In this document: positions 1 to 58,165 of the stretch, piece by piece | How positions within the stretch are numbered: the stretch's first letter is position 1 | How the letters are laid out: each line of letters begins with the position of its first letter | Virus record (IMG/VR): IMGVR_UViG_3300031669_000034 | Span: 1-58,165 of that record | From: a virus | Taxonomy: Duplodnaviria > Caudoviricetes | Reading direction: 5' to 3' (one strand) | DNA length: 58,165 nt | Notes under the pieces: model-generated | The model's database searches: none | Told to the model about the DNA's origin: nothing | Seen by the model: the letters and a program-made list of their open reading frames with translations, nothing else | Program-made: the position numbers and the translations under genes

Positions 1-126
1 CAACTCAAAATCACTCTATTGGATCAAGCAACTAGAAATTTGACTCCAATTACATATACTGATAATATTGATGATCTGGTGAAACTATTTTCTAGTGCAG
101 AAGAGAAACGAAAACTTTTAGAATAA
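1..126 (+). CDS. C-terminal end of a type II DNA topoisomerase B subunit (GyrB/ParE/T4 gp60-like), 5'-truncated by the window
   Basis: Frame 1 reads QLKITLLDQATRNLTPITYTDNIDDLVKLFSSAEEKRKLLE*, resembling the GyrB C-terminal QLxETTMDPxTRxL...RK pattern; the A subunit lies 2.3 kb downstream. Confidence 0.6.
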   Translation, partial: QLKITLLDQATRNLTPITYTDNIDDLVKLFSSAEEKRKLLE

Positions 127-216
127 CAAGGAGTATTATGAACTTACGAAATTATCATGATGGGGAATTAAGATAAAGAAAATTAAAACTATAATTAAAC
201 AGAAAAGGATATAGTT

Positions 217-1083
217 ATGCATAGACAAGAACGAGTTATAGTGGAACCAGTCAAATCGAGATATGAGGTAAAAACAACTTCATCACCAAGATTTAAAAAT
301 TATTCTGAATTACCAACTTCAAATCTCATTAAGAATATTATGAAGTTAGGAAACTCAAGTTTATCATTGAATTGCACAGAACTACTTCCGATAAATACAA
401 GATTTTATACAAAGATCAGAAACGAAAATATCTTTGTAACTGAACACCCTCCAGTTGAAAGAACGATAAGAGTTGAAGTCTATTTTTATCGAAAGAAAAA
501 GGAATTTGAAAAGTTTTGTATCCAACAAAAAGATGAAAAATATCTAACTGATTATGTTCCATTAACAAAGAACGCAAAAGGAGATTATCGACAATATACT
601 TTTAATTTGGTAATGCCATATGTCGTATTTGTTTCCATGATAAATCCCCATGATAGGCGTTTTTCTTGTTTTCTATTTTTCAGAAACGCTCCTTTAAAGA
701 AACTTTCCGATACTCTTTTTAAAGCTCCATTTTATAATATAACGGATAGTCAGAAAGCATGTATTTATGCCAGAAAATTAGATTATGATTCTCTGTATTC
801 ATTACCTATACCTCAAATGGTGGAAGAATTATTTGATATTTTCTGGGCTTCTCCTTTTAACTCAGATTATGATGGAAACATGCGTTCATATTCTAAAAAC
901 CGTTCTATTAGTAATTATTTTATGTGGGAATATTTTTCTAAAACTGATCCACTTTCAATCTTAAAAACAAACTGGATTAAATATACATCTTTAGAAAAAT
1001 TCATATCTTTTATTTTGAGCAGATTTACTGGTATAACTACCTCTGACGCAAATTTTTCAGATCTTCGGAAGGCGTTTCTGTGA
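217..1083 (+). CDS. Prokaryotic E2-like protein (Prok-E2 family D / PRTRC protein B-like)
   Basis: FNLVMPYVVF...LFKAPFYNITDSQKACIY...FWASPFNSDY resembles the E2_D pattern LxxAPFxN...C...FWxSxF; clear paralog of the N-terminus of 12568..15174. Confidence 0.65.
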   Translation: MHRQERVIVEPVKSRYEVKTTSSPRFKNYSELPTSNLIKNIMKLGNSSLSLNCTELLPINTRFYTKIRNENIFVTEHPPVERTIRVEVYFYRKKKEFEKFCIQQKDEKYLTDYVPLTKNAKGDYRQYTFNLVMPYVVFVSMINPHDRRFSCFLFFRNAPLKKLSDTLFKAPFYNITDSQKACIYARKLDYDSLYSLPIPQMVEELFDIFWASPFNSDYDGNMRSYSKNRSISNYFMWEYFSKTDPLSILKTNWIKYTSLEKFISFILSRFTGITTSDANFSDLRKAFL

Positions 1084-1096
1084 AATAAGGATCTTA

Positions 1097-1264
1097 ATGA
1101 AAAAGAAAAAATATCGAAAGAATTGTCCTGAATGTTTGTATCAGATCCCAAAATCCGGTGCATGCCAGAAGAATCCAGAAAGACAAACATATAGTATCTG
1201 GACACTACCTACTGATTCGAAAGATCGTGAGTGGTGTCCAGATATGAAAAAGAGGAGAAAATGA
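1097..1264 (+). CDS. Small 4-Cys protein, 55 aa, not in the ORF track
   Basis: MKKKKYRKNCPECLYQIPKSGACQKNPERQTYSIWTLPTDSKDREWCPDMKKRRK; AAGGA upstream; stop overlaps the next ATG (ATGA). Confidence 0.6.
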   Translation: MKKKKYRKNCPECLYQIPKSGACQKNPERQTYSIWTLPTDSKDREWCPDMKKRRK

Positions 1265-1581
1265 ACAAGTGGGAAGAAGTTAAACGGTATGTAAATAGTA
1301 AAGAAATAGGAACTGTAATAACTCGAAAAGATCTTATGAACCTTATATATAATGGACCGCATCCTCCCACTTCTTCATATGGAACTACCGTTGATAATTA
1401 TAGACGATGTTTAGTACTTTTGGGAATACTAGACCATACCAATATAGGTGAATACACATTACGTTATCGCATGAGAGAAGATCTAACAGTTGCCGAATTA
1501 AGAAGTCTAGCATACGGAGGATATAGAAGTTGGTTTAATGATGTGAAGATTACAGAAAGGGGAGAAAGAGAGAACATTTAA
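1261..1581 (+). CDS. Hypothetical protein
   Basis: ORF-track ORF re-started at ATG 1261 (MNKWEEV), preceded by AGGAG; coupled to both neighbours. Confidence 0.65.
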   Translation: MNKWEEVKRYVNSKEIGTVITRKDLMNLIYNGPHPPTSSYGTTVDNYRRCLVLLGILDHTNIGEYTLRYRMREDLTVAELRSLAYGGYRSWFNDVKITERGERENI

Positions 1582-1844
1582 TGCCATACATTTTAAAAGA
1601 AAAAAGAAAATCGTTTGATCCATATTTGGAAGTAATAGGACCGCATACAATTGCAGCAGGGGATTTAAACTATTGTATAACTCATTTATGTCATTCGTAT
1701 TTGAAAGCTCATGGCAAAAGCTATTCAGTTATGAATGATATTATTGGCGTACTTGAAGCAGCAAAGACGGAATTTTACAGAAGAATTATTGCGCCGTATG
1801 AGGATATCAAAATTCAAGACAATGGAGACATGGAAGTGTTATGA
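1581..1844 (+). CDS. Conserved small phage protein (MPYI...GxLNY...LExAKxEFYRR..PYEDxKI..NGD type)
   Basis: Recognisable widespread phage motif set; function unknown. Confidence 0.7.
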   Translation: MPYILKEKRKSFDPYLEVIGPHTIAAGDLNYCITHLCHSYLKAHGKSYSVMNDIIGVLEAAKTEFYRRIIAPYEDIKIQDNGDMEVL

Positions 1845-2011
1845 GAAGAAAAGTGTTAACTATTAATTGTCCATCATGCGACTATTTAGAGATTGGAGAT
1901 AATAGTGAATTTCTATGTCGTTGGGGAAAATCAAAAACTATTAAGGTCATGGGATCTCATAAAGGAAAAAGACCAAAAACTTGCAGATTGATAACGAGGA
2001 AAACGGAATGA
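1841..2011 (+). CDS. Small 4-Cys protein, 56 aa, not in the ORF track
   Basis: MRRKVLTINCPSCDYLEIGDNSEFLCRWGKSKTIKVMGSHKGKRPKTCRLITRKTE; ATGA overlaps at both ends. Confidence 0.6.
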   Translation: MRRKVLTINCPSCDYLEIGDNSEFLCRWGKSKTIKVMGSHKGKRPKTCRLITRKTE

Positions 2012-2400
2012 CACGAGGAGATTTTTATATTGGTCAGGGGCCTGAGTCAAATTGGATTGGAAGTATTACTCATGATGCATTTCCACAAAATATCCCATTG
2101 GATATTCTAATATGCATAAATCCAACATTGTATGAAGAATTGGTTGTTGAGTTTATTGAGAAGATGAACGGGATCATTAAAACTAATGGTCAAGGGTGGC
2201 CTTGGCCGTGGCACGACAGTAAGTTAACTGACTACTCTTATATCTTTGAACCAACAGTCGATAAAGTATTAGCATCACACCTTGGCGAAGATCTATTTGA
2301 TCCTATTGCTATTGTTCAAGGCGAAGATATGAACAATGCTATTACAGGATTTGGCCCGCCAATATTTAGAAATATGGTTAAGAGAAAAACAAATGGATAA
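2008..2400 (+). CDS. Hypothetical protein
   Basis: ORF re-started at ATG 2008 (MTRGDFYIG), after GAGG; contains GWPWPW. Confidence 0.65.
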   Translation: MTRGDFYIGQGPESNWIGSITHDAFPQNIPLDILICINPTLYEELVVEFIEKMNGIIKTNGQGWPWPWHDSKLTDYSYIFEPTVDKVLASHLGEDLFDPIAIVQGEDMNNAITGFGPPIFRNMVKRKTNG

Positions 2401-3700
2401 AACGTTACCAAAACTATATAAAGACTACGGAGAATACTCCAACTGGAGAAATTTCCCATGTTCAATTGATGGATTAAAACCAGTTGAGCGTAGAGTCTTA
2501 TTATCAGCATATAAGATTTCTAGAAACAAACTGGTTAAATCAAGACAAGTTGATGCATATACTACTGGTCATTATCATCCTCATGGAGATTGTTATGGCA
2601 CAGTTGTTCAATTGGTTCGTCAGGGATTTCTCACCGGTCAAGGAAATTTCGGTACAAATATTGGAGTTGAGCCTGTTGGCCCAGCTGCCCCTAGATATAC
2701 TGAATGTAAAATAAATCAAAGAACAATAGATTTAGCATTTAAATATGTCCAGTATTCGCAATGGGTTGATACAGAATTAGGTGATACGGAACCTATTTAT
2801 CTCCCAGCGATGTATCCAATATGTCTTATGGGTACCGAGTATACTCAGGGCATAGGATTTGGGTATAAAACTTACATCCCATGCTATAAACCAGAAGATC
2901 TCTATAAAAGACTTCAATGGTTGCTAGGAATAAGAAAACGAAAACCGATAATTGCTCCAATTACAGATTGCATAATAACTTCCACACCCGAAGTTTTAGA
3001 TGAATTATTAACAACCGGAAAGGCAAAAATAGATGTCGAAGGTATAATTGAAGTCAATCCCAGAAATAATACTGTGGAGTTGAAATCTTGGCCTCCCGGA
3101 AAAAGGTTTGAATCATTTTTGAATAAGTTTCAAAAGGAATTATCGGAAAACCTTATCGGATTTTCAGATCTATCAGTCACGGAAACTAAGATTGTATTCC
3201 AGATCATGCGAGAAAGAAACCGAGATAAGATATTTAGTGACTTCGTTGAAAAGCTACAAGATGTTCTTAAAGGAAGCATTTCATTTGAAATAAATACAGT
3301 TGATCTTAACCAGACAGTTGTAGTAAGTTCAATTGATGATATGTTATTAAATACTTATAATATGTTTACTGCAACAAACGACAAGATGTTAAAGGATGAA
3401 ATTGCGAAAATAAGTGATGAGATCCAATGGCTCAGCGCAATTGAATTGATGATTCCCATATTGAGTAACTGTCTCAAAAATGGATATGACGTCGAAACAT
3501 CTCTGGATACAATTGAGAAAGAAACTCCAGTAAGCAGGAAAGTTGCTGAAGAAGTTATAAATAAATACAAGATAAAAAAGCTTCTGACATTCGACACAGA
3601 CAATACAAAATTAAAAGAGAATAAAACTGAATTAGAAAATCACCATAAGAATCTAACTGGTTTTGTACTCGAACAATATGGGGGAATGCAATATGTATAG
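2393..3700 (+). CDS. Type II DNA topoisomerase subunit A (GyrA/ParC/T4 gp52-like, no C-terminal pinwheel)
   Basis: DGLKPVERRVL, YHPHGD, GQGNFG, AAPRYTE (catalytic Tyr); start re-assigned to ATG 2393. Confidence 0.92.
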   Translation: MDKTLPKLYKDYGEYSNWRNFPCSIDGLKPVERRVLLSAYKISRNKLVKSRQVDAYTTGHYHPHGDCYGTVVQLVRQGFLTGQGNFGTNIGVEPVGPAAPRYTECKINQRTIDLAFKYVQYSQWVDTELGDTEPIYLPAMYPICLMGTEYTQGIGFGYKTYIPCYKPEDLYKRLQWLLGIRKRKPIIAPITDCIITSTPEVLDELLTTGKAKIDVEGIIEVNPRNNTVELKSWPPGKRFESFLNKFQKELSENLIGFSDLSVTETKIVFQIMRERNRDKIFSDFVEKLQDVLKGSISFEINTVDLNQTVVVSSIDDMLLNTYNMFTATNDKMLKDEIAKISDEIQWLSAIELMIPILSNCLKNGYDVETSLDTIEKETPVSRKVAEEVINKYKIKKLLTFDTDNTKLKENKTELENHHKNLTGFVLEQYGGMQYV

Positions 3701-4118
3701 ACTATCAAAACAATTCACATTTGCTATGGGGCATAGACTTAGTTGCCATCAAGGGGCATGTAAAAATCTTCATGGTCACAACTATACAGTTGAGGTTGGA
3801 ATTAAAAGCGGGACGTTAAATAAAGATGGAATGCTCATGGATTTCTCAAATCTAAAAGCGGTGGTTGAAGGATTTCTAGGTTATATGGATCATGCTTTAA
3901 TGGTTAATGAGACAGATGGAGATTTGATCAAGAAGATGCAAGAAATCATTCCTAGTTTGAAAATTATCGAAACTCCTTTTGAACCGACAGCCGAAAATAT
4001 GGCCGAAGAAATATATAAGCATGTTGGCGATGTATTGACTAAGTCATATTCTGTACGAATGGATTATGTAACCATATGGGAAACTGATACATCCTGTGCC
4101 ACGTATAGTGAGGATTAA
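3693..4118 (+). CDS. queD: 6-carboxy-5,6,7,8-tetrahydropterin synthase (QueD/PTPS)
   Basis: FAMGHRL, CKNLHGHNY, DFSNLK, DH, PTAENMA, WET motifs. Confidence 0.92.
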   Translation: MYRLSKQFTFAMGHRLSCHQGACKNLHGHNYTVEVGIKSGTLNKDGMLMDFSNLKAVVEGFLGYMDHALMVNETDGDLIKKMQEIIPSLKIIETPFEPTAENMAEEIYKHVGDVLTKSYSVRMDYVTIWETDTSCATYSED

Positions 4119-4121
4119 TTC

Positions 4122-5528
4122 ATGTTAGAACTGATACAACGCTCTGGTCTTTTGATATCGAAAGAGCACCAGTATAAAGAATTCTATATAAAGATAAAGG
4201 AGTTCCTAGAGCGAAGATCCATGGCGTATGACAGGTCTAATTACACAATCAATACATTCTATATTGAGTCGGAGAAGTATCTCCTTATTCCGAGGTACTT
4301 CCCGATTCAACAATATTTGTTTGATTATACTATTAAGAACCATCAGCATAATGGAGCTCCAATTGAAATTGAGCATAATATCACACCGAGAAGTAAATCC
4401 CAGGAAAAAGCAATCAAGTATATGATGGATCATGAAAACGGGATTATCCAATTAGCTCCAGGTGTAGGAAAAACGGTTATCTCAATTTATATGATTGCTG
4501 AAAGAAAAGTAAAAACTTTGATATTGGTTCATAGAGATCCTTTAGCATTACAATGGAGAAATAGGATAGAATCATTTACAAATCTCAATGAAGATTCAAT
4601 TGGAAGATTAACTTCGGCAAATTTTAAAGAAGAATTAAAGAAACCGATTATTATTTCAATGAATCAAACTATCCTCTCATTATTAAAAAGGAAAAGAGAA
4701 GAGTTTCTCTATGCTCTTCATGATGCTAATATCGGATGTTTTATTGCAGATGAAGTCCATACAACAGTTGGGGCGCCAACATTCTCAGAATGTTCAATTC
4801 ATATTCCAGCCAAATATACATATGGATTAAGTGCAACTCCATATCGTTATGATGGAAATGGAGACATTATTGAATTTCATCTTGGAGAGATATTTATAGA
4901 CGATGATCTTGAAGGAACAATGAAACCAAAAGTCACCGTTTTGCTTTTAGATTATGAAATAGATACACCACGCAGACACACCTATGTCCACTGGGGAGGG
5001 TCTTTTCAACGAGCAAGATACCTGAATCTAATGAAAAAATCAAATCCGTTTCTGCGCGGTCTGAGGGGGTTATTGACCAAATTTCGAGTGGATAGAAATG
5101 TGTTGTGTATGATAGAAAGAGTCAAATTAATTGAAGATATGCACAATTGGATGCCATCAAAAAGTAAAGGAATGTTCTGTGGAGCAGGACCTAAACTTGA
5201 AGAACTTGATAAGCAAATAACATTCTCAACACCCGGAAAAGGAAGAGATGGAATTGATGCTCCTTGGAAAGATTGTTTGATAATGACATCTCCAATTTCT
5301 AATATTGAACAGCTAGCAGGAAGAGTTCTGCGATCAAAAGATGGAAAGAAAGAACCAATTGTTATTGATATGGTTGATTTCGGTTCTCGAGATATTTCAA
5401 GAACGTTTTTTAGTCGTCAGAAATTCTATGATGATAAAGGTTGGTGTGTTCAATATTTATTATTAAAGGACAATAAAATAAATAATATTGATCGACAAGT
5501 AACTATGAGTATTTTGGAGGGGGAATGA
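4122..5528 (+). CDS. Superfamily 2 DEAD/DEAH-box helicase (UvsW-like)
   Basis: Walker A APGVGKT, DEVH, GLSATP, GIDAP, QLAGRVLR. Confidence 0.9.
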   Translation: MLELIQRSGLLISKEHQYKEFYIKIKEFLERRSMAYDRSNYTINTFYIESEKYLLIPRYFPIQQYLFDYTIKNHQHNGAPIEIEHNITPRSKSQEKAIKYMMDHENGIIQLAPGVGKTVISIYMIAERKVKTLILVHRDPLALQWRNRIESFTNLNEDSIGRLTSANFKEELKKPIIISMNQTILSLLKRKREEFLYALHDANIGCFIADEVHTTVGAPTFSECSIHIPAKYTYGLSATPYRYDGNGDIIEFHLGEIFIDDDLEGTMKPKVTVLLLDYEIDTPRRHTYVHWGGSFQRARYLNLMKKSNPFLRGLRGLLTKFRVDRNVLCMIERVKLIEDMHNWMPSKSKGMFCGAGPKLEELDKQITFSTPGKGRDGIDAPWKDCLIMTSPISNIEQLAGRVLRSKDGKKEPIVIDMVDFGSRDISRTFFSRQKFYDDKGWCVQYLLLKDNKINNIDRQVTMSILEGE

Positions 5529-5908
5529 AGATTAAAACTGATTTTGTAACAAATAGTAGTACAACATCATTTGTGGTTATAGGAAATAGAATTAATATAA
5601 AAGATATAGAAATATCAACTGATATTATAGGCAAGATAACTAATGATAGATCCGAATTTCAGGAAGAACTAGAAAATCCAGGTTACGAATACTTTGACAT
5701 TTTGCTTCATGGTACAGCTTTAGAATTTTCATTTGGTGAAAATGATAGTCCGTATCATGATGTGATGGTTGGTATTTCATATTTAAATATGAAAGATGAA
5801 GAAACGTTGGGGCAATTTAAATCAAGAGTTAAACAACTAATTAAAGACTCTTTCAATATTGAATGTGAACCACCATATCATATTGAAGAAGCTTGGAGAG
5901 ATGGATAA
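5525..5908 (+). CDS. MKIKxDFVTNSSS-family protein 1
   Basis: N-terminus MKIKTDFVTNSSTTSF, shared with three other ORFs in the window. Confidence 0.75.
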   Translation: MKIKTDFVTNSSTTSFVVIGNRINIKDIEISTDIIGKITNDRSEFQEELENPGYEYFDILLHGTALEFSFGENDSPYHDVMVGISYLNMKDEETLGQFKSRVKQLIKDSFNIECEPPYHIEEAWRDG

Positions 5909-5910
5909 TT

Positions 5911-6258
5911 ATGAAAGTAAAAACTGATTTTGTGACCAATAGTTCATCAACTGCATATATCATTCAGAATACAAGTGATTCCAATAAAACTCTAGTTGAT
6001 TTTGTAAAAGAGAATCCAGACCTTATTGATATGTTTGTAAAACAATATGATTGGTATCTTGGTGACCCAAAATTTAGTCAAGAAAAATTGATTAAATCAG
6101 CTCGTCAAAACAATATTAAATTTAAGGCAGGTTCATCAATTTATTGTGTATTCGGAGATGAACAAGGGACACTTGTTGGTCACGTGTTCGATTATATCTT
6201 AAGATCGGGAGGAAGCTCTAAAAATTTTAACTGGAGATTCTCTGAATACCTGAGATAA
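5911..6258 (+). CDS. MKIKxDFVTNSSS-family protein 2
   Basis: Start re-assigned to ATG 5911: MKVKTDFVTNSSSTAY. Confidence 0.75.
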   Translation: MKVKTDFVTNSSSTAYIIQNTSDSNKTLVDFVKENPDLIDMFVKQYDWYLGDPKFSQEKLIKSARQNNIKFKAGSSIYCVFGDEQGTLVGHVFDYILRSGGSSKNFNWRFSEYLR

Positions 6259-6261
6259 AAC

Positions 6262-6333
6262 ATGAAAATTAAATCTGACTTTATAATCTTAAAGAAAGGA
6301 GCCGAAGATGTTACTACAGAAGATCAACAATAA
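6262..6333 (+). pseudogene. Truncated fifth MKIKxDF copy (23 aa)
   Basis: MKIKSDFIILKKGAEDVTTEDQQ*; the first 8 codons match the family, then run into the RBS of the pilin-like gene. Confidence 0.45.
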
Positions 6334-6544
6334 GATAGGGGGATTCACATTAATTGAACTAATGGTTGTTATTATAATAATTGGTATATTGGCACTTATT
6401 GCAATTCCAGTGTTTATGACTTTTATTCAAAATTCTCATGATAACGAAATAAAATATGATAGTCCAGCATCAGATCCGAATGAAGCTGATCCGGTCGGGT
6501 CTAAACCAATAGAAGAAAAAGAAAGCGGGGGAGACAAACTATGA
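6308..6544 (+). CDS. Short type IV pilin-like protein with class III signal peptide
   Basis: G|FTLIELMVVIIIIGILALIAIP prepilin cleavage/methylation motif with E5, G14 and P22; acidic low-complexity tail. Confidence 0.85.
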   Translation: MLLQKINNKIGGFTLIELMVVIIIIGILALIAIPVFMTFIQNSHDNEIKYDSPASDPNEADPVGSKPIEEKESGGDKL

Positions 6545-7575
6545 AATTTGCTTTTATTGCCGATATTCATTTATCCAAATATGCGCAAGATAAGCGTGAA
6601 GAAACAAGTAATTTACCAGAGCGATTGCATAGTATTAAGTCAGCTTTATATGAAGTAGCTGATTATTGTAAGCGAAACAATATTCATGTAATGATCATCG
6701 GTGGAGATATCCTTCATGGTAAATCTATTATCTATGCAATCGCTCAGGATATTATGTTACAATTCTTTGAAGATTTTAATAATGCAATCCAATTTTATGT
6801 TATCGACGGTAATCATGACTTATCTGGCAAAGGTGAAGATGTAGTATCTGCTCTACGTCCATTAGCTAATATACATGGAGTTGAGTGGATTAACCATACA
6901 AACAAACACAGAGTGATACAACCTGAAGGAATAATGTTTATTCCATATTCACATGATGTTGCCCAAGATGTTAAAAGTGCAAAATCAAGAATATTAATCT
7001 CACATTTCGGATTAAGTGAAGGAGTTTTAAACTCCGGAATGAGTATCATTCAAGATATATCTGTAAAGGATCTGATTGGAAAATATGAACTAGTCCTCCT
7101 TGGCCACTATCATAAACCTCAGTATATAAACCGTAGTGATATTCAACTGTATTATGTCGGGTCATTAATTCAATTAAATTGGGGCGAGAAGGGGGAAGAA
7201 AAAAGATTTTTGGTTGTTGAAACGGATACGCTTAAAGTTGATAGTATCCCAATAACTCAATATCGAAAACACATTGAAATTGAAATAACTCCCGATACAA
7301 AAGCAGCAGCTATCCTACAAGCGCAACAGGCAATAGATGGCGGAGATCATGTTAAGATAGTCATGAAAGAAACTGTCGATATGACGGACTATAAAGGCAA
7401 GTTCAACATAGTTGACAAAACTGAAAAGGATATAACAGATCGAGGAATCTCAAGCTCAATGTCTATGAGCGATATTCATACCCGTTATATGGAAATAAAA
7501 CAAATTCCAGAAGATCAAAGAGAACTTTATCTCAGAGAAGGTATGGAAATAATAAATGAATGTGAGGGCGAGTAA
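6541..7575 (+). CDS. sbcD: SbcD/Mre11-like nuclease (T4 gp47-like)
   Basis: ADIH, GGDILH, GNHD, SH and GHYH metallophosphoesterase motifs; adjacent to SbcC. Confidence 0.9.
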   Translation: MKFAFIADIHLSKYAQDKREETSNLPERLHSIKSALYEVADYCKRNNIHVMIIGGDILHGKSIIYAIAQDIMLQFFEDFNNAIQFYVIDGNHDLSGKGEDVVSALRPLANIHGVEWINHTNKHRVIQPEGIMFIPYSHDVAQDVKSAKSRILISHFGLSEGVLNSGMSIIQDISVKDLIGKYELVLLGHYHKPQYINRSDIQLYYVGSLIQLNWGEKGEEKRFLVVETDTLKVDSIPITQYRKHIEIEITPDTKAAAILQAQQAIDGGDHVKIVMKETVDMTDYKGKFNIVDKTEKDITDRGISSSMSMSDIHTRYMEIKQIPEDQRELYLREGMEIINECEGE

Positions 7576-7576
7576 T

Positions 7577-9766
7577 ATGAGAATAGCAGATTTCCAAGAA
7601 GTTGGAATGCAAAATTATGGACCTTATATCGAACCAATGGTACTTGAATTTAAACCTGATTCATTGGTTTTAATAACAGGCCCAAATGGAATTGGAAAAA
7701 CCATGGCCCTCGATGCAATTCCATTTACTCTATATGGAGTTACAAGTAAGGGGGCAAAAGGTGATGATGTGGTAAATAATGTAGTTGGGCGAAATTGTAA
7801 AACATGGGTCAAATTTACAATTGACGGAGTCCAATATATGGTTACACGTTATCATCAATATTCAAAACTCGGAAATACAGTAATTTTAAATGTTGGTGGT
7901 GTAGATACCAAACAAGGAGCTAAAGAAGTATTACCTGAAATTGAAAGAATCTTGTGTCCAAAAAAGACCTTCATGAATACTTTAATGTTTGGGCAAAAGG
8001 TTAAAGACTTCTTTACTGATCTCGGGGATGCTGATAAAAAAGAAATCTTTAGAATGATTTTAAATCTGGCTCTGTATTTGATGTATTATAAAAAGGCAGA
8101 TGAAAAGCTGAAAAAGATTAATATTGAACTGGACTCTTTAAATACAGAGGTTGGAATTCAAACTGGTTTATGGGAGAACTCTAAATCAGAAATCGAAATG
8201 CTACTTCAACAGCAAAAATATTTTAAATCGGAGAAAGAAACACAGCTGAAAGTTCTTCTTGAAGATCTTAAAATTAATGAAACTCTGCTTAAGCAATGGC
8301 AAAAGGATATTGAAGAAAGTCAATTAATTGATCTCAACACGGCAGGAGTAATTAAAGAAATATCTAATTTAGAATCTCAATTGAAAGAATCTCAATTTCA
8401 TAAAGAGTCAGAAATAAGAGACCTTACATCCAGAAAAGATCTTAAAGAAGCAGACATTAAAAGTCAAGTTGAAGTTGAAAAATCTAAAATAAAAGAAGAT
8501 ATAAGAAATACTTCTGATAATCTTAAACAGCAAGCGCAAAATCTAATAGATAAAATAACCGAGCTTGTTCAAATATCACAGGAGAAAAGACACCATGTTG
8601 AAATCTCAATCGAAAAACTCGAAGGAGAAAACAGATTTTATGAAGAACAAGCAACAGAAATCGACCAAAAAGTTATTCAAGCAGATACTAAACGATGTCC
8701 GCTGTGTAAGCAAACGGTTGATGGAGCTACTGCTAGACAATTACAGGAAACGATAGAAAAGTTCAAGAGTCAAATTGAAACCAATCAAATCTCTATGAAT
8801 GATATGACTCAAAGCATAAAGAGAATGAATAAAATCCTATTTACACAGAGTGAAGAGATAAATTCAGAACGAGATCATCTTATAAATCAAATTCAAGTTC
8901 TTGAATTGGATGAGAAAAAGAAACTCAAAGAGATTGATGTTCGCCTATATGATGCGCAAAAGAAATTGACTGAACTTCTTATTTCTGGGTCTAATGAGAT
9001 TGATAAAAAATATAAAGAGAAAGAAATGCAGTTAACAAGTAAAATTAATCATTTACTGAATGAAAAAGAAAAGATGGAAGAAGATCAAAATAAAATTAAT
9101 CAGATGAAACAGGCAATGGAAAAGGTTGTTGATCGTATTACTCAGTGCAAGATAAAAATTGATTTAAAGGAAAATGAGAAATATGATAAATCTCAACTCA
9201 ATTTCTATAAAAAGAAAGAATATGATCTTGGTGCAGAAATAGTTTCCCTTCAAAATAGGCAAGAAGAGGTTATGAAGAAGCATTATATCATTTCTTTCTG
9301 GAAAACAGGATATTCTTCATCTGGTATTCCATCAATGTTAATTGATGATTCTATTCCATTTATGAATGAACGAGTAGCATATTATCTTGAGAAATTAACA
9401 AATGGAAGATATATAGTTTCCTTTGATACTCTTGCAGAAACAAAAGCAGGAGATTTCAGAGATAAGATTTCTGTAAATGTTTTGGATACATTTACAAGAG
9501 CAAATTCTCGAGTCCAATTATCAGGCGGGCAAACGAGAATTATTGACATAGCAACAATTTTAACCCTCGGCGATCTTCAATCAAATATACACCACATTAA
9601 AATAAACATACTTATTTTCGATGAAGTCTTTGATAGTTTGGATGAGGAAAACATTGGATTTGTATCAAAGGTTTTGAATAAGTTAAAAGTTGGGAGATCG
9701 ATTTATTTAATTTCACATAGACACGAAGATCAGCTTGAAGCAGATGAGGTTTTAGCAATGGCATGA
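7577..9766 (+). CDS. sbcC: SbcC/Rad50-like SMC ATPase (T4 gp46-like)
   Basis: GPNGIGKT, coiled coils with CPLC zinc hook, LSGGQ signature, IFDEVFDSLD, ISH. Confidence 0.92.
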   Translation: MRIADFQEVGMQNYGPYIEPMVLEFKPDSLVLITGPNGIGKTMALDAIPFTLYGVTSKGAKGDDVVNNVVGRNCKTWVKFTIDGVQYMVTRYHQYSKLGNTVILNVGGVDTKQGAKEVLPEIERILCPKKTFMNTLMFGQKVKDFFTDLGDADKKEIFRMILNLALYLMYYKKADEKLKKINIELDSLNTEVGIQTGLWENSKSEIEMLLQQQKYFKSEKETQLKVLLEDLKINETLLKQWQKDIEESQLIDLNTAGVIKEISNLESQLKESQFHKESEIRDLTSRKDLKEADIKSQVEVEKSKIKEDIRNTSDNLKQQAQNLIDKITELVQISQEKRHHVEISIEKLEGENRFYEEQATEIDQKVIQADTKRCPLCKQTVDGATARQLQETIEKFKSQIETNQISMNDMTQSIKRMNKILFTQSEEINSERDHLINQIQVLELDEKKKLKEIDVRLYDAQKKLTELLISGSNEIDKKYKEKEMQLTSKINHLLNEKEKMEEDQNKINQMKQAMEKVVDRITQCKIKIDLKENEKYDKSQLNFYKKKEYDLGAEIVSLQNRQEEVMKKHYIISFWKTGYSSSGIPSMLIDDSIPFMNERVAYYLEKLTNGRYIVSFDTLAETKAGDFRDKISVNVLDTFTRANSRVQLSGGQTRIIDIATILTLGDLQSNIHHIKINILIFDEVFDSLDEENIGFVSKVLNKLKVGRSIYLISHRHEDQLEADEVLAMA

Positions 9767-10143
9767 AGATAAAAGCTGATTTTATAACCAACAGTTCATC
9801 TACCATGTTTGTAATTGAGATAGATAACAAGTTTCTTAGGAAGGATCTTGAAAAATTAATGAGCTTACATGTAGGAGAATCCTTAAGATTCTTCGATGAC
9901 AGAAGTAAATTAATTTCTTATACTCAACATCAACCTTGCGACTGGATAACCGAAATAACAGGAAGACCAATAGCAACTTGGAATATGGATTCTTGTTGTT
10001 TTGATGTTGCCTGTAATATATTAAAAGAAGGGAAATTTGTTATCTATCTTACTATGGAAAGAAACTATCCTGATCATATGGAAAGAGCATTGAGAATAAT
10101 TGAGGATAATGGTGGAATTATAAAACATAGGGATTATGATTAA
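9763..10143 (+). CDS. MKIKxDFVTNSSS-family protein 3
   Basis: MKIKADFITNSSSTMF. Confidence 0.75.
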   Translation: MKIKADFITNSSSTMFVIEIDNKFLRKDLEKLMSLHVGESLRFFDDRSKLISYTQHQPCDWITEITGRPIATWNMDSCCFDVACNILKEGKFVIYLTMERNYPDHMERALRIIEDNGGIIKHRDYD

Positions 10144-10796
10144 TGAAAATAAAAGCAGACTTTGTAACAAATAGCTCAAGCACGAGCTATACAATACAAT
10201 CGGTGGCCACAGGTCATATTGAGCCTTTGGGTAACTTAAAGAAATTAGAGACCCTGGCCAAAAAATTCAACTCTAAATATAATTTCATTTATGATGATTG
10301 TGCGCATTTTCAATATACTAAGGGGAATGCTGAATTAGAAAATGATCATCACACCATAAGTGTGAGTCTTTCGAATAAACGTATTTGGGGAAATATTACT
10401 ACCCCGACCACTATGAGAAATATTACTGTTTTACACATTTCTGTTGATAATCATCATGATTGGCATTACGACACCCTTGAATTAACAAAAGAAGTTATTG
10501 AAGAAGTATTTAGATTCTTCGATTTAAAGTCAAATTCAAACTTGAATTATGTTGCATTTCCTATTAGTTTTAAAGGAGATGGTTGGGATGGTGGGGATGC
10601 AAGTTGTGGCCCCCAAAGTAAATATGCATGGGTCAAAGATGTTTATGAGAATGAAAGTCGAATGGGTGTACTAACGATAATTGATAATAGGGTCATCCCA
10701 TATGTACTACCTCTAAAAGAAAATAGGTCATTCATGGAAGAGACAGCAAAATTCATAAATTCACAGGGGGTTTGTTTAGATGATAAGGATAGCTAA
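10143..10796 (+). CDS. MKIKxDFVTNSSS-family protein 4
   Basis: MKIKADFVTNSSSTSY. Confidence 0.75.
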   Translation: MKIKADFVTNSSSTSYTIQSVATGHIEPLGNLKKLETLAKKFNSKYNFIYDDCAHFQYTKGNAELENDHHTISVSLSNKRIWGNITTPTTMRNITVLHISVDNHHDWHYDTLELTKEVIEEVFRFFDLKSNSNLNYVAFPISFKGDGWDGGDASCGPQSKYAWVKDVYENESRMGVLTIIDNRVIPYVLPLKENRSFMEETAKFINSQGVCLDDKDS

Positions 10797-11829
10797 TTGG
10801 TTATTAACACGAAAATGCAATCTCAGGTGTGACTACTGCGCGATTGTAAAAAACTATGACGATAAACCTGGTAAATATCCTGATATGAAACATTATTATA
10901 AAAATGAAATGTCAACACATCAAGTTCTTGATGGACTCGATAAGTTGCAAACCCACAATCCAGAGATGTTTCATATCTTTTACGGGGGTGAACCCTTACT
11001 CAGAAAAGATCTACACGAAATCATAAGTCATTGTAATAAACAAAATATTTATTACACTATTATCTCGAATAATACCGAAGAGATAAGACCAATGATTTAT
11101 GACCTATGTGAGAAAGTCAAAGGAAAAATAAAAGGGTTCACCGCCTCCGTAGATCCAGTATTTCAGAATGAAATGGAATCTGGAAAAGATAGAGTCAAAA
11201 AAAGCGTACATGGTTTAGCTAATCTTGTGAATATGAAACAGTATGTAAACGATGTGGTTGCTGAGATTACAGCAATGAAACATAATTATATATACCTGTA
11301 CGATCTATTAAAAGAGCTGACCAAGTATGAAATAAACGGAGATATTACATTTATTGATATTTCTAAAAGCCCATACTATGATTTCTCAAATATTTCAGAT
11401 CCAAACTTGTTGGTGCATCAAACAGCACAGCTTGCGGATCAATTTAAGAAAATAAATAAAGATAAATCCCTAAATGTACACATGAAAGATGTACTGTTAA
11501 GAGGAATGTGGGATACACTTCCATCAAATATGAATTGTGAGATTGATAAACAATTACACAATATTTCAATTGATGCAGATGGAAGTATTCGTTTGTGTCT
11601 TAGAATAAGAGGGACTTTCACACCAGATACGGTAAATTTAAAAAATTTATTATATCAAGATGGGAAAATTTCTCCAATTGCACATGCTGCAATCAAAAGA
11701 GATAAAAAGGAGTATTGCAAATTGTGTAATCATACTTGTCATTTGATGAGTAAATATATAGAGGAAACAGAGTCCGGAGTAGATGATTTAGTTCATACGG
11801 ACGTAAGGGAGGGAACAATAAATGGTTGA
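10780..11829 (+). CDS. Radical SAM enzyme with C-terminal Cys cluster (SPASM/twitch-like)
   Basis: CNLRCDYC, GGEPLL, C...IDADGSIRLC...CKLCNHTC. Confidence 0.88.
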   Translation: MIRIANWLLTRKCNLRCDYCAIVKNYDDKPGKYPDMKHYYKNEMSTHQVLDGLDKLQTHNPEMFHIFYGGEPLLRKDLHEIISHCNKQNIYYTIISNNTEEIRPMIYDLCEKVKGKIKGFTASVDPVFQNEMESGKDRVKKSVHGLANLVNMKQYVNDVVAEITAMKHNYIYLYDLLKELTKYEINGDITFIDISKSPYYDFSNISDPNLLVHQTAQLADQFKKINKDKSLNVHMKDVLLRGMWDTLPSNMNCEIDKQLHNISIDADGSIRLCLRIRGTFTPDTVNLKNLLYQDGKISPIAHAAIKRDKKEYCKLCNHTCHLMSKYIEETESGVDDLVHTDVREGTING

Positions 11830-12175
11830 ACAAATAGATAGTGACGTCATTGTTAGTGCTGTTCAATTCTGGCAAAAAGTCTATACAGAAAAAATTGTTA
11901 AAATAAGATTTACAAAAAAAGATGGAAATGACAGAATAATGAGTGCAACTCTCGACTTCACAAAGATTCCCAAAGAAGATCATCCAAAAACTGTCAACAT
12001 TCAGAAGATTCTTTCTCTTATTCAAAAGAATCAAATCATGCACGTCTATGATTTAGATGCAAAAGGATGGAGATCGGTTCCATTTAACAGAGTAGAGTAT
12101 CTTCAAACATTAAAAGGAAAACGATTCTATGTCCAAAGTAAGAAAAAGGAAATGGAAAGTTTGACAAAGGAGTAA
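11822..12175 (+). CDS. WYL_2/Sm-like SH3 beta-barrel phage protein (DUF2693-like)
   Basis: FTKKDGxxRxMxATL...VYDLDAKGWRS pattern. Confidence 0.7.
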   Translation: MVEQIDSDVIVSAVQFWQKVYTEKIVKIRFTKKDGNDRIMSATLDFTKIPKEDHPKTVNIQKILSLIQKNQIMHVYDLDAKGWRSVPFNRVEYLQTLKGKRFYVQSKKKEMESLTKE

Positions 12176-12183
12176 GATAAGAA

Positions 12184-12567
12184 ATGACAATTCTTTCAGA
12201 CATTATTAAAGAACTCGGTACAGATAAACTTTCCGAGCAAGTTCATATGATTTGTAAAAAAATAAAAGATGAGGAAACAGAATCATTTGAATATATACAA
12301 TACGCCTCCGAAGGACCAAATATATTTCTTACTCTTGAAGTTCCGGGAAGAAATAAAAAAGAGGTTGGATTCATATCTTTAGAAAGAGAATCAGATGAAG
12401 TTTATTTATCTATATATTCAACTTTATTTCTAATAGATATAAAAAATGTAGAGCCAAAGGATGCTGCTCCACCAAAAAGACAAAGAGTTTGGGAAATCAA
12501 AGATCATCGAGCAGAGAAAATTTTAACAGAGTTTGCTAAACACGTGAAATATTTACGAGGTGAATAA
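12184..12567 (+). CDS. Hypothetical protein
   Basis: 127-aa ORF with AAGGAG upstream, abutting the next gene. Confidence 0.65.
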   Translation: MTILSDIIKELGTDKLSEQVHMICKKIKDEETESFEYIQYASEGPNIFLTLEVPGRNKKEVGFISLERESDEVYLSIYSTLFLIDIKNVEPKDAAPPKRQRVWEIKDHRAEKILTEFAKHVKYLRGE

Positions 12568-15174
12568 ATGCGCCCTGATTTGGTAGAAGAAATTAGAATC
12601 AATCCGAAGTATACGCAATACTTTTTATCTGAATTTGATAAAGATAAAGAAGAAGGAGATCCCAAAATTATCAAACGGACAATGTTTACAGCAGATTATC
12701 TTAGAAAACTGGGATCCCACTCAACTCTTGCTATGTTACCGCCAAATTGTCGATATATTGAAAGAACAGGAACCGGTGGTTATATAACAGTAATTGAAGA
12801 ACCTCCTGCTATGAGAACTATAAGCATTAGCAGAGATTTCTGGACAGAGAAAAATGAACTAGTGGAACAAGGAAAATGGGTGGAGTATGGATATAAAGGA
12901 TACAACGTTGACTTAAATATCCATAAGTTTAGTTTAGCATTTCCGTATGTAATCTTTATACTGGTGTTCGATAGGAGATTTTATCTATTAGAAGGAATGG
13001 TTTTTATGAGAATTCAACAGCTCATTGGAATGTCTGATTATTTATTAAAAACTCCTCTAAGCAATATATCCAGCGACCAAAGAATATGTTTTGGAGAGCA
13101 TGCAAATAACGGCGGGGCTAAACATTCTTTAAATCATGCGGTCCAAAATGCTATCATGGTTTTCTGGTCGGCTCATTTTAATACTGATTATACGTATAAC
13201 TGTTCAGATTATAAGAAAAAAGGTTCAGTATTTTCTAATATGTTAAAGTGGCAATATTATTCTAATACCAATCCAATGTTCATCTATGATGCTGACTGGA
13301 TTCGAATAGAAAGAACTTTTGGAGAATATATAAACTATACAAAGTGTAAAGAGTATGTAGGAGGAACTTATGCTGGAATGGATTATAAGGATGTTACTAA
13401 TTCTATTTTCTCTCAGGAAGATTCTGGAGTTGATATAAAAATCACACCGAGGGGATCCAGAAAGGCTAGACTGTTCTATGATGTTGCAAATGGAATCACT
13501 ATTGGGGATTACTTTATACATCAGGGGGATCCATTCCAATATAAAAATGGGGATATAGTATATATTGAATCTTTCGCCGGTTTTCAGGATGGGGGTCGTA
13601 TTCACTACATACAAGTTGACAAAAATGGGAAGAAGATTGTCATGAAGTTAACTTCAAAACTTCAAAACTATATTGCTGTATCAAATAAAGCATTAAGATA
13701 CGTATCAGAAGTAATTCTTCCTAATAAGACCAAAGTTAAAAGTGGCGATATTCTTATTGTTGAAGATAAGAATGGAACTTTTTATGCAAAAGTTGACTTC
13801 ATAAGGAATGCACGTGATGGGTCGATAGAAATAAAAATTGGATCTGATTATTATTTAGCTGATAAACTTAATGCTACCTTATTTAATATAACAGATCCAG
13901 AAGTTGATGGAATTAAGCTACAAAAGGGTAAAGAATATTTGATTATAACAGATCCGAGAGGAGGGTCAGTTCTGTCATCCGGAGACATATTAAAATATAC
14001 AGGAGTTTCAGTATCTGGGTCAACTAATATCAAATTTGATTTTCTTGGTGAGCGATATAGAGACTTAATCGGACCTATTACTTTTTCTTTACAGGTTAAT
14101 ACAACGCAAAAAGCTCCAAGAATTTATGAGCTCGATGCAGTTAGAGAGTTCGATGGGAGTTTTAGACTCGGAAAAAGTATATTCTGTATGACATCATCTC
14201 ATAACGCTAGGAGTTCAGGAATAACATATCCTGTAGCATGGGAACTTGCAGATGGTAATGGAGCTGTTTTTAATTCTTACTTTAGACTTGACAAACCAAC
14301 AACTCTTAATAGTCTCGTAAAAGATGACAGATTCTTCTTGCCAGGTATTCATTATGATATAGATTTTAGAGTCGGCGATAAGGTTGTTGTTGCTAACTGG
14401 GGAACTCCAACTGAGATGTTAAAGATTAAAGAGATCGCAGGATTTTCTTTTGTTAACAACGAAAGTAGTAAACGTGATGATCTATATTTTATTTTAACCG
14501 ATAGGGAAGGAAAACTATCCAAACACAAATATATTGATGGATATAAGTCAGTATGTCATATAGGAAGTGTCAGAAAAATAACGAACAGATTTAACGGAGT
14601 TTCAGCAGGTACTAAAATAATTTCTGATACAGCAGGTATTTACGGATTTCCAAAGAAAGATGTAAATATTATTATAGGATTTATTACTGATACGGGTGGA
14701 GATGATCCTCTTGTTCTTTGCTCAAATTGCCAAACCCTTTGGTTTAGTGATATTATTGCAAACTTTAAACGAGTAAGTGTGAAATCTGCAAAATGGAAAA
14801 CTCTCAGTCATTCGCCTATCGACTTGAGTAAAATCAAACCTCAAGCCGGAGATATTATCAACGGTACAGATAAATACAGAATGAATGAGGGGTATATGAT
14901 GGCCCATATGCCTGAATACTCAAATGTTAGAGCGACAATTCTATCATACTATACTGGTTATCCCGAAGCTTATGGAATGGATAGACAATTTAGTAAAGAG
15001 TATATCTATAACTGTATTCCAAATCCAAGGCTCTCTCCGAGTCAACTTAAAGAATTTGGAACGATTAGAGGGTTCTCTAACTTTCACGGACTCTTCTTTG
15101 CTAGCCAAAAATCAGGTGTAAGATTTATCAACCAACCAGGGAGGATTATAAATGTTTCCAGTAGTGCTGAATGA
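12568..15174 (+). CDS. Large protein with N-terminal Prok-E2_D-like domain and beta-rich (SH3/KOW-like) C-terminal repeats
   Basis: FSLAFPYVIF...LLKTPLSNISSDQRICFG...FWSAHFNTDY; later repeated I/V-x-x-GD motifs (IHQGD, VKSGD, FRVGD, PQAGD); overlaps the JAB gene. Confidence 0.65.
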   Translation: MRPDLVEEIRINPKYTQYFLSEFDKDKEEGDPKIIKRTMFTADYLRKLGSHSTLAMLPPNCRYIERTGTGGYITVIEEPPAMRTISISRDFWTEKNELVEQGKWVEYGYKGYNVDLNIHKFSLAFPYVIFILVFDRRFYLLEGMVFMRIQQLIGMSDYLLKTPLSNISSDQRICFGEHANNGGAKHSLNHAVQNAIMVFWSAHFNTDYTYNCSDYKKKGSVFSNMLKWQYYSNTNPMFIYDADWIRIERTFGEYINYTKCKEYVGGTYAGMDYKDVTNSIFSQEDSGVDIKITPRGSRKARLFYDVANGITIGDYFIHQGDPFQYKNGDIVYIESFAGFQDGGRIHYIQVDKNGKKIVMKLTSKLQNYIAVSNKALRYVSEVILPNKTKVKSGDILIVEDKNGTFYAKVDFIRNARDGSIEIKIGSDYYLADKLNATLFNITDPEVDGIKLQKGKEYLIITDPRGGSVLSSGDILKYTGVSVSGSTNIKFDFLGERYRDLIGPITFSLQVNTTQKAPRIYELDAVREFDGSFRLGKSIFCMTSSHNARSSGITYPVAWELADGNGAVFNSYFRLDKPTTLNSLVKDDRFFLPGIHYDIDFRVGDKVVVANWGTPTEMLKIKEIAGFSFVNNESSKRDDLYFILTDREGKLSKHKYIDGYKSVCHIGSVRKITNRFNGVSAGTKIISDTAGIYGFPKKDVNIIIGFITDTGGDDPLVLCSNCQTLWFSDIIANFKRVSVKSAKWKTLSHSPIDLSKIKPQAGDIINGTDKYRMNEGYMMAHMPEYSNVRATILSYYTGYPEAYGMDRQFSKEYIYNCIPNPRLSPSQLKEFGTIRGFSNFHGLFFASQKSGVRFINQPGRIINVSSSAE

Positions 15175-16945
15175 TGGGCAAAATGAAATGCCCAAAGATG
15201 ATATTTATTATGTTATTGCGAAAGAGGGAGTTTATCTTAAGAAGAAATTGGGGGTTATGGAAAGTCTTGCTCCAGTAAAACAGATCTCAACTCTTCAAAG
15301 CATTACAGCTACGGCCACAATGCATATTGAAAAAATTCCTGGTCCTAAATTTGCAAAGATTATCGAGTTCTTTAGAGAAGTTTATAAAGAATACTATGGA
15401 GAAGCAATTGTCCTATTATTTTATGACGAAGAGAAAAAGACCTATTTTATCATGCCTCCACATCAAAAAGTATCAGGCGGATCATGCGATTACAACAGAG
15501 GTATAACCGTAGATGGTTATACTATGATTGGTACAATTCATAGTCATGCCGCAATGTCTGCATTTCATTCTGGAGTTGACGATAAAGATGAGGAAGGGTT
15601 TGACGGACTTCATATTACAATTGGAAATGTGAGGGACGAAGAAGTCAGTATTTCAGCATCAATTGTTGCTAATGGTCATCGGATAATGGTTGATCCGAGA
15701 GATTATGTTGAACAACTGCAACTAACTCAAGACATTGATGAAGATACTACCGGGGCAACTACTAAAGTCTATGAATGGAAAGATGGTAAACTACAAGAGA
15801 ATCTAAAGAAAACGAATCGTTATGCTTACAATTATCGAAGATTTGATAAGCGCTATGTAGTAACAGTAACTGACCACCAAAAACGATTTAATCAGAAATG
15901 GATGAAGGTGGTTGAAAAAGGGCACTACGTTCACAAAGGTTGGAATCGTGGAGTTGGGCGTGGATATGGAGCAGACTGGTATACTGGCAATGGATGGGGG
16001 TATGGATTTGATGCAGACGCATGGAATCAAATGAATCAAGGATTTCAAAGAAGACTTCCAGGTTCATTTGTCGTCCATGGAAAACCAGATCCGAGAAACG
16101 TTGGACCGTACAAAACACAAGGCATAGTCTTTCCTCCTCATAAAGATGAAGATGAAGATGTAAATCATTGTCAGAATTGTGTGCATAGAGATGACAAGTT
16201 GGGTTGGGCTCTTGAGCAATTCACAGAGGAAGCAGAAGATGAACCGGATGAAGAAGATGTGATTGATAATTTTGCATCTCGGGATGATTATGACAAAATG
16301 TTTATGGATGGTAATATTGCATGCCAGAATTGTTTTGAAACTTATCACGGTCCATCCTATCAAGCATGCCCAACGTGTGGTGCACCAAATATTTCTAAGA
16401 TGAAAGCATCACAAGATCCTATAGCAGGTCAAAGATTTAGTTGCCCAACTTGTACAAACGAGTTCGATCATGAGGGAGAAGATGAATGCCCTTTTTGCCA
16501 CACAGAACTAGACTTTACCGAGTTCAGAGAAGCCGCATTAGTAGAAGACAAATCAGACGAAGAGGGAGAACCTTCGATCGGAAAAGATATTGAACCCGGA
16601 AAATGGTATATATGTAACCTTTGTACCACTATATTTGAAGCTAAATCTGTTATAAATGATTGCCATTGCCCGAGTTGTGGCAAATATATGTTGGAAGAGT
16701 ACAATTGTACTCAATATAATATAGAGGATGAAAGAACATCAATTGCCGATAAAGATTCCGGTAAATTGATGGAGGATTCTAAACGCGACATTCTTCTGTT
16801 AGCCGCTGAAGCCGATAAATATCTAGAAAGAATCCCTGATCCACAAAAACTCGAAACTCCTTTATCAACGCGTGTTCAAAAAACATCTCGTATGTCTATC
16901 AAAGAGATGTTCAAAAGGACATTTGGGAAGGAGAGAACTAAATGA
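15152..16945 (+). CDS. JAB/MPN+ metalloprotease (deubiquitinase-like) with C-terminal zinc ribbons
   Basis: GEAIVLL...IGTIHSHAAMSAFHSGVDD = E...HxH-x7-S-x2-D JAMM motif; seven CxxC motifs in the acidic C-terminal half. Confidence 0.85.
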   Translation: MFPVVLNDGQNEMPKDDIYYVIAKEGVYLKKKLGVMESLAPVKQISTLQSITATATMHIEKIPGPKFAKIIEFFREVYKEYYGEAIVLLFYDEEKKTYFIMPPHQKVSGGSCDYNRGITVDGYTMIGTIHSHAAMSAFHSGVDDKDEEGFDGLHITIGNVRDEEVSISASIVANGHRIMVDPRDYVEQLQLTQDIDEDTTGATTKVYEWKDGKLQENLKKTNRYAYNYRRFDKRYVVTVTDHQKRFNQKWMKVVEKGHYVHKGWNRGVGRGYGADWYTGNGWGYGFDADAWNQMNQGFQRRLPGSFVVHGKPDPRNVGPYKTQGIVFPPHKDEDEDVNHCQNCVHRDDKLGWALEQFTEEAEDEPDEEDVIDNFASRDDYDKMFMDGNIACQNCFETYHGPSYQACPTCGAPNISKMKASQDPIAGQRFSCPTCTNEFDHEGEDECPFCHTELDFTEFREAALVEDKSDEEGEPSIGKDIEPGKWYICNLCTTIFEAKSVINDCHCPSCGKYMLEEYNCTQYNIEDERTSIADKDSGKLMEDSKRDILLLAAEADKYLERIPDPQKLETPLSTRVQKTSRMSIKEMFKRTFGKERTK

Positions 16946-17643
16946 ATAAACTATCTATTGTTGTAGTGGGCCTCGGTGGTGTAGGTTCTATTTTAATAGA
17001 ACGTCTCGGTCGCTTTCTGAATTATGGCGATTATGAAGCAAATATGCTTCTAGTAGACGGTGATGAATACGAGGTCAAAAACTATCAAAGGCAAGAGTTC
17101 AATCAAATGGGGAATAAATCTGACGTGAAAGCAACTGAGCTACAAATAAAATTTCCTAAAATTGTGTTGGACTCGTATGATGCCTATGTAAACGAAACAA
17201 ATACTGCTGAGATCATCAGAGAGGGAGACATAGTTTTTCTCTGTGTTGATAATCACAAAACCAGAAACATCATATCCAATTATTGTATGCAATTAAAAGA
17301 TATTACTTTGATTTCTGGTGGGAATGAGTTGACAGATGGAAATGTGCAAATTTATATCAGACAAGGAGGTGTAGACTTAACACCTGATCTCTGTGCATAC
17401 CATCCTGAAATTGCCAATCCCGAAGATAAGTTACCCGAAGAATTGTCATGTGAAGAAAGAGCCAATGCAGATCCTCAGTTGTATTTCTGTAATCTTGGCG
17501 TAGCTACGTTAATGTGTTGGGCCTTTTACAAATCAATCATAAAAGGTCAGATTGATCAGCAGTCTGAAGTATATTTCGATATTCTTCAAATGTCTGCCAA
17601 TGCACAAACTCGAATTGTAAAAACTAAAGAAGGAGAAAGCTAA
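16942..17643 (+). CDS. ThiF/E1-like adenylyltransferase (PRTRC ThiF-like)
   Basis: VVVGLGGVGS, DGDEYEVKNYQRQ, K, CVDN, LSCEE (candidate catalytic Cys). Confidence 0.88.
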   Translation: MNKLSIVVVGLGGVGSILIERLGRFLNYGDYEANMLLVDGDEYEVKNYQRQEFNQMGNKSDVKATELQIKFPKIVLDSYDAYVNETNTAEIIREGDIVFLCVDNHKTRNIISNYCMQLKDITLISGGNELTDGNVQIYIRQGGVDLTPDLCAYHPEIANPEDKLPEELSCEERANADPQLYFCNLGVATLMCWAFYKSIIKGQIDQQSEVYFDILQMSANAQTRIVKTKEGES

Positions 17644-17645
17644 AA

Positions 17646-18125
17646 ATGGTACGTAGAAAAACTTATACAAGAGATCAATTGGAAGCAATGAATGCTAAAG
17701 ACCTCAAAAGTATGGCATTTCATTCACTAGGACTCAGCGGGCTGAGCAAGAAACCCAAAGATGTTGTTGTAGATGCAGTCATTGCCTATCAAGACGGTGG
17801 TAAAGCATCTATCGCACCAGGAAAGGCAGCATCTTCCGGCCCCATTACCGGACTGAACTTCACTGGTCAAAGCAGCCTAACCAATCCAGGCGCTTCATTC
17901 GGTAACAAAACCACAACCACCATTCAAGTATCATGTGGTGCATCTTCAGGAGCCTTTCCGGTTCAGGGAAAAACTGTTCGTGAAGTCGGTGAGTTTTTGA
18001 GAGAAGTTCTCAATGTGAGTCAACTTTCAACCGGTTTGGTAAATGGAAAAGAAGTCGACTCCGGTTATATTTTGAAATCCGGTGATCGTCTTGAATTCCT
18101 GAAACCAGCAGGGCGTAAGGGATAG
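17646..18125 (+). CDS. Ubiquitin-like protein with N-terminal Rho-N/HeH-like domain
   Basis: C-terminal beta-grasp pattern VNGKEV...YILKSGDRLEFLKPAGRKG*; N-terminal LEAMNAKDLKSMA..LGLSGLSKKPKDVVVDAV. Confidence 0.78.
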   Translation: MVRRKTYTRDQLEAMNAKDLKSMAFHSLGLSGLSKKPKDVVVDAVIAYQDGGKASIAPGKAASSGPITGLNFTGQSSLTNPGASFGNKTTTTIQVSCGASSGAFPVQGKTVREVGEFLREVLNVSQLSTGLVNGKEVDSGYILKSGDRLEFLKPAGRKG

Positions 18126-18138
18126 ACTATGCTTACGA

Positions 18139-18162
18139 TGGGAGCCTCATATGGGGCTCCCA
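18139..18162 (+). terminator. GC-rich hairpin after the Ubl gene (terminator or processing stem)
   Basis: TGGGAGCCTC-ATAT-GGGGCTCCCA inverted repeat; no strong U-tract. Confidence 0.5.
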
Positions 18163-18185
18163 ACTTCAATCTAAGGGGTTTAATA

Positions 18186-18722
18186 ATGAACGAAAATATT
18201 GAAAAATTATTTAATGAAAATGGCATAGATAAAGTTGCGTTTTACTATAAAAGTACTCCCTTAGTTGACAATGCATATACTACTTGCATACTTGTCAATA
18301 CAGAAAAGGGACGGATTGAATCAAGGGGTATCGCCATATGCTCCATGCGAGATACGTTCAACAAAAACAAGGGTAAAAATAAAGCGTTTGGAAGAGCTAT
18401 TGAAGCTGTGGTACGAAAGATTAATTCTGGAAAAATTAACCCTTGTGGGCGTGATTGCGAAGGAGTACGCAGACAATTCAAAATCAAAACCGAACAGGAT
18501 CAAACAAAGTTTGAAAGCGCCATTACTGAGCTTAATACTTTGCATCCTGAATTGGAAGTTGTAATTATTAATGATGGTTCTAAGAACCATACAAAATATT
18601 GTTTGAATATTCCAGCAAGCTATCCAATCCGAGTTGCCAATAAAGACTTTAAATATAAGTCTCAGTTTAGGCCAAACCCAGCCGGAAGTGAAGAATCGAA
18701 ACTATTAGACAAGGGTATATAA
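18186..18722 (+). CDS. Hypothetical phage protein with GxAxCSxxDxFxKxxGxxxAxxRA motif
   Basis: Start re-assigned to ATG 18186, after AAGGGG. Confidence 0.65.
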   Translation: MNENIEKLFNENGIDKVAFYYKSTPLVDNAYTTCILVNTEKGRIESRGIAICSMRDTFNKNKGKNKAFGRAIEAVVRKINSGKINPCGRDCEGVRRQFKIKTEQDQTKFESAITELNTLHPELEVVIINDGSKNHTKYCLNIPASYPIRVANKDFKYKSQFRPNPAGSEESKLLDKGI

Positions 18723-18735
18723 GGCAAGGCAAAAA

Positions 18736-18759
18736 GGGAGGAGAGGTAACTTTCCTCCC
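18736..18759. terminator. Intergenic hairpin with GTAA tetraloop
   Basis: GGGAGGAGAG-GTAA-CTTTCCTCCC preceded by an A-run (a U-tract on the minus strand). Confidence 0.5.
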
Positions 18760-18786
18760 AATAACTCGAAAGGAGACTAGCCAAAC

Positions 18787-19644
18787 GTGGCGTACAGAAG
18801 TATAACTATAATAGGAATAGGAACACTGGGAGGATTTATTGCAGAATCTCTTTCAAATCTGGATGGAGTAGAGGAACTAATTATAGTAGACCACGATATA
18901 GTTGAAAAAAAGAATCTAAGGAATTCTATTTATAGACAGATTGATGTTGATCTATTTAAAGTAGATGCTCTTGGAGATATATTATCTATAAATAGAGATA
19001 TTAATGTTAAACAATTTCCAATAAAATTTGAAGAAGGAACAACAAAACTCCCACACTCAGATTTGGTTTTAGATTGCAGAGATTACACTTATGACAGAGG
19101 ATCATATCTTGATGCACGACTTTATATCTCATCTAGATATCTTATGGTCGATTGTCGAAAGAATGTAAAATATGACAATCCAGTTGAAGGTAAATATCTA
19201 GAAGCTCTAACCAAAGATGATTTACGATACGCTTCAACGATGGTAGCAATGTTACTTCATAGTAATACAATTGCATCATTGATTGATGTAGGATCAGTTC
19301 AAAAATATGAACTTGATTATGTAACAAGGATTGACAGTTGCTCATATGATATTTTATATGATGCATCACCTGGAAATGATAAATTTGTCAACCTGCCTGC
19401 AAAAATTATTCCCATTTTAGATCTTAATAGAGAATATGATCTAAATGTATTTGTTGGAAGTAAGAATCTACCATTAACTGAAAGAATTATTCCTAAAGCA
19501 TCTTTAAAAGATGGAAATGATTTAATAATCAATTTAGCATCTGTTACAAGTTTACAATGCAATTTTAATCAATATCTTGTATCTCCATTTAAGGAAGGTG
19601 GAAAAGTTTATATTGAACTTATTCCTGAAACTGGAGCTGCATAA
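18787..19644 (+). CDS. Second ThiF/E1-like protein, with a C-terminal extension ending IELIPETGAA
   Basis: GTG start after AAGGAG; IIGIGTLGG, DHDIVEKKNLRNS, K, DCRD. Confidence 0.8.
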   Translation: MAYRSITIIGIGTLGGFIAESLSNLDGVEELIIVDHDIVEKKNLRNSIYRQIDVDLFKVDALGDILSINRDINVKQFPIKFEEGTTKLPHSDLVLDCRDYTYDRGSYLDARLYISSRYLMVDCRKNVKYDNPVEGKYLEALTKDDLRYASTMVAMLLHSNTIASLIDVGSVQKYELDYVTRIDSCSYDILYDASPGNDKFVNLPAKIIPILDLNREYDLNVFVGSKNLPLTERIIPKASLKDGNDLIINLASVTSLQCNFNQYLVSPFKEGGKVYIELIPETGAA

Positions 19645-19982
19645 TGAAATTAACCCGCATTGCAGTAAAAAATTTAATTGTCCCAAGACGATTGATTTTT
19701 AGAAATGAATTCTATAAAATATTAGATTACCCAAACAAATATATAATCAAAGGATATACTGTTATCTTACTTGATGATAAAATTGATGAGTTAGAAATTA
19801 GGGACTCACATCCCAATGCAAACCCAAGGACTGGAGAATTTTGTATACCAAACACATTACGAAACTTTCCATTAAACGATGAAACGAAAAACATGATTCA
19901 TAACATCTTAAGTTGCTTTAACTTAGATAATTGCTACTTCACTCCTTGGAACGAAATTCAATATAGAAAACAAGAGGTGTGA
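19644..19982 (+). CDS. Minimal E2/UBC-like protein
   Basis: SHPNANPRTGEFCIP matches the UBC active-site pattern HPN-x-G-x-x-C; coupled to ThiF-2. Confidence 0.55.
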   Translation: MKLTRIAVKNLIVPRRLIFRNEFYKILDYPNKYIIKGYTVILLDDKIDELEIRDSHPNANPRTGEFCIPNTLRNFPLNDETKNMIHNILSCFNLDNCYFTPWNEIQYRKQEV

Positions 19983-20215
19983 ACATGCTTAAAGAAAAAA
20001 AACCATTATTATCTAGAAAAAAATTGGACAAAGCTCTTGGTGAATCAATTGATGAGCTCAGCGATGCAACCAAGAAAAGTTCAAGAAAGGTCTTTGATGC
20101 TTTGATAGAAGAAGGGGTACAGACCATAAGTCATATTTTTGATAAATATAAGATAATAGCAAAACAAAAGGTGATCAGACATGGCCAAGAAAAAGACGAT
20201 AGGGATAGTGAGTGA
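19979..20215 (+). CDS. Hypothetical small helical protein
   Basis: GTG start after GAGGT; overlaps neighbours. Confidence 0.55.
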   Translation: MNMLKEKKPLLSRKKLDKALGESIDELSDATKKSSRKVFDALIEEGVQTISHIFDKYKIIAKQKVIRHGQEKDDRDSE

Positions 20216-20426
20216 AATGCACTCAGGGATTCTTGAACAAGAAATTATTCGAATTGTTGAAAAAGTAACACGTGATAATCTACTCGGATTAGCGGCAGAC
20301 GATGTTAAAATCATCGCTAAAGAACTTATGCCCGATTTTGATAGAATGATTTCTAAAAAAATCAAGGATCACTTATATGAGATAGGGGAGTTCCTTATGG
20401 AACGATTTAATACGGAAGACGACTAG
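20181..20426 (+). CDS. Hypothetical small protein directly upstream of RNAP beta'
   Basis: 81-aa ORF; AAGGTGA upstream. Confidence 0.6.
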   Translation: MAKKKTIGIVSEMHSGILEQEIIRIVEKVTRDNLLGLAADDVKIIAKELMPDFDRMISKKIKDHLYEIGEFLMERFNTEDD

Positions 20427-20437
20427 GGGGAGAAATA

Positions 20438-23155
20438 ATGCCAAAAATTCTTAACTATGCTAAATTTTGTGAAAATTTAGAGGAAGTAACCTCTCTAAAA
20501 ACATTTGGGAAAAAGAAGTTTCATTCTAATGGTTTATTCTCCGAGCAAATCTTCGGACCAGTCAGAAACTATACATGCCAATGCGGTACGTATCATGGAG
20601 TTTCAAAATCTGGAGGTACTTGCAAAGAATGTGATGTTGATATTGTTAATAGCGATGAAAGACGAAAAAGATTTGCAAAAATAGTTTTGCCAACACCAGT
20701 TGTTAATCCACTATTCTATGATTTATTAGTTGATATTGCCGGAAGAACTCTAAAAAGTGCGCTTGATGATTTAATGAAAATGGATAAGAGCGTTCTATAT
20801 ATTCAAGATGGTGAATTTGTAGTTACAGTAAACCCCGAAACAATCCCAGCTGGATTACAACAATGGGAACGTATAGAAGCTATCAGAGTTCTTGTCGAAA
20901 CATTAGCTACTGATATGGTTGCTGAGGGAATTCCGGAATGGAAAATTGTTTTAGATAATATTGATAATCTTATTATTGATACAATAATTGTATTACCTCC
21001 AGACTTAAGACCGACGTCTAAAAGTTCAGGCGAAGGAAAACAGTTGATGGACAAAATTAATCGTTATTATGTCCAGATACTAACTAAGAAAGAGATAATG
21101 AAAGATACGATTATTGATATTCGAAGAGATAAAAGTTTGTATTACACATACTTCAAACAATTACAAAAAGATGTCAGCGAATTATATACACGAATATTGG
21201 AAAAGATGGCAAAGAAAGAGGGATTGATTAGAGGAAATATTCTTGGTAAAAGAATTGATTTTTCGGGTCGAGCTGTGATAACTCCAGACCCAACTTTAAA
21301 TCTTGATGAATGTAAATTGCCCTATTTAATGATTCTTGAAATTTTCAAATTGCCTATTGCCAAAAAGATTATGTCTTTGGGTAAATTCAAGATTTTAAAT
21401 AGAGCGATTGATTATGTCGACCTGTGTATTGATAGTCAATCCCCAGCTCTTTTCAAAGTTTGTGAAGGGCTTATTCAAAATGAAGTTTGTATTCTAAACA
21501 GACAACCATCGTTACATAAACTCGGAATGCTTGGTTTCAATATTAAGATAACTCTTGATCAAGTTATTAAAATACACCCGTTGGTGTGTCCTCCATTCAA
21601 TGCAGATTTTGATGGAGATCAAATGGCAGTATATATTCCAATTACAGATGAGGCCAAACAGGAAATTCGGGACAAGATTTTTATCACTAAAAATTTAAGT
21701 AGTCCTGCAAATGAAAGTTTGACAACAACGCCAAGTCAAGATGTCATTTTGGGAATATACTATTTAACTTCCATTGAACTTACGACATATTCAGAAATGA
21801 TAGAATACAAAGGACAAAAAATTACATGGGGACAAGCTGAATTTAATAAATGTCTGCCAGAGGATTATCCAATAATTGATACACCAGTCAACAACGATAA
21901 ATTATTGGATATATTAAATCATATTAAAGATCACTATCCGGAAATGGTTACAGTTCAAGTTTTAGATGCAATCAAAAGGATTGGATTCAAATATGCTACT
22001 CTCTTTGGTTGTACTATGTCACTAAAAGATTGTACGATGGAAGGTGCCAGAGAATTTAGGGATCAGTTGTTTTCAGATGATGATATACACAAACAATTAG
22101 TAGCAGTTTCAGACCCCGCTGTAACACAAAAGATGCGAGAGAACTTCAAATATTCATATATGATTGAATCAGGTGCAAGAGGAAGCTGGGATCAAGTTCG
22201 ACAGCTAGTTTTGACCAGAGGATTTATCTCAAACTTTCAAGGAAAAATTCTTCCAGAACCAATCAAGAATTCATTGATGGATGGGTTGACTAATAAAGAA
22301 TTTTTCTATTCAACATACGGGTGTCGAAAAGGTTTGCTTGATGTTGCTTTGAATACCGGCACAAGCGGATATCTGTCAAGAAAACTAATATTTACTTGTG
22401 CAAATCTTCAAATTGATCCAATACTTGAAGATTGCGGGACGAAAGATCTTTTAACAGTTGAAGTTAAAAATAAACTGAAAGCTCGAATGTTAATTAACAG
22501 ATATATGCTTGAGAATAAAACATTAGTTAGAATAACCAGAGAAAATTATAAAGATAATATTGGAAAGATAATTCAAATTAGAAGTCCAATATTGTGTCAA
22601 AGTCCAAGAATCTGTCATACTTGCTATGGAGATCTATATAAACGATTGAATAGCAGATTCATTGGAATCATAGCAGCTCAAACTCTTGGTGAAAGAGGAA
22701 CCCAATTAGTATTAAGAACATTTCATACTTCTGGTTCAGCGGTCATTAAGGGAGAAGGAGAAGAAAGCGGGGATGTGGATCAATCAATGCTTCAAGAAGA
22801 CATTATTGGAGATCTCGCTTCTGTGTCTGAACTATTGCATAAGTTCAAAGGAAAAAGTTATGATGGTATAGTTTCAGAATTATTTGATGCCTATGGTAAA
22901 GATATTTATCATGTTCATTATGAATGTGTGGTTGCTCAGCTTATGTGGAGTAACTATCGAAAATGGAGACTATTAGAAAATAGGGTACTAGTCGAACCGG
23001 ATTACTTTTCAATCCAATCTGTGCCCAATCAGGAAAGCTGGATATTAGCGATGGCCTTCTCAAATCCAAAAAGATCAATTTTACAGGGCATACTATATGA
23101 AGGAAGATATTCAGGAGTCATGGATAAAATTCTAAAGGGGGAACGAATCACATGA
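20438..23155 (+). CDS. rpoC: Phage multisubunit RNA polymerase beta' subunit
   Basis: GLFSEQIFGP, Zn finger CQC..CKEC, VLPPDLRP, GKRIDFSGRAVI, LNRQPSLH, catalytic NADFDGDQM, bridge helix TSGYLSRKL, trigger loop TQLVLRTFH. Confidence 0.96.
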   Translation: MPKILNYAKFCENLEEVTSLKTFGKKKFHSNGLFSEQIFGPVRNYTCQCGTYHGVSKSGGTCKECDVDIVNSDERRKRFAKIVLPTPVVNPLFYDLLVDIAGRTLKSALDDLMKMDKSVLYIQDGEFVVTVNPETIPAGLQQWERIEAIRVLVETLATDMVAEGIPEWKIVLDNIDNLIIDTIIVLPPDLRPTSKSSGEGKQLMDKINRYYVQILTKKEIMKDTIIDIRRDKSLYYTYFKQLQKDVSELYTRILEKMAKKEGLIRGNILGKRIDFSGRAVITPDPTLNLDECKLPYLMILEIFKLPIAKKIMSLGKFKILNRAIDYVDLCIDSQSPALFKVCEGLIQNEVCILNRQPSLHKLGMLGFNIKITLDQVIKIHPLVCPPFNADFDGDQMAVYIPITDEAKQEIRDKIFITKNLSSPANESLTTTPSQDVILGIYYLTSIELTTYSEMIEYKGQKITWGQAEFNKCLPEDYPIIDTPVNNDKLLDILNHIKDHYPEMVTVQVLDAIKRIGFKYATLFGCTMSLKDCTMEGAREFRDQLFSDDDIHKQLVAVSDPAVTQKMRENFKYSYMIESGARGSWDQVRQLVLTRGFISNFQGKILPEPIKNSLMDGLTNKEFFYSTYGCRKGLLDVALNTGTSGYLSRKLIFTCANLQIDPILEDCGTKDLLTVEVKNKLKARMLINRYMLENKTLVRITRENYKDNIGKIIQIRSPILCQSPRICHTCYGDLYKRLNSRFIGIIAAQTLGERGTQLVLRTFHTSGSAVIKGEGEESGDVDQSMLQEDIIGDLASVSELLHKFKGKSYDGIVSELFDAYGKDIYHVHYECVVAQLMWSNYRKWRLLENRVLVEPDYFSIQSVPNQESWILAMAFSNPKRSILQGILYEGRYSGVMDKILKGERIT

Positions 23156-23370
23156 GAGATCCCAAAAGAATACCAGAAATATTAGATGAACTAAAGGGGA
23201 TTTGGGGAGCAGTTCCTGATCTACGCTTTGGTCAATTGATAATAAATGTAATAGGCACACAAATATTATCAAAAGAAAATGACCAACAATTTTATTATAT
23301 GGAGGATGAAGAACTAATAAAACTTTTTAGAAAATATCTTTCGGAGGTTAAATATATTGAACATCATTAA
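23152..23370 (+). CDS. Small conserved phage protein (MRDPxRI...W...PDLRFGQL; YihD/DUF1040-like)
   Basis: Recognisable motif; lies between the two RNAP genes. Confidence 0.65.
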   Translation: MRDPKRIPEILDELKGIWGAVPDLRFGQLIINVIGTQILSKENDQQFYYMEDEELIKLFRKYLSEVKYIEHH

Positions 23371-26359
23371 TCCAACATTTAAAATCCAAGATTTGGATAA
23401 AAATGTCTTTACAATAAGACAAAAGGATTACGATCAGATTTTACCGTTGGTTCAGAAAATAGTTAAACCAGTTGAGGAGATTGGCTTCGAAATAAATGAA
23501 ATTGATCTCAAGGATTCAAGGTTTGCTTCCGGAGAATTATCATCAACTCTAAAGCAAACTTTAGTTATCAAAATGCAAAAGGGTACTGCAAATATTGATA
23601 TCTCAATATTCATTCCAAAACTGGTAGAAAATAATTATATTTACATCAACGGAAGGAAAAAGATTCCTCTATTTCAGTTATTTGATATTCCCATTGTTAC
23701 AAGAGGCGAAAACATCAAACTCAGAACAAATGTAGCAACCATTGTTGTCACATTAGAAAAAGAAGGTCCAAGAGTTCAGATTAGTTTTCTTGGGAAAAAA
23801 GTTCCTCTTTCTTTAATGTTTCTTGCATATTATGGCATTGAAAGAGTATACGAGATGTTCAGCCTCACTGAAAAGATTGACCCTTCGGACGGTCATTTGT
23901 ATGAGATACTCAGATTTGATCTTAAGGATTATTGTGAGGAATCCAAGGGATACACACAAGATGATTTTGTTTTAGAAGTTGGAAGAATTTATTCTCGCTT
24001 CAATCAAAAATCAAAAGGTGAAGATATAATGTACGCCCTTGATCTTATTCCCAAGGTCGATATTATTACAGCAAAGTTTTTAACAACCGACTCAATTTTA
24101 GAAGAATTAGTTGAAGCTATCAAAATTGGGGACATCGACGATACACTATTTACTAATAAACGGGTTAGATGTTTCGAGTATATGGTTACATCTAAAGTCT
24201 CAAAAATCATATTTGATTTATGCTTCTCAAACAGAACATCTCGGCAACCAAAATTTAATATCAACTCCACTCAAATATTATCAGAGTGTAATGTATCAGA
24301 TATTGTTCAGTTTGATTTCTCTATTAATCCAATTGAAGAACTAACCAAGTTATCCCGAATAAGTCTTTTAGGACCTGGAGGATTTAAAAGAGAAAATATT
24401 CCACAGCATTTGAGAGACATATGTCCAACTATGTACGGTCGAGTGTGTCCGGTTGATACTCCGGATAGAGACAATTGCGGAGTCTTACAAAATTTAATTC
24501 CAAATGTTTTATTGGACGATAATCTGAAATTTAGCGATGAATTTTTAGAGAATCAACCAATTTCAATGCCAGTTTCAATGACTCCATTCTTGAAACATGA
24601 TGATCAAACAAGACTTCAAATGGCGGCATCACAAATGCGCCAATCAATTATGTTAAAAGAGTTTGATACTCCATTGATCAGTTCTGGTTGTGAAGGTCTT
24701 TATTCAGACTATACACAATTTGTCAAGCGAGCCAAAAAAGATGGTGAAGTTCTGCATATTGATCGTAACTATATCATAGTAATCTATAATGATAAAGATG
24801 CAGATGTGTTTGACATTAGTTATAGAAAGATTTATGTTGAACATCTTGACTTTATGAACATCTATATAAAACCAGGAGATAAATTCAAAGCGGGTGACAT
24901 TCTTGCCGAAAGTAACTTTTGTAAAGATGGAAAAATTAATATAGGCAAGAATCTATTAACTGGGGTAATGGTGTATTATGGAAACAACTATGAGGATGGT
25001 ATTGTCATATCTGATAGATTGGTTGAAGATGATTCCCTAACTTCAGTGCATTATAAAGAATTATCATTTTCACTGACACCTGAAAAAGTATTGTTATCTC
25101 TTAGTGAGGATAAATACAAACCATTGCCTGATGATTTAGAAGTAATTCAGGCAGGAAATCCATACGCAATTTTGAAAAAATTAAATTCTGATGATTTTTA
25201 TTCAGTATTCTCAGAACCCATTGAGTTGATTGCTAGGAAAAACTTCATTATTTCAGAAGTAAATCTCTATGCAAATTCATGGAATGAAGAAGTTCCGGAG
25301 TATAAGAAATGGATTGAAACGAAACTTCAAGAACAATCTGAAAAAGAAAATTATCTTCAAAAAATGATGAAAGTACATTTACCAAAAGATCACGCTATCA
25401 AATTTATTAGAGAACGAGGACTTGATAAATTTTCGTTCGTCGGAAAATATAAAAATAAAAGAGAAAAAATTAATGGTATTCAAGTCGAAATGATTGGAGT
25501 TCATACAAGAAAAATAAAAGTCGGGGATAAGATCGCAAACAGGCATGGTAATAAGGGAGTTATTTCAAGAATAGTCCCTCATGATAAAATGCCCCAGTTA
25601 CCAAATGGGCAACACCTGGATATTTGTATTAATCCTCTAGGTATTATTTCTCGAATGAACTTTGGTCAATTATATGAATTACATCTAGCATTTTCAGTTA
25701 GTCATCTAAAACGAAAAATGATTGAGATGATTGACGCAGAAGTTCCAGATAAAGAGATTACAGATTTTCTATTTGGATATATAGAAATTATTGACAAAAC
25801 AAATGGAAAATGGTATTCAGAACAAATCAAAGAACAGTTACCAAAGAAAATTACAAAGGAATTTGTTGAAAATTTTACTATCATTCAACCTCCTTTTGAA
25901 TCATGCAGAATTGAAGAAGTTGAAAAGGCAATGGAATACACAGGAACCAATTTTACCGAAGTTCTTTATGATCCATTATCTCAAGTTAATTTACATAATG
26001 AAATTGCAGTTGGTTATATTTACTTTTTCAGAATGGTTCATATTGCTGAAGAAAAATTAGCTGCAAGAGGAATTGGAGCATATGCCAGGAGAACACTTCA
26101 ACCGCTCGGCGGAAGAAAGAATAAAGGTGGTCAGAGATGTGGAGAAATGGAAACCGCCTGTTTGATTGGTCATGATGCACCATGCAACTTATTTGAATTT
26201 CTTACAACTAAATCAGACTGCATTGATCTAAAAAATAGTTACATCCGTGGTTTTATTGAATCCAAACTTGTTGACGAAACTAAGGAATTAAATCCAATGC
26301 CGGAATCGGTAAAACTCCTTAATTCTTACTTAACAGTTATAGGAGTTGATCACAAATGA
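23357..26359 (+). CDS. rpoB: Phage multisubunit RNA polymerase beta subunit
   Basis: TTG start after GGAGG; LGPGG, GRVCPVDTPD, HDDQTRLQM..QMRQ, NYEDGIVIS, GDKIANRHGNKGVIS, NPLGIISRMN, GGQRCGEME. Confidence 0.96.
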   Translation: MNIINPTFKIQDLDKNVFTIRQKDYDQILPLVQKIVKPVEEIGFEINEIDLKDSRFASGELSSTLKQTLVIKMQKGTANIDISIFIPKLVENNYIYINGRKKIPLFQLFDIPIVTRGENIKLRTNVATIVVTLEKEGPRVQISFLGKKVPLSLMFLAYYGIERVYEMFSLTEKIDPSDGHLYEILRFDLKDYCEESKGYTQDDFVLEVGRIYSRFNQKSKGEDIMYALDLIPKVDIITAKFLTTDSILEELVEAIKIGDIDDTLFTNKRVRCFEYMVTSKVSKIIFDLCFSNRTSRQPKFNINSTQILSECNVSDIVQFDFSINPIEELTKLSRISLLGPGGFKRENIPQHLRDICPTMYGRVCPVDTPDRDNCGVLQNLIPNVLLDDNLKFSDEFLENQPISMPVSMTPFLKHDDQTRLQMAASQMRQSIMLKEFDTPLISSGCEGLYSDYTQFVKRAKKDGEVLHIDRNYIIVIYNDKDADVFDISYRKIYVEHLDFMNIYIKPGDKFKAGDILAESNFCKDGKINIGKNLLTGVMVYYGNNYEDGIVISDRLVEDDSLTSVHYKELSFSLTPEKVLLSLSEDKYKPLPDDLEVIQAGNPYAILKKLNSDDFYSVFSEPIELIARKNFIISEVNLYANSWNEEVPEYKKWIETKLQEQSEKENYLQKMMKVHLPKDHAIKFIRERGLDKFSFVGKYKNKREKINGIQVEMIGVHTRKIKVGDKIANRHGNKGVISRIVPHDKMPQLPNGQHLDICINPLGIISRMNFGQLYELHLAFSVSHLKRKMIEMIDAEVPDKEITDFLFGYIEIIDKTNGKWYSEQIKEQLPKKITKEFVENFTIIQPPFESCRIEEVEKAMEYTGTNFTEVLYDPLSQVNLHNEIAVGYIYFFRMVHIAEEKLAARGIGAYARRTLQPLGGRKNKGGQRCGEMETACLIGHDAPCNLFEFLTTKSDCIDLKNSYIRGFIESKLVDETKELNPMPESVKLLNSYLTVIGVDHK

Positions 26360-26556
26360 GTATTTTTGACACACCCATGTGGAGTCCGGGAACATCAACA
26401 GTTTCAACATCTTCAATATTTCCATATAATTGGGAAAATGAACATGAAATTAAACCCAAGAGAAAGATAGTTAGAAAGAAAAAAGTTGAAGAGGAAGAAA
26501 TAAAACAAATGCCGTCAGATCTAATTTTATTTGATCCGAAGGATTTGATACTATGA
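26356..26556 (+). CDS. Hypothetical small protein
   Basis: 66-aa ORF with ATGA-type overlap to the beta gene and AGGAG upstream. Confidence 0.55.
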   Translation: MSIFDTPMWSPGTSTVSTSSIFPYNWENEHEIKPKRKIVRKKKVEEEEIKQMPSDLILFDPKDLIL

Positions 26557-26598
26557 GTAATTATAATAAAAAAATAGAAAACTTATGGGGGAAAATAA

Positions 26599-27483
26599 AT
26601 GACAGAATGTTTACCAGATATTCAATGCTCAATACCGGATATTAAAATCCCCATTATGCAAGTAGGTGTTGAAAATATTGAAGTCCCTTTCAAATTGGAA
26701 TCTAAGTATGGCGGGTATCATCAGATGATTGCAAACGTATCTCTGAGAACCAACTTGGATAAAGATACGAAAGGGATTTCAATGTCAAGATTGCTTCTAA
26801 CTTTGAAGCCATATCTTGACTTACCATTAAAGCATACATTGATCAAACAAATACTTGAAGATGTACGAAAAAATGTTGAGAGCGATGCTGCATTTATGAA
26901 GTTTGAATTTCGAATGCCGATAATACGAAAGTCTATAAAATCGGATAATGAGTTTCCTATCTACTATAAATGCAAATTTGAAGGACAGCTATTTAAATCT
27001 CCCGTATTCGTTGAACAGGGAGTATTTACAATTACAGATCATTTCAGATTCTATCAAGGCGTTATAATCCAATATGCTTCATACTGCCCTTGTTCAGCAG
27101 AGTTGTGTGGCCATTTAAATGAAAATGAGTCAAAGGGATATCCACACAATCAAAGATCGTATGCTGACATTCTTATAGAAGTTATTGACCCTCATTATTT
27201 ATGGTTAGAGGATATTATCGACGCTGTTGAAGAACAGTTGATAACTATTCCATATCCAATAATCAAAAGACTAGATGAACAAGAGATAGCAAAGGTAGCT
27301 GCTGAAAATCCGATGTTTGTTGAAGATTCGATCAGAAAAATATCACAATGTTTGAATGATCGTGAAGATGTTTTTGATTGGATTGTTAAGTGTTCTCATG
27401 AAGAATCAATACATACATCTGAAGCAATTGCAGTTAATTGGAAAGGTCGCCCGGGTGGATTTAATGGGAGAAGATATCTATGA
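26599..27483 (+). CDS. folE2: GTP cyclohydrolase IB (FolE2)
   Basis: LPDIQ, KGISMSRL, YCPCS, HNQRS, KRLDE, NPMFVED, EESIH. Confidence 0.92.
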   Translation: MTECLPDIQCSIPDIKIPIMQVGVENIEVPFKLESKYGGYHQMIANVSLRTNLDKDTKGISMSRLLLTLKPYLDLPLKHTLIKQILEDVRKNVESDAAFMKFEFRMPIIRKSIKSDNEFPIYYKCKFEGQLFKSPVFVEQGVFTITDHFRFYQGVIIQYASYCPCSAELCGHLNENESKGYPHNQRSYADILIEVIDPHYLWLEDIIDAVEEQLITIPYPIIKRLDEQEIAKVAAENPMFVEDSIRKISQCLNDREDVFDWIVKCSHEESIHTSEAIAVNWKGRPGGFNGRRYL

Positions 27484-28190
27484 TTAATGTATGCATTTCA
27501 TATGGTTTTGGGGAAGGCAATAGATTTCAACAAGAAACTATTCCAGATAAAATTCAATTAGCAATATACAAGTACGATATTTTTATGGAGCTTAAAGATG
27601 ATGCTGTTAAAGCTCTTAAAAAACATGGTACTGATGTTAAAGTAGTTCACCTTCCAGAGGATACTTTAAGACAAAGTTTAGACAATATAGATAAACTGAT
27701 AGAGATTTGTATTTATGAAATAGGATGTCGAAGGTTTGTTATACATCCAAACAAAAATATCTTTCAGTTTATTGACCACTTTATAGAAAGATGGGGGTAT
27801 TCCGATATGGCAAAACTTTTAGTTGAAACCTTTGGTTGGAGAACTAAAAAACAGCTAAGAGGACCATTGGATATTTTGCAAGTTTGTATTGAAAATCCAG
27901 AATTAGCAATGGTTATTGATACAAGTCATATCGAAACATTGTGGTTTGATCATAGGATTATGCCTACGTTATTGAAATATACCCCAGTAATTCATTTATC
28001 AAATAGAGCAAAAGGGTTCGGTTCACATATGCCGTTTAATTCAGCAAATGGTGAACTGAAACTGGTGGGATTTGTCAGAGATCTAAAACATAGATATAAT
28101 TGGAATGGAGATTTAGTTCTGGAATATATGTCTGAATATAAGGAGAAGCTTATGAAAAATAAACTGTACATAGAGAGGTTATTGGCATGA
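27480..28190 (+). CDS. Xylose-isomerase/AP-endonuclease-2-like TIM-barrel protein
   Basis: VHLP, VIHP, LVET, IDTSH, IHLSN, HMP, VLEY metal-ligand pattern. Confidence 0.7.
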   Translation: MINVCISYGFGEGNRFQQETIPDKIQLAIYKYDIFMELKDDAVKALKKHGTDVKVVHLPEDTLRQSLDNIDKLIEICIYEIGCRRFVIHPNKNIFQFIDHFIERWGYSDMAKLLVETFGWRTKKQLRGPLDILQVCIENPELAMVIDTSHIETLWFDHRIMPTLLKYTPVIHLSNRAKGFGSHMPFNSANGELKLVGFVRDLKHRYNWNGDLVLEYMSEYKEKLMKNKLYIERLLA

Positions 28191-28546
28191 ACAGAGGCCA
28201 TACAATTGCTCTTTACGAGAAAGAGAGACAATATGAAGAAGAGGTTTTTGGAAACTATTCACAGATCAAAAGTTTAAGTTTCCCCAGTTTTCTTGCTTTT
28301 TTAAGAGTATATATTGATAAAGCAGAGAAGGCATATGCCGGAAAATGGGAAAAAGAGTTACCACCGTGGTTGAAAACCTGCGCTGAATTTGAAACTGAAG
28401 CAAAGGGAACCGCACCAGTAAAGGCGTACGAAGAGGTTATCAAAATCATGGCTCTTGCAGGAGCTGCATTAGAAACTTACACAATTATTGACGCCAGTAA
28501 ATGGAGAGAAAATCCGAACACGGATGCAGAAAAGTGGAAAGATTAA
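28187..28546 (+). CDS. Hypothetical protein, possibly an all-alpha NTP pyrophosphatase (MazG-like)
   Basis: ERQY...FG and EEVIKIMALAGAALE resemble phage MazG-like helices; weak. Confidence 0.4.
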   Translation: MNRGHTIALYEKERQYEEEVFGNYSQIKSLSFPSFLAFLRVYIDKAEKAYAGKWEKELPPWLKTCAEFETEAKGTAPVKAYEEVIKIMALAGAALETYTIIDASKWRENPNTDAEKWKD

Positions 28547-28571
28547 AAACTAAAAGGAGAGATGAAAAACA

Positions 28572-29315
28572 ATGAATGAAAACCTATCCGAAATGGTAAA
28601 AGATGCAACAACCGAACCAAACCCAGCTATATTCTCTGAGGCCGATCTCGATTTGCCAACTGATGATATTCAAGAGGTAGCAACTGTTGAGGCAAGCCCA
28701 GCGATTCCCATTACATCGTTATCAAGCTGGTTTGAGGAAAATGCTTCACGGTTTAGTAACATCAACCAGGTTAAAGTTGCAATTCGTGGTGTTGATGCAG
28801 CTAAGACATTAATCATGGCAGTAGCAGATGATTCAGAAGAAGCTGATGGTGAAGGTAACGAGAAAAGAAATCTGCGGGTATATGAGAATGCTGATACCCA
28901 TCCAGTTCTTGATCTTACTCCGGAAACCATGGATGTTTATAGCAACGGTTTCAGAATTCTGTATAATTATGGAGAAGGCGTATCTATCAAATGTTATGGA
29001 ATTCGAACCGGTCTCATTGCTGTATTCTGTAATGTAATTGAAGGAAGCATGATTCCATATGCAATTACACGAGTTAAAAGAAAAGACGATGAGATTGAAG
29101 TTGTATCAAGAGATGCCGCAGAAGTGTCAGCAAAACTAGCTGCCGCAGTTGATGGAGAATCTTTACAACTGAGATATAAACAATCAGCGAAAGCTGTTGC
29201 TGATTTCACAACGAATAAAAGTGCTATTGACTGGTTATTGGCTCGACAAGTTGAGATTACAGATATTAATCATCATCTTCAGATCGACAACATTATCATC
29301 GACACTTTAGCGTAA
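28572..29315 (+). CDS. Acidic hypothetical protein
   Basis: 247-aa ORF; AAGGAG upstream. Confidence 0.7.
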   Translation: MNENLSEMVKDATTEPNPAIFSEADLDLPTDDIQEVATVEASPAIPITSLSSWFEENASRFSNINQVKVAIRGVDAAKTLIMAVADDSEEADGEGNEKRNLRVYENADTHPVLDLTPETMDVYSNGFRILYNYGEGVSIKCYGIRTGLIAVFCNVIEGSMIPYAITRVKRKDDEIEVVSRDAAEVSAKLAAAVDGESLQLRYKQSAKAVADFTTNKSAIDWLLARQVEITDINHHLQIDNIIIDTLA

Positions 29316-29329
29316 GGTAATAAAGGACT

Positions 29330-29471
29330 TGGGCGGGTAACATGCGGAGAAGAAATCAAAACACCAGAGCCGATACCAGTTGGTGCGACCGACTCTCATT
29401 TATGAGATGGAGCTTAAACCTCACTGGCCAATTCGGACTAAAATATAAATTTTCTCTCCCGGTCCCGCCCA
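29330..29471. ncRNA. Candidate structured RNA: long rod with central A-rich bubble (6S-like)
   Basis: Nested complementary segments TGGGCGGG/CCCGCCCA, GGAGAAGAAAT/ATTTTCTCTCC, CCGA/TCGG, CCAGT/ACTGG, TCTCAT/ATGAGA; GC-richer than its surroundings. Confidence 0.45.
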
Positions 29472-29481
29472 TTTCACTTAT

Positions 29482-30210
29482 ATGAAACTAAATGAAAATG
29501 TAAAACTAGTCCTAAAAGACGTTTATCTATATGACATTGAAGCGTGTCATTATACTATAATGGAGAAGCTTGGGTTGGATGTGAGCACATTAGATAGAAA
29601 TGATAAGTCTCAAAGAAATATTGAAATTGGAAAAATGATGAGAAAGAATCCTCAACTAACTTCTCTATTACGAAATACAACCAAAACAATTATTGACGAA
29701 TATTTAATGAAAAATAATGTCACTGAAGATGACATTTTGATCAGACAATACGATGGTATTTTAACGACCAAAATTCTTAGAGTTACAAACATCCAACATA
29801 TTCCATTTGAAATGAGAAAAAGATATTTAACTTTTATCATATCAATTGATAGAGGAAAATATATTGCTCAGCAAGCAATGGACGGCGGAATAACAATAAA
29901 AGGTATACCATTTCGTTATCCTCAAATGGATTTGATCTATAGAAAAATATGTGGAATTAATTTTGCAAATAAGAGTCGAATATTTATCCAGCTACAAAAA
30001 ATAAAAGACGATTTTTTAAATTCTAACAACCCATACTTATTTGGAGTCCCGACTAAAAAAGGATTCAATGTTTATTTGAAAGGGTATGGTGAACTTGAAG
30101 TAACTGAGAGCACAGTCAAGTTAATGGATACGGATGATATTGACAAAGAAAGATACTTCAAGTTTTATATCGAACCGTTTACAAAAAGCATAACAGTAGA
30201 GTTTGTATAA
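29482..30210 (+). CDS. Short DNA polymerase palm-like protein (divergent family B-like)
   Basis: YLYDIEACHYTI (motif A-like) and IRQYDGIL (motif C-like), IKG, C-terminal DIDKERYF. Confidence 0.5.
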   Translation: MKLNENVKLVLKDVYLYDIEACHYTIMEKLGLDVSTLDRNDKSQRNIEIGKMMRKNPQLTSLLRNTTKTIIDEYLMKNNVTEDDILIRQYDGILTTKILRVTNIQHIPFEMRKRYLTFIISIDRGKYIAQQAMDGGITIKGIPFRYPQMDLIYRKICGINFANKSRIFIQLQKIKDDFLNSNNPYLFGVPTKKGFNVYLKGYGELEVTESTVKLMDTDDIDKERYFKFYIEPFTKSITVEFV

Positions 30211-30218
30211 GGAGAAAT

Positions 30219-30809
30219 ATGGAAGAGCAAATATTAAACATCGCAGGAGGAAAGATTCCACCTCTTGATATAGAAAAACCCTATTTCATTGTTAATGTGG
30301 ATACAATGTACTATCGTAATGAAGAACCGGCATGGGTGGAAGAGCAATGGTCAGAATGGAGAAGATCCTCTACAAAATATACACAAATCATGAATGTAAA
30401 ATCGGATGTATTTGAGTTTATGGAACGAACTTATATGACATTTGATAGAATTTGTATCTATAGATTTCTTGAACACGTATCATTTACGAATCTCTTGTAT
30501 TTCATTTATTTGGTATCGACTGTTACAGAGAAAGATGATATTGTTGATATTATCGTACCAAACTATCAGACTCTTGCAAAACTACTTCTTAATGAATCTG
30601 TATTGAATCCAACTTTTGAAAGAGATAATATTTTGTTGACAACAGAGCTTTTAAATGAACCATCATGCCCACACGCATCCATTTGGACCCCAGATAGAGC
30701 TTTTCACTTTTGGGAAATGGAGGGAAGGTTTAAAATTGAAGAGGTGTTCCCTAAGTTTAACTTTGATGGGCGGGATATTTATATGAGGTTTAAAGCAAGA
30801 AGGAGGTAA
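30219..30809 (+). CDS. Class I SAM-dependent methyltransferase-like protein
   Basis: ILNIAGG, NVD, FDRICIYRFLEHV, IIVPN pattern. Confidence 0.6.
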   Translation: MEEQILNIAGGKIPPLDIEKPYFIVNVDTMYYRNEEPAWVEEQWSEWRRSSTKYTQIMNVKSDVFEFMERTYMTFDRICIYRFLEHVSFTNLLYFIYLVSTVTEKDDIVDIIVPNYQTLAKLLLNESVLNPTFERDNILLTTELLNEPSCPHASIWTPDRAFHFWEMEGRFKIEEVFPKFNFDGRDIYMRFKARRR

Positions 30810-30812
30810 AAA

Positions 30813-31727
30813 GTGACACCATTTAGTGAACGTGCAGCTCAAATGGGTCTTGATGTAAGTGGCGCTTTTAAAGGGTTGTTTACTTATCAAGACCGGTATT
30901 GCGAATTAGCGTATAGACAACTATCACCTCAAGCAACTTACGGTGATGGAGAAAATCCAGATCATCCAACTGATATTATGGTATCTCCGCTACTTGCAAT
31001 CTATACAAAAGGACCAGATGCTTTAGGTTATCAGTATTGTGGTTACGTATCAAATATGTATAAATTTGTTGGGAATGATGCTCTAAATGAAAGAATAAGA
31101 TCTTCAGTAATAGCAGTCGGGTTACCTGTCCTTAGAGAAGCAGCATTATTTTCATTGGATTACACTCGAATGAGAAATGAAATTGTCATTCATAGCAGTA
31201 AACAGGCAATAGAAGGTGGGGATGTTATGCCTGTTATGATTGTCAATAATAGTTACAATGGTACAAGAGCAGCTTCTTTAGCTTTTGGTATTGCAACTTC
31301 ATATGGAGATGAAAGACTTACTTTCTCATTCAGTCTTGGTGAAATTAGACAGGTTCATATCGAAACAGCTACCACAAGTCTTGCTACCGCAGTATCAACA
31401 TATATGGAAGTATTCTCAGGAGACATACTTGATATGATATCCGGAAGCTTTCAAAAGCAAGTTGGGGAAGACGAAATGATGACTCTACTTGAACTCCTTA
31501 ACGAAACATTCGGAAAAAGAAGAGCTGAAAGAATCTCTGAGTTAATAGGGGATGTTAAAGGAACACAACAAAAACCAACTGCCTGGCAAGTCTTTTTAGC
31601 AATTATTAGATATACGAGTTTTGAACCAAACTTGAATATCAAACGGATGATGGAAAATATTGCAGAAAGCGTTCTTATCATACCAGCCCGTATGCATGGA
31701 GTTTTGAAACGATTAGAAGTTGATTAG
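30813..31727 (+). CDS. DUF932-like phage protein
   Basis: GTG start after AGGAGG; YKFVGN and MIVNNSYNGT resemble the DUF932 NSHDG motif. Confidence 0.45.
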   Translation: MTPFSERAAQMGLDVSGAFKGLFTYQDRYCELAYRQLSPQATYGDGENPDHPTDIMVSPLLAIYTKGPDALGYQYCGYVSNMYKFVGNDALNERIRSSVIAVGLPVLREAALFSLDYTRMRNEIVIHSSKQAIEGGDVMPVMIVNNSYNGTRAASLAFGIATSYGDERLTFSFSLGEIRQVHIETATTSLATAVSTYMEVFSGDILDMISGSFQKQVGEDEMMTLLELLNETFGKRRAERISELIGDVKGTQQKPTAWQVFLAIIRYTSFEPNLNIKRMMENIAESVLIIPARMHGVLKRLEVD

Positions 31728-31774
31728 TTTGCGTCTGTAAATGCCAACGATCGTGATCGATCCATGACGCAAGA

Positions 31775-31814
31775 GAGTGGGGGAGTTCTGGCTGTCTTCC
31801 CCACTCATTTTTTT
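31775..31814 (+). terminator. Rho-independent terminator ending the replication/transcription block
   Basis: GAGTGGGGGAG...CTTCCCCACTC followed by ATTTTTTT. Confidence 0.8.
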
Positions 31815-31828
31815 GCGCAAAAAAAATG

Positions 31829-31842
31829 GAACAAACTATAAA
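31829..31842 (+). promoter_or_regulatory. Candidate late promoter motif GAACAAACTATAAA
   Basis: Matches the GAACAAAATATAAA motif seen upstream of other morphogenesis units. Confidence 0.5.
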
Positions 31843-31861
31843 AAAAGAGGATATCAATCTA

Positions 31862-33733
31862 ATGCCAGAAGAATTTAAATCGCCTGTTGAAGGTGCTAAA
31901 TTTATACCTGCAGAAACTTATGAAATAAGAGTAGCAATAGGGGAACTCGACTATACGTCAGATTTAATATCAGCAAATTTTAAATCATCATTGAGTACCG
32001 GATATCAGACTATGAATCTCGCGTTTGAATTAGATCCGACTGATGTTATTCTCTATGAGCTATATGGTGGTCAAGAGATAAAAGTGGCCATTATTCTAAA
32101 AAGAGAAACTGCCGAAATGGGTCAAAGGATCGATTTAGATTTAATTCTTATAACATCTAATTTTCTACTAAATGAAAAACAAACAGAGGCAAGCACTAAA
32201 CAAAAAGATAGAGGAATACTCTCAGTAAGAACTGTTGTCCGCCCAGCGTATCAAATAATTAATAGTTTAGTTAATGCAGTTTTTATCGGTAAAGATCTCA
32301 ATTCAATAATTACTTCATTGGCAACTTCTGTTGGCGCCAAAAAACTTGTTTTTGATTCAGATGGAAGAAACAATTCTCCTATTGATCAAGTATGTATTCC
32401 TCCGACTACCTTCTATAAAATTATTAAAGAATATGATAGAAATAATCCAGAAGTATTTGATGGTTTTCTTGATCAAAGGTTTGGATTGTTTGATGGAGTT
32501 CCTGGAGTGTTTTGCCAATTCGATAAAACAGTCTATATAAAAAATTTAACTTCTAAGATGAATAAAAGTCCTGTCTTTACAATCTATCAAATGGCCACAG
32601 ATACTGAAGTGAAAAGAATGGAAGAAATTATTAAGAAATCAACTGATGGGAAAACATTCTATACTTACGATACAATCCATACGGACTATTCTGCTAATGC
32701 TAAATTTGCTTCTTTGGGATCAAATATAAATCATGTTATTAAACCAAAAGATACATTATCAGCAATTTTTAATCAAAATTTAGAAACTGTTGCTGGAACA
32801 TATGGATTGATATATCAAAATAAAAAGATATTCAAAAATTCTGCGATTGATCGTAAAAAATATTACAATGAAGATACAGGAAATGAAACTGAGCAAACTA
32901 TTTTTAATTCACGATTTGCGAGGCAGGTGGCAGATCTATCTACAATATCTATAAATTTAGAGCGAAACTTACCAGTGCTTGACTTAATTCAAGTGGGGGA
33001 GTGTGTTGATTTTAAACCACTTATAGTTGATTATCTGAATTTATCAGGAAAGTATATCCTTTGGAGTGTGGATATAATGTTTACAAGACCAAGTACATGG
33101 GAAACTGTTGCATCGATAAATTTAATCAGAACTAATAAAATATCTGGCCAAGAAGTAAAATCATACCAGCAAGCTACTGCTGATCCGATTACATTAAACG
33201 AAATTGATAAAGGGCAAACTTTAAATACAGCTTTAGCATCTCCTGCAGCACCTGCTAAGAAAGATGTAAACTGGGGGCATGTAGAAAGATTAACTAATCA
33301 AATCAACAAACTTCAAAAATATATAAATAAAAATTGTGGTGGCGTAATTGAAACATTAAGTTTATCTGTTAGGACCACTTGTCGTTTGTGGGGAAATGAT
33401 CTAGATGCTGCTAAAGTTGCCCGAGCAACAGAAATGGGAACAACTCAATCTGATGCTGAAGCAATTCTTGAGGAACGGAAAAAAGCTAGAGTCAATAATC
33501 TAATAGATTCAATAAAGGTTGCAGAAAACAAACAACCTAATGTTAAACCATTTCAGGAAAAATCAAAAGAAGAAATTGGTAAGATATCTAAAAATCAACA
33601 AACAATAGATAAAATACAAAATAAACTTTCACAGTGTGAAATACAACCAAACTCAAGAGGGTGTTCCAAACTTCAAATAGCAGTAATGAAAGAAAAACTT
33701 CATCAATTAATAGCAGAAGAAAGGGGTCGATAA
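31862..33733 (+). CDS. Probable virion structural protein (baseplate hub/tail-associated) with helical C-terminal extension
   Basis: First gene of the late block; VGECVDF...LSGKYILWSV..F resembles the hub-protein C-terminal barrel; start re-assigned to ATG 31862. Confidence 0.45.
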   Translation: MPEEFKSPVEGAKFIPAETYEIRVAIGELDYTSDLISANFKSSLSTGYQTMNLAFELDPTDVILYELYGGQEIKVAIILKRETAEMGQRIDLDLILITSNFLLNEKQTEASTKQKDRGILSVRTVVRPAYQIINSLVNAVFIGKDLNSIITSLATSVGAKKLVFDSDGRNNSPIDQVCIPPTTFYKIIKEYDRNNPEVFDGFLDQRFGLFDGVPGVFCQFDKTVYIKNLTSKMNKSPVFTIYQMATDTEVKRMEEIIKKSTDGKTFYTYDTIHTDYSANAKFASLGSNINHVIKPKDTLSAIFNQNLETVAGTYGLIYQNKKIFKNSAIDRKKYYNEDTGNETEQTIFNSRFARQVADLSTISINLERNLPVLDLIQVGECVDFKPLIVDYLNLSGKYILWSVDIMFTRPSTWETVASINLIRTNKISGQEVKSYQQATADPITLNEIDKGQTLNTALASPAAPAKKDVNWGHVERLTNQINKLQKYINKNCGGVIETLSLSVRTTCRLWGNDLDAAKVARATEMGTTQSDAEAILEERKKARVNNLIDSIKVAENKQPNVKPFQEKSKEEIGKISKNQQTIDKIQNKLSQCEIQPNSRGCSKLQIAVMKEKLHQLIAEERGR

Positions 33734-33743
33734 CTATTTTTTA

Positions 33744-33757
33744 GAACAAAAATTAAA
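33744..33757 (+). promoter_or_regulatory. Candidate late promoter motif GAACAAAAATTAAA
   Basis: Directly upstream of the terminase RBS. Confidence 0.5.
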
Positions 33758-33767
33758 GGAGTAGTTT

Positions 33768-35429
33768 ATGGAAGAAGTTATCGTTACAAAAGATGATGAA
33801 ATACAAGTTATAGCTGACGAGTATGTTTCCGAATATTTGAAATGTAAAAACGCTTTTGAATATTTCTGTGAAAACTACATCTTAATTGAAGTACCGGGGC
33901 AGGATACTCTTTTAAAACCATATAAAAAACAAAAAGAGTTAATACATCTAGTTGAAGAAAAACGTTATGTCTTGGTATTAAAAAGCCGTCAGATAGGTAT
34001 TTCTACGATTATTCAGGCATACGCCGCCTGGTTAGCAGTCTTTTTCGATAACGCAGTAATTGGTATTATTTCTAAGGATGGAAAAGAAGCTACCGACTTT
34101 GCAAGAGCAATTAGAGGAATGGTTGAAAAACTGCCTGACTGGATGAAACCTCCAAAAGGTCCTCTCGGAAAAGGTTTTGCAAAAAGAACAGAGCAATCAT
34201 TCATTCTTACAAATGGAAGCAAAGTATATGCTTCGCCTGTTAATCCAAATGCTCCTGATAAAACGCTTCGTGGTAAAGCAATAACATTTTTAGTAATCGA
34301 CGAAGCAGCATTCGTTCATCATGTTGATACAGCTTGGACTTCAATGGTTCCTGCTTTATCAACAAATCAGATGCAAGCCAAAAAAGCTGGAGTACCATTT
34401 GGAACAGTTGTACTTTCAACTCCAAATAAAACAATGGGAGTTGGTCAATGGTATTTTAATAGATATACAAAATCTATTTCTAGAGATGATATTTTTGAAC
34501 CATTTGTAATTCATTGGAAAATGATTCCTGAACTTGCCGATGATCCTGATTGGTATAAAACTCAGTGTAGATTGTTTGATAATGATCAAAGAAAGATTGC
34601 ACAGGAACTCGAGTTAAAATTTTTACCATCAGAAGGATCATTCTTTGAAAGTGATACTGTAGAAAAAGTTCAAAACGCAGTTAAAATACCAATGGAAAAA
34701 ATGAGGATCTTTAATGGAGAACTTTGGAAATTTTCCAATACATTACCTAATAGATATTATATAATGGGAGTTGATACTGCACCCGAACACGGAGAAGATA
34801 AATCTGCCATTACCGTTTGGGATTATGAAACTATGGAGCAGGTTGCTGAATATCAAGGAAAATGCAAAGTTTTGGATTTTGTAAAAGTTGTAAAAGTTTT
34901 AGCATCACAATATCCGGGTTTAATTATTGTTGAATCAAACTCATATGGAAACCAAGTAGTTGAGCAATTATATGCTAGTGAATTTTCGACTATGATATAT
35001 AAAGAAAAACGAGGGCAACAAACATTGTTACCCGGTTTAGCAACAACTTCAAAAACAAGACCATTAATGATTGATGCTCTATATTCATATATTACTCAGT
35101 TCCCGGAAATTATAAAATCAGAAAGACTTGCCCTTGAAATAGCCGGATTAGTGTCAAAACCAAATGGGCGAGTTGAAGCAGATATTGGATGTCATGATGA
35201 CTTAGTACTTGCTTCATCTTGTGTTATGTATGTTAGAAAATATGACCCGCCAATGTTAGTTGGTACTGCAGAATTCTCTTCAATTCAATCTGAAATTACA
35301 GAAGCTTTGAAGAAAAACCTTTCTGTGACAGGAGAACTGACCAATGAATCCATAATGAGAACTGTTAAAGATAATATTAAAGACATGGGGGGTTTTATAG
35401 ATACTTTAACTATGTTTGAAAGAAGATAA
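33768..35429 (+). CDS. terL: Terminase large subunit (T4 gp17-like)
   Basis: LKSRQIGIST, LRG, LVIDEAAF, STPN, AQE, MGVDTA, VESN, HDDLVLA. Confidence 0.93.
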   Translation: MEEVIVTKDDEIQVIADEYVSEYLKCKNAFEYFCENYILIEVPGQDTLLKPYKKQKELIHLVEEKRYVLVLKSRQIGISTIIQAYAAWLAVFFDNAVIGIISKDGKEATDFARAIRGMVEKLPDWMKPPKGPLGKGFAKRTEQSFILTNGSKVYASPVNPNAPDKTLRGKAITFLVIDEAAFVHHVDTAWTSMVPALSTNQMQAKKAGVPFGTVVLSTPNKTMGVGQWYFNRYTKSISRDDIFEPFVIHWKMIPELADDPDWYKTQCRLFDNDQRKIAQELELKFLPSEGSFFESDTVEKVQNAVKIPMEKMRIFNGELWKFSNTLPNRYYIMGVDTAPEHGEDKSAITVWDYETMEQVAEYQGKCKVLDFVKVVKVLASQYPGLIIVESNSYGNQVVEQLYASEFSTMIYKEKRGQQTLLPGLATTSKTRPLMIDALYSYITQFPEIIKSERLALEIAGLVSKPNGRVEADIGCHDDLVLASSCVMYVRKYDPPMLVGTAEFSSIQSEITEALKKNLSVTGELTNESIMRTVKDNIKDMGGFIDTLTMFERR

Positions 35430-35441
35430 GGAGACAAAATA

Positions 35442-36374
35442 ATGTCTGAGTTAGATCTATTGTTAGAAGATTTTGTATGGGGAGAGGATCAATTAAACGA
35501 AGTGTTTGCTTCTCCGTTTGGTCTAAAACCTGTTGTAAAAATTGATGGAGCGCCGTTATACGGATCAGATAGCTTAAATGAAAGTTATCTTAAAGCAATA
35601 GAAAAATCTGGTCGTACAAGTCCAGCCGCTTTAAAATTTAGAGGACTAGTTGAAAAGAAACGAATAGTTCCTTGTTTTTTAACTAAAGGTGTTCTTCAGT
35701 TTGTTGCATGGAAAGTATTCGCCCCAGTCCATATGCAATCTATTATGGGATTTTATGATCCAACAAAAACAAAAAGAGTTTATATTCTAATTCAAAACAA
35801 TTCTAATATTTTCTCTTTTGTATCTAATGATTTTTTAGCAAGGTTGACAATTCATGAACTAATGCATATGTTGGCAGATCTGAAGACAAGTCTATTTATG
35901 AATATGTTTAGTAGTGAGCTGGCGGCATATTATAAAACTTTTTTTCAGATGGTTTTCTCAATTAATGATTTAGATACTGGAAGAGTTGATAGAATCTTAA
36001 AGTTCATATTTATGGATATTGAAAGAAGATCCGAAAAATTAACCAATGGTACATTAAATAAATATTCTGATCTTTTGAAAAAAGAACTTTCAGAAGTATC
36101 GTCTCTAACACCACTTAAATTTGATGAGATGTTACTAGATTACTTTACAATTATAAAACTTTATCTAACAAATGTTGCTAAATTTTTTGCATCTCGTGAT
36201 AAGTTTAAACATATTTTAATACCTCTTTATTTATCATATAGAAATACATTTAATATGAAAAACTTAACCACAGTATGTATTCAAGAACTCATATTTCCAT
36301 CAGAAGTTATTTGTATTCTGTCGGAAGAGATGAGATATGGAAAGAAAGCTTTAATAGGAGCTGGAAAGCTCTAA
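35442..36374 (+). CDS. Putative zincin-like metallopeptidase (HExxH)
   Basis: IMGFYDP...LTIHELMH. Confidence 0.45.
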   Translation: MSELDLLLEDFVWGEDQLNEVFASPFGLKPVVKIDGAPLYGSDSLNESYLKAIEKSGRTSPAALKFRGLVEKKRIVPCFLTKGVLQFVAWKVFAPVHMQSIMGFYDPTKTKRVYILIQNNSNIFSFVSNDFLARLTIHELMHMLADLKTSLFMNMFSSELAAYYKTFFQMVFSINDLDTGRVDRILKFIFMDIERRSEKLTNGTLNKYSDLLKKELSEVSSLTPLKFDEMLLDYFTIIKLYLTNVAKFFASRDKFKHILIPLYLSYRNTFNMKNLTTVCIQELIFPSEVICILSEEMRYGKKALIGAGKL

Positions 36375-36387
36375 GGAGATTTAATCT

Positions 36388-39300
36388 ATGCCTGACCCTA
36401 AATTGCCACGAGGTACTGATTTACTGATGAAACAGTCTAAAGAAACTGCCTCGGATAGAGCAAAGAGGATAAACTCACTACATACACACGTCGATAAAGT
36501 TATAACCGCCCGAAATCGAGAAAACTTACAACTTTCAAAAGAGACGGATTCGTTGGGGCATCAGAGAGAAATATTAAGACGTGAGTTAAATTATGCTCGT
36601 TCGGACATCTCCAATGAACTATCTAAAGATTATAATAAAGTTGTTAAAAGTCTTGGCTCTACCATTCAACAGATGTCTATTGGTATGAAAAACATTAGTA
36701 TATCAACAGCTAGAGCTACTACAAATGCTATTTCACAATATGGAAAAGCAATTGGGCAAGATATAAACATTAATAAAACAAATACTGTTGTGATGGCGCT
36801 CGCTCAGGCAACTCCGTTGTTTGGATATTTTGCTGCTAAGTTTATGGAGACAGATGTATTCCAAAATGCAGCAAAAAGAATTAAAGACAAAATAGGTGGT
36901 GCGATGGTTGCCGGTATGGCAATGGCCGGCAGAAAAATATCAGGAATGTTTGGCAGAGACACTCCACATGAAAAAATGGCAAAAAGGGAAAGAGAAATTG
37001 GAGCTATTTCATCTGAAATTTCCTCTCTTAAAAAAGAAATTCAAGGCAGTGTTCCAAAGATGGCGGCAGGCGGGTACGTTAAAAAGGGCGGTGTAGTTCA
37101 AGTTCATGCTGGAGAAGTAGTAGCACCGATTGGTTCTATAGTAAAAGAAATAATGTCAAATATGACTGATTCTAAACAACGAGCATGGCAAGACCAAATG
37201 CTGAAAGCTCTGACTGATTTAAAGCTCGTGCAAATCGGAACTAGTTCTAGATTACGACTTGGATTACAACGAACAATTATGGAAAACCCAGCAATGAGAG
37301 GAATGCTAATGTTTGCTGAGGGATTCAAGACTGTGCTTGGAGCTCCAATAAAGTGGTTATTTGGTGCTAGAGGTGGATACTTATCAGATGTAAAACGAGC
37401 AACTTCTACAAGTAATGTATTCTTAAAAGTAGCAAACCTTCTTGGTGTCCTCTATACAACAGCAATGCCCAAACTAGATGCTATAGCTAAATATACAAGA
37501 GTATCTGCAACAGTGGCTGCTGGTTATGAACCTTCGCCCCCTATGATGGATAAATATACAATGTTCCAAAAAGTGAAGGGAATTTTAAAAGGTAAGGGAA
37601 AGGGAAAAGGATTAAAAGGAAAAGGTATGGACACCATCTTGAGAATGGTTGGTGTCTCTGATGATGAAATAGCTGAATTTAGAAAAGAAGGCGGATTGAA
37701 AGGAATGTTTGGTTTAGCCAAACAGGGCGCAGAAGCTGCTAAACCTTCATTGGAAAAAGGGGTAGGGGTAGGAAAAGGAATGGCTGGTGATGCCGCCGAA
37801 ACAACTTCCTCATACTTTAAGCAAATGACCGAGTATCTTAAAGACCTTACAAAAATGAAAGGCGACCAAGAAGAAAGAGAGAAACCACATTCTCCAAGTT
37901 GGGTTGAATATATAGGACAGACGTTTCATACGACCAAAGAAAGAGTTAAACAGGGAGTTATACAACTTGGTCTTGCTGAAACAGCAAAGAAACATGTAGA
38001 TTCTGCAACGAAATATGCGAAAAAACATTATGAAAGAGCAAAGAACAGAGGTGAGAAACAATTTGAAGAAATAAAGAAAAATAGAAAAGCAAATGAACAG
38101 CAAACTAGTTTCTTAGGACGAATGGCAAAACGAGCGAAAGGAATGAAAGATTGGATCTGGAAAATTGCCATGTTTGCCTTTACTATGTTTCAAAATGCGA
38201 TTAGTATGGGGGTTAGAATGTTAGGATGGCTTCTAGCTCCTATTTTAACTCAACTTGGAATAAGGGGTCTATTTCAAAAAGGTGGACCGGGATTTATATC
38301 TCATGCTGGTAAAGGAGTTAAAGCATTAGGAGGAAAAGCTAAACAAGCTGGAAAATTTGCTGGTAAGACAGGACGAGTTGCTAGAATGGCAGGCCCAAAA
38401 GCTGCTGGTAAATTTGCAGCAAAGGGTGTTGGTAGAGCTGCTAAAAGTGGAGGCAAATTTGTTGGAAAACTTGGCCTTAATGCAGCAAAAGTTGGAGGAA
38501 AAGCTGTGATCGGACTTGGCGCAGCTATTTCCGTAGGCGAGATGGGATGGGATGCATATAGCGTAATGCGAGATCCACAAGGTTTTGCCGGAGATACGAT
38601 TACTAGAGGATTTTCTGCATTTATAGGAGGCAGAGACTCTGGAGCTTCTGGTGCACTTAGTGGAGCTATGAAAGGCGGTTCTATTGGAGCAATAGCTGGC
38701 TCATTTATTCCTATTCCTATTGTTGGTAGCATGATTGGGGGTGCGATTGGAGCTCTGGCAGGTGGTATCCTTGGTTTTATTGGTGGCAAGAGGATTTCTA
38801 AAGCACTTGATTTTGTAGTTGCACCAATTAAGAAATTGGGTAAAGCTATTTGGAGGATAGTAACATTTCCATTTAAGATGATAGGAGAAGTAGTCAAGTT
38901 CTTTAAAAGATTTGTAACAGAAACAGAAACAGGTAAAAAGATATGGAAAAAAGTTAAATTTTGGGCGCCTAAAGTAATGTTGCCACCATTAATGATGATA
39001 TGGGCACTTAAAAAAGCAGTAGGACTAATAAAGACTGGAACATCAAAAATATGGGATAAAATCAAAGATACCTTCGTAGGAAAAGCTCTAACAGCTATTT
39101 GGGATGTGGTATCATGGCCAACACGAAAACTTATAAAACTCGCCGGATGGATTGGAGGTAAATTTGCAGAAGTTTGGGATACCCTAAAAGCCGGTTTTAT
39201 GAAACTTGTTGGTATGTTTCAAGCAATTCCACAAGCATTAAAAGATTTTAATGACTGGATTTATAAAAAAATACTTGGTATTCCATTCATTGGAAAGTTT

Positions 39301-39942
39301 TTAAAAGGGATGAAGGCATTTGTTAAGAATGTTGAGGAAGGGACCTTAGCAGATAAAGCTATAGAAGGTGTCAAAAAAGGAGAGAAAAAGAAAACTCTCG
39401 ACGAGTACAATAAAAAAGCCAGAGAGGGAGAAGCAGGTAGTTCATCAGATAGGTATCGTACTGTTAATCGACTGGCAATGGAACCAGAGGCAGAATATCG
39501 AAAACGTAAAAAGATAGGAATGAATATAGCTCTTGGAACTCTTGGTGCAAGTGCTGGTACGTGGAATAATGGTGTTTTAACCAGAGCTAGAATTGACGAT
39601 GTTTGGTACGAAGTCTTTCTTGATAGTCAGGGTGGACTAAAAGACTTACTCTTATCATCAGATCAAACTGGAACAAAACTTGGTCAAAAACTAGCTGATG
39701 AAGAAAAATCAAAACGACAGGCGGCGGCTGCTGGATTGGAGAATCAAACGAGTGCCTTAAAAGATAAAATGGGTGAGGCCACCGCAGCATCAGTAAATGC
39801 AACAAATGTATCTAGTAAAAATATAACATCTAATACTAATAATATTTCAAGTAGTCAAGGCGGCGGTAGAGATGCTGGAAGCAGAGGGTTTGGGTCTGGC
39901 TATGGATATGCATCTGATGTTGAAAGATGTAACATCAGTTAA
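36388..39942 (+). CDS. Tape-measure-like protein
   Basis: 1184 aa, Ala/Gly/Lys-rich, periodic W/F amphipathic repeats, glycine-zipper segment, MAAGGYV..VHAGEVV motif. Confidence 0.75.
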   Translation: MPDPKLPRGTDLLMKQSKETASDRAKRINSLHTHVDKVITARNRENLQLSKETDSLGHQREILRRELNYARSDISNELSKDYNKVVKSLGSTIQQMSIGMKNISISTARATTNAISQYGKAIGQDININKTNTVVMALAQATPLFGYFAAKFMETDVFQNAAKRIKDKIGGAMVAGMAMAGRKISGMFGRDTPHEKMAKREREIGAISSEISSLKKEIQGSVPKMAAGGYVKKGGVVQVHAGEVVAPIGSIVKEIMSNMTDSKQRAWQDQMLKALTDLKLVQIGTSSRLRLGLQRTIMENPAMRGMLMFAEGFKTVLGAPIKWLFGARGGYLSDVKRATSTSNVFLKVANLLGVLYTTAMPKLDAIAKYTRVSATVAAGYEPSPPMMDKYTMFQKVKGILKGKGKGKGLKGKGMDTILRMVGVSDDEIAEFRKEGGLKGMFGLAKQGAEAAKPSLEKGVGVGKGMAGDAAETTSSYFKQMTEYLKDLTKMKGDQEEREKPHSPSWVEYIGQTFHTTKERVKQGVIQLGLAETAKKHVDSATKYAKKHYERAKNRGEKQFEEIKKNRKANEQQTSFLGRMAKRAKGMKDWIWKIAMFAFTMFQNAISMGVRMLGWLLAPILTQLGIRGLFQKGGPGFISHAGKGVKALGGKAKQAGKFAGKTGRVARMAGPKAAGKFAAKGVGRAAKSGGKFVGKLGLNAAKVGGKAVIGLGAAISVGEMGWDAYSVMRDPQGFAGDTITRGFSAFIGGRDSGASGALSGAMKGGSIGAIAGSFIPIPIVGSMIGGAIGALAGGILGFIGGKRISKALDFVVAPIKKLGKAIWRIVTFPFKMIGEVVKFFKRFVTETETGKKIWKKVKFWAPKVMLPPLMMIWALKKAVGLIKTGTSKIWDKIKDTFVGKALTAIWDVVSWPTRKLIKLAGWIGGKFAEVWDTLKAGFMKLVGMFQAIPQALKDFNDWIYKKILGIPFIGKFLKGMKAFVKNVEEGTLADKAIEGVKKGEKKKTLDEYNKKAREGEAGSSSDRYRTVNRLAMEPEAEYRKRKKIGMNIALGTLGASAGTWNNGVLTRARIDDVWYEVFLDSQGGLKDLLLSSDQTGTKLGQKLADEEKSKRQAAAAGLENQTSALKDKMGEATAASVNATNVSSKNITSNTNNISSSQGGGRDAGSRGFGSGYGYASDVERCNIS

Positions 39943-39953
39943 TAGGAGAAAAT

Positions 39954-41318
39954 ATGGCAGATATAGGGTTAGGAAATGAGCGAGCGGATAGCAACTTAAC
40001 AATGAGTTTAAGTCCATTCATGGACGCATTTGGAATGCCTCCATCATCTTATGTTAGTGATGATATGATTAGAAATAGTATGCCAATTATCGAGTTCTGG
40101 CCTGCTGAACCGCATTTTGCTACTGGATTATCTCTTTTTACATTAGATGAAAGCAAAGGAAAAACTGCATATCTAAAAATTCTAAAGAACCTTGGATTCG
40201 CTACAACGATTCCAATAAGAGCTGCATTTATTGCTGATAATTTTCCAACTGATACATTTTCAAATGAATATACTGAAACCTTCTTACAAAAATTTACTGA
40301 TGTTGCTTCTTCTGCTCTCAGTCAGATAGTTCAATTGTCTGGACAAAAAAATGCTAGTAACGCTTTCATAGAATATGCTGGCGAGGTGGCAAAGGCTGGT
40401 GAAAGTATGGGTGGGGCCACGGGAGGCGTACTTAAATCAGGCGCTGAAGCCGGTGTTAATATGGCACAAAATTTAAATAAGTATTTAGAAGGTAGCGGTG
40501 CAGATGATGGAGCAATGGGAAAAATGCTTCGCGGTGGTAGTGGTTTAGTAAATAAAATGCTAGCAGGTCATAGAATTGATTTTCCGCAAATCTGGTCGAA
40601 CAGTGGTTTTACTCCATCATATAGCGTAACAATAAGACTATTCAATCCATTACCAGGAAGTACTCAATCAACTAAAAGGTTTATTGCTGGACCTATTGCT
40701 TGTTTTCTAGCTTTAGCAACCCCAAGAACAGATAATGGCAATTCATATAGATGGCCTTTCTACCAAAGAATTAAGGTTGCTGGACTATATGAATTAGCAC
40801 CAGCTGCTATAACTAATATCACAATTGTAAAAGGTGGGGATCAACAACAAATTGCATTTAATCAAAATTTAGGGATATGCGATGTAAGAATTGATTTTCA
40901 AGCTCTTCATAGAAGTATGTTATTAGAAGAAGAACCATCTGGAAAATTTGATCAACGACCAACAGTGAGAAAATATATAGATGAGTTAACAACACATCAG
41001 GGAAGTACATTTGTTAGAAGAGATAAAATGAATGAAAATATTTCTAAAATAGTAGGTGTGAGTAGTTCACCAGCTGTTAGTTTTCCAGATGAAAGAGAAT
41101 CTTTTCAAGTTCAAAAAAATAAAGCATCTCAAGCAAGACAAATACAAGTAGCGACTTTAGAACCTGTTGGTACCAGAACTTCAACAGGAGACAAATTAAA
41201 ACAAAGAGCTTTGGAACGTGAAAGCGATCCAAACTTTGTACCACCGAGAATTCCAGGAACTTCATTATCATCAACAAATATATCTGCTATACTAAAAGCA
41301 ACAGTATCCGAGGGTTAA
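39954..41318 (+). CDS. Probable baseplate/tail-tube initiator protein (T4 gp48/gp54-like)
   Basis: Follows the tape measure gene; tube-like pattern PSYSVTIRL...AAITNITI...DVRIDF. Confidence 0.5.
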   Translation: MADIGLGNERADSNLTMSLSPFMDAFGMPPSSYVSDDMIRNSMPIIEFWPAEPHFATGLSLFTLDESKGKTAYLKILKNLGFATTIPIRAAFIADNFPTDTFSNEYTETFLQKFTDVASSALSQIVQLSGQKNASNAFIEYAGEVAKAGESMGGATGGVLKSGAEAGVNMAQNLNKYLEGSGADDGAMGKMLRGGSGLVNKMLAGHRIDFPQIWSNSGFTPSYSVTIRLFNPLPGSTQSTKRFIAGPIACFLALATPRTDNGNSYRWPFYQRIKVAGLYELAPAAITNITIVKGGDQQQIAFNQNLGICDVRIDFQALHRSMLLEEEPSGKFDQRPTVRKYIDELTTHQGSTFVRRDKMNENISKIVGVSSSPAVSFPDERESFQVQKNKASQARQIQVATLEPVGTRTSTGDKLKQRALERESDPNFVPPRIPGTSLSSTNISAILKATVSEG

Positions 41319-42433
41319 CAAACAGTATTCTTAAATACCATCGTTAAATAGTAGGCGAGAAATAAATTATGAAGAAATTGTGTTTGAGAGGTTAATTCGT
41401 TATACTTCTTATTATAACCAATTTCTTTGAGAATATCAAGAAGTAAAATATTGATTTGCTGTTTGAAATATATTTTCATTCTAGTTCTTTTTATTGACAT
41501 TAACTTTCTAACAAAAGGATAAAACTGCTTCCCACATAGAGAATCCGAATTTTGTAAGTCTTTCACATACAATCTATAGATAGTTCTTAACTTATCAACA
41601 TATTTAGTATTGTTTAGTTTATTAACTATTTGTGTCGCAAGAGCACTGCTAATTCTAGCTTCCTTTCTGGATTCCATCATCGCATTGTGGTCAACGTGTT
41701 TGTAAACAGTAATTTTTTGAACAACTTTATCTATTAATCTAGTACCAGTTTCTTGTGATACATTCTGAAATGCATTTTCATTATCTTCATCGTCTGTTGG
41801 TATTACTTCAGTTTTAAGACCAACTCCTTCCTTGGCAGCTTTATGATATGTACTAGCAAAACTTCTCATGCTTTGTTCAAGTCTATTACGACTCTCTTGC
41901 ATAAATTTAGATACTTCATCAAGATCATTTTTTTCTAAACCACTAGTCCATCTTCTTATCATTTCATCAGATAAGAAAAATAAAGCATTTGGAATTGTTT
42001 TTTCTCTAGAAAACAGATGTGTTCTAGTTAGAGTTTCTAATGCATATTTAAATGCATCATCAATACAATATGGAAAGTATTTATGCATTAAGTTTGCATA
42101 ATGTCGGATAATATAAAAAATCATCAAGTTTCGGTATCCAATCTTATCTCTCTTTTTTATATAATGTTGCATAAGAAAAACATAAAAATTAGCGATTGGA
42201 TCCATATGCGCCATAAATTTAGCTTCTTTTCTCCCCGCCCATCTTCTTTTCGTAAATGCTTTTATTTCCTTTTCAGTTAACCCAGATAATCTAACCATCT
42301 CATAATAATGTTTTTTAACTTCAGGATACACGCAGGGTTCAGAAAGCGAACTTAAATTATGAGATATAGAATTCACAATAATTCGTTTTAATCTTGAGTC
42401 ATCTATTTTGAGTTGTTGTAATAGCTCATCCAT
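41315..42433 (-). CDS. Hypothetical basic helical protein
   Basis: 372-aa ORF; last gene of the minus-strand structural operon. Confidence 0.65.
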   Translation of the reverse strand: MDELLQQLKIDDSRLKRIIVNSISHNLSSLSEPCVYPEVKKHYYEMVRLSGLTEKEIKAFTKRRWAGRKEAKFMAHMDPIANFYVFLMQHYIKKRDKIGYRNLMIFYIIRHYANLMHKYFPYCIDDAFKYALETLTRTHLFSREKTIPNALFFLSDEMIRRWTSGLEKNDLDEVSKFMQESRNRLEQSMRSFASTYHKAAKEGVGLKTEVIPTDDEDNENAFQNVSQETGTRLIDKVVQKITVYKHVDHNAMMESRKEARISSALATQIVNKLNNTKYVDKLRTIYRLYVKDLQNSDSLCGKQFYPFVRKLMSIKRTRMKIYFKQQINILLLDILKEIGYNKKYNELTSQTQFLHNLFLAYYLTMVFKNTVC

Positions 42434-42434
42434 A

Positions 42435-44909
42435 TTATATCACCCTAACTATAATTTCATCTTGTATAAAATATACATATTCAGGTCCATATTTTAATAA
42501 CTGATCTTGTGTCAAATCTTTTAACTGGAAATTAAAATAAATACTTGTAACAGGTTGTTTAAGAGTACAGTGACTAACACCATCAATATTCTGCACTACA
42601 TCAATAATTTCTGAACGGAATATCTCTATATTGGTTCCAAACCTATCAACAAACGCATCATAGACCGTTTCTTGTACTGATGAAATAAGTGATGAAAGAG
42701 TTCCACTATAAGTACTTGATCTAAATACTTCAAGTTCAATAATCAAAGGACAAGTATAAACTGGTAATGGAATCCACCCTCTAACTGAATAAGTATACTT
42801 TTCACCTTTATTAGTAATATAAGCAATACTATCAGAAACAGGTTGAGAATGTGTAAATATAAGTGCTGTGGCATCGACGCATTTAGCAATATAATCCGCA
42901 TTACCACATTCTGCACCAGTAATAATATAACGATCATCCAAATTACATGAAGTAGGTAAGATAGGAAGAATGTCAACTATGTCGGAAATGGTTGGTACAT
43001 TTAATAACATATTAAGCAACGGACCATAAGTATTTGTGAATTTAGTATTTGAAAAATCTGTAAGCATTCTATAATCATTTAAATCCATAGTACTAATTAA
43101 TTTTTGCATAACCTCAAGCTCAAATGCTCTCTGATCTATACCATCATAATACTCTGATAGTATCACCGGAACGTCATAAACGTAAGTTGCTGTGCTATCA
43201 AAATCTACATTCGATCTCATAAAGTCAGATAGATCATCTCTGAATGTAACCTTATTAGAATATGTTACAACTGGATCACCTAAGGGGTCGCTAATTGTAA
43301 ACTCGTAAGTCTGCTCACCTGAGGGTATATCAGTATAAGGATCAAACGTATATACAAAGTAACTTGCTGATGAATCATTTGTCATATATTTTGTGGATCC
43401 ACTTGATACAGTAACCATCTTGGCACTTGCAAGATCCATATCAGGTTCATCGCCTTTATAATGTAATTTAAATATACCTTCTGTTCCGTCTCTTATAACC
43501 TCAATAAGATCAGCATAAATATCATAATCAGTTGGATAACTTGTCTCAATTGCAGGTATTAATGAAACTTCATAAATAACATAGTCATAATAACCAACAG
43601 AATTTAAATAATCAATTCTGATTTCAAAAAGAGTTAAATAATCATTGCCATCTATTGTTATTGTAGTATCTCTTGATATTCCAGTTGCACCAGCAGGAAG
43701 TGTAAAAAATACATTGCGAGTTGGGACTAAATTGGATGTTTCCGTGACACTAGAACCAAAAAGTATACCACTGAATAGAGATATTTCATTGACTTGAAGA
43801 TCTGATCTCTTTAAAACAGGAAGAGCATTTTGTGCCAAAGGAGAATCGGGAACAATAACATTGATAACTGTATAGTCATTTTCAGTTACTAACCTATTAA
43901 GAGCAGTCAAAGCATCAATAGAATTTCTTCTAACTTCTTCTAAAGATTCTTCATCGGCACCACCGAACGCAGAAGAAGTATTGGTAACTTCATAATTAAC
44001 AACCTGAGTCAATCCAGCTAAATTAGTTAAATATATTCTGTCTCCGCTTCTTATTGAACCAGGAATAACGTTTCCGGCCTCTCCTTGAGTTACTTGAGAT
44101 GTAACCAAAACACTTGATCCGGGGTCTGGTTGAACTCCGACCAAACCATTTCCAAATGTCAATCTTCTTCCAACATCAGTTCGCCTAGAAACATAACCTT
44201 CATCTGTATCGCTCATTAAGAATAGACTTTCAAATTCTGACCAAATTGAATATCCAGCGCTGCCTGGTTCTTTAATTTGAACTTCTAAACCAGAAACTTG
44301 GCCATTAATAGGAACATCTAATGTTATAAATTGAAAAGATAATATATCACTATCAATTTGGAACTCTTGATTTACTTCTTGAAGTTGTCTAATGGGCAAA
44401 ACAAAACTAAACTCTTCTAAACTAATACTTACGGGTAAATTAAATCTTACGTTACCTTCTTTGACTTCAATTTTAACTGAAGCATTATTTGTGACTGTAA
44501 TTGTTGTTATATAATAAGTACGAAAAATAATTGATCCATCAGCTGTAAACTTAAAATTTTCCGGTATAATAAATTGGGTGATTGGATCATCAAACCCAAA
44601 AGGTATTGTAATTAAAATATCCGCTGTTGCTGCTGTAGCTTCTCTAGTATTATAACCGAGAAAAGCAGAAAGATTTAAAATTGATTCTGGCAATTGTGCT
44701 TTAGTTAAGAAAAATTCTCTATATGCTGATAGTTGATAAAATAGAAGATTAGCGGTCAATGTAGATAATGTATCAATCATAAAACTTAAAAATGATGATT
44801 TCGTAAGATCCACATTTTCTAGTTCTAAGTATAATTTAGCTCTCTCAGTTATCTGTTCTCTAATAGAATCTCTAGATAAGTATATCTGACTTGACAGTGT
44901 TTCAGCCAT
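42435..44909 (-). CDS. Baseplate wedge protein (T4 gp6/baseplate J-like)
   Basis: FLTKAQLPESI..L..FLGY, FGNGLVG..P, GEAGNV, GGADEESLEEVR, RLVTENDY. Confidence 0.85.
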   Translation of the reverse strand: MAETLSSQIYLSRDSIREQITERAKLYLELENVDLTKSSFLSFMIDTLSTLTANLLFYQLSAYREFFLTKAQLPESILNLSAFLGYNTREATAATADILITIPFGFDDPITQFIIPENFKFTADGSIIFRTYYITTITVTNNASVKIEVKEGNVRFNLPVSISLEEFSFVLPIRQLQEVNQEFQIDSDILSFQFITLDVPINGQVSGLEVQIKEPGSAGYSIWSEFESLFLMSDTDEGYVSRRTDVGRRLTFGNGLVGVQPDPGSSVLVTSQVTQGEAGNVIPGSIRSGDRIYLTNLAGLTQVVNYEVTNTSSAFGGADEESLEEVRRNSIDALTALNRLVTENDYTVINVIVPDSPLAQNALPVLKRSDLQVNEISLFSGILFGSSVTETSNLVPTRNVFFTLPAGATGISRDTTITIDGNDYLTLFEIRIDYLNSVGYYDYVIYEVSLIPAIETSYPTDYDIYADLIEVIRDGTEGIFKLHYKGDEPDMDLASAKMVTVSSGSTKYMTNDSSASYFVYTFDPYTDIPSGEQTYEFTISDPLGDPVVTYSNKVTFRDDLSDFMRSNVDFDSTATYVYDVPVILSEYYDGIDQRAFELEVMQKLISTMDLNDYRMLTDFSNTKFTNTYGPLLNMLLNVPTISDIVDILPILPTSCNLDDRYIITGAECGNADYIAKCVDATALIFTHSQPVSDSIAYITNKGEKYTYSVRGWIPLPVYTCPLIIELEVFRSSTYSGTLSSLISSVQETVYDAFVDRFGTNIEIFRSEIIDVVQNIDGVSHCTLKQPVTSIYFNFQLKDLTQDQLLKYGPEYVYFIQDEIIVRVI

Positions 44910-44921
44910 TCTTTATCTCCC

Positions 44922-45593
44922 TTAACAAGACACTGGTTGCCTTGGTGTATAATAAAACCCTACTCTTTCGTCATGTAAATTTTTTAGAGTTGGTCGCAAG
45001 TTTGAATCCTTTACTAATAATCTTGCCATAAATTCAGCATCGTATAATGTATGAATTTTTTTGTCGTATTCCACATATGAATATATATTCTCAACTTGCG
45101 CATCTACAGAAGCCAAGGTTTCGCTTTGGAAGGTTTCAACTTTTAATTTCCAATATCTACGATCCGTATTAGCAGAAATTTCAACTCCCGAAACAACATA
45201 TAGAGGATAAACATCATTTGTCGGTCTTAAATAATGTTGTTCTACTTTAATAATATCTTGTGGATAAGGAATGAAACCATGTGTACTAGGAATTACAAAT
45301 GTAGTTTCATTGTCTTTATTATATCCAGTTTCTTCAGCATCAAACGCTGTTACTACTTGATCGACATAATAAACCGGTAGAACTAAAATTTTATTTCTTT
45401 TGATTCCTGATAAATCACCCGTCCATTCATACGGACCGCCAAAAATATTTTCATCTTCCCAAATTGTTTTTGGAATATTCATATTGTAATAAGTTACCAA
45501 AAATCTGACAACATCTTCCGCATAAAAATCATAAACCAGTTTTTGATACTCATGAACATAGAAGTATAATCTCTCATATTTTTGAGTTGACAT
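44922..45593 (-). CDS. Probable virion structural protein
   Basis: Position in the baseplate operon; beta-rich with PYPQD motif. Confidence 0.45.
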   Translation of the reverse strand: MSTQKYERLYFYVHEYQKLVYDFYAEDVVRFLVTYYNMNIPKTIWEDENIFGGPYEWTGDLSGIKRNKILVLPVYYVDQVVTAFDAEETGYNKDNETTFVIPSTHGFIPYPQDIIKVEQHYLRPTNDVYPLYVVSGVEISANTDRRYWKLKVETFQSETLASVDAQVENIYSYVEYDKKIHTLYDAEFMARLLVKDSNLRPTLKNLHDERVGFYYTPRQPVSC

Positions 45594-46732
45594 TATCTAA
45601 TACCTTTTTTCCTTTTATAAGTATCAAGTCTAATTTTAGCTTCAATCTCTTTAAGTTTCCATTTTCTAACAAGTTTACGAAGTTTCTCCTCACATTTTAT
45701 TACACCCTTCTTTTTGCCAGAACATTTTCTTCTTTCACCTTCAATATAACTTATTGTCCATTGAATTCCCATAAGTTTACATCGTTTGTGACAATAAACT
45801 TTATCTTCTTCATTTTTTAATTTAGCGCATTTAACTGCACACTTATATATATTTGCATCAGTTAAATGAACCATTGCTAAAACTAAACCAGGCAATGGAA
45901 TAACTGCAGCTGCTGTTACAAGACCAACTGATAGTATTTTTTGAGTAATTGGTTTAGTCTTTGGAGCTTTCAGTTCTTCTTCAATTACTTTTTTTTTAAC
46001 ACTATTATATAGATATAAATGCTCTTTGAATGTTAATCTGGTTCTCACTTCTTCACTCTCAGATATTAATTTAGCAAGTCTTGAAGTTGAAATATTGGCG
46101 CTATCTGACAATGCGTTTGCTCTTTTACTAAGTTCTTTGCCTCTTATTTTACGTACTTTTTGAACTTGACCTGCTTTAACAGCTCTCAATTTTATCAGTA
46201 ATTCTTGAAGTTTTTTGCTCCATCTTATATACTGCTTCATTAATTTCTTTTCACATTTTGGAGGATTAGTAAATTGTCTACATTTTGCTATTTCAGATCT
46301 GAGCTCATTTACAAGTTGCCGAGCAGCATCAACTTTACATTCAAGTTTACACGCATCCCTTTTCGCAGACATCGGCATAGTTCTAAAGCATGCTCTTTCA
46401 CATGGGTCTGTTGCTTTTCTGAATAAATATAAAGCAAACATAGCAAGACCGGGAGCTTTGAGTAAACCAACTTTTAACCCTGCTGCTTTAAGACCTAATG
46501 TTGCTCCGGCTACTCCAGCAAGTCCGTATTTTAAAAACTTAGAAAACTTACCTTCAAATTCTCTAATGTCTTCAGAGAATACTGTCGCTACACCTTCATA
46601 ATCCAAGGTCATTATTTCACCGCAAAGTTTAACATGCTCTTTAAATGTAAGATTTTCTTTAAGAAATTGATCCCCAATTGCAAACTCTAAAAGAAATTGT
46701 TTACCAACTTCAGTTATTAATTTTTTATCCAT
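45593..46732 (-). CDS. Two-repeat, Cys-rich basic protein, paralogous to 48475..48969
   Basis: Two copies of LTFKEH, a hydrophobic segment, CxxxC...CxxxC, coiled coil and KC-x8/9-CEx. Confidence 0.65.
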   Translation of the reverse strand: MDKKLITEVGKQFLLEFAIGDQFLKENLTFKEHVKLCGEIMTLDYEGVATVFSEDIREFEGKFSKFLKYGLAGVAGATLGLKAAGLKVGLLKAPGLAMFALYLFRKATDPCERACFRTMPMSAKRDACKLECKVDAARQLVNELRSEIAKCRQFTNPPKCEKKLMKQYIRWSKKLQELLIKLRAVKAGQVQKVRKIRGKELSKRANALSDSANISTSRLAKLISESEEVRTRLTFKEHLYLYNSVKKKVIEEELKAPKTKPITQKILSVGLVTAAAVIPLPGLVLAMVHLTDANIYKCAVKCAKLKNEEDKVYCHKRCKLMGIQWTISYIEGERRKCSGKKKGVIKCEEKLRKLVRKWKLKEIEAKIRLDTYKRKKGIR

Positions 46733-46744
46733 ATTAACTCCCTA

Positions 46745-47188
46745 TTAAACTATGTTTGGTACTTCAAAGAATTTGAAATACGAATTCTCATCAATAACAA
46801 CTTCAAGTTGTCCTTTCTCGCCTTGGTACTCAACATCTATAGCAACATTAAACCCTTTTAAATTTGTTGAAAATATTACATTAATATCTTTAATTATTGC
46901 CCTATTATCATATAAACTTAATGAGTTAACAACGTCATTAGTAATTTCGGCTAGTGTTGCATCATCGGTCGGTTCAAAAATCATTTTATAAAGATTGCTT
47001 CCATACTCTGGATCAAACTGATATGTTCTTTTTGGAGTAATTAGAATATTACTCCAGGATGCTATTATAACTTCAATGTCAGTAATTCTTTTAAAATCTC
47101 CTGAAACATCAATTTTTGACAAATAGTCCCCAATCTTTTTATTAGAACCAACAACTGTTTTTTTAAACCGAGTTAACAAATTTGACAT
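46745..47188 (-). CDS. Baseplate gp25/GPW-like protein
   Basis: NILITPK..FDPEYGSNL..MIFEP...YDNR. Confidence 0.85.
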   Translation of the reverse strand: MSNLLTRFKKTVVGSNKKIGDYLSKIDVSGDFKRITDIEVIIASWSNILITPKRTYQFDPEYGSNLYKMIFEPTDDATLAEITNDVVNSLSLYDNRAIIKDINVIFSTNLKGFNVAIDVEYQGEKGQLEVVIDENSYFKFFEVPNIV

Positions 47189-47199
47189 ATTTTCTAATC

Positions 47200-47424
47200 C
47201 TAAAATTTCTTATTTTTTAATTTTTGTGATTCTTCATCTATTTGTTTTTGTTTTTCTTCTTCTAGTTCTGCTTTCCATTTAAGATAGTCGTAGAACTTTT
47301 TAACTGGCATGGCCATCACCTGTACGTATGCCTGGTGACTTAATTCCATGCAAGCATAAACGTCCAGGGAAGAGGATTTCCTATAAATCTCGACAGCATC
47401 ATCTTTGCTATCACTCCGCCCCAT
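47200..47424 (-). CDS. Tail/baseplate assembly chaperone C-terminal part (T4 gp51-like or GT-type extension)
   Basis: VMAMPVKKFYDYL..K.E.EEE pattern; overlaps the upstream chaperone ORF; no clear RBS. Confidence 0.55.
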   Translation of the reverse strand: MGRSDSKDDAVEIYRKSSSLDVYACMELSHQAYVQVMAMPVKKFYDYLKWKAELEEEKQKQIDEESQKLKNKKF

Positions 47425-48205
47425 ATAATGAACGAAAAAAGTTTTCCACTAAGTCAATATCATGATCTTCATCAAAGCCACATGCTGGGCAATAACTTTT
47501 CATTTTTAATTTAACTCCAAATTGCCCAAATTGGTCATTATAAGCTCTGTAAATTTCTCGCTTGTCTTTAGCAGGTAATGTAAGATATGCATCAATAATA
47601 TCTGCCTTATCTTTATATACAACTGGTTCAGTTTTATCTGGGATATCTTCCTCAAAAGATTCAATGATAAGAGTTTCAGTTATTAAGTCCATTGTACTGT
47701 TTGGTCTTGAACTCAATGTCCTCATACTTGAAACTTCATCAAATAGGGTTGGTTGCTTAATCATCGCAATTACACCCGGAGATGCCGGCAACTCAACTTT
47801 TATTCTTGCTTTTAAAATATCAGCGCGAGGATATGATGTAAAATTGAATGTATCAGATGCTTTAACTGTAACTGGATATTGTTTAGAACATGACCCACAC
47901 TTGAGTTCATAGTTTCTAATCTCTTCATATGTAACATGATATAAACCATATAAGAGAGCATCCCTATCTTTTAATGTTACATTCCTTAAAAATGTATCAA
48001 GATTTTTAATTACGTCAGGTTTCTTAACTATAGAATCAAATAAACATTGATTTAAATGCTCTGCGATTTTTTGTGGAGAAATCATACTCCCTTTTAGTTT
48101 TTCTTCTTCTTGAACATTCAAACTTCGTAATGTGAATGAATGCTTTGTTTGAGGTGTTACTACTTCATACTCCGGGTACTTAATATTAAATCCTGTAAAT
48201 GTCAT
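47411..48205 (-). CDS. Baseplate hub assembly/tail chaperone protein (T4 gp26-like)
   Basis: PEYEVVTP, LRSLNVQEEEKL, CGSC, CPAC, C-terminal NFF. Confidence 0.75.
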   Translation of the reverse strand: MTFTGFNIKYPEYEVVTPQTKHSFTLRSLNVQEEEKLKGSMISPQKIAEHLNQCLFDSIVKKPDVIKNLDTFLRNVTLKDRDALLYGLYHVTYEEIRNYELKCGSCSKQYPVTVKASDTFNFTSYPRADILKARIKVELPASPGVIAMIKQPTLFDEVSSMRTLSSRPNSTMDLITETLIIESFEEDIPDKTEPVVYKDKADIIDAYLTLPAKDKREIYRAYNDQFGQFGVKLKMKSYCPACGFDEDHDIDLVENFFRSLYGAE

Positions 48206-48248
48206 TCTGTTAATCTCCTTTCCTTTCGGATCTATTTAATACTTCTTT

Positions 48249-48461
48249 TTAAGATATTAAAGCAGTCCATCTATCATGTACAACTTGCTCTGCCAACTCA
48301 TCCAACTGTGTTACTTTTCCATCCATGATAAGAGCTTTTATTTGTGCATCGCTTGCATCATGTTCGATGAAATTCATCAGTTGAAGTTTTGCTGCTTTTG
48401 ATAGTCGAGAACCCGCAACTGATTCAGCAGCAAATAATTTTAGTTCTAAGTCTCTTCTCAT
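48249..48461 (-). CDS. Small protein paralogous to the N-terminus of 48475..48969
   Basis: SRLSKAAKLQLMNF...QIK...G versus SNLSKPAKLQLVNF...QIK...G. Confidence 0.65.
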   Translation of the reverse strand: MRRDLELKLFAAESVAGSRLSKAAKLQLMNFIEHDASDAQIKALIMDGKVTQLDELAEQVVHDRWTALIS

Positions 48462-48474
48462 TTTTGGCTCCTTG

Positions 48475-48969
48475 TTAAAGCATTTTTGATCTTATTTTTA
48501 TCAATTGTTTTTCAATAACTTTTATATTTTTAATAAATTTTTCACTACATTTTTTTGGATCAGCCGTTTGATTACATTTTCCAGCTTCCGTTTTAAGGAC
48601 AGTAATTTTTTGTTGATAAGCTCTCACTGTATAAACATTCATACACAGTTTCTTTTCTCTCCCTCTCTTTTCAGCACATGCTTTGGCTGCTTCTCCAAAG
48701 TATTTATTAAATGCTTTCATAGCTAACCCAATTGCTGCACCCCATACAATTGAAGAAGCATAGTAGGCAGCAATTGGAGCTACCTCTAATATAGAATCTA
48801 GCTCCAATTCCTGCTTCTGGGAAACATTACCAACTCTTCCCTCTACTACAAATAACTTAATCTGTGGTTCAGTTGCTTCTTTCAAAAAGTTAACCAGCTG
48901 TAATTTAGCTGGTTTACTAAGATTAGATTCATAAACCATCAAATAGGCAACTAATCTAAGGTTTATCAT
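48475..48969 (-). CDS. Cys-containing basic protein, candidate internal virion protein
   Basis: Hydrophobic segment followed by AAKAC...LC...KCNQTADPKKC coiled-coil hairpin. Confidence 0.6.
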   Translation of the reverse strand: MINLRLVAYLMVYESNLSKPAKLQLVNFLKEATEPQIKLFVVEGRVGNVSQKQELELDSILEVAPIAAYYASSIVWGAAIGLAMKAFNKYFGEAAKACAEKRGREKKLCMNVYTVRAYQQKITVLKTEAGKCNQTADPKKCSEKFIKNIKVIEKQLIKIRSKML

Positions 48970-48981
48970 ATTATAGAATCC

Positions 48982-49722
48982 TTATGAGTTATTATAAGCT
49001 AGAACTTTGCTTTTACTTTCCTTGAACATGCCTTGAGCAAATCCCTGGCATTTTTTGAAGACCCAAGGTTCATGCCAAGCATAATCGACGTTAAACTCAA
49101 TTTCAACGTCCAGTCTTCCAACAGTTTCTACATCACTTGTGAATAAATCCTGTGGATCTTTTGCTGGAAACATGCCATCATAGCATGCATAATATTCAAC
49201 TGTAACACCATCAGGAGCTGTAGTCCAGTAATACATTAAACCAGCATATGTTCTTTTTGAATAACCAATACCTTCTGCTCCGTCTTCTAGAGATGCAGAA
49301 GCTACACCAGTTCTATAATCTCTAATTAATTTAACCCAACCGTGCATAATATCCAGGATTGGAGTCTTATTAAATTCAAAGAATTTTACAGATACTGTAT
49401 TACCATAATCAATATTACCAGGAACTGCCCACTTTACTCCGCCTAATCCAGTGTACTCAACTTTATTTAGAGTTCCTCCAGGTGGTGTAACAGAAAGGCA
49501 TGTTGCTGCTAATACTTTCTTTATTTCTTGCTCATCTTGAATACCACTTCCGCCAGCAATACCAGAATTATTTAATTGGATTGATTTTGCTAGTCCGTTT
49601 GGAATCTTATCAAACCAAATAAAGTGATACCCAGTTACATAAGGATCAGCAACACCAATAGATGTTCCGCCTAGTTTTCTGGTATAAAAATTGTTCTGTA
49701 CTTCAGAAAATGAACTTTTCAT
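48982..49722 (-). CDS. Tail tube protein (T4 gp19-like)
   Basis: SVTPPGGTL..VE...VPG..DY..VSVKFFE...W...FP...VEIEFNVD tube pattern; structural context. Confidence 0.7.
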   Translation of the reverse strand: MKSSFSEVQNNFYTRKLGGTSIGVADPYVTGYHFIWFDKIPNGLAKSIQLNNSGIAGGSGIQDEQEIKKVLAATCLSVTPPGGTLNKVEYTGLGGVKWAVPGNIDYGNTVSVKFFEFNKTPILDIMHGWVKLIRDYRTGVASASLEDGAEGIGYSKRTYAGLMYYWTTAPDGVTVEYYACYDGMFPAKDPQDLFTSDVETVGRLDVEIEFNVDYAWHEPWVFKKCQGFAQGMFKESKSKVLAYNNS

Positions 49723-49725
49723 TTC

Positions 49726-50262
49726 TTATAACCTCCACGTTGCTTCAGCAACTTTATAGTTAATTCGTTTTTGGATAACTTTGAGAACTTCATCCCAATT
49801 CCCATCTTGTATATGAATCGCTTTATCGTCGATATAAAAATCGGCTGCTAATTTTTCTGCTGTAATTCTGTCAAAATGAATCCCGTGCTTATCCAGCCAC
49901 TTTCCTACTTTTTGGATCTCTTCTTTATGATCGCCACCATGTTCGGCAGCATTTTTTTGTGACGCACGAGTGGTAAAAATAACTATTTCGTAACCTAATC
50001 TTTTTAACCATTCAATAACCTTTCTCGCTCCTGCAAACGGATCGTCATAAATAGTGCCATCACTATATCCTTTTGAATATTTGTGAATGGTTCCATCAAG
50101 GTCGATCATTGCTCTTCTCGGTATATTTTCAAGTTTGCTCTCTGGGTAAAGTGATCGTATTATATGTCTTTTCTTTTTCCGTTCTGGTACTTCCGGGAAG
50201 GAATCAATAGGAAATAAAGACTCTAATCCAAAATCTATTGGTTCAATATATTTTTTTCCCAT
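49726..50262 (-). CDS. HAD-superfamily phosphatase
   Basis: IDLDGTI, IFTTR, K..ADFYIDDK. Confidence 0.85.
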   Translation of the reverse strand: MGKKYIEPIDFGLESLFPIDSFPEVPERKKKRHIIRSLYPESKLENIPRRAMIDLDGTIHKYSKGYSDGTIYDDPFAGARKVIEWLKRLGYEIVIFTTRASQKNAAEHGGDHKEEIQKVGKWLDKHGIHFDRITAEKLAADFYIDDKAIHIQDGNWDEVLKVIQKRINYKVAEATWRL

Positions 50263-50281
50263 TTTAATACCACAACCTCAT

Positions 50282-50295
50282 TTTATATTTTGTTC
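50282..50295 (-). promoter_or_regulatory. Candidate late promoter motif GAACAAAATATAAA
   Basis: About 20 nt upstream of the first gene of the minus-strand tail operon; identical to 55470..55483. Confidence 0.6.
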
Positions 50296-50323
50296 TTAGA
50301 AAGTACAAGTAAAAGATCTTAAA

Positions 50324-50338
50324 ACTATATATATTAAT
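50324..50338 (+). promoter_or_regulatory. Candidate early promoter motif ACTATATATATTAAT
   Basis: Exact 15-mer also at 56538..56552; both lie about 55 nt upstream of the first gene of a + strand accessory island. Confidence 0.55.
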
Positions 50339-50394
50339 AACTAAATGAAAATGAATTCTTGATATTATCTATTTGACTTGAAAGGAGGAATTTT

Positions 50395-50736
50395 ATGAGT
50401 AAAAGTTCAGGAGGTGGAATTAGTTTGGCAGGAATTTTCTTTTTGATCTTTCTTTACAATATATTTTTTGATGATGATGCTGATAAAAAAGAGGTGGTTA
50501 TTCATGATAAGGATAAAGGGGGCATCGAAGAAGTGAAAGAGGCAATTGAAGAAATTAAACCGGAAGTGAAAGAACTAATTATAAAGGCAAAGGAGTCTTT
50601 TGAAAAAGCAATCAATAAAGACGCTCAAGAGGAAGGGAAAGATGAAAAAATAGAAAAAGAAAAGACCCCGATCCCAGAGATAGAAACTAACCAACCAAAA
50701 CCAGAGAACGGACCCGAAGAAGGAGTCAAATTATAA
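50395..50736 (+). CDS. Membrane-anchored acidic protein
   Basis: N-terminal TM segment; strong AAAGGAGG RBS. Confidence 0.7.
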   Translation: MSKSSGGGISLAGIFFLIFLYNIFFDDDADKKEVVIHDKDKGGIEEVKEAIEEIKPEVKELIIKAKESFEKAINKDAQEEGKDEKIEKEKTPIPEIETNQPKPENGPEEGVKL

Positions 50737-51755
50737 TGAGTGAAAGAAAAATTAAATGTTTTATCAATGATGACTACGAAATATTCTTCGATCCACAGTC
50801 AGGATTTGAGATGATGAGAGGAGCTAATGGAAAACCAGATCCATTCTCACTACAGCTCCCCTCGTTATTAGACATTGGGGTAATGGGGACTTGTGTAAAT
50901 AAATGTGCATTTTGTTACCAAGGACATCAAAACAATCCGAACATGAAATTGGAAGATTTTAAAAGCATCGTTGATCAAGTGAAGCATCACACGAATCAAG
51001 TTGCATTGGGAGGAAGAGGTGATCCCAATAAACATGAGAACTTCAAAGAAATCATTGAATACGCCCGAGAAAATAATGTCATGCCAAACTATACGACAAG
51101 CGGGATCGATTTAACAGATGACGAAATTGAAATCTCGAAAATGTGTGGTGCCGTAGCCGTTAGCGATTATCATACTCCAACTACATATGAAGCTATTGAA
51201 AGGTTTATGGATGCTGGAATTAAAACTAACATTCATATGATCTTCTCACAAGGATCATTTGGAGACGCTATAAAAATTCTATATGGAAGAAATCCATGGG
51301 AAGTACAAGGTTATTCAACTGGAAGAAACACTTTGGTTGACATTAATAGACTTAATGCTGTGATATTTCTTCTATTCAAACCAGCAGGAGCAGGGGAAAA
51401 CTTAATTGATATGAGGCCAACTGAATATCAATTTGGTGTCTTCTCAAGTCTTATTTTTAACTCCAAAGCAAAATTTAAAGTTGGGATGGATTCTTGCCTT
51501 TGTAATCACGTTTTGAAAAAGAGTACTCCTACCGAACTTCAACAACTATCAATTGATACTTGTGAAGGTGCAAGGATGTCAGCATATATTACTCCGGATA
51601 TGAAACTAATGCCATGTAGTTTTGCAAACAAAGGAGAATGGGCAATTTCCATTGGAAAAAAAGACATTAAAGAGATCTGGAACAATTCAAAACCATTTAA
51701 AAAGTTTCGGAGAATGTTACGAAAACAAAAGGACAAATGCCCATTAGAATTATAA
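50736..51755 (+). CDS. Radical SAM/SPASM-type enzyme
   Basis: CVNKCAFC, CEGAR..YITPD..LMPCSF, IKEIWN, terminal CP. Confidence 0.88.
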   Translation: MSERKIKCFINDDYEIFFDPQSGFEMMRGANGKPDPFSLQLPSLLDIGVMGTCVNKCAFCYQGHQNNPNMKLEDFKSIVDQVKHHTNQVALGGRGDPNKHENFKEIIEYARENNVMPNYTTSGIDLTDDEIEISKMCGAVAVSDYHTPTTYEAIERFMDAGIKTNIHMIFSQGSFGDAIKILYGRNPWEVQGYSTGRNTLVDINRLNAVIFLLFKPAGAGENLIDMRPTEYQFGVFSSLIFNSKAKFKVGMDSCLCNHVLKKSTPTELQQLSIDTCEGARMSAYITPDMKLMPCSFANKGEWAISIGKKDIKEIWNNSKPFKKFRRMLRKQKDKCPLEL

Positions 51756-51767
51756 GGAGATGTTATT

Positions 51768-52133
51768 ATGAAGAATGGATCACAACCGTTAACGAAAAAG
51801 AATTTTATAACTCTCGGACTGCTTATTGTATTCCTATTCATTGGAGTCATTGGTGGGGTCTTCCAACAAAAATGGGCTGAAAATATTTACACATTTTGGT
51901 CTTCTTTTGTAATGATTGTTTTTACATGGCTTGCCATAATGAAAGCTAGAGTCAAACCCATGAAACCTTTTGTTGTTACATATACTTTCAACTTTCTAAC
52001 GTGCATTGCTTTGGGATGGTGGTGGTTAACTTTATTCTGGTTTGCAACTCATATCTTGTGTTTCTATGGGATGTATCAATGGGACCTAAAGTATACCCCT
52101 AAACCTGAAACAGATAAGGAGTCAGTCAAATGA
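51768..52133 (+). CDS. Multi-pass membrane protein
   Basis: Three to four hydrophobic segments. Confidence 0.7.
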   Translation: MKNGSQPLTKKNFITLGLLIVFLFIGVIGGVFQQKWAENIYTFWSSFVMIVFTWLAIMKARVKPMKPFVVTYTFNFLTCIALGWWWLTLFWFATHILCFYGMYQWDLKYTPKPETDKESVK

Positions 52134-52609
52134 AAAAATATATTATCGCAGCCCTACTCATGTCTTTCTTAATCCCAATCTCTACCTTCGCCGAAGTCAA
52201 AGCAGTCAGAATTGATCGTTTCTTGGCTGTTGACCCAATTGGCCCAAATAACTATGATCTAGAAACCATACGGATTAATGATCCTGAAAATCCATTTGTC
52301 AGCATTTATATTGCACACATAATTGCGACAGGATTTCAGCTTTCGGATCCAAGTAATACATCAATTGCTTGTCGATTAACTGGAAAGATTCCTGTTGATG
52401 AAAATGGAAAACAGATTATCAATAAGAAAACCAATCATGATATTGGGCATTTCCGAAAGTCAATAGGAACAAAAGTCATGAGAATTTCAAGAAGCTATGA
52501 TGCAGAAAAGAATGTTCTTATCTATAACGTCTACACAACCAAGTTGTTTGACGGATCATTGAAACATTCTCTATCTGTTGTTCCGTTGGGAATTCCTTTA
52601 GCACCCTAA
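52130..52609 (+). CDS. creA: CreA-family exported protein
   Basis: Signal peptide; DP, DPSNTSIACRLTG, YDAEKNVLIY..Y..KLFDGSLKHSLSVVP match CreA. Confidence 0.8.
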   Translation: MKKYIIAALLMSFLIPISTFAEVKAVRIDRFLAVDPIGPNNYDLETIRINDPENPFVSIYIAHIIATGFQLSDPSNTSIACRLTGKIPVDENGKQIINKKTNHDIGHFRKSIGTKVMRISRSYDAEKNVLIYNVYTTKLFDGSLKHSLSVVPLGIPLAP

Positions 52610-52615
52610 CGACGG

Positions 52616-52662
52616 AATGAAGGCGATCTGGTATATTTCACCCAGACCGCCTTCATTTTTTT
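52616..52662 (+). terminator. Terminator between convergent creA and tail sheath genes
   Basis: AATGAAGGCGATCTGG...CCAGACCGCCTTCATT followed by a T-run. Confidence 0.8.
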
Positions 52663-52664
52663 GC

Positions 52665-54629
52665 TTATTTAATGAAGAAATTCAACTCAATTTGTTCTAC
52701 AACTCTAGTTGGTTCTAAAGTTACATTAACATGGAATCTCTTTGTTTTTCTTTCATAGTCTGTTGCGCCAACATCAACTGCATAGCTATACAGACCACGT
52801 TTGTTTTTAATTACTTCTAAGAACTCCACTAAGTTTGTAGAAACTGATGACCAAGTAATTTCATCATTTTGTTCAAATATAAAGAATCTACAAAATTCCT
52901 CAAATGCTCTCTTAACATATAAAACAAGTCTAACAATATTTAAATCTTGCAGAGCACTTGGTCTCGCTTGTGTTGTTAACTGCCCCCAAACAACATAACC
53001 AGGGTTGAATTTAACAATCGGATTTAACTGTGCGAGATACATCTGATCTCTTTCTCCAAGACGAGGATTAAATCTCAGTTCTTTGATTGTGTCGATTGCA
53101 GCTCTATTGAAACCAGCTGCTGCAAACCAAATTTCTGCAACATTATCATTTCTTGGTAGAATATAAGACATATGATATACTGGTGAGAACCATATATCTT
53201 GGCCTGTAAATATATCAAATACTTTACTATATGATTCATAAAGTGCTAAGAAGTAAGTATTGAATGTGTGAACATTTCTTCTTGTTGTCAATGATGTAGT
53301 AAATGATGGATTATCTCCATTGTCAATAATACCAACAGAATCACGTCTTGTTTGAACAAGAGTACTGATTTGTGTCTTAACATCAGTTGGATATCCAGCA
53401 TCAAACACCATTGAGTAATAGATATTTTCTGTATCTAATACAGCATCATCAAGAAGCCCAGCATAACCTTGTGCTAATATTTGAGTAGCTACAACAGTAT
53501 CAATATCACCTGTTCCAGTTAACAGAGTTCCATCACTTCCTTTTCTTAATGGAATTGGAACTGATCCAACAAATGGTTCTGCAAATGTACTGATATTAGC
53601 TTTAATCCTATACTCAACTTCTGTATTTGTATCAAAATCTGTTATATTTCCATTCCAACTTTGAATGGCAGTAGCTAATGCTCTTTCATTGAATACGTTA
53701 ACTGTTTCTCCATCTACTCCACTGGATGCTCCTAACCAACCCCAAATTTCAACGCCTTTTGCGTCTTTTGCATAAATGGAATAAGCAGCATTACCCACTT
53801 CTGGTGATGTATCCCAGTCTCCAAAATCTTGTTTACTATCTGTAATTGATGCAGACCCGGCAGTTGTAACTGTAGTAATATTACCAATATTTTTATCATA
53901 TACTTTAACAACAGCATCATACCCAGAACTATATGCACCACTTGCTAGTGTCATATCAGCTCTAAGAACTGCTGAATATAAGTTCAACACATCAACAATC
54001 CAAAGAGACTCACCAGCACCATCCCTAGCGGTAGGATCAAATGAAATTTCAAATGATTCAATAATTTCATCTTCACCATCTGACTGTCTCTCATAAATAT
54101 CTATAATATATTGATCCCAAAGAGTCGGATTAGCAACTTCAGTAATTCTAACCCCGAGACCATTATACCATTGTCCTCTTCCTATTGGATATAAGAAGCA
54201 GACTGGGTATGTTGGCGGAACAGCAGCTAAAGATAGATTGGTTTTAATTTCGGTTACAGTATTTAAAGTATCAACAGAAGTAACTACTATGCTTCCTGTG
54301 GTATCTGTAGCTCCAAATGTTGCATCTATTCTCATATTGGAGTATGCTGCATCATCCGGAAGGCATCTCATAAAATAAAGAGCTCCAGATTCTCCTAAAT
54401 AGTTATATGCGCAATAAGGGCCTTGTCCGTAATTTTTTCCATATGTGCTAATGTTCGGTTCCCCGAACTCGGCGATATAGTCAGCTCTACCGCCAATAAA
54501 TTTTAGGGTGTTATCTTCTCCTTTCTCTGTTAATGCACAAATGAAACCAATTGTTGATGGTACCGCTTGTACGAATTGTGAAAGGTCGATAATTTTAGTA
54601 TATACACCCGGAGATACGTTTTGTCCCAT
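52665..54629 (-). CDS. Tail sheath protein (T4 gp18-like)
   Basis: SPGVYTKIIDLS, WFAAAGFNR, LNPI, VVWGQLT, LNIVRL, FIFEQNDE, LEPTRVVEQIELNF. Confidence 0.93.
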   Translation of the reverse strand: MGQNVSPGVYTKIIDLSQFVQAVPSTIGFICALTEKGEDNTLKFIGGRADYIAEFGEPNISTYGKNYGQGPYCAYNYLGESGALYFMRCLPDDAAYSNMRIDATFGATDTTGSIVVTSVDTLNTVTEIKTNLSLAAVPPTYPVCFLYPIGRGQWYNGLGVRITEVANPTLWDQYIIDIYERQSDGEDEIIESFEISFDPTARDGAGESLWIVDVLNLYSAVLRADMTLASGAYSSGYDAVVKVYDKNIGNITTVTTAGSASITDSKQDFGDWDTSPEVGNAAYSIYAKDAKGVEIWGWLGASSGVDGETVNVFNERALATAIQSWNGNITDFDTNTEVEYRIKANISTFAEPFVGSVPIPLRKGSDGTLLTGTGDIDTVVATQILAQGYAGLLDDAVLDTENIYYSMVFDAGYPTDVKTQISTLVQTRRDSVGIIDNGDNPSFTTSLTTRRNVHTFNTYFLALYESYSKVFDIFTGQDIWFSPVYHMSYILPRNDNVAEIWFAAAGFNRAAIDTIKELRFNPRLGERDQMYLAQLNPIVKFNPGYVVWGQLTTQARPSALQDLNIVRLVLYVKRAFEEFCRFFIFEQNDEITWSSVSTNLVEFLEVIKNKRGLYSYAVDVGATDYERKTKRFHVNVTLEPTRVVEQIELNFFIK

Positions 54630-54727
54630 ATCTGTTTTCCTCCTATGATGTAAAATTCTCTATTGTCGTTTTTTAAATCTCTAAGATTCTAGTATCCTTT
54701 CTCCAGGTTTAACAGAATTGAAAACCC

Positions 54728-55435
54728 TTATACGTACAAATACCACCTGAATATTAAGCGTCTATCGCTCGTTTTAATAATTGATGGGAAAGTTGTTCTG
54801 GCGAATAAAGTAAAATTTCCACTACCATCTATACTATATCCTCCTGAATCTGATGATGCTGTAAAGAGACCAGCTTCACTGAGTTGGTTTCCATTGGCAT
54901 CATCAATCCCAATCGTAACAGTTATCTTCGCAACTAACCAATTATCATCATTTAAAGCATCATGATCAAATACTACATCATCAAAAGGATGCTTATAGTA
55001 TCCTATATCTGGGTGGTCGGCGTCTACTACATTCCAATAGTCTGCACTTGAGGAATCTGAAGCATTAATCATTATATTTGAATACAACTCAGTATCTGTA
55101 AGAACAGGTGGTATAGGATCTATTGGATCCGCAGGTAGAACACCGCCGTCACCAAGGCCAAACCAGTTAATCCATTCATCTTTTGTAGATGTAACAGCTG
55201 GATTATCTATATTCATCATACGTTGTATCAGCCATTCTCGTCCTTGATATAGAACTAAGTTATGACGGCCGATAAGCTTTTTCTCTCCAGTTTTCTCAAC
55301 TTCATAAACTTCTACGAACCCTTGTGGTTTTTGAGATACTCTAGAAACACCATCTCGAACTGCATCCCCCAAGCATTTATCTCCGTAAAAGTCCTTTATT
55401 ATATACTCTGTTGTCGAAATTTCTTTTTTTGCCAT
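54728..55435 (-). CDS. Baseplate/tail-fibre attachment-type structural protein
   Basis: HNLVL..GR, GLGDGG, ANG..LSEAGLF, LFAR.TFP.IIK...W pattern; start re-assigned to 55435. Confidence 0.6.
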   Translation of the reverse strand: MAKKEISTTEYIIKDFYGDKCLGDAVRDGVSRVSQKPQGFVEVYEVEKTGEKKLIGRHNLVLYQGREWLIQRMMNIDNPAVTSTKDEWINWFGLGDGGVLPADPIDPIPPVLTDTELYSNIMINASDSSSADYWNVVDADHPDIGYYKHPFDDVVFDHDALNDDNWLVAKITVTIGIDDANGNQLSEAGLFTASSDSGGYSIDGSGNFTLFARTTFPSIIKTSDRRLIFRWYLYV

Positions 55436-55469
55436 AATTTTTAGTCCTTCCAAAATGGTGACGTTTTAC

Positions 55470-55483
55470 TTTATATTTTGTTC
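55470..55483 (-). promoter_or_regulatory. Candidate late promoter motif GAACAAAATATAAA
   Basis: Upstream of the operon leading to the tail sheath. Confidence 0.6.
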
Positions 55484-55634
55484 TTATTATTTAGTGTGTT
55501 TAGAACTATTTACTATTTTTCAAAAGGAAATAACGGATAATGAGGGGACTGGGAATAACGAGCTACAAATTTATCGTTACTCAAGTATCCAGTCCCCTCA
55601 AGAATTATATAGGCACCCATACGTTTTTGTTCTA

Positions 55635-56432
55635 TTATTCTAGAAATGTTCCACAATTGGGGCAGAACTTGAATGATGATTTTGACCTGACTCCACAAGA
55701 GGAACAAGTTAGTTTTCTTTGAACCGTTATCGGTTCTGAAACCTGACTACCTGATTCAGCAAGTCCTTTTAACTGAATAACAATAACAGCAGATTCCTCT
55801 AGTTCGCCAATAGAAGCATAACTAAACTGTTGATTACATTCAGACCCCTTTACAGTTATTCCTTCATCCATATTTGGGATATTAGAAATATTTTGTACTC
55901 CAAGAGAATCCATAGTAACATTGCTGCTCATATTCGTCATACTTCTACTTATTGATTCACAACCAGATCTAAGAGTATCATTATAAGTCCAATCTACCCC
56001 ACTATGATAAGTATATACAAATGGACTATTATGATAGTGATGATGAACTTCCTCAATAACCTTCTTAATTTGAGGTTCAGGTATCGGTTTTTCAAAAGCA
56101 AATTCTATTCTAACTAATCCATCATCTGCTCTATCGCCTCTATGCTCACTAATCTGTTTTGTTTTATTAATAAATCGAAAACGATTACGTGCAACATTTC
56201 CGCGAAGAAATCCTTCTATTTCTGTTGATGAGTTTGCGTCGAGAATTAAACTACTATTATCTAAAACATCTTCACCATCAATCGAAATATTCACAGATGC
56301 TCTTTTTGAGTTTAGATTTTTTAGTAGAATAGTGTACTCGCTTCCAAAAGGTAGGTAGACGCTTCCATCTTTAACTCTAAGGATTCGTCCATTTGATTTT
56401 ACTTCAGCTACGAATTGATCTTTATAAGTCAT
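55635..56432 (-). CDS. Hypothetical beta-rich protein with C-terminal zinc ribbon
   Basis: CSSCG...KFCPNCG; AAGGAG RBS. Confidence 0.7.
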   Translation of the reverse strand: MTYKDQFVAEVKSNGRILRVKDGSVYLPFGSEYTILLKNLNSKRASVNISIDGEDVLDNSSLILDANSSTEIEGFLRGNVARNRFRFINKTKQISEHRGDRADDGLVRIEFAFEKPIPEPQIKKVIEEVHHHYHNSPFVYTYHSGVDWTYNDTLRSGCESISRSMTNMSSNVTMDSLGVQNISNIPNMDEGITVKGSECNQQFSYASIGELEESAVIVIQLKGLAESGSQVSEPITVQRKLTCSSCGVRSKSSFKFCPNCGTFLE

Positions 56433-56537
56433 TTTTTACATCTCCTTTTACAGATTACAGACTAGAATCTCATAAATTTTAGTTTAAAGTCTGTCGGTGA
56501 ATTACGCGTATATAAATGCCTATATATATTATGTTCC

Positions 56538-56552
56538 ACTATATATATTAAT
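56538..56552 (+). promoter_or_regulatory. Candidate early promoter motif ACTATATATATTAAT
   Basis: Second exact copy; back-to-back with a minus-strand GAACATAATATATA at 56523..56536. Confidence 0.55.
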
Positions 56553-56606
56553 TAGTAGCAGGAATAGTTCTTAATCATTTAACTAACAACACTATGGAGG
56601 TGTCAA

Positions 56607-56783
56607 ATGAAAAGATATAAGATTGAATGTGAAAACGTTACAACTGGGGAAGTTCGGGAAACTGAGATAACCGTAATAACAAGCATGGCTTCAGTGGTTG
56701 ACATGCTAGGAAAATATGGTTGGGGAATCACAAAGTATCACCCAATCAACGATTCCGAAACGATTGAGACCCAAACTGCATAA
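56607..56783 (+). CDS. Small hypothetical protein, 58 aa, not in the ORF track
   Basis: GGAGGT RBS; MKRYKIECENVTTGEVRETEITVITSMASVVDMLGKYGWGITKYHPINDSETIETQTA. Confidence 0.7.
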   Translation: MKRYKIECENVTTGEVRETEITVITSMASVVDMLGKYGWGITKYHPINDSETIETQTA

Positions 56784-56790
56784 GGAGGTA

Positions 56791-57159
56791 ATGTTGAGAA
56801 ATCAAAAAGGGTTTACTCTGGTTGAGATCATTGCTGTTCTTGCGATCATGGGAGTTATACTTTCAATCGGTGTGTACAAGGTGATCGGAGGAACTTCAAT
56901 AAAGGCAGAAGAGTCAGTGCTTATATCTGTAATTATAAGTCTAAATGAAAAAGAGTTGGAAGCATGGACAAATCTGAAACTTGATGTAGGGTGGACCTCG
57001 GATGAAGAAGTTTATAATAATCTTAAAATCCTTGATTATGTTTGGCAATCAAAAGATCAGGATGGAGGGATTATTATGATAAGGGATAAAGCATTTCATC
57101 TTAAACGAATCAGGTCTGTCAAAAACACTTATGGAAAATGGGAGGCGTCAAATGGTTAA
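56791..57159 (+). CDS. Type IV pilin/pseudopilin-like protein
   Basis: Start re-assigned to ATG 56791 after AAGGAGG: MLRNQKG|FTLVEIIAVLAIMGVILSIG. Confidence 0.85.
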   Translation: MLRNQKGFTLVEIIAVLAIMGVILSIGVYKVIGGTSIKAEESVLISVIISLNEKELEAWTNLKLDVGWTSDEEVYNNLKILDYVWQSKDQDGGIIMIRDKAFHLKRIRSVKNTYGKWEASNG

Positions 57160-57580
57160 AATGTTGAGTTACTGTGATAAATGTGGAGCTGCACATGGAT
57201 TACCCATACAATCAGAAGGTAATAAAAAGGTAAGGGGTGAGTGCGCAATATGTCATATGTTCATGGGAGCATTGAACGAAACTGCTCAAGAATCTAATGA
57301 TACACTTGAGTCCATGAACTTTGGCTCATTTAAGGTCGTCAGACTTCCAGATTTCCTTCCGGGTCTTTCACCAAACCAGATTCATCAATTCCATACCTAT
57401 CAGGTACAAACGCCGGAGTCAGTGATTTATTATCCGACGATCAATGACGGCAATGGTATGAAGTCAATTATCATCGCCAACCCAAAAAAGGGTCATCAGA
57501 TTCAGGTCTTCTGGAATGAGAAGATCTCAAAGACCCCGCCAATTGCAACGATTGGTTTAGACGGTTCAACAGAAAAGTAA
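57152..57580 (+). CDS. Hypothetical protein with N-terminal CxxC..CxxC
   Basis: CDKC and CAIC; GGAGG RBS before ATG 57152. Confidence 0.65.
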   Translation: MVKMLSYCDKCGAAHGLPIQSEGNKKVRGECAICHMFMGALNETAQESNDTLESMNFGSFKVVRLPDFLPGLSPNQIHQFHTYQVQTPESVIYYPTINDGNGMKSIIIANPKKGHQIQVFWNEKISKTPPIATIGLDGSTEK

Positions 57581-57589
57581 ATATCGCTG

Positions 57590-57620
57590 ATGGGGCATAG
57601 GGTAGTTGACTATGCCCCAT
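57590..57620 (+). terminator. Intergenic hairpin
   Basis: ATGGGGCATAG...CTATGCCCCAT perfect 11-bp stem. Confidence 0.6.
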
Positions 57621-57661
57621 AGGAGATTTTTACATTAACCTTTACACTTTGGAGGTGTCAA

Positions 57662-57910
57662 ATGTTTGCAATGAAAAAAAATATAGTTAATGATGCTAAA
57701 AGGAAAATGATAGCTATCACTTTCCTAGTTTTATTCATGGTCGCCCTAATATGTATGACCGGTGCATTACAGTCTGAGATCAACAATCGTCCAGATAGAG
57801 CTCCAGTTCAGACAGTAGAAGTTTCCTCGGATGATGTTGAAGAAATCGAAATTATCGAAATCATACAAATCAATGAACCACCGGAACTTTATCTGGCAAT
57901 GAGATACTAA
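57662..57910 (+). CDS. Small single-TM protein
   Basis: GGAGGT RBS; hydrophobic segment followed by an acidic tail. Confidence 0.65.
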   Translation: MFAMKKNIVNDAKRKMIAITFLVLFMVALICMTGALQSEINNRPDRAPVQTVEVSSDDVEEIEIIEIIQINEPPELYLAMRY

Positions 57911-57938
57911 TTGGAGACAGATCTAGTTTTCGAGATGT

Positions 57939-57978
57939 AAAAGAATGGGGGACTTAATGAATCCCCCATTCTTTTTTT
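57939..57978. terminator. Bidirectional Rho-independent terminator
   Basis: AAAAGAATGGGGGA...TCCCCCATTCTTTTTTT between convergent genes. Confidence 0.85.
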
Positions 57979-58006
57979 GTCTAGTATTTTGTATTAGCTA
58001 AATTTT

Positions 58007-58165
58007 TTAAAGTTGTTTGCCATAATATTTCCCATTCCACATAAACGATCCTTCAATAATAATAATGGTATACAAATTAAAAAATCCCGTTGCTGGAAGG
58101 TGCTCAACTATACCAAAGCCATTCACCCAATGGGTAGGAGCATTTTTCTTATAGTCAGGTTCGAT
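58007..58165 (-). CDS. C-terminal fragment of a probable phage metallophosphoesterase, truncated by the window
   Basis: ..PDYKKNAPTHWVNGFGIV...GFFNLYTIIIIEGSFMWNGKYYGKQL*; resembles C-termini of phage calcineurin-like phosphoesterases. Confidence 0.45.
   Translation of the reverse strand: MEPDYKKNAPTHWVNGFGIVEHLPATGFFNLYTIIIIEGSFMWNGKYYGKQL

Follow-up and report, generated by a model that had tools for sequence, protein, structure and literature searches.

A core gene module of an uncultured phage clade predicted to encode a ubiquitin-like conjugation cascade

The window, that is the whole stretch of DNA analysed here, comprises 58,165 nucleotides (positions 1 to 58,165 of IMG/VR virus record IMGVR_UViG_3300031669_000034). 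The source element is a phage, since the window encodes a terminase, sheath, baseplate and its own RNA polymerase. Immediately upstream of rpoC/rpoB, between repair genes and the RNA polymerase genes and 15-35 kb from the structural genes, lie the following features:

12184..12567, + strand: p127, a small conserved protein abutting E2L; candidate module member
12568..15174, + strand: E2L, 868 aa, UBC/Prok-E2_D-like in its N-terminal domain, with small beta-barrels in series towards the C-terminus
12730..13347, + strand: UBC-like domain of E2L (residues about 55-260), with invariant Asn166 and Cys174 in ..NIxxxQxICFG..
13417..15147, + strand: string of SH3/Tudor/KOW/BAH-like barrels of E2L (residues about 284-860, about 580 aa), from fold matches
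15152..16945, + strand: JAB/JAMM metalloprotease, 597 aa, domain at residues about 1-190, JAMM codons at 15539-15580
16942..17643, + strand: E1, a ThiF-type adenylating enzyme of 233 aa
17646..18125, + strand: Ubl, 159 aa, with a Rho_N/HeH-like N-domain (about 8-50), a linker, a beta-grasp domain (about 88-159) and a terminal Gly
18129..18722, + strand: p197, an accessory gene between hairpins
18139-18162, + strand: GC-rich hairpin, 10-bp stem and 4-nt loop, directly after the Ubl stop
18787..19644, + strand: ThiF2, a second, degenerate E1-like protein
19644..19982, + strand: p112, a minimal E2 (UBC-like) candidate of 112 aa whose start overlaps the ThiF2 stop

Four plus-strand genes that overlap or abut form the core set (12568-18125): E2L and JAB overlap by 23 nt, JAB and E1 by 4 nt, and a gap of 2 nt separates E1 from Ubl. 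An earlier note, made from the sequence alone, had described these as a complete phage-encoded operon, placed upstream of the RNA polymerase, for an E2_D-like protein, a JAB protease, an E1 and a Gly-terminated beta-grasp protein. The open reading frames (868, 597, 233 and 159 aa), their overlaps and gap, the phage genes and the position of rpoC/rpoB directly downstream agree with that description, and the four identifications are borne out at the family level. The description of a complete operon was too narrow: ThiF2 (18787-19644) and p112 (19644-19982), 0.7 kb downstream, are conserved together with the four genes and, on this comparative evidence, also belong to the module. A family scan covered 54 of the 60 window ORFs of at least 100 aa, the other six being antisense or overlapping ORFs inside larger genes. 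Among the 54 there was no ParB-like protein, as the earlier note had remarked, and no rhodanese, cysteine desulfurase or sulfur-acceptor enzyme; the scan of the window ORFs also revealed no CD-NTase or effector, and no E3 of the RING or HECT type was recognised. A radical SAM gene and genes of the deazaguanine pathway (PTPS, FolE2) are also present in the window. A literature search found no paper describing such a module.

Synteny in related phages had been suggested as a check. In all 57 related viral contigs from IMG/VR the module is collinear and lies beside the phage RNA polymerase; E1 is missing in four loci, JAB in five and E2L in six, in every case at a contig end. Neighbouring genes overlap or are separated by at most 10 nt at most junctions (JAB to E1, 50/52 loci; E2L to JAB, 42/46; ThiF2 to p112, 48/49), and the conservation of the module about equals that of the RNA polymerase. 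Collinearity next to the RNA polymerase in all 57 contigs indicates that the block is a core module, not an accessory island, of an uncultured clade of large, myovirus-type jumbo phages; an accessory or defence-type island was rejected on this ground. Parts of every module gene are represented, at 90-99% identity, among contigs of four RNA-seq libraries from as many studies, which is consistent with transcription of these genes.

The hairpin that the earlier note placed after the set is a general feature of these loci. Of the 57 loci, 53 have a strong hairpin (dG <= -15, median -24.4) after the Ubl stop; after other genes one occurs in 0-8 loci, and among random windows of 65 nt in 33 of 570. 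It is conserved in position, not in sequence, and no T-run follows it in the window; it is likely a terminator, an attenuator or an mRNA-stabilising stem. The adjacent p197 occurs in only 19 of 57 loci and matches only PHROGs families without an assigned function. Its true start is probably the ATG at 18187, which has AAGGGG 8 nt upstream, and the dG after its stop is -25.8. On the other side of the module, p127 is present in 42 of 57 loci with a median gap to E2L of 0 nt (at most 10 nt in 41 of 42); family profile scans gave no match for it and an Atlas search yielded weak leads only.

E2L has more than 164 full-length homologues in metagenomes. The candidate catalytic cysteine noted earlier within DQRICFG is Cys174 (codon 13087-13089), invariant in the alignments of 30 of 30 full-length homologues and 31 of 31 N-domains, and Asn166 is likewise invariant among aligned homologues. 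Pfam Prok-E2_D is matched by 27 of 30 family members (best E 3.3e-8), the window protein itself remaining below the cut-off (E 0.004; 17.4 bits against 25). In the predicted model (pLDDT 82), all five VIA-align matches spanning residues 55-257 are E2 enzymes, with 114-129 aa aligned: 3bzh_A (Z 5.4, 118 aa), 1zdn_A (5.2), 8pmq_E (5.2), 1yf9_C (5.0) and 5a31_Q (5.0). Foldseek with the whole model retrieves SPT5 KOW arrays (E 8e-6), UBE2O (7un3_A, E 4.6e-4) and tandem Agenet/Tudor domains. Within the barrel region, VIA relates residues 377-440 to BAH/Tudor/PWWP barrels (Z 9.3-5) and residues 673-750 to SH3-like folds (Z about 5), and an invariant Cys718 lies in a CxxC motif. The association of a UBC-like domain with SH3-like barrels recalls E2/E3 hybrids of the UBE2O type, although domain order and number differ.

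The second E2-like protein, p112, was found in 49 of 57 loci by tblastn; the other eight carry an HPN..C ORF in the same position, one of them with uncertain bounds. Its motif is His56-Pro57-Asn58 ... Cys67, of which His, Asn and Cys are invariant in 30 of 30 members. With the model (pLDDT 95, pTM 0.84), all Foldseek matches listed are E2 enzymes at weak E values (0.15-0.5), as are all 50 matches listed by VIA against the PDB (Z 4.0-4.8). In a wide, Foldseek-independent search the best match is 1yrv_A (Z 4.9) and most of the top 50 are E2/UEV folds; the bacterial BubB, CdnG-E2 and Cap2 (7to3_A, Z 2.9) figure in that top 50. As in canonical UBC E2s, the protein has the HPN...Cys motif and a UBC core running from beta-meander to helix 2; their N-terminal helix and the helices at their C-terminus are absent, model residues 1-108 corresponding to E2 residues about 30-140. 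None of 30 members matches a Pfam E2 family, the p112 profile retrieves E2s of the PDB at no better than E 0.29 and 0.91, and no sequence homology of either p112 or E2L to canonical E2s or UBE2O is detectable by Pfam.

It could be argued that these E2-like parts are not catalytic, E2L being a scaffold or a binder of nucleic acid or RNA polymerase with a dead, UEV-like domain, p112 being structural, and only E1, JAB and Ubl cooperating. The fold scores of both domains are indeed weak (Z <=5.4), in a range that, according to the tool's own note, common arrangements can reach; p112 has no Pfam E2 match, and E2L consists mainly of reader-type barrels. To our knowledge, UEV-type proteins lack the active-site cysteine. 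Here, Asn and Cys at canonical spacing are invariant in both families at identities down to 22-25%, and this non-catalytic reading appears highly improbable. The two families show no mutual profile similarity.

The E1 gene, named as ThiF/E1 in the earlier note, matches Pfam ThiF above the cut-off (E 3e-22). It is intact in GLGGxG, Asp39, Arg50-Gln51, Lys63, Asp103-Asn104 and Arg108; all these adenylation residues and the candidate catalytic Cys170 (EMSCEEL) are invariant in 31 of 31 homologues. Its closest solved structures are MoeB, UBA5, Uba4, ThiF and BubCD (E 4e-8 to 1e-5), and NCBIfam and the PDB place it nearest to the sulfur-carrier E1s (ThiF/MoeB). A tblastn search of 50,697 phage records gave only four weak matches, in three Bacillus phages and one faecal contig. 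ThiF2 is present in 57 of 57 loci, with a Pfam ThiF match limited to its N-terminal 100 aa (E 4.6e-13). Its alignment retains the nucleotide-binding loop, Asp35, Lys58 and Asp96, without the Arg-Gln finger. Its C-terminal domain, which has no assigned fold, ends in a conserved ETGAA (41 of 57 loci).

In principle, such an E1 could adenylate the glycine for a non-protein acceptor, the outcome being a peptidyl-nucleotide or, where a small molecule, lipid or nucleic acid is the partner, an amide or ester, as for MccB or Atg8 lipidation, with the UBC-like proteins as carriers. The PDB relatives of E1 include MccB and BubCD (E 1e-5 to 2e-5), whose chemistries differ, and the available part of the Bub preprint describes oxyester, not thioester, intermediates. 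The HeH domain of Ubl and the location between repair and transcription genes would also suit a nucleic-acid-linked acceptor. The invariant Asn of the HPN-type motif, which in canonical E2s serves isopeptide formation, argues against this proposal, as do the invariant Cys, not Ser, at the E1 and E2 sites and the failure to find an acceptor-specific enzyme. It is considered very unlikely.

Ubl has 366 homologues. The window protein ends in KPAGRKG, with the free terminal Gly pointed out previously; all 30 homologues aligned share this Gly and the stretch LEFLKPAG without change (consensus LEFLKPAGxKG). Its C-terminal 70 aa match beta-grasp families (TGS in 30/30 members, ThiS in 22/30, Ub-Mut7C in 15/30) and Rho_N is matched by 19 of 30 members (Pfam); against ThiS the window protein scores 16.1 bits, below the cut-off of 22.5. 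Among 120 C-termini, 53 stop at the Gly and 64 have exactly one further residue (C 59, F 2, Y 1, L 1, Q 1). Such a one-residue extension has the pattern of a Ubl precursor and, found in about half of the homologues, implies trimming by the JAB. In mean column identity, Ubl (68%) exceeds E1 (55%), E2L (48%), ThiF2 (39%), p112 (32%) and JAB (30%); to be the best-conserved component is what would be expected of a modifier with many partners.

The JAB protein varies in length among relatives (314-627 aa); its C-terminal region is variable and contains many CxxC zinc ribbons. As the earlier note had it, the JAMM motif is intact: all 31 homologues aligned keep Glu84, His130, His132, Ser140 and Asp143. 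The window protein misses the Prok-JAB cut-off (E 1.5e-4; 22.1 bits against 25) and has zinc-ribbon matches too.

These data also bear on a sulfur-carrier function, in which E1 would make a Ubl thiocarboxylate that passes its sulfur on, whether to a small molecule, a cofactor or a base of tRNA or DNA; the JAB would merely trim the carrier, and no protein would be tagged. In mycobacterial cysteine synthesis a JAB enzyme cleaves a carrier-Cys adduct, and the QbsE carrier is trimmed; the extra Cys past the Gly resembles both. Such a function would suit the best relatives of E1 (ThiF, MoeB, Uba4), the ThiS matches of Ubl, its single terminal Gly, which ThiS-like carriers can have, and the radical SAM, PTPS and FolE2 genes of the window. 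It leaves no use for two conserved UBC-like proteins with invariant Asn and Cys, none of the sulfur-relay enzymes sought was among the 54 scanned ORFs, and Ubl, whose N-domain is of a nucleic-acid-binding type, is better conserved than the enzymes of the module. On balance, a sulfur carrier is unlikely.

Another proposal, already raised in the earlier note, is counter-defence: the enzymes would disturb host Ubl immunity (CBASS Cap2/Cap3, Bil), the JAB stripping conjugates, for example, or a decoy Ubl absorbing E1 and E2. Host systems of the same families do act against phages, and both E1-like proteins match the Cap2-type 'E1-E2' models of PADLOC (E1, E 5.5e-8; ThiF2, E 8e-11). However, small size, patchy occurrence and fast evolution are usual for anti-defence genes, whereas here six or seven genes keep every catalytic residue, collinear in all 57 contigs and with RNA polymerase-like conservation. 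Moreover, the Ubl profile found only two contigs in 185,579 species genomes, both MAG contigs (10 and 35 kb), and therefore no host counterpart is evident. Counter-defence thus seems quite unlikely.

The same four kinds of protein are grouped in PRTRC and mobile-element operons (Iyer, Burroughs and Aravind 2006), and the available text of PMC1779556 predicts that such E1/E2/JAB/Ubl sets modify and de-modify proteins. Of the parallel drawn in the earlier note, the protein kinds stand: JAB resembles PRTRC_A across positions 26-187 of 192, almost the full profile (E 2.5e-12), E1 resembles PRTRC_ThiF (E 4.3e-10, 11-227 of 245) and the E2 belongs, by its domain, to the Prok-E2_D type. The relationship is remote only, with scores far under the curated cut-offs (46.7 against 101.8 bits and 39.3 against 144.75 bits, respectively) and neither a ParB-like nor another PRTRC protein. 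PRTRC sets reside in plasmids and ICEs, in contrast to a lytic-type phage core; the present set further differs in the barrels, about 580 aa in all, joined to its E2, in the HeH domain of Ubl, and in having a second E1-like gene as well as a mini-E2 of HPN-Cys type.

Bil, a host anti-phage system of ubiquitination-like type, uses the same protein families, and its Type II form, BilABCD, has a conserved Ubl Gly followed by up to nine residues that the JAB enzyme BilC trims, according to the available part of PMC10557695. Bil-type Ubls with added N-terminal domains are also described there and in the accessible text of PMC11601603. BilABCD resembles the module in its separate Ubl, E2, JAB and E1 genes and in residues past the Gly. 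In the available descriptions, it combines inactive and active adenylation domains in a single multidomain E1, where the module has two separate ThiF-size proteins, and BilB is of the CEHH type without HPN, whereas p112 has HPN. Bil was set apart by these descriptions, the PADLOC copy (2023) having given Cap2-type matches only. The module may thus be a remote relative of PRTRC/Bil-type systems that fails their membership cut-offs.

CBASS, with Cap2 (an E2-E1 fusion) and Cap3 (a JAB), likewise uses E1, E2 and JAB chemistry in phage-bacterium conflict; here E1 and E2 are unfused, a dedicated Ubl exists, and the window has no CD-NTase or effector. In CBASS the conjugated part is a protein's own G/A-ended C-terminal tail, which may offer a lead, by analogy, for the ETGAA tail of ThiF2. 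Among viruses, Nidhogg, a tailed virus of Asgard archaea, has three ThiF/E1-like genes, for which ubiquitin-type modification and hijacking of host Ub have been proposed (Rambo et al., 10.1101/2021.07.29.454249). The available part of that report describes no viral E2, JAB or Ubl, and on this description Nidhogg is set apart from the whole set seen here. Lambda/T1 TAPI is a phage beta-grasp Ubl with a C-terminal Gly, encoded beside the JAB peptidase TAPK; as the available part of PMC1779556 presents them, they have no E1 or E2, lie among tail genes and have an assembly role, whereas the present module lies between repair and RNA polymerase genes.

Given these homologies, catalytic motifs that are both intact and invariant, a residue encoded beyond the Gly and synteny across the clade, the module probably encodes a viral Ubl conjugation cascade inherited as a core module of the phage clade. 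We infer its chemical steps, the sequence of transfers, the part played by ThiF2 and the nature of the targets as follows. The JAB would expose the terminal Gly of Ubl where one extra residue is encoded, and probably also takes the tag off targets. E1 (233 aa) would adenylate this Gly and probably accept Ubl on Cys170, from which Ubl could pass to the active-site Cys of p112, to that of E2L (Asn166/Cys174), or to both in relay. E2L may pick targets through its SH3/Tudor/KOW-like barrels, in the manner of an E2/E3 hybrid, and the tag would carry its Rho_N/HeH nucleic-acid-binding domain onto its conjugation partner. ThiF2, coupled to p112, might be a non-catalytic or E2-docking partner of E1.

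This phage and every relative that could be examined carry a full ubiquitin-like gene set: an activating enzyme, two conjugating-enzyme-like proteins, a protease and a tag. Such a set suggests that viruses of this clade may themselves tag proteins during infection.

The four genes that the earlier note had taken for a complete ubiquitin-like (Ubl) conjugation operon, in the order E2-JAB-E1-Ubl, correspond exactly to open reading frames (ORFs) running from 12568 to 18125. They lie on the plus strand, in a run of genes that leaves no intergenic gap, neighbours abutting or overlapping, and that extends at least from 7556 to 18125. All four components are present at this place, and the claim of completeness has to be revised because two conserved genes downstream, ThiF2 and p112, had been left out: the kind of system, a Ubl conjugation set, had been recognised and its extent drawn too narrowly. 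Together, the genes of this module probably encode a viral Ubl conjugation cascade.

Genes of the module and of the RNA polymerase downstream (aa, amino acids)
12568-15174, plus strand: E2L, UBC/Prok-E2_D-like protein, 868 aa
15152-16945, plus strand: JAB, JAMM metalloprotease, 597 aa
16942-17643, plus strand: E1, ThiF-type adenylating enzyme, 233 aa
17646-18125, plus strand: Ubl, putative ubiquitin-like tag, 159 aa
18787-19644: ThiF2, second E1-like protein (Pfam ThiF, E 4.6e-13)
19644-19982: p112, 112-aa candidate mini-E2 with an HPN...Cys motif, its start lying on the ThiF2 stop codon
20438-23155: RNA polymerase beta', a single, shortened subunit of 905 aa
23357-26359: RNA polymerase beta, a single, shortened subunit of 1000 aa

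A scan of IMG/VR with a Ubl profile provided 57 related loci on contigs of 17-248 kb; a scan of viral contigs seeded with single-sequence E2L patterns confirmed nothing. Synteny in related phages had been suggested as a check, and the module is collinear in all 57 loci, with the same gene order in 57/57: sbcC, radical SAM, WYL_2, p127 (a small protein), E2L, JAB, E1, Ubl, in some loci p197, then ThiF2, p112, rpoC and rpoB. ThiF2, RpoC and RpoB are each found in 57/57 loci, and E1, JAB and E2L in 53, 52 and 51, respectively, each absence falling at a contig end. The p112 gene was recovered by tblastn in 49/57 loci, and the other eight carry an ORF with an HPN..C motif at the same place, its bounds being unclear in one. 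The gap between ThiF2 and p112 is no longer than 10 nt in 48/49 loci. Identity to the proteins of the window is 41-77% for Ubl, 43-79% for E1, 55-77% for RpoC and 22-51% for E2L.

The Ubl tag, for which 366 homologues were collected, exceeds all other proteins of the set in conservation (mean column identity 68%). Its last 70 residues match beta-grasp families at E values up to 0.1 (TGS in 30/30 members, ThiS in 22/30, Ub-Mut7C in 15/30), the window protein itself remaining below the ThiS cut-off (16.1 bits; cut-off 22.5), and Rho_N matches the first 45 residues in 19/30 members. These family matches suggest a tag composed of a HeH-type domain, a linker and a beta-grasp. A profile search of the PDB returned no beta-grasp match for Ubl and a single unrelated one, the Dun1 FHA domain (E 0.043). 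The C-terminus, LEFLKPAGxKG, is invariant, and the free terminal glycine previously pointed out (Gly159) is conserved in 30/30 members. Among 120 homologues, 53 stop at this glycine and 64 continue for exactly one extra residue, mostly cysteine; this C-terminal pattern is typical of Ubl precursors. In type II BilABCD, up to nine residues follow the conserved glycine and are removed by the JAB enzyme, according to excerpts of the published description (PMC10557695).

The JAB protein does possess the intact JAMM motif ascribed to it: E84, H130, H132, S140 and D143, which form the pattern Glu ... His-x-His-x7-Ser-x2-Asp, are invariant in 31/31 sequences. Despite this motif, it misses the cut-off of Pfam Prok-JAB (22.1 bits; cut-off 25). 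The match to NCBIfam PRTRC_A takes in almost all of the profile (E 2.5e-12). In its C-terminal half, JAB is rich in CxxC zinc ribbons and varies among relatives, the proteins ranging from 314 to 627 aa.

Two proteins of the module resemble E2 enzymes. In p112, His56, Asn58 and Cys67 are invariant in the alignment and Pro57 is shared by at least 90% of sequences; the HPN motif and the cysteine occur in 49/49 p112 ORFs and in the 8 further loci. We take this HPN...Cys arrangement to be the canonical E2 signature, with one residue more between Asn and Cys than in UbcH5. The AlphaFold model of p112 (pLDDT 95, pTM 0.84) has no Foldseek match at E up to 0.001, and all matches listed, with E values of 0.15-0.5, are E2 enzymes. 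The same is true of all 50 matches listed in a VIA search, with weak scores (Z 4.0-4.8, 72-94 residues aligned). A search independent of Foldseek is led by E2/UEV folds, including the bacterial BubB, CdnG-E2 and Cap2 (best Z 4.9). It is the motif and the fold taken together, the fold scores being weak, that lead us to call p112 E2-like. Pfam E2 families match 0/30 members at E up to 1. The family comprises 348 cluster representatives, almost all of them stand-alone proteins of 100-160 aa; in the 10 longer ones tested (173-305 aa), the additional parts contain no Pfam domain.

For the second of these proteins, E2L, metagenomes yield more than 164 full-length homologues, with lengths of about 860 aa. 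Prok-E2_D (PF14460) matches 27/30 aligned homologues at E up to 0.01 (best 3.3e-8), the window protein itself scoring below the gathering cut-off (17.4 bits; cut-off 25), and a precomputed PF14460 label is attached to a minority of the entries for the 120 homologues listed. The candidate catalytic cysteine that had been picked out in DQRICFG (Cys174) is invariant in the alignments of this family, as is Asn166, 8 residues upstream. The E2L model (pLDDT 82) shows a beta-meander with helices at residues 55-260, followed by a long run of small beta-barrels. Only five matches span model residues 55-257; all are E2 enzymes, with weak scores (Z 5.0-5.4, 114-129 residues aligned). A profile of this N-terminal domain gives 0 matches in the PDB at E up to 10, and hhalign detects no similarity between the domain and p112. 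Residues 377-440 resemble barrels of the BAH, Tudor, PWWP and KOW kinds, with Z reaching 9.3 over about 61 residues; the matches include the RNA-polymerase-binding Tudor domains of UvrD/PcrA and the KOW domains of SPT5 (Z 5.4-6.3). Another part of the model, residues 673-750, matches SH3-like folds. When the complete model is searched with Foldseek, SPT5 comes first and the E2/E3 hybrid UBE2O is also listed (E 4.6e-4). By its predicted structure, E2L resembles a fusion of an E2 with a reader array. RNA polymerase as the partner read by this array is a lead that comes from the generic fold and the gene position only.

Among the window's own four proteins E2L, JAB, E1 and Ubl, E1 alone exceeds a curated cut-off (Pfam ThiF, PF00899: E 3e-22, 79.3 bits; gathering cut-off 28.1). 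Enzymes of the ThiF/MoeB type rely on a Gly-rich nucleotide loop, an Asp after strand 2, an Arg-Gln finger, a Lys and a Mg-binding Asp. In the alignment of E1, the Gly loop, Asp39, Arg50-Gln51, Lys63, Asp103-Asn104 and Arg108 are intact, and the adenylation residues are invariant in 31/31 sequences. Cys170 (EMSCEEL), placed by the alignment in a loop after the core strands, is also invariant and is a candidate for the catalytic residue that thioester chemistry requires in the crossover region.

ThiF2 also passes the PF00899 cut-off (49.3 bits; cut-off 28.1), over its N-terminal 100 aa only. In the alignment, its nucleotide loop, Asp35, Lys58 and Asp96 are retained and the Arg-Gln finger is missing, with Asn-Ser at the position that we assign to the finger by analogy with residue roles in MoeB. 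Its extreme C-terminus is conserved, ETGAA being found in 41/57 loci. The degenerate finger, the translational coupling to p112 and the conserved tail are the basis for proposing that ThiF2 is a non-catalytic or E2-docking partner of E1. Long fused ThiF2 forms of 500-2000 aa were not found. A copy of Ubl at the end of ThiF2 is an unsupported idea: hhalign of its C-terminal 95 aa with the Ubl beta-grasp gives a Prob of 0.1, that is, no similarity. An ESM Atlas search with the C-terminal part of ThiF2, like that with p127, returned unnamed clusters or weak DUF1801-type leads only. Simple ORF calling gives E1 ORFs of 267-289 aa in three loci (L043, L045 and L049) and E2L ORFs of 1094 and 969 aa in two others (L048 and L051), which may be real extensions or start/stop artefacts; in L043, the E1 ORF continues into a low-complexity C-terminal tail.

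The closest relatives of E1 are sulfur-carrier E1s, and this proximity favours another reading, in which the module is devoted to sulfur transfer. Transfer of the tag to amines is preferred because the module has two UBC-like proteins in which an Asn and a Cys are invariant, the tag is conserved in a ubiquitin-like manner, and the 54 ORFs scanned in the window include no sulfurtransferase partner. The weak fold scores of the E2-like domains must be counted against a conjugation cascade. In such a cascade, E1 would adenylate the terminal glycine of Ubl, which would then be transferred to the cysteine of p112, of E2L, or of both. Targets would be selected by E2L, the tag would bring a nucleic-acid-binding domain to them, and JAB would be responsible for trimming and de-conjugation.

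The hairpin reported 3' of Ubl (18139-18162, following the Ubl stop) has a 10-bp GC-rich stem and has counterparts in the related loci. When the 65 nt after the Ubl stop are folded, dG is -15 kcal/mol or lower in 53/57 loci (median -24.4), with stems that differ in sequence. The same threshold is reached in 0 to 8 loci when the sequence behind the stop codons of eight other block genes is folded, and by 33/570 random windows, which argues that the hairpin, which marks the E2L-JAB-E1-Ubl unit on its 3' side, is conserved. Since the hairpin has no T-run in the window, it is not called as a terminator in a consensus scan, which gave 8 terminator-like sites (5.6 expected); a sigma-70 consensus scan gave 65 promoter-like sites (47.5 expected). 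A second strong hairpin lies at 18722-18787 (dG -25.8 for the 65 nt 3' of the p197 stop), with a minus-strand call at 18759-18741. Given the strong folds after both the Ubl and the p197 stops, p197 has a hairpin on either side. This accessory gene, present in only 19/57 relatives, looks like a moron inserted between Ubl and ThiF2. Contigs from four RNA libraries cover pieces of all module genes, which is consistent with transcription of the module and is not proof of it; coverage of the region is incomplete, and where contigs end around the hairpin varies from run to run.

The window (G+C about 33%) belongs to a large tailed phage and also encodes a topoisomerase, a helicase, SbcCD-like proteins, a T4-type terminase, tail sheath and baseplate proteins and deazaguanine-pathway genes, and contains no tRNA gene. 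Its RNA polymerase is of the bacterial type with two large subunits, which share only about 28% identity with bacterial and Rhizobium-phage RpoC.

Other genes of the window
3663-4118: PTPS (QueD-like)
9763-10143 and 10143-10796: adjacent paralogous ORFs of 126 and 217 aa, both starting with MKIKADF(I/V)TNSSST
10780-11829: radical SAM protein, best NCBIfam match a viperin-family model (E 3e-13, far below its cut-off)
11822-12175: WYL_2/Sm-like barrel protein, directly upstream of the module
26599-27483: FolE2 GTP cyclohydrolase
50736-51755: second radical SAM/SPASM protein
52130-52609: CreA-family protein (E 6e-22), within the structural region
56716-57159: protein whose N-terminus carries a type IV pilin-like methylation motif (E 6e-8), within the structural region

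The radical SAM gene at 10780-11829 and the WYL_2 gene are each kept in 46/57 loci. The paralogous ORFs have no family match in Pfam, PHROGs or NCBIfam, and are present in 23/57 (126 aa) and 2/57 (217 aa) related loci. PTPS, FolE2 and the second radical SAM/SPASM protein suggest that the phage has a deazaguanine-type pathway for modifying nucleotides or DNA. The CreA-family and pilin-like proteins hint at a Gram-negative bacterial host. On the grounds of the bacterial-type RNA polymerase, the CreA-like protein and the pilin-type signal, the host is assumed, with no claim of proof, to be a bacterium.

Relatives occur on contigs of up to 248-255 kb, and a homologous set is found on one 255-kb contig filed under an archaeal MAG. 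Ubl is present in only 2 contigs among 185,579 species genomes. In 50,697 phage records, neither the Ubl protein nor the module DNA has a match, so that no cultured phage record contains Ubl, and E1 has 4 weak matches only. Index shares point to near-identical DNA in metagenomes that several studies obtained from soil, sediment and aquatic sites.

To our knowledge, the bacterial E1/E2/JAB/Ubl sets described so far are host anti-phage defences (CBASS, Bil, Bub) or unexplained plasmid cargo. The nearest families, described in PMC1779556, are mobile-element E1/E2/JAB/Ubl operons of the PRTRC and 'class 6' kinds. They are followed by the host defences BilABCD and CBASS Cap2/Cap3. By analogy, the module may work like these sets and appears to belong to none of them. 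The parallel with PRTRC (NCBIfam TIGR03735-TIGR03742) proposed in the earlier note holds for the protein families, since PRTRC_A and PRTRC_ThiF match, and not for membership, as both cut-offs are missed widely (46.7 for a cut-off of 101.8 and 39.3 for one of 144.75, respectively). The other PRTRC models have no match at E up to 0.1 among 12 neighbouring proteins. The ParB-like component, PRTRC_F, had been reported missing, and family scans of 54 ORFs of this terminase-bearing window indeed reveal no ParB. The module also differs from type II CBASS, in which E2 and E1 are fused, whereas here they are separate genes; window scans detected no CD-NTase, nucleotidyltransferase or effector family, which places it outside that type. 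The likeness to BilABCD is drawn from the published description only (PMC10557695); a PADLOC (2023) search gave Cap2-type matches only.

Within the literature searched, the only viral precedent is that of the Asgard-archaeal Nidhogg viruses, whose three E1-like genes have been proposed, according to excerpts of the preprint, to hijack a host system (bioRxiv 10.1101/2021.07.29.454249). Searches of open-access full texts revealed no description of a phage-encoded E1/E2/JAB/Ubl set, and excerpts of a jumbo-phage genomic overview (PMC7824862) and of a 2026 jumbo-phage review (PMC13282480) make no mention of one. The new features of the module are its location on the virus side, its core conservation, the presence of two E1-like and two E2-like proteins, the E2-reader fusion and the HeH-Ubl.

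A bolder reading, which we regard as unlikely to hold in all its parts jointly, is that a jumbo-phage clade runs its own eukaryote-style multi-enzyme ubiquitination cascade in its core infection programme. Eukaryotic E1s dock E2 by a ubiquitin-fold domain; here, E1 would consist of two subunits, the active ThiF and a degenerate ThiF2 with an E2-docking C-terminal domain. The E2 function would be divided between a canonical HPN-Cys mini-E2 and a giant E2/E3 hybrid, in which Tudor/KOW-type barrels, of the kind that binds RNA polymerase, would read the targets. The tag would be a DNA-binding HeH-Ubl, and host or phage transcription and nucleoid proteins would be covalently marked or tethered during takeover. 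If this reading is true, the module would be the first Ubl system known from a virus of bacteria, and an independent E1 heterodimer/E2/E3-like division of labour outside eukaryotes and archaea.

The module is about as tightly conserved as the phage RNA polymerase, in a clade widespread in sediment, soil and aquatic settings. Should it conjugate, it would provide a compact set of separable E1, mini-E2 and Ubl that could be studied or put to use as a tool, a natural example of an E2 fused to reader domains, and a test bed for the origin of E1 heterodimers and of the E2/E3 division of labour. Protein tagging would then serve viruses as a takeover tool in bacteria, just as eukaryotic viruses use it.

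What the first reader, a model, noticed from the sequence alone, without database searches (positions are those of the whole stretch)
17646..18125. Ubl fused to a Rho-N/HeH-like nucleic-acid-binding domain
Seen: the first ~50 residues (LEAMNAKDLKSMA..LGLSGLSKKPKDVVVDAV) follow the Rho N-terminal helix-extension-helix pattern, joined by a Gly/Ser/Ala linker to the Ubl. Inference: conjugation would graft a nucleic-acid-binding module onto targets, tethering them to DNA or RNA rather than marking them for degradation.
Basis: partly seen in the sequence, partly recalled or inferred. Interest (0 to 1): 0.75.

Follow-up and report, generated by a model that had tools for sequence, protein, structure and literature searches.

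The report
Phage ubiquitin-like tag with Rho-type head
An uncultured large phage encodes a small ubiquitin-like tag that carries a Rho-type helical domain at its front end and sits among the phage's own activating, conjugating and trimming enzymes, so whatever it tags would also display that probably DNA- or RNA-binding head.

Summary
ORF 17646-18125 (159 aa) has an N-terminal helix-extended-loop-helix domain (residues ~7-50) and a C-terminal beta-grasp (91-159) ending in Gly. The window's copy misses Pfam Rho_N, but 20 of 29 homologues hit it, tandem-HeH relatives pass its cut-off, and the modelled N-domain is closest to the Rho N-terminus (Z 7.6).

The "linker" is only partly one: residues 51-65 vary, while 66-90 are a conserved motif in the close clade.

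The fusion is kept widely. Of 150 distant cluster representatives, 103 have one or two HeH copies plus the Ubl; 33 are Ubl only and 8 are poly-Ubl. In 57 viral contigs the gene lies in one conserved block: E2-like, JAB, E1, Ubl, second E1/E2, RNA polymerase. A complex model puts the Ubl tail in the E1 pocket and leaves the HeH free (0.84, best control 0.00).

Conjugation is therefore well supported in silico. Nucleic-acid binding by the HeH remains analogy only.

This scan already noted the same family on other genomes. I class it as a new variant of a known kind.

The parts
17630..17635 (+). Shine-Dalgarno-like AAGGAG, 10 nt before the ATG, inside the end of the E1 gene
   Evidence: Read from the sequence. 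The orthologue L001 has AAGGAG before its ATG too.
17646..18125 (+). HeH-Ubl gene, 159 aa plus TAG stop
   Evidence: ORF list. 366 homologues at E<=1e-3 among 414 candidates. 720 cluster representatives at E<=1e-3.
17664..17795 (+). Rho_N-type helix-extended-loop-helix domain, residues ~7-50
   Evidence: AF2 helices 9-14, 17-26 and 38-49. Closest solved fold is Rho residues 1-48, Z 7.6. Rho_N hit in 20 of 29 homologues. K/R conserved at positions 21, 35 and 38 in 94, 93 and 96% of 110 domain instances.
17796..17840 (+). Variable low-complexity linker, residues 51-65
   Evidence: Varies in length and composition in alignments A1 and A3. pLDDT is low from about residue 57.
17841..17915 (+). Clade-conserved segment, residues 66-90 (GPxTGxxFxGxSxxTxPxAxFG), function unknown
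   Evidence: F72 and S76 invariant, G69, T79 and G86 nearly so. Detected in 120 of 120 close homologues but in only 24 of 150 distant representatives. Low pLDDT. Not among the E1 contacts.
17916..18122 (+). ThiS/TGS-like beta-grasp (Ubl), residues 91-159, tail LEFLKPAGRKG
   Evidence: Pfam hits. Foldseek beta-grasp matches. G98 and K158 invariant, G156 and G159 nearly invariant in 33 diverse sequences. Residues 96-101, 131-135 and 148-159 contact E1 in the complex model.
18120..18122 (+). Codon of the terminal Gly159, directly followed by TAG: no cap in this copy
   Evidence: Sequence. Among 120 close homologues 55 end at this Gly, 60 carry one extra Cys and 5 another single residue.
18139..18162 (+). 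10-bp GC-rich hairpin 14 nt after the stop, no U-tract
   Evidence: RNA fold of 18115-18200: -25.6 kcal/mol, z -3.79, 0 of 200 shuffles fold as well.
16942..17643 (+). ThiF-type E1 (233 aa), predicted activator of the Ubl
   Evidence: Pfam ThiF 3.1e-22. GxGGxG, D103, C170 and C192 invariant in 29 orthologues. Complex model ipSAE 0.84, best control 0.00.
15152..16945 (+). JAB/JAMM peptidase (597 aa) with zinc-ribbon tail
   Evidence: HSHAAMSAFHSGVDD fits HxHx7Sx2D. Prok-JAB 1.5e-4. PRTRC_A 2.5e-12, below its cut-off.
12568..15174 (+). 868-aa protein with an N-terminal Prok-E2_D-like domain
   Evidence: Prok-E2_D E 0.004, below cut-off. C174 invariant in 21 sequences. Nearest Atlas clusters are viral and carry PF14460 in 14-22% of members.
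18787..19982 (+). Second ThiF-like gene (285 aa) and a 112-aa protein with an HPN...C motif
   Evidence: ThiF 4.6e-13. H56, N58 and C67 invariant and P57 nearly so in 24 orthologues. Only a weak match to a human E2 (1yrv, E 0.87).

Best explanation
The gene encodes the modifier of a ubiquitin-like conjugation system that the phage runs itself.

Proposed steps, all inferred from sequence and models:
1. The protein is made from its own ribosome-binding site.
2. Where orthologues carry one extra residue after the last Gly (mostly Cys), the neighbouring JAB peptidase removes it. The window's copy already ends in Gly159.
3. The adjacent 233-aa ThiF-type E1 binds the beta-grasp and adenylates Gly159.
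4. The Ubl passes to a cysteine of an E2-like protein (C174 of the 868-aa protein or C67 of the 112-aa protein) and then to a target amine. JAB can reverse this.

The Rho_N-type HeH domain sits at the far N-terminus, behind a flexible spacer and outside the E1 interface. It is therefore a passenger that every conjugate displays.

My odds: about 0.85 that this is a conjugated Ubl. Given that, about 0.5 that the passenger's ligand is nucleic acid, so that tagging anchors or concentrates targets on DNA or RNA. The confidence below is for the whole chain.
For: - Fold and family of both domains.
- C-terminus: 55 of 120 close homologues end at the Gly and 65 have a single extra residue, 60 of them Cys. 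That is the pattern of Ubl precursors.
- Relatives include 8 poly-Ubl proteins among the 150 representatives, each unit ending ...G.KG. Those tested pass the ThiS and TGS cut-offs.
- Synteny in 57 viral loci: E1 in 53, JAB in 52, E2-like in 51, second E1 in 57, HPN..C protein in 49, RNA polymerase beta' in 57. The missing ones are mostly at contig ends.
- E1-Ubl model: ipSAE 0.84 against a best control of 0.00; the runs agree in at least 95% of contacts; partner pLDDT at least 71. Tail residues 152-159 touch E1 residues 12-15, 101-105 and 125-134. No residue before 96 is among the confident contacts. That mark was reached by 58 of 80 solved complexes and 2 of 110 mismatched pairs. My own alignments were used, so those counts hold only roughly. 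ThiF-ThiS and MoeB-MoaD complexes are solved, so the pass may reflect likeness.
- An N-terminal HA tag on BilA did not stop Bil function (10.1101/2023.09.04.556158, passage seen). N-terminal cargo is therefore tolerated in a related system.
- For the nucleic-acid part: K/R at positions 21, 35 and 38 in 94, 93 and 96% of 110 HeH instances. HeH median net charge is +2 and pI is above 8 in 69% of 243 instances. The window's HeH is +3 and the whole protein +8.
- HeH copy number is 1, 2 or 3 within the same operon.
- The nearest solved folds are mostly DNA- or RNA-associated (Rho N-terminal domain, FAN1, Ku70, Tho1, DEK, T4 endonuclease VII).
- In 4 of 5 larger phage records the only Rho_N match is this gene.
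Against: - No experiment exists. Every step is inferred.
- The window's own N-domain fails Pfam Rho_N at E<=1, and its beta-grasp is below the ThiS cut-off.
- All fold-search E-values are weak (1.1 or worse for the HeH, 0.17 or worse for the Ubl). Z 7.6 lies in the range the tool calls possibly a common arrangement.
- The E2 assignments are weak: Prok-E2_D E 0.004, below cut-off; no solved-structure hit for the 868-aa N-domain; E 0.87 for the 112-aa protein.
- The conserved basic residues are the generic Rho_N/SAP signature, so they do not single out nucleic-acid binding.
- 19% of HeH instances are acidic (pI below 6), and one four-HeH protein without a Ubl has HeH units of net charge -15.
- 33 of 150 representatives lack the HeH. 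Ubl-only relatives sit by the same kind of E1 and JAB genes. The HeH is therefore dispensable for the core chemistry.
- Folds of this superfamily also bind proteins (emerin LEM with BAF, MANF/CDNF with BiP, SLX4 with MUS81; rows).
Confidence: 0.42

Rival explanations
1. Same conjugation system, but the HeH is a protein-docking module rather than a nucleic-acid binder. It would recruit conjugates, or the free Ubl, to a protein partner. Candidates are the phage RNA polymerase encoded just downstream, the long C-terminal part of the E2-like protein, the zinc-ribbon tail of the JAB, or a host factor.
For: Several near folds bind proteins: emerin LEM with BAF (7ndy, 2odc), the MANF/CDNF SAP-like domain with BiP (6h9u, 9i5y) and SLX4 with MUS81 (7bu5), at Z 3.7-4.8. 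19% of HeH instances are acidic. The operon always lies directly upstream of RNA polymerase beta' (57 of 57 loci). The conserved 66-90 segment looks like a linear binding motif and does not touch E1 in the model.
Against: No partner is identified and none was tested. The majority of HeH instances are basic, with a conserved K/R cluster. The best structural match is the Rho N-terminal domain, and most other matches are DNA or RNA associated.
Confidence: 0.3
2. The beta-grasp is mainly a sulfur carrier of the ThiS/MoaD/TtuB/CysO kind. E1 adenylates it, it becomes a thiocarboxylate, and the HeH brings it to a nucleic-acid substrate for thiolation. JAB trims the Gly-Cys end as Mec+ and QbsD do (enzyme names recalled, not tested here).
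For: The Pfam hits are to ThiS. The fold hits include ThiS (2cu3), MoaD (2q5w, 6jbz) and TtuB (5gha). The E1 is a short single-domain ThiF/MoeB type. Half of the close homologues end Gly-Cys. A radical SAM gene is conserved upstream in 46 of 57 loci.
Against: No rhodanese, ThiG, MoaE or TtuA-like partner was found in the neighbours scanned; that is only part of the window. The radical SAM protein resembles SPASM peptide maturases, NirJ and viperin rather than sulfur-inserting enzymes. Two E2-like genes with invariant Cys are conserved beside it. Poly-Ubl relatives exist. The tail is K-G, not G-G, with K158 invariant.
Confidence: 0.1
3. The protein is not conjugated at all. It is a small, abundant DNA- or RNA-binding protein whose beta-grasp serves only as an interaction or RNA-binding (TGS-like) domain, and its place next to E1 and JAB reflects another role for those enzymes.
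For: TGS, an RNA-associated beta-grasp family, is the most consistent Pfam hit (29 of 29). The gene is the GC-richest of 47 ORFs and is followed by a stable hairpin, as an abundant product might be. The whole protein is basic, pI 9.75.
Against: The terminal Gly is nearly invariant, with single-residue caps. The tail is buried in the E1 pocket in the model. The poly-Ubl forms need cleavage. E1 and JAB stay linked even to Ubl-only relatives with a different gene order.
Confidence: 0.05

Closest known systems
Bil (bacterial ISG15-like) systems: BilA Ubl, BilB E2, BilC JAB, BilD E1. This is Iyer et al. [quoted passage not shown]
   Same: Four separate genes of the same four kinds. The Ubl ends in Gly and can be trimmed by a JAB. 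No E3 is recognisable. Bil Ubls can carry N-terminal extra domains (PMC11601603, section 5 read).
   Different: - It is encoded by a phage as a syntenic core block, not by a bacterial defence island.
- The E1 is a 233-aa single ThiF domain, not the tandem IAD-AAD-CYS of BilD (BilD architecture from a PMC11601596 passage).
- The E2-like domain resembles Prok-E2_D and is fused to about 600 further residues.
- The N-terminal domains reported for bacterial Ubls are coiled coils, N/G-rich tails and DUF1508.
- No PADLOC model matched except generic E1.
Rho transcription terminator N-terminal helix bundle (Pfam Rho_N, PF07498), and the wider SAP/LEM/HeH fold
   Same: Same helix-extended-loop-helix, with the L..L....LGI.G.SK..K..LI..I pattern. 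Best structural match is 1a62_A residues 1-48. Orthologues and tandem forms pass the Pfam cut-off.
   Different: Here it is not followed by the Rho cold-shock-like RNA-binding domain but by a spacer and a Ubl. It occurs in 1-3 copies. In Rho the main RNA site lies in the following OB fold (recalled), so the bundle alone is no proof of RNA binding.
ThiS/MoaD/TtuB/CysO sulfur carriers with MoeB/ThiF-type E1 and JAMM peptidases
   Same: Small beta-grasp, short ThiF-type E1 and a JAB partner. C-terminal residues after the Gly are removed (recalled for QbsE/QbsD and the CysO-Cys adduct/Mec+).
   Different: The tail is K-G, not G-G. E2-like genes are present. No sulfur-transfer partner was found in the genes scanned. 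There are poly-Ubl relatives and an N-terminal HeH.
PRTRC (ParB-related, ThiF-related cassette) of plasmids and ICEs
   Same: The JAB matches PRTRC_A (2.5e-12) and the E1 matches PRTRC_ThiF (4.3e-10).
   Different: Both scores are far below the family cut-offs (46.7 against 101.8 bits; 39.3 against 144.75 bits). The Ubl matched no NCBIfam model. No ParB homologue appeared among the neighbours I scanned.
Eukaryotic SAP-domain players of Ubl pathways (PIAS SUMO E3 ligases; SDE2, which has a Ubl plus a SAP domain): functional analogy only, partly recalled
   Same: A SAP/HeH-type module coupled to a Ubl pathway acting at nucleic acid. PIAS1 and rice SIZ1 SAP domains appear among the fold matches.
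   Different: In PIAS the SAP domain is on the ligase. In SDE2 the Ubl is cleaved off the SAP-bearing part. Here the HeH is on the modifier itself and would be transferred with it. No homology beyond the domain folds.

Membership tests
Pfam Rho_N (PF07498) / HeH-SAP-LEM fold | Sequence match above the Pfam gathering score (24.9 bits) | tested here: inconclusive
   The window's own copy gives no hit at E<=1. Orthologues score 36.4 and 35.0 bits. Tandem-HeH relatives score 50.9-53.5 bits. 20 of 29 homologues hit at E<=0.1 (the sample was partly chosen for this hit).
Pfam Rho_N (PF07498) / HeH-SAP-LEM fold | Two helices joined by an extended loop, plus a short leading helix as in Rho | tested here: met
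   AF2 gives H9-14, H17-27 and H38-50. Top of 48,161 chains is Rho 1a62_A residues 1-48, Z 7.6, rmsd 2.5 A, 48 aligned.
Pfam Rho_N (PF07498) / HeH-SAP-LEM fold | Binds nucleic acid | not testable with these tools
   Indirect only: a conserved K/R cluster and a basic charge in 69% of instances.
Conjugatable ubiquitin-like modifier | Beta-grasp fold | tested here: met
   The Foldseek rows shown are nearly all beta-grasp proteins, best E 0.17. TGS hits 29 of 29 and ThiS 21 of 29 homologues. The first hairpin (residues 87-102) is modelled with low confidence.
Conjugatable ubiquitin-like modifier | Exposed or exposable C-terminal Gly | tested here: met
   The protein ends ...AGRKG then stop. G159 is nearly invariant. 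55 of 120 close homologues end at the Gly and 65 of 120 have a one-residue cap.
Conjugatable ubiquitin-like modifier | Cognate E1 that takes the tail into its adenylation site | tested here: met
   In silico only: ipSAE 0.84 against a best control of 0.00; tail 152-159 contacts the GxGGxG loop and D103 region. This may pass by likeness to solved ThiF/MoeB complexes.
Conjugatable ubiquitin-like modifier | E2 with a catalytic Cys, and conjugates on targets | tested here: inconclusive
   There are invariant Cys in two E2-like proteins, but the family matches are weak. Conjugates cannot be tested here.
Bil (BilABCD) | Ubl, E2, JAB and E1 genes together | tested here: met
Bil (BilABCD) | [quoted passage not shown] | tested here: not met
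   The E1 is 233 aa with a single ThiF match at residues 3-144.
Bil (BilABCD) | Bacterial anti-phage defence context | tested here: not met
   It lies in a tailed-phage genome, between replication genes and the RNA polymerase, with terminase and tail sheath in the window. The block is syntenic in 57 viral contigs. Only 2 loci were found in 185,579 species genomes, both MAG contigs with the same phage block.
PRTRC | NCBIfam PRTRC_A and PRTRC_ThiF above their cut-offs | tested here: not met
   46.7 against 101.8 bits, and 39.3 against 144.75 bits.
ThiS/MoaD sulfur-carrier system | Gly-Gly tail and a sulfur-accepting or sulfur-donating partner enzyme nearby | tested here: not met
   The tail is K-G with K158 invariant. 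No such partner was found among the neighbours scanned. Only part of the window was scanned.

The most novel reading that the evidence does not exclude
A large, widespread lineage of uncultured jumbo phages runs its own SUMO-like tagging system, in which the modifier itself carries a DNA/RNA anchor. Conjugation would then covalently graft a nucleic-acid-binding head onto phage or host proteins, pinning them on the genome or on transcripts next to the phage's own RNA polymerase. This would be a tag that relocates proteins rather than one that destroys them.

A more extreme version, also not excluded at a few per cent, is that the HeH positions the Ubl for attachment to a nucleic-acid end itself.
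Probability: 0.3. Interest if true: 0.8.

Novelty: new variant of a known kind. Interest (0 to 1): 0.6.

Why it matters
Prokaryotic ubiquitin-like conjugation is currently known as a bacterial defence against phages (Bil, and CBASS Cap2). Here the same kind of machinery is a conserved core block of a phage lineage. That lineage is abundant in soil, sediment and aquatic metagenomes: 720 clusters at 50% identity, on contigs up to about 308 kb.

The modifier carries a passenger domain of a DNA/RNA-associated fold. If the passenger binds nucleic acid, this would be a modifier whose own sequence dictates where the tagged protein goes. It would also give a simple, testable entry into what phages use Ubl tagging for.

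If the passenger is only a docking domain, the finding is still a clear case of modular cargo on a prokaryotic Ubl, with copy number varying from 0 to 3.

Tried and rejected
- No named phage matched. A tblastn of the protein against 50,697 INPHARED phage records gave no match, so no cultured model is at hand.
- Profile against PDB sequences. For the whole protein it gave only a chance-level FHA match (2jqj, E 0.033). For the E2-like N-domain it gave nothing. For the 112-aa protein it gave a formylmethanofuran dehydrogenase (E 0.13) and a human E2 (E 0.87). None of these counts as evidence.
- PHROGs matched nothing for the Ubl, and its weak hits for the neighbours are all to families of unknown function. 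PADLOC matched only generic E1. The ESM Atlas gave no usable hit for the 112-aa protein.
- No second HeH or Ubl copy was found in the window with my own HMMs; all other hits had E>0.2.
- Scans of viral contigs with a poly-Ubl query (P0161) and a Ubl-only query (P0240) found no relatives. The context of the poly-Ubl forms is therefore unknown.
- High expression is not established. The gene is the GC-richest of 47 ORFs (0.448, z 3.2), but mostly through codon positions 1 and 2 (Gly/Ala/Ser/Pro/Thr content). GC3 is only rank 4 of 47 (z 1.6). One search had one neighbouring ORF in the wrong frame and is superseded.
- Short contigs from four RNA libraries of four studies cover parts of the gene and its neighbours. 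Contigs cannot show level or strand, and DNA carry-over is not excluded. I do not use this as evidence of expression strength.
- Some Ubl-only relatives have Lys-rich N-terminal tails where the HeH would be (L112, L143). The sample is too small, and one such tail is net neutral, so I rejected it as evidence.
- Literature. Seven searches listed no paper on a phage-encoded HeH-Ubl or on a phage E1/E2/JAB/Ubl block. I saw titles and abstract openings only. The library lacks most subscription journals.
- The jumbo-phage overview PMC7824862 has no occurrence of JAB, ThiF or HeH. PMC9723584 was irrelevant.
- Supplementary tables of PMC11601603 and PMC11601596 could list HeH-bearing Ubls.
Full report
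WHAT IS THERE

AAGGAG lies 10 nt before the ATG, and the gene starts 2 nt after the stop of the preceding ThiF-type gene. A 10-bp GC-rich hairpin follows at 18139-18162 (z -3.79 against shuffles).

The window is a tailed phage. It carries a T4-type terminase, a tail sheath, topoisomerase, helicase and RNA polymerase beta and beta'.

THE N-TERMINAL DOMAIN

AlphaFold2 with 29 homologues gives helices 9-14, 17-26 and 38-49 around an extended loop, with block pLDDT near 90. Folded alone with 47 more diverse sequences, the same elements return (mean pLDDT 76.6).

An all-against-all structural comparison with 48,161 solved chains puts residues 1-48 of the Rho RNA-binding domain first (1a62_A: Z 7.6, rmsd 2.5 A, 48 aligned). 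Next come TFIID (Z 5.5), FAN1 SAP, YqbF and the T4 endonuclease VII C-terminus (Z 5.2), then several SAP and LEM domains at Z 4.4-5.0. The tool cautions that Z below 8 can be a common arrangement. Foldseek gives the same families, but with E of 1.1 or worse.

By sequence the window's copy fails Pfam Rho_N at E<=1. However:
- 20 of 29 homologues match at E<=0.1 (6 of the 29 were chosen because they already carried that hit);
- orthologues in two phage records score 36.4 and 35.0 bits against a cut-off of 24.9;
- relatives with two or three HeH copies score 50.9-53.5 bits.

The domain is therefore a diverged member of the Rho_N family.

THE SPACER

Residues 51-65 vary in length and composition. 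Residues 66-90 are conserved in the close clade (F72 and S76 invariant; G69, T79 and G86 nearly so). My HMM finds this segment in 120 of 120 close homologues but in only 24 of 150 distant representatives. It is modelled as disordered and is not among the E1 contacts. It looks like a clade-specific linear motif of unknown partner, not a plain Gly/Ser/Ala linker.

THE C-TERMINAL DOMAIN

Pfam gives sub-threshold ThiS (E 0.017) and TGS matches. TGS hits 29 of 29 and ThiS 21 of 29 homologues. Poly-Ubl relatives pass both cut-offs. The Foldseek rows shown for the full model are nearly all beta-grasp proteins: TGS, ThiS, MoaD, TtuB, ubiquitin, SUMO and NEDD8 (best E 0.17).

In 33 diverse sequences G98 and K158 are invariant, and G156 and G159 nearly so. 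The tail reads LEF.K.(A/S)G.KG. Among 120 close homologues, 55 end at the Gly, 60 have one extra Cys and 5 another single residue.

HOW WIDESPREAD, AND IS THE FUSION KEPT?

The word-indexed search found 366 proteins at E<=1e-3 among 414 candidates. The 120 listed are 51-87% identical to the query and lie on contigs up to 255 kb. A full HMMER pass over 1.84 billion cluster representatives found 720 at E<=1e-3, 171 at 1e-10 and 56 at 1e-30.

Architectures of the best 150 representatives, by my HeH and Ubl HMMs:

| Architecture | Count |
|---|---|
| one HeH plus Ubl | 89 |
| two HeH plus Ubl (one of these, P0160, has three copies by Pfam) | 14 |
| Ubl without HeH | 33 |
| two to four Ubl units in tandem | 8 |
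| HeH only (fragments, or HeH repeats without a Ubl) | 6 |

The longest hit is 355 aa. No fusion to E1, E2 or JAB appears among these 150.

A metagenome scan seeded with a Ubl-only profile kept 80 of 184 confirmed loci. Of these, 58 are HeH-Ubl, 1 is HeH-HeH-Ubl and 21 are Ubl only, of which 12 have a complete N-terminus.

GENOMIC CONTEXT

In 57 IMG/VR loci the order is:

radical SAM, small ORF, E2-like (~860 aa), JAB, E1, HeH-Ubl, (optional 197-aa ORF), second ThiF-like, HPN..C protein, small ORFs, RNA polymerase beta'.

Out of 57 loci, E1 is present in 53, JAB in 52, the E2-like gene in 51, the second E1 in 57, the HPN..C protein in 49 and beta' in 57. Most absences are at contig ends.

The two-HeH variant L064 sits in the same block. 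Of the 12 complete Ubl-only loci, 9 have an E1 homologue beside the gene, 6 a JAB and 3 the E2-like gene, in varying order; the other 3 loci are too short. The module is therefore older than the HeH, which was added in one large phage lineage and then varied in copy number.

Only 2 loci were found in one genome each of 185,579 prokaryote species. Both are MAG contigs with the same phage block. In 4 of 5 larger phage records (41-79% complete) the only Rho_N match is this gene.

THE ENZYMES

- The JAB has an exact HxHx7Sx2D motif. It matches Prok-JAB and PRTRC_A at 2.5e-12, below the cut-off.
- The 233-aa E1 matches ThiF at 3.1e-22. It has invariant GxGGxG, D103, C170 and C192.
- The 868-aa protein has a weak Prok-E2_D match (E 0.004) and an invariant C174. 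Its nearest Atlas clusters are viral, with PF14460 on 14-22% of members.
- The 112-aa protein has invariant H56, N58 and C67, the pattern of UBC enzymes. Its match to a solved E2 is only E 0.87.

E1-UBL MODEL

I folded E1 (29-row alignment) with Ubl residues 66-159 (28 rows). The result was ipSAE 0.84, 0.83 and 0.84 in three runs, against 0.00 for all three controls. The runs agree in at least 95% of contacts, and the partner pLDDT is at least 71.

Tail residues 152-159 touch E1 residues 12-15, 101-105 and 125-134. The conserved SCGAS loop (96-101) touches E1 residues 211-225. No residue before 96 is in the confident interface.

The mark was reached by 58 of 80 solved complexes and 2 of 110 mismatched pairs. 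These counts hold only roughly because my own alignments were used. ThiF-ThiS and MoeB-MoaD complexes are solved, so the pass shows likeness and does not show that this copy binds.

WHAT THE HEH MIGHT DO

Across 110 HeH instances from the representatives, K/R occupies position 21 in 94%, position 35 in 93% and position 38 in 96%. This is the loop-to-helix-2 cluster typical of Rho_N and SAP, so it marks the family rather than a ligand.

The median net charge of 243 HeH instances is +2, and 69% have pI above 8, but 19% have pI below 6. The window's HeH is +3 and the whole protein +8.

The nearest folds are mostly DNA- or RNA-associated, though some bind proteins. No tool here can test nucleic-acid binding. 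I put it at about even odds, given a conjugated Ubl.

COMPARISON WITH WHAT IS KNOWN

Operons with a Ubl, JAB, E1 and E2 were predicted in bacteria in 2006 (PMC1779556, Table 1 row 6d, passage seen). They are now known as Bil defence systems, which tag a phage tail protein (PMC11601596 and 10.1101/2023.09.04.556158, passages seen).

Bacterial Ubls with extra N-terminal domains are described: coiled coils, N/G-rich tails and DUF1508 (PMC11601603, section 5 read).

The present system differs in four ways. It is phage-encoded and syntenic with the phage polymerase. It uses a short single-domain E1. Its E2 is Prok-E2_D-like and fused to a long extension. Its Ubl carries Rho_N-type heads. It fails the BilD-architecture, PRTRC cut-off and sulfur-carrier tests (see Membership tests). 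Seven literature searches listed nothing on such a phage system (titles and abstract openings only).

EARLIER NOTES OF THIS SCAN

The same family was noted on other genomes, and two follow-ups reached the same verdict. I used their lead on GC content and the 3' hairpin, and tested it here. The gene is the GC-richest of 47 ORFs (z 3.2), but GC3 is only rank 4 (z 1.6). The hairpin is real.

VERDICT

The most likely reading is a conjugatable phage Ubl with a passenger HeH whose ligand is undetermined. I class it as a new variant of a known kind, with interest 0.6.

Noticed in passing
window 18787-19982: A second ThiF-like gene (285 aa) is followed by a 112-aa protein with invariant H56, N58 and C67 (HPNxDPxTGxFC), the pattern of UBC-type E2 enzymes. 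Both are conserved next to the Ubl in 57 and 49 of 57 viral loci. Which E1 and E2 serve the one Ubl is open.
   Followed up: partly
window 217-1083: A 288-aa paralogue of the E2-like N-domain (Prok-E2_D E 0.0023, below cut-off) lies 11 kb upstream of the operon.
   Followed up: no
window 26599-27483: A GTP cyclohydrolase FolE2 gene (Pfam 1.1e-59; NCBIfam 213.4 bits against a cut-off of 215) lies just after the RNA polymerase genes. It could feed folate or 7-deazaguanine synthesis.
   Followed up: no
window 10780-11829: The radical SAM gene conserved upstream of the operon (46 of 57 loci) resembles SPASM peptide maturases, NirJ and viperin, all far below their cut-offs. It is more likely linked to the small MKIK...NSSS proteins before it than to the Ubl.
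   Followed up: partly
L062, L063 (genome contigs) and P0110: Contigs filed under an uncultured bacterium MAG, a Thermoplasmatales MAG and a Thorarchaeota MAG carry this phage block or this protein. These are probably phage contigs binned with cellular genomes.
   Followed up: partly
P0256 (355 aa): This protein has four acidic Rho_N-type repeats (Pfam 52.4 bits) and no Ubl. By eye its N-terminal stretch looks cold-shock-like. That is the reverse order of the Rho N-terminal domain.
   Followed up: no
window 18129-18722: The listed 197-aa ORF probably starts at the ATG at 18186, after AAGGGG. The hairpin at 18139-18162 would then be intergenic. This ORF is present in only 19 of 57 loci.
   Followed up: partly
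window 15000-20500: Near-identical DNA (92-99% of sampled words) is held by 14 DNA runs labelled soil, sediment, marine sediment and aquatic metagenomes. Seven of them may be the source of this DNA. Six RNA-library runs hold 11-28% of the words.
   Followed up: partly

What the first reader, a model, noticed from the sequence alone, without database searches (positions are those of the whole stretch)
18787..19982. Second, different E1/E2 module: ThiF with Ubl-like tail plus minimal HPN..C E2
Seen: ThiF-2 keeps the adenylation motifs, lacks the CxxC zinc pairs and ends IELIPETGAA, reminiscent of ThiS/MoaD/Ubl tails with two residues after a Gly. The coupled 112-aa gene has HPNANPRTGEFC, the canonical UBC active-site pattern. 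Inference: a self-contained E1-Ubl fusion, matured by JAB trimming of the AA and transferred through a tiny E2. The same apparent transcription unit continues into the RNAP genes, so RNAP could be a target.
Basis: partly seen in the sequence, partly recalled or inferred. Interest (0 to 1): 0.78.

Follow-up and report, generated by a model that had tools for sequence, protein, structure and literature searches.

The report
Phage E1 with own tag tail, mini-E2
An uncultured large phage carries, just before its RNA polymerase genes, an activating (E1-type) enzyme that ends in its own strictly conserved ubiquitin-style tail, coupled to a stripped-down conjugating (E2-type) enzyme, which looks like a self-contained protein-tagging pair not yet described in print.

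Summary
18787-19644 encodes a 285-aa ThiF/E1 protein and 19644-19982 a 112-aa protein with HPNANPRTGEFC. Residues 1-190 of the E1 are a complete adenylation domain (nearest solved structure: the E1 domain of CBASS Cap2, Z 18.8). A disordered linker follows, in which 58 of 65 relatives carry a Cys. Then comes an extra ~85-aa alpha-beta-beta-alpha-beta-beta domain ending ELIPETGAA. The tail is the best-conserved part of that domain. T-G-A-A is kept in 47 of 54 related viral loci (TG[AS]A in 53) while all four synonymous codons are used at each position, so selection acts on the peptide. This tail motif was found only at the end of this E1, never on a stand-alone small gene. The 112-aa protein models confidently (pLDDT 95). 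Its structural matches are almost all UBC E2s, but weak (Z 4.2-5.1). H, P, N and Cys are kept in 146-150 of 150 distant relatives. The gene order, from a PRTRC-like E2/JAB/E1/Ubl set through this pair to RNAP beta'/beta, is fixed in 55 viral contigs. My reading (about 0.5): the E1 activates its own tail and passes it to the mini-E2. Trimming of AA by JAB is doubtful, the beta-grasp fold is untested and the target is unknown. This scan flagged the same module earlier on other DNA. I found no paper on it.

The parts
18787..19317 (+). ThiF-2 residues 1-177: compact, complete E1 adenylation domain
   Evidence: Pfam ThiF 49.3 bits. VIA-align: model residues 1-188 match Cap2 E1 domain 7tsx_B at Z 18.8, rmsd 2.8, 174 aligned. 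ThiF 1zud_3: Z 16.3. MoeB 1jwa_B: Z 16.5. G10/G12/G15/D35/D37/N43/K58/D96/R104 kept in 65 of 65.
19318..19377 (+). ThiF-2 residues 178-197: disordered linker carrying a wandering Cys (C185 here)
   Evidence: pLDDT below 50 for 178-197. 58 of 65 relatives have a Cys at aligned positions 185-187; 7 have none there.
19378..19626 (+). ThiF-2 residues 198-280: extra C-terminal domain, helix, two strands, helix, two strands
   Evidence: AF2 secondary structure H207-216, E219-224, E229-235, H243-254, E263-270, E273-280. It lies outside every E1 structural match, which end at model residue 186-201. No Pfam, PDB-sequence or Atlas match.
19627..19641 (+). Tail ETGAA (residues 281-285), the most conserved stretch of the C-terminal domain
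   Evidence: 47 ETGAA, 3 DTGAA, 3 ETGSA, 1 EQAVA of 54 loci. All four synonymous codons are used for T, G, A and A in 47 distinct loci. The motif was found only at the end of this E1.
19644..19982 (+). Mini-E2, 112 aa; HPN at 19809-19817, candidate catalytic Cys67 at 19842-19844
   Evidence: AF2 pLDDT 95. Foldseek: all listed rows are E2s, E 0.11-0.43. VIA wide: best 1yrv_A, Z 5.1, 93 aligned. pdb_via: 50 of 50 rows are E2s, Z 4.2-4.8. H/P/N/C kept in 150/146/148/149 of 150.
12568..18125 (+). Upstream PRTRC-like module (868-aa protein with weak Prok-E2_D hit, JAB 597 aa, ThiF-1 233 aa, Ubl 159 aa): context and possible source of the peptidase
   Evidence: Prok-E2_D E 0.004, Prok-JAB E 0.00015, ThiF 79 bits, ThiS E 0.017. 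PRTRC_A E 2.5e-12, PRTRC_ThiF E 4.3e-10, both below their cut-offs. Syntenic in the related loci.
20438..26359 (+). RNA polymerase beta' (905 aa) and beta (1000 aa) genes directly downstream, with small genes 19979-20215, 20181-20426 and 23152-23370 between
   Evidence: ORFs. tblastn to phage rpoC at 28% identity. Beta' follows the pair in 54 of 55 loci; the other locus is cut.

Best explanation
ThiF-2 is a self-contained activating enzyme plus tag. Its N-terminal 190 residues are a working E1 adenylation domain. A flexible linker of about 20 residues lets the extra C-terminal domain put its small-residue tail (..ETGAA) into an adenylation site, its own or that of the partner in an E1 dimer. 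The C-terminal carboxylate is adenylated. It may pass through the linker Cys, then goes as a thioester to Cys67 of the translationally coupled mini-E2, and from there to an amine on an unknown target. The whole 33-kDa E1 would then be what gets attached, as the CD-NTase is in Cap2 systems. Shown here: domain layout, motif and tail conservation, selection on the tail peptide, exclusive fusion, gene coupling, and E2-like model and motif. Inferred: every chemical step, the E1-E2 partnership, and the target. I lean towards the intact ..GAA end being the reactive end rather than a Gly exposed by trimming.
For: (1) Residues 1-190 are a whole E1 domain whose nearest solved relative is the Cap2 E1 domain (Z 18.2-18.8; the next entry is 16.8). 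Cap2 adenylates the disordered extreme C-terminus of a non-beta-grasp protein (passages of 10.1101/2022.03.31.486616). (2) Nucleotide-binding residues are kept in 65 of 65 relatives. (3) 7 of the 12 invariant or near-invariant columns of the C-terminal domain lie in its last 9 residues. (4) T-G-A-A is kept with free synonymous change, and the last three residues are all small. (5) The tail motif occurs only at the end of this E1. In viral contigs, 44 of 44 complete ORFs are E1-fused and 8 more are cut. In metagenome contigs, 74 are full E1 ORFs, 38 are cut, 3 are fragments of the fused gene and 3 read TGG instead of a stop. (6) The secondary-structure order beta-beta-alpha-beta-beta ending in a strand plus a 5-residue tail is the Ubl layout. 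(7) The mini-E2 start lies within -47 to +8 nt of the ThiF-2 stop in 46 of 47 distinct contexts. A mini-E2 follows in all 54 loci that reach past ThiF-2. (8) HPN and Cys are nearly invariant. (9) The mini-E2 lacks the N-terminal helix, since the model aligns to UBC residues from about 29-38 onwards. From general knowledge that helix is where canonical UFDs dock, so a UFD role for the extra domain is less likely. (10) The neighbouring Ubl has a different tail, AGxKG(C), which fits two orthogonal pathways.
Against: No chemistry was tested. The beta-grasp fold of the extra domain is unverified. hhalign against the neighbouring Ubl family gave probability 0.2. A profile search of PDB sequences gave 0 hits, the Atlas search gave nothing usable and Pfam gave nothing. 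The E2 fold matches are weak (Z at most 5.1, Foldseek E at least 0.11). Neither the protein nor its profile hits UQ_con or any E2 chain by sequence; only 2 of 150 relatives hit UQ_con weakly. The canonical Arg position of NLxRQ is variable. The linker Cys is missing in 7 of 65. One locus (L041) has a tail without Gly (ELIAEQAVA) yet keeps an HPN..C mini-E2. An Ala-Ala end is unusual for E1 substrates.
Confidence: 0.5

Rival explanations
1. The extra domain and tail are a docking or regulatory module, not a substrate. ThiF-2 would be a minimal E1 laid out like eukaryotic E1s (adenylation domain, Cys loop, C-terminal ubiquitin-fold domain) or like UBA5, whose extreme C-terminus binds its E2. It would activate the separate 159-aa Ubl, or a host Ubl, and use its C-terminal domain and tail to recruit the mini-E2 or to plug its own active site.
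For: The order adenylation domain, Cys-bearing flexible segment, small C-terminal alpha/beta domain mirrors canonical E1s; that layout is from general knowledge. UBA5 chains are among the good structural matches (6h78, 5iaa, Z about 16). A bona fide Ubl with a free Gly is encoded two genes upstream in the same conserved block. One locus keeps the mini-E2 without a Gly in the tail.
Against: Docking domains do not usually keep their last five residues invariant, nor end in three small residues. The mini-E2 lacks the N-terminal helix used for UFD docking. The upstream Ubl already has its own adjacent E1 and E2-like protein.
Confidence: 0.25
2. One reading: the tail is a precursor. The JAB peptidase removes the two Ala to expose Gly283, which is then activated and passed to the mini-E2.
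For: One JAB/JAMM protein is encoded in the block in every locus that reaches that far: 50 of 55, with the other five cut. The neighbouring Ubl ends G or GC, which suggests C-terminal trimming occurs in this system. Two-residue extensions occur in some eukaryotic Ubl precursors (recalled, not from a call).
Against: The last Ala is kept in 54 of 54 loci. The penultimate residue is Ala in 50 and Ser in 3, under full synonymous turnover. The real Ubl's extension in the same genomes is facultative. Cap3, the JAB of Cap2 systems, is reported to need the residues before the cut (passage in 10.1101/2022.03.31.486616), so invariant residues after the cut are not explained.
Confidence: 0.12
3. ThiF-2 is the second subunit of a heterodimeric E1 with ThiF-1, or a sulfur-carrier or non-protein ligation enzyme whose tail becomes a thiocarboxylate or acyl donor for a small-molecule or nucleic-acid modification.
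For: Two E1 genes are always together. A radical SAM gene and a FolE2 GTP cyclohydrolase lie in the same region. MccB, a peptide C-terminal adenylating enzyme, is the best PDB sequence match (E 8e-5).
Against: Both E1s keep nucleotide-binding motifs and they are only 22% identical over 113 residues. No rhodanese or sulfurtransferase was seen in the block. The coupled partner carries the HPN..C signature of conjugating enzymes.
Confidence: 0.1

Closest known systems
Type II CBASS Cap2 (E2-E1 fusion) with its CD-NTase substrate and the Cap3 JAB peptidase
   Same: The E1 domain is the nearest solved structure (Z 18.8). PADLOC E1-E2 models hit ThiF-2 (best E 8.1e-11). In that system a whole enzyme, not a small Ubl, is activated through its flexible extreme C-terminus and handed to an E2 Cys, and a JAB peptidase is present (passages read).
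   Different: Here E1 and E2 are separate genes. The presumed substrate tail is on the E1 itself rather than on a separate CD-NTase. The E2 is a 112-aa HPN-type protein. The genes belong to a phage core block, not to a bacterial defence operon.
Canonical UBC E2 enzymes (Pfam UQ_con)
   Same: HPN followed by Cys at the canonical spacing. All Foldseek and pdb_via rows are E2s, covering 84-93 of 112 residues.
   Different: No significant sequence or profile match. It lacks the N-terminal helix and the C-terminal helices, since the model aligns to UBC residues about 29-146. It has its own conserved C-terminal motif NLDxCYFxPW.
ThiS/MoaD-ThiF/MoeB pairs, and the Ubl-ThiF fusions noted by Iyer, Burroughs and Aravind 2006 (PMC1779556)
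   Same: An E1 adenylation domain acting on a strand-plus-small-residue tail. The paper notes a Ub-like domain fused to certain ThiF proteins (passages read).
   Different: In that paper the Ub-like domain is at the amino-terminus of the ThiF, so its own C-terminus is not free. Here the domain is C-terminal with a free, invariant tail ending GAA rather than GG, and an E2 follows.
PRTRC cassette / operon class with E2-like, JAB, E1 and Ubl
   Same: This is the family of the upstream module, which lies in the same conserved block.
   Different: ThiF-2 and the mini-E2 are not part of the PRTRC gene set. The mini-E2 is HPN-type, while Prok-E2_D members lack that motif (Pfam family description, recalled).
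Bub pathways (BubAB fusion cleaved by BubCD)
   Same: A Ubl encoded as a fusion with a pathway enzyme (abstract and section headings only). BubCD is among the E1 structural matches (Z 15.5-15.8).
   Different: Bub works through oxyester intermediates, and the section heading says its E1 lacks a catalytic Cys. Here the E2 Cys is nearly invariant.

Membership tests
E1-like / ThiF superfamily (PF00899) | Profile match above the curated cut-off | tested here: met
   49.3 bits against a cut-off of 28.1, residues 5-100.
E1-like / ThiF superfamily (PF00899) | Whole adenylation-domain fold | tested here: met
   Model residues 1-190 align to Cap2, SUMO E1, MoeB, ThiF, MccB, UBA5 and Atg7 at Z 15.3-18.8 with 168-190 residues aligned.
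E1-like / ThiF superfamily (PF00899) | Nucleotide-binding G-loop, ribose Asp, phosphate Lys and Mg Asp (assignment of roles recalled from ThiF/MoeB) | tested here: met
   G10, G12, G15, D35, K58 and D96 are kept in 65 of 65.
E1-like / ThiF superfamily (PF00899) | Arg of the NLxRQ motif | tested here: inconclusive
   The aligned position 45 is variable (K 36, S 10, R 3, A 3 of 65). R50-Q51 four to five residues later is kept (R in 63 of 65) and may replace it.
E1-like / ThiF superfamily (PF00899) | Catalytic Cys on a mobile loop (conjugating E1s only) | tested here: inconclusive
   58 of 65 have a Cys at 185-187 in the disordered linker. C123 is kept in 45 of 65. C97 is invariant but lies in the DCxD motif.
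E1-like / ThiF superfamily (PF00899) | Zn-binding CxxC pairs (ThiF/MoeB subgroup) | tested here: not met
   There is no CxxC in the sequence. This is not required of all E1s.
UBC / E2 superfamily | Profile or sequence match to UQ_con or solved E2s | tested here: not met
   0 Pfam families for the window protein. No E2 appears in phmmer or profile searches of PDB sequences. 2 of 150 relatives hit UQ_con, best E 0.0033.
UBC / E2 superfamily | HPN motif followed by the catalytic Cys | tested here: met
   H56-P57-N58 and C67. Kept in 80 of 80 close relatives and in 150/146/148/149 of 150 distant ones.
UBC / E2 superfamily | UBC core fold | tested here: inconclusive
   Every listed Foldseek row and 50 of 50 pdb_via rows are E2s. 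The top 7 rows and most of the top 30 rows of the wide search are also E2s. The scores are low (E 0.11-0.43; Z 4.2-5.1, rmsd 3.2-4.7, 84-93 aligned) and an unrelated chain reaches Z 4.1.
UBC / E2 superfamily | N-terminal helix alpha-1 (E1/E3 docking) | tested here: not met
   The model starts with strands (E3-8) and aligns to UBC chains from residue about 26-38 onwards.
Ubiquitin-like beta-grasp modifiers (ThiS/MoaD/Ub) | beta(2)-alpha-beta(2) core | tested here: inconclusive
   The secondary-structure order fits (E219-224, E229-235, H243-254, E263-270, E273-280).
Ubiquitin-like beta-grasp modifiers (ThiS/MoaD/Ub) | Conserved Gly at the flexible C-terminal tail | tested here: met
   G283 is kept in 53 of 54 loci, but it is followed by two conserved residues instead of being terminal.
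Ubiquitin-like beta-grasp modifiers (ThiS/MoaD/Ub) | Sequence or profile similarity to a known Ubl family | tested here: inconclusive
   hhalign against the neighbouring Ubl family gave probability 0.2. No PDB-sequence hit, no Pfam hit and no usable Atlas hit.
Type II CBASS Cap2 system | E2 and E1 in one polypeptide next to a CD-NTase | tested here: not met
   The genes are separate. No CD-NTase family appeared in Pfam, NCBIfam or PADLOC scans of the block.

The most novel reading that the evidence does not exclude
An enzyme that is its own ubiquitin. ThiF-2 adenylates its own intact ..GAA C-terminus, in trans within a dimer, and is handed as a whole to the HPN-type mini-E2. It is then covalently attached to a target: a phage protein such as the adjacent RNA polymerase, or a host protein. 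Conjugation would thereby deliver or anchor an active E1 or a scaffold. This would be a phage-owned, E3-free, two-gene conjugation system that runs alongside, and orthogonal to, the PRTRC-like Ubl pathway next door.
Probability: 0.35. Interest if true: 0.85.

Novelty: new variant of a known kind. Interest (0 to 1): 0.66.

Why it matters
Ubiquitin-like conjugation in prokaryotes has so far been worked out mainly as bacterial anti-phage defence (Cap2, Bil, Bub). Here the machinery is a fixed core feature of a large clade of uncultured phages. It comes in two copies, and one copy has an unreported layout: an E1 with an in-cis tail plus a 112-aa E2 that keeps the eukaryote-style HPN..C site. If the tail is the substrate, this would be the smallest known E1-E2 tagging unit and a second case, after cGAS/Cap2, of a whole enzyme used as the tag. 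It would also make the question of what phages tag during infection directly testable with two small genes. The mini-E2 family (258 representative clusters at E 0.001 or better) is of interest for the minimal requirements of the UBC fold.

Tried and rejected
An RBS or DNA-level constraint as the cause of tail conservation was rejected. The tail lies just upstream of the coupled E2 start, but every tail codon varies synonymously across 47 distinct loci.

Split (stand-alone) forms of the C-terminal domain were sought three ways. A 'shorter' protein search with residues 198-285 gave one 135-aa hit on a 1281-base contig, probably cut. The only short complete ORFs (L170, L182, L204) are fragments of the fused gene.

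Homology of the C-terminal domain to the neighbouring Ubl was not detected. No PDB-sequence hit and no usable Atlas hit were found either.

BFVD Foldseek with the whole ThiF-2 model returned only viral ThiF-like proteins and nothing for the extra domain.

Complex prediction (two ThiF-2 copies plus the mini-E2) gave 'no answer' with score 0.00. It counts neither for nor against binding.

tblastn of both proteins against 50,697 GenBank phage records found no match, and blastn of the region found none. Pattern scans of one genome per prokaryote species found no relative of either protein. These scans use a few peptide patterns, so absence is not shown.

Context of distant mini-E2 relatives: two single-protein scans of viral contigs found nothing.

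Literature searches found no paper describing an E1 with a C-terminal tag tail or this mini-E2 in phages. A preprint on Asgard viruses mentions three ThiF/E1-like genes in one virus (passages read), but I could not link them to this family. Supplements were not seen.

A MccB-like peptide-antibiotic reading was considered and set aside. The match covers only the Rossmann part and the partner is E2-like.
Full report
**What is there.** Between 18787 and 19982 lie two + strand genes. One is a 285-aa protein (GTG start preceded by AAGGAG), here called ThiF-2. The other is a 112-aa protein whose ATG shares one base with the ThiF-2 stop (TAATG). The window has about 32-39% G+C. It carries phage genes: a weak large-terminase hit, type II topoisomerase subunit A, an SbcC/Rad50-like ATPase with a metallophosphoesterase next to it, and single-ORF RNA polymerase beta' and beta. 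Neither the DNA nor the two proteins match any of 50,697 GenBank phage records.

**ThiF-2 anatomy.** Pfam ThiF matches residues 5-100 at 49.3 bits against a cut-off of 28.1. An AlphaFold2 model built on 65 relatives (mean pLDDT 81.6, pTM 0.80) shows three parts.
- Residues 1-190 align to complete E1 adenylation domains. The best is the E1 domain of Cap2 (7tsx_B: Z 18.8, rmsd 2.8, 174 aligned). SUMO and NEDD8 E1s, MccB, MoeB, ThiF, UBA5 and Atg7 follow at Z 15-17.
- Residues 178-197 are disordered (pLDDT below 50).
- Residues 198-285 form helix, two strands, helix, two strands and a 5-residue tail. This part lies outside every E1 match.

The G-loop, D35, D37, N43, K58, D96 and R104 are invariant in 65 of 65 relatives. 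The position that aligns with the Arg of NLxRQ is variable, while R50 is kept in 63 of 65. The site is therefore probably active but in a variant form. There are no CxxC pairs. In the disordered linker 58 of 65 relatives carry a Cys that wanders over three aligned positions, and 7 lack it. It is a candidate E1 catalytic Cys, not a proven one.

**The tail.**
- Of 120 listed protein relatives (52-100% identity) 118 end [ED]TGAA. One ends ETDQL and one runs on after ETGAA.
- In 54 related IMG/VR loci, down to 34% identity, the ends are ETGAA 47, DTGAA 3, ETGSA 3 and EQAVA 1. The exception (L041) is in frame and still has an HPN..C partner.
- In an alignment of the last 95 residues, 7 of the 12 invariant or near-invariant columns are in the last 9 residues.
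- Because the tail sits just upstream of the coupled E2 start, I checked whether the DNA rather than the peptide is conserved. In 47 distinct loci Thr, Gly and both Ala each use all four codons. Selection is therefore on the peptide, including the last two Ala.
- A degenerate DNA pattern for E-L-[IL]-[PE]-E-T-G-A-A-stop found 52 places in viral contigs. All 44 complete ORFs are E1-length (283-336 codons) and 8 are cut by the end of the fetched locus.
74 are full E1 ORFs and 38 are cut by the end of the fetched locus. 3 read TGG in place of the stop. 3 short ORFs are fragments of the fused gene.
- No stand-alone version of the domain was found.

**The 112-aa protein.** The model is confident (pLDDT 95).
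- All listed Foldseek matches in the PDB are UBC E2 enzymes, but with E 0.11-0.43.
- An exhaustive VIA-align search gives E2s in the top seven rows (best 1yrv_A: Z 5.1, rmsd 4.2, 93 aligned) and in most of the top 30. An unrelated chain reaches Z 4.1.
- A second look at Foldseek's matches gives E2s in 50 of 50 rows at Z 4.2-4.8.
- These Z values are below the level at which the tool advises trust, so the fold alone is suggestive only.
- Sequence methods do not see E2s. Only 2 of 150 relatives touch UQ_con, at E 0.0033.
- The motif is what makes the case. H56, P57, N58 and C67 are 80 of 80 in close relatives. In representatives down to about 20% identity they are 150, 146, 148 and 149 of 150.
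- A second Cys (C97) is kept in only 111 of 150.
- The protein lacks the N-terminal helix and the last helices of UBC enzymes, and has its own C-terminal motif NLDxCYFxPW.
- The family has 258 representative clusters at E 0.001 or better.

**Context.** In 55 viral contigs the order is fixed: radical SAM, WYL-like, a 127-aa gene, an 868-aa protein with a weak Prok-E2_D hit, JAB, ThiF-1, a 159-aa Ubl, sometimes a 197-aa gene, then ThiF-2 and the mini-E2, small genes, and RNAP beta' and beta.
- JAB is present in 50 of 55 loci; the other five are cut.
- Beta' is present in 54 of 55.
- The mini-E2 is seen by BLAST in 52 loci and by eye in L042/L043. L054 is cut.
- The mini-E2 start lies within -47 to +8 nt of the ThiF-2 stop in 46 of 47 distinct contexts.
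- The upstream set resembles the PRTRC cassette (PRTRC_A E 2.5e-12 and PRTRC_ThiF E 4.3e-10, both below their cut-offs).
- Its Ubl ends AGxKG in 33 loci and AGxKGC in 17 of 52. That is a different tail with a facultative extension.
- ThiF-1 and ThiF-2 are only 22% identical over 113 residues.
- No terminator-like site was found on the + strand between 17567 and 21000. A hairpin without a T-run lies in the 64-nt gap before ThiF-2.

**How it most likely works.** The closest structural relative of the E1 domain, Cap2, adenylates the disordered extreme C-terminus of a whole enzyme and passes it to an E2 Cys (passages read). ThiF-2 offers the same ingredients in a new arrangement:
- an intact adenylation domain;
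- a flexible linker, often with a Cys;
- a small domain whose most conserved feature is a strand followed by a tail of small residues;
- a coupled HPN..C protein.

I therefore think the tail is the E1's substrate and the mini-E2 its acceptor (confidence about 0.5). All chemical steps are inferred.

The two Ala are as constrained as the Gly, whereas the real Ubl's extension in the same genomes comes and goes. I cannot exclude trimming.

The main rival (0.25) is that the domain and tail recruit the E2 or regulate the site, as the UFD or the UBA5 C-terminus do, with the 159-aa Ubl as substrate. The absence of the E2's N-terminal helix and the invariance of the very last residues count against it. 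RNAP as target rests on adjacency only.

**Comparison and novelty.** The thing works like a Cap2/CD-NTase system and like ThiS-ThiF, but it is a member of neither; see the membership rows. Iyer et al. [quoted passage not shown] That is a different topology, because it leaves no free tail. Five literature searches found no description of this module. Supplements were closed.

Earlier notes of this scan describe the same pair on other genomes, and one follow-up reached a similar reading. I re-derived the facts here and added four things: the synonymous-codon test, the exclusivity of the tail, the linker Cys count and the argument against trimming.

**Limits.** The complex prediction gave no verdict.

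Noticed in passing
window 19339-19341 (ThiF-2 Cys185) and aligned positions 185-187 in relatives: A Cys that wanders over three adjacent alignment positions in the disordered linker is present in 58 of 65 relatives. It behaves like a mobile-loop catalytic Cys but is dispensable in 7.
   Followed up: partly
P0231, P0277, P0288, P0344 (relatives of the mini-E2): Some relatives are tandem double mini-E2 proteins. In P0231 and P0277 the first copy keeps HPN but has lost the Cys, like a UEV-type inactive partner fused to an active E2.
   Followed up: no
L041:10001-11208: This is the only related locus whose ThiF-2 tail lacks Gly (ELIAEQAVA, in frame). Its mini-E2 keeps HPN..C but has lost the second Cys motif.
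   Followed up: partly
window 10780-11829: The radical SAM protein at the head of the conserved block scores best against the viperin-family model (E 3.3e-13, far below cut-off) rather than QueE, although a FolE2 GTP cyclohydrolase lies at 26599-27483.
   Followed up: no
window 217-1083 and 12568-15174: Two further proteins give weak Prok-E2_D hits (E 0.0023 and 0.004). With the mini-E2, the window therefore holds three E2-like genes.
   Followed up: no
window 18736-18759: A G+C-rich hairpin (GGGAGGA...TCCTCCC) without a following T-run sits in the 64-nt gap between the 197-aa gene and ThiF-2.
   Followed up: no
three of the loci L108-L225 and P0055: In three metagenome loci the codon after ..ETGAA is TGG instead of a stop. 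One listed protein (P0055) likewise runs on past ..ETGAA, with WCFSR.
   Followed up: no
window 17646-18125 and relatives: The 159-aa Ubl ends AGxKG in 33 and AGxKGC in 17 of 52 loci. This fits C-terminal trimming of a one-residue extension in part of the clade.
   Followed up: partly
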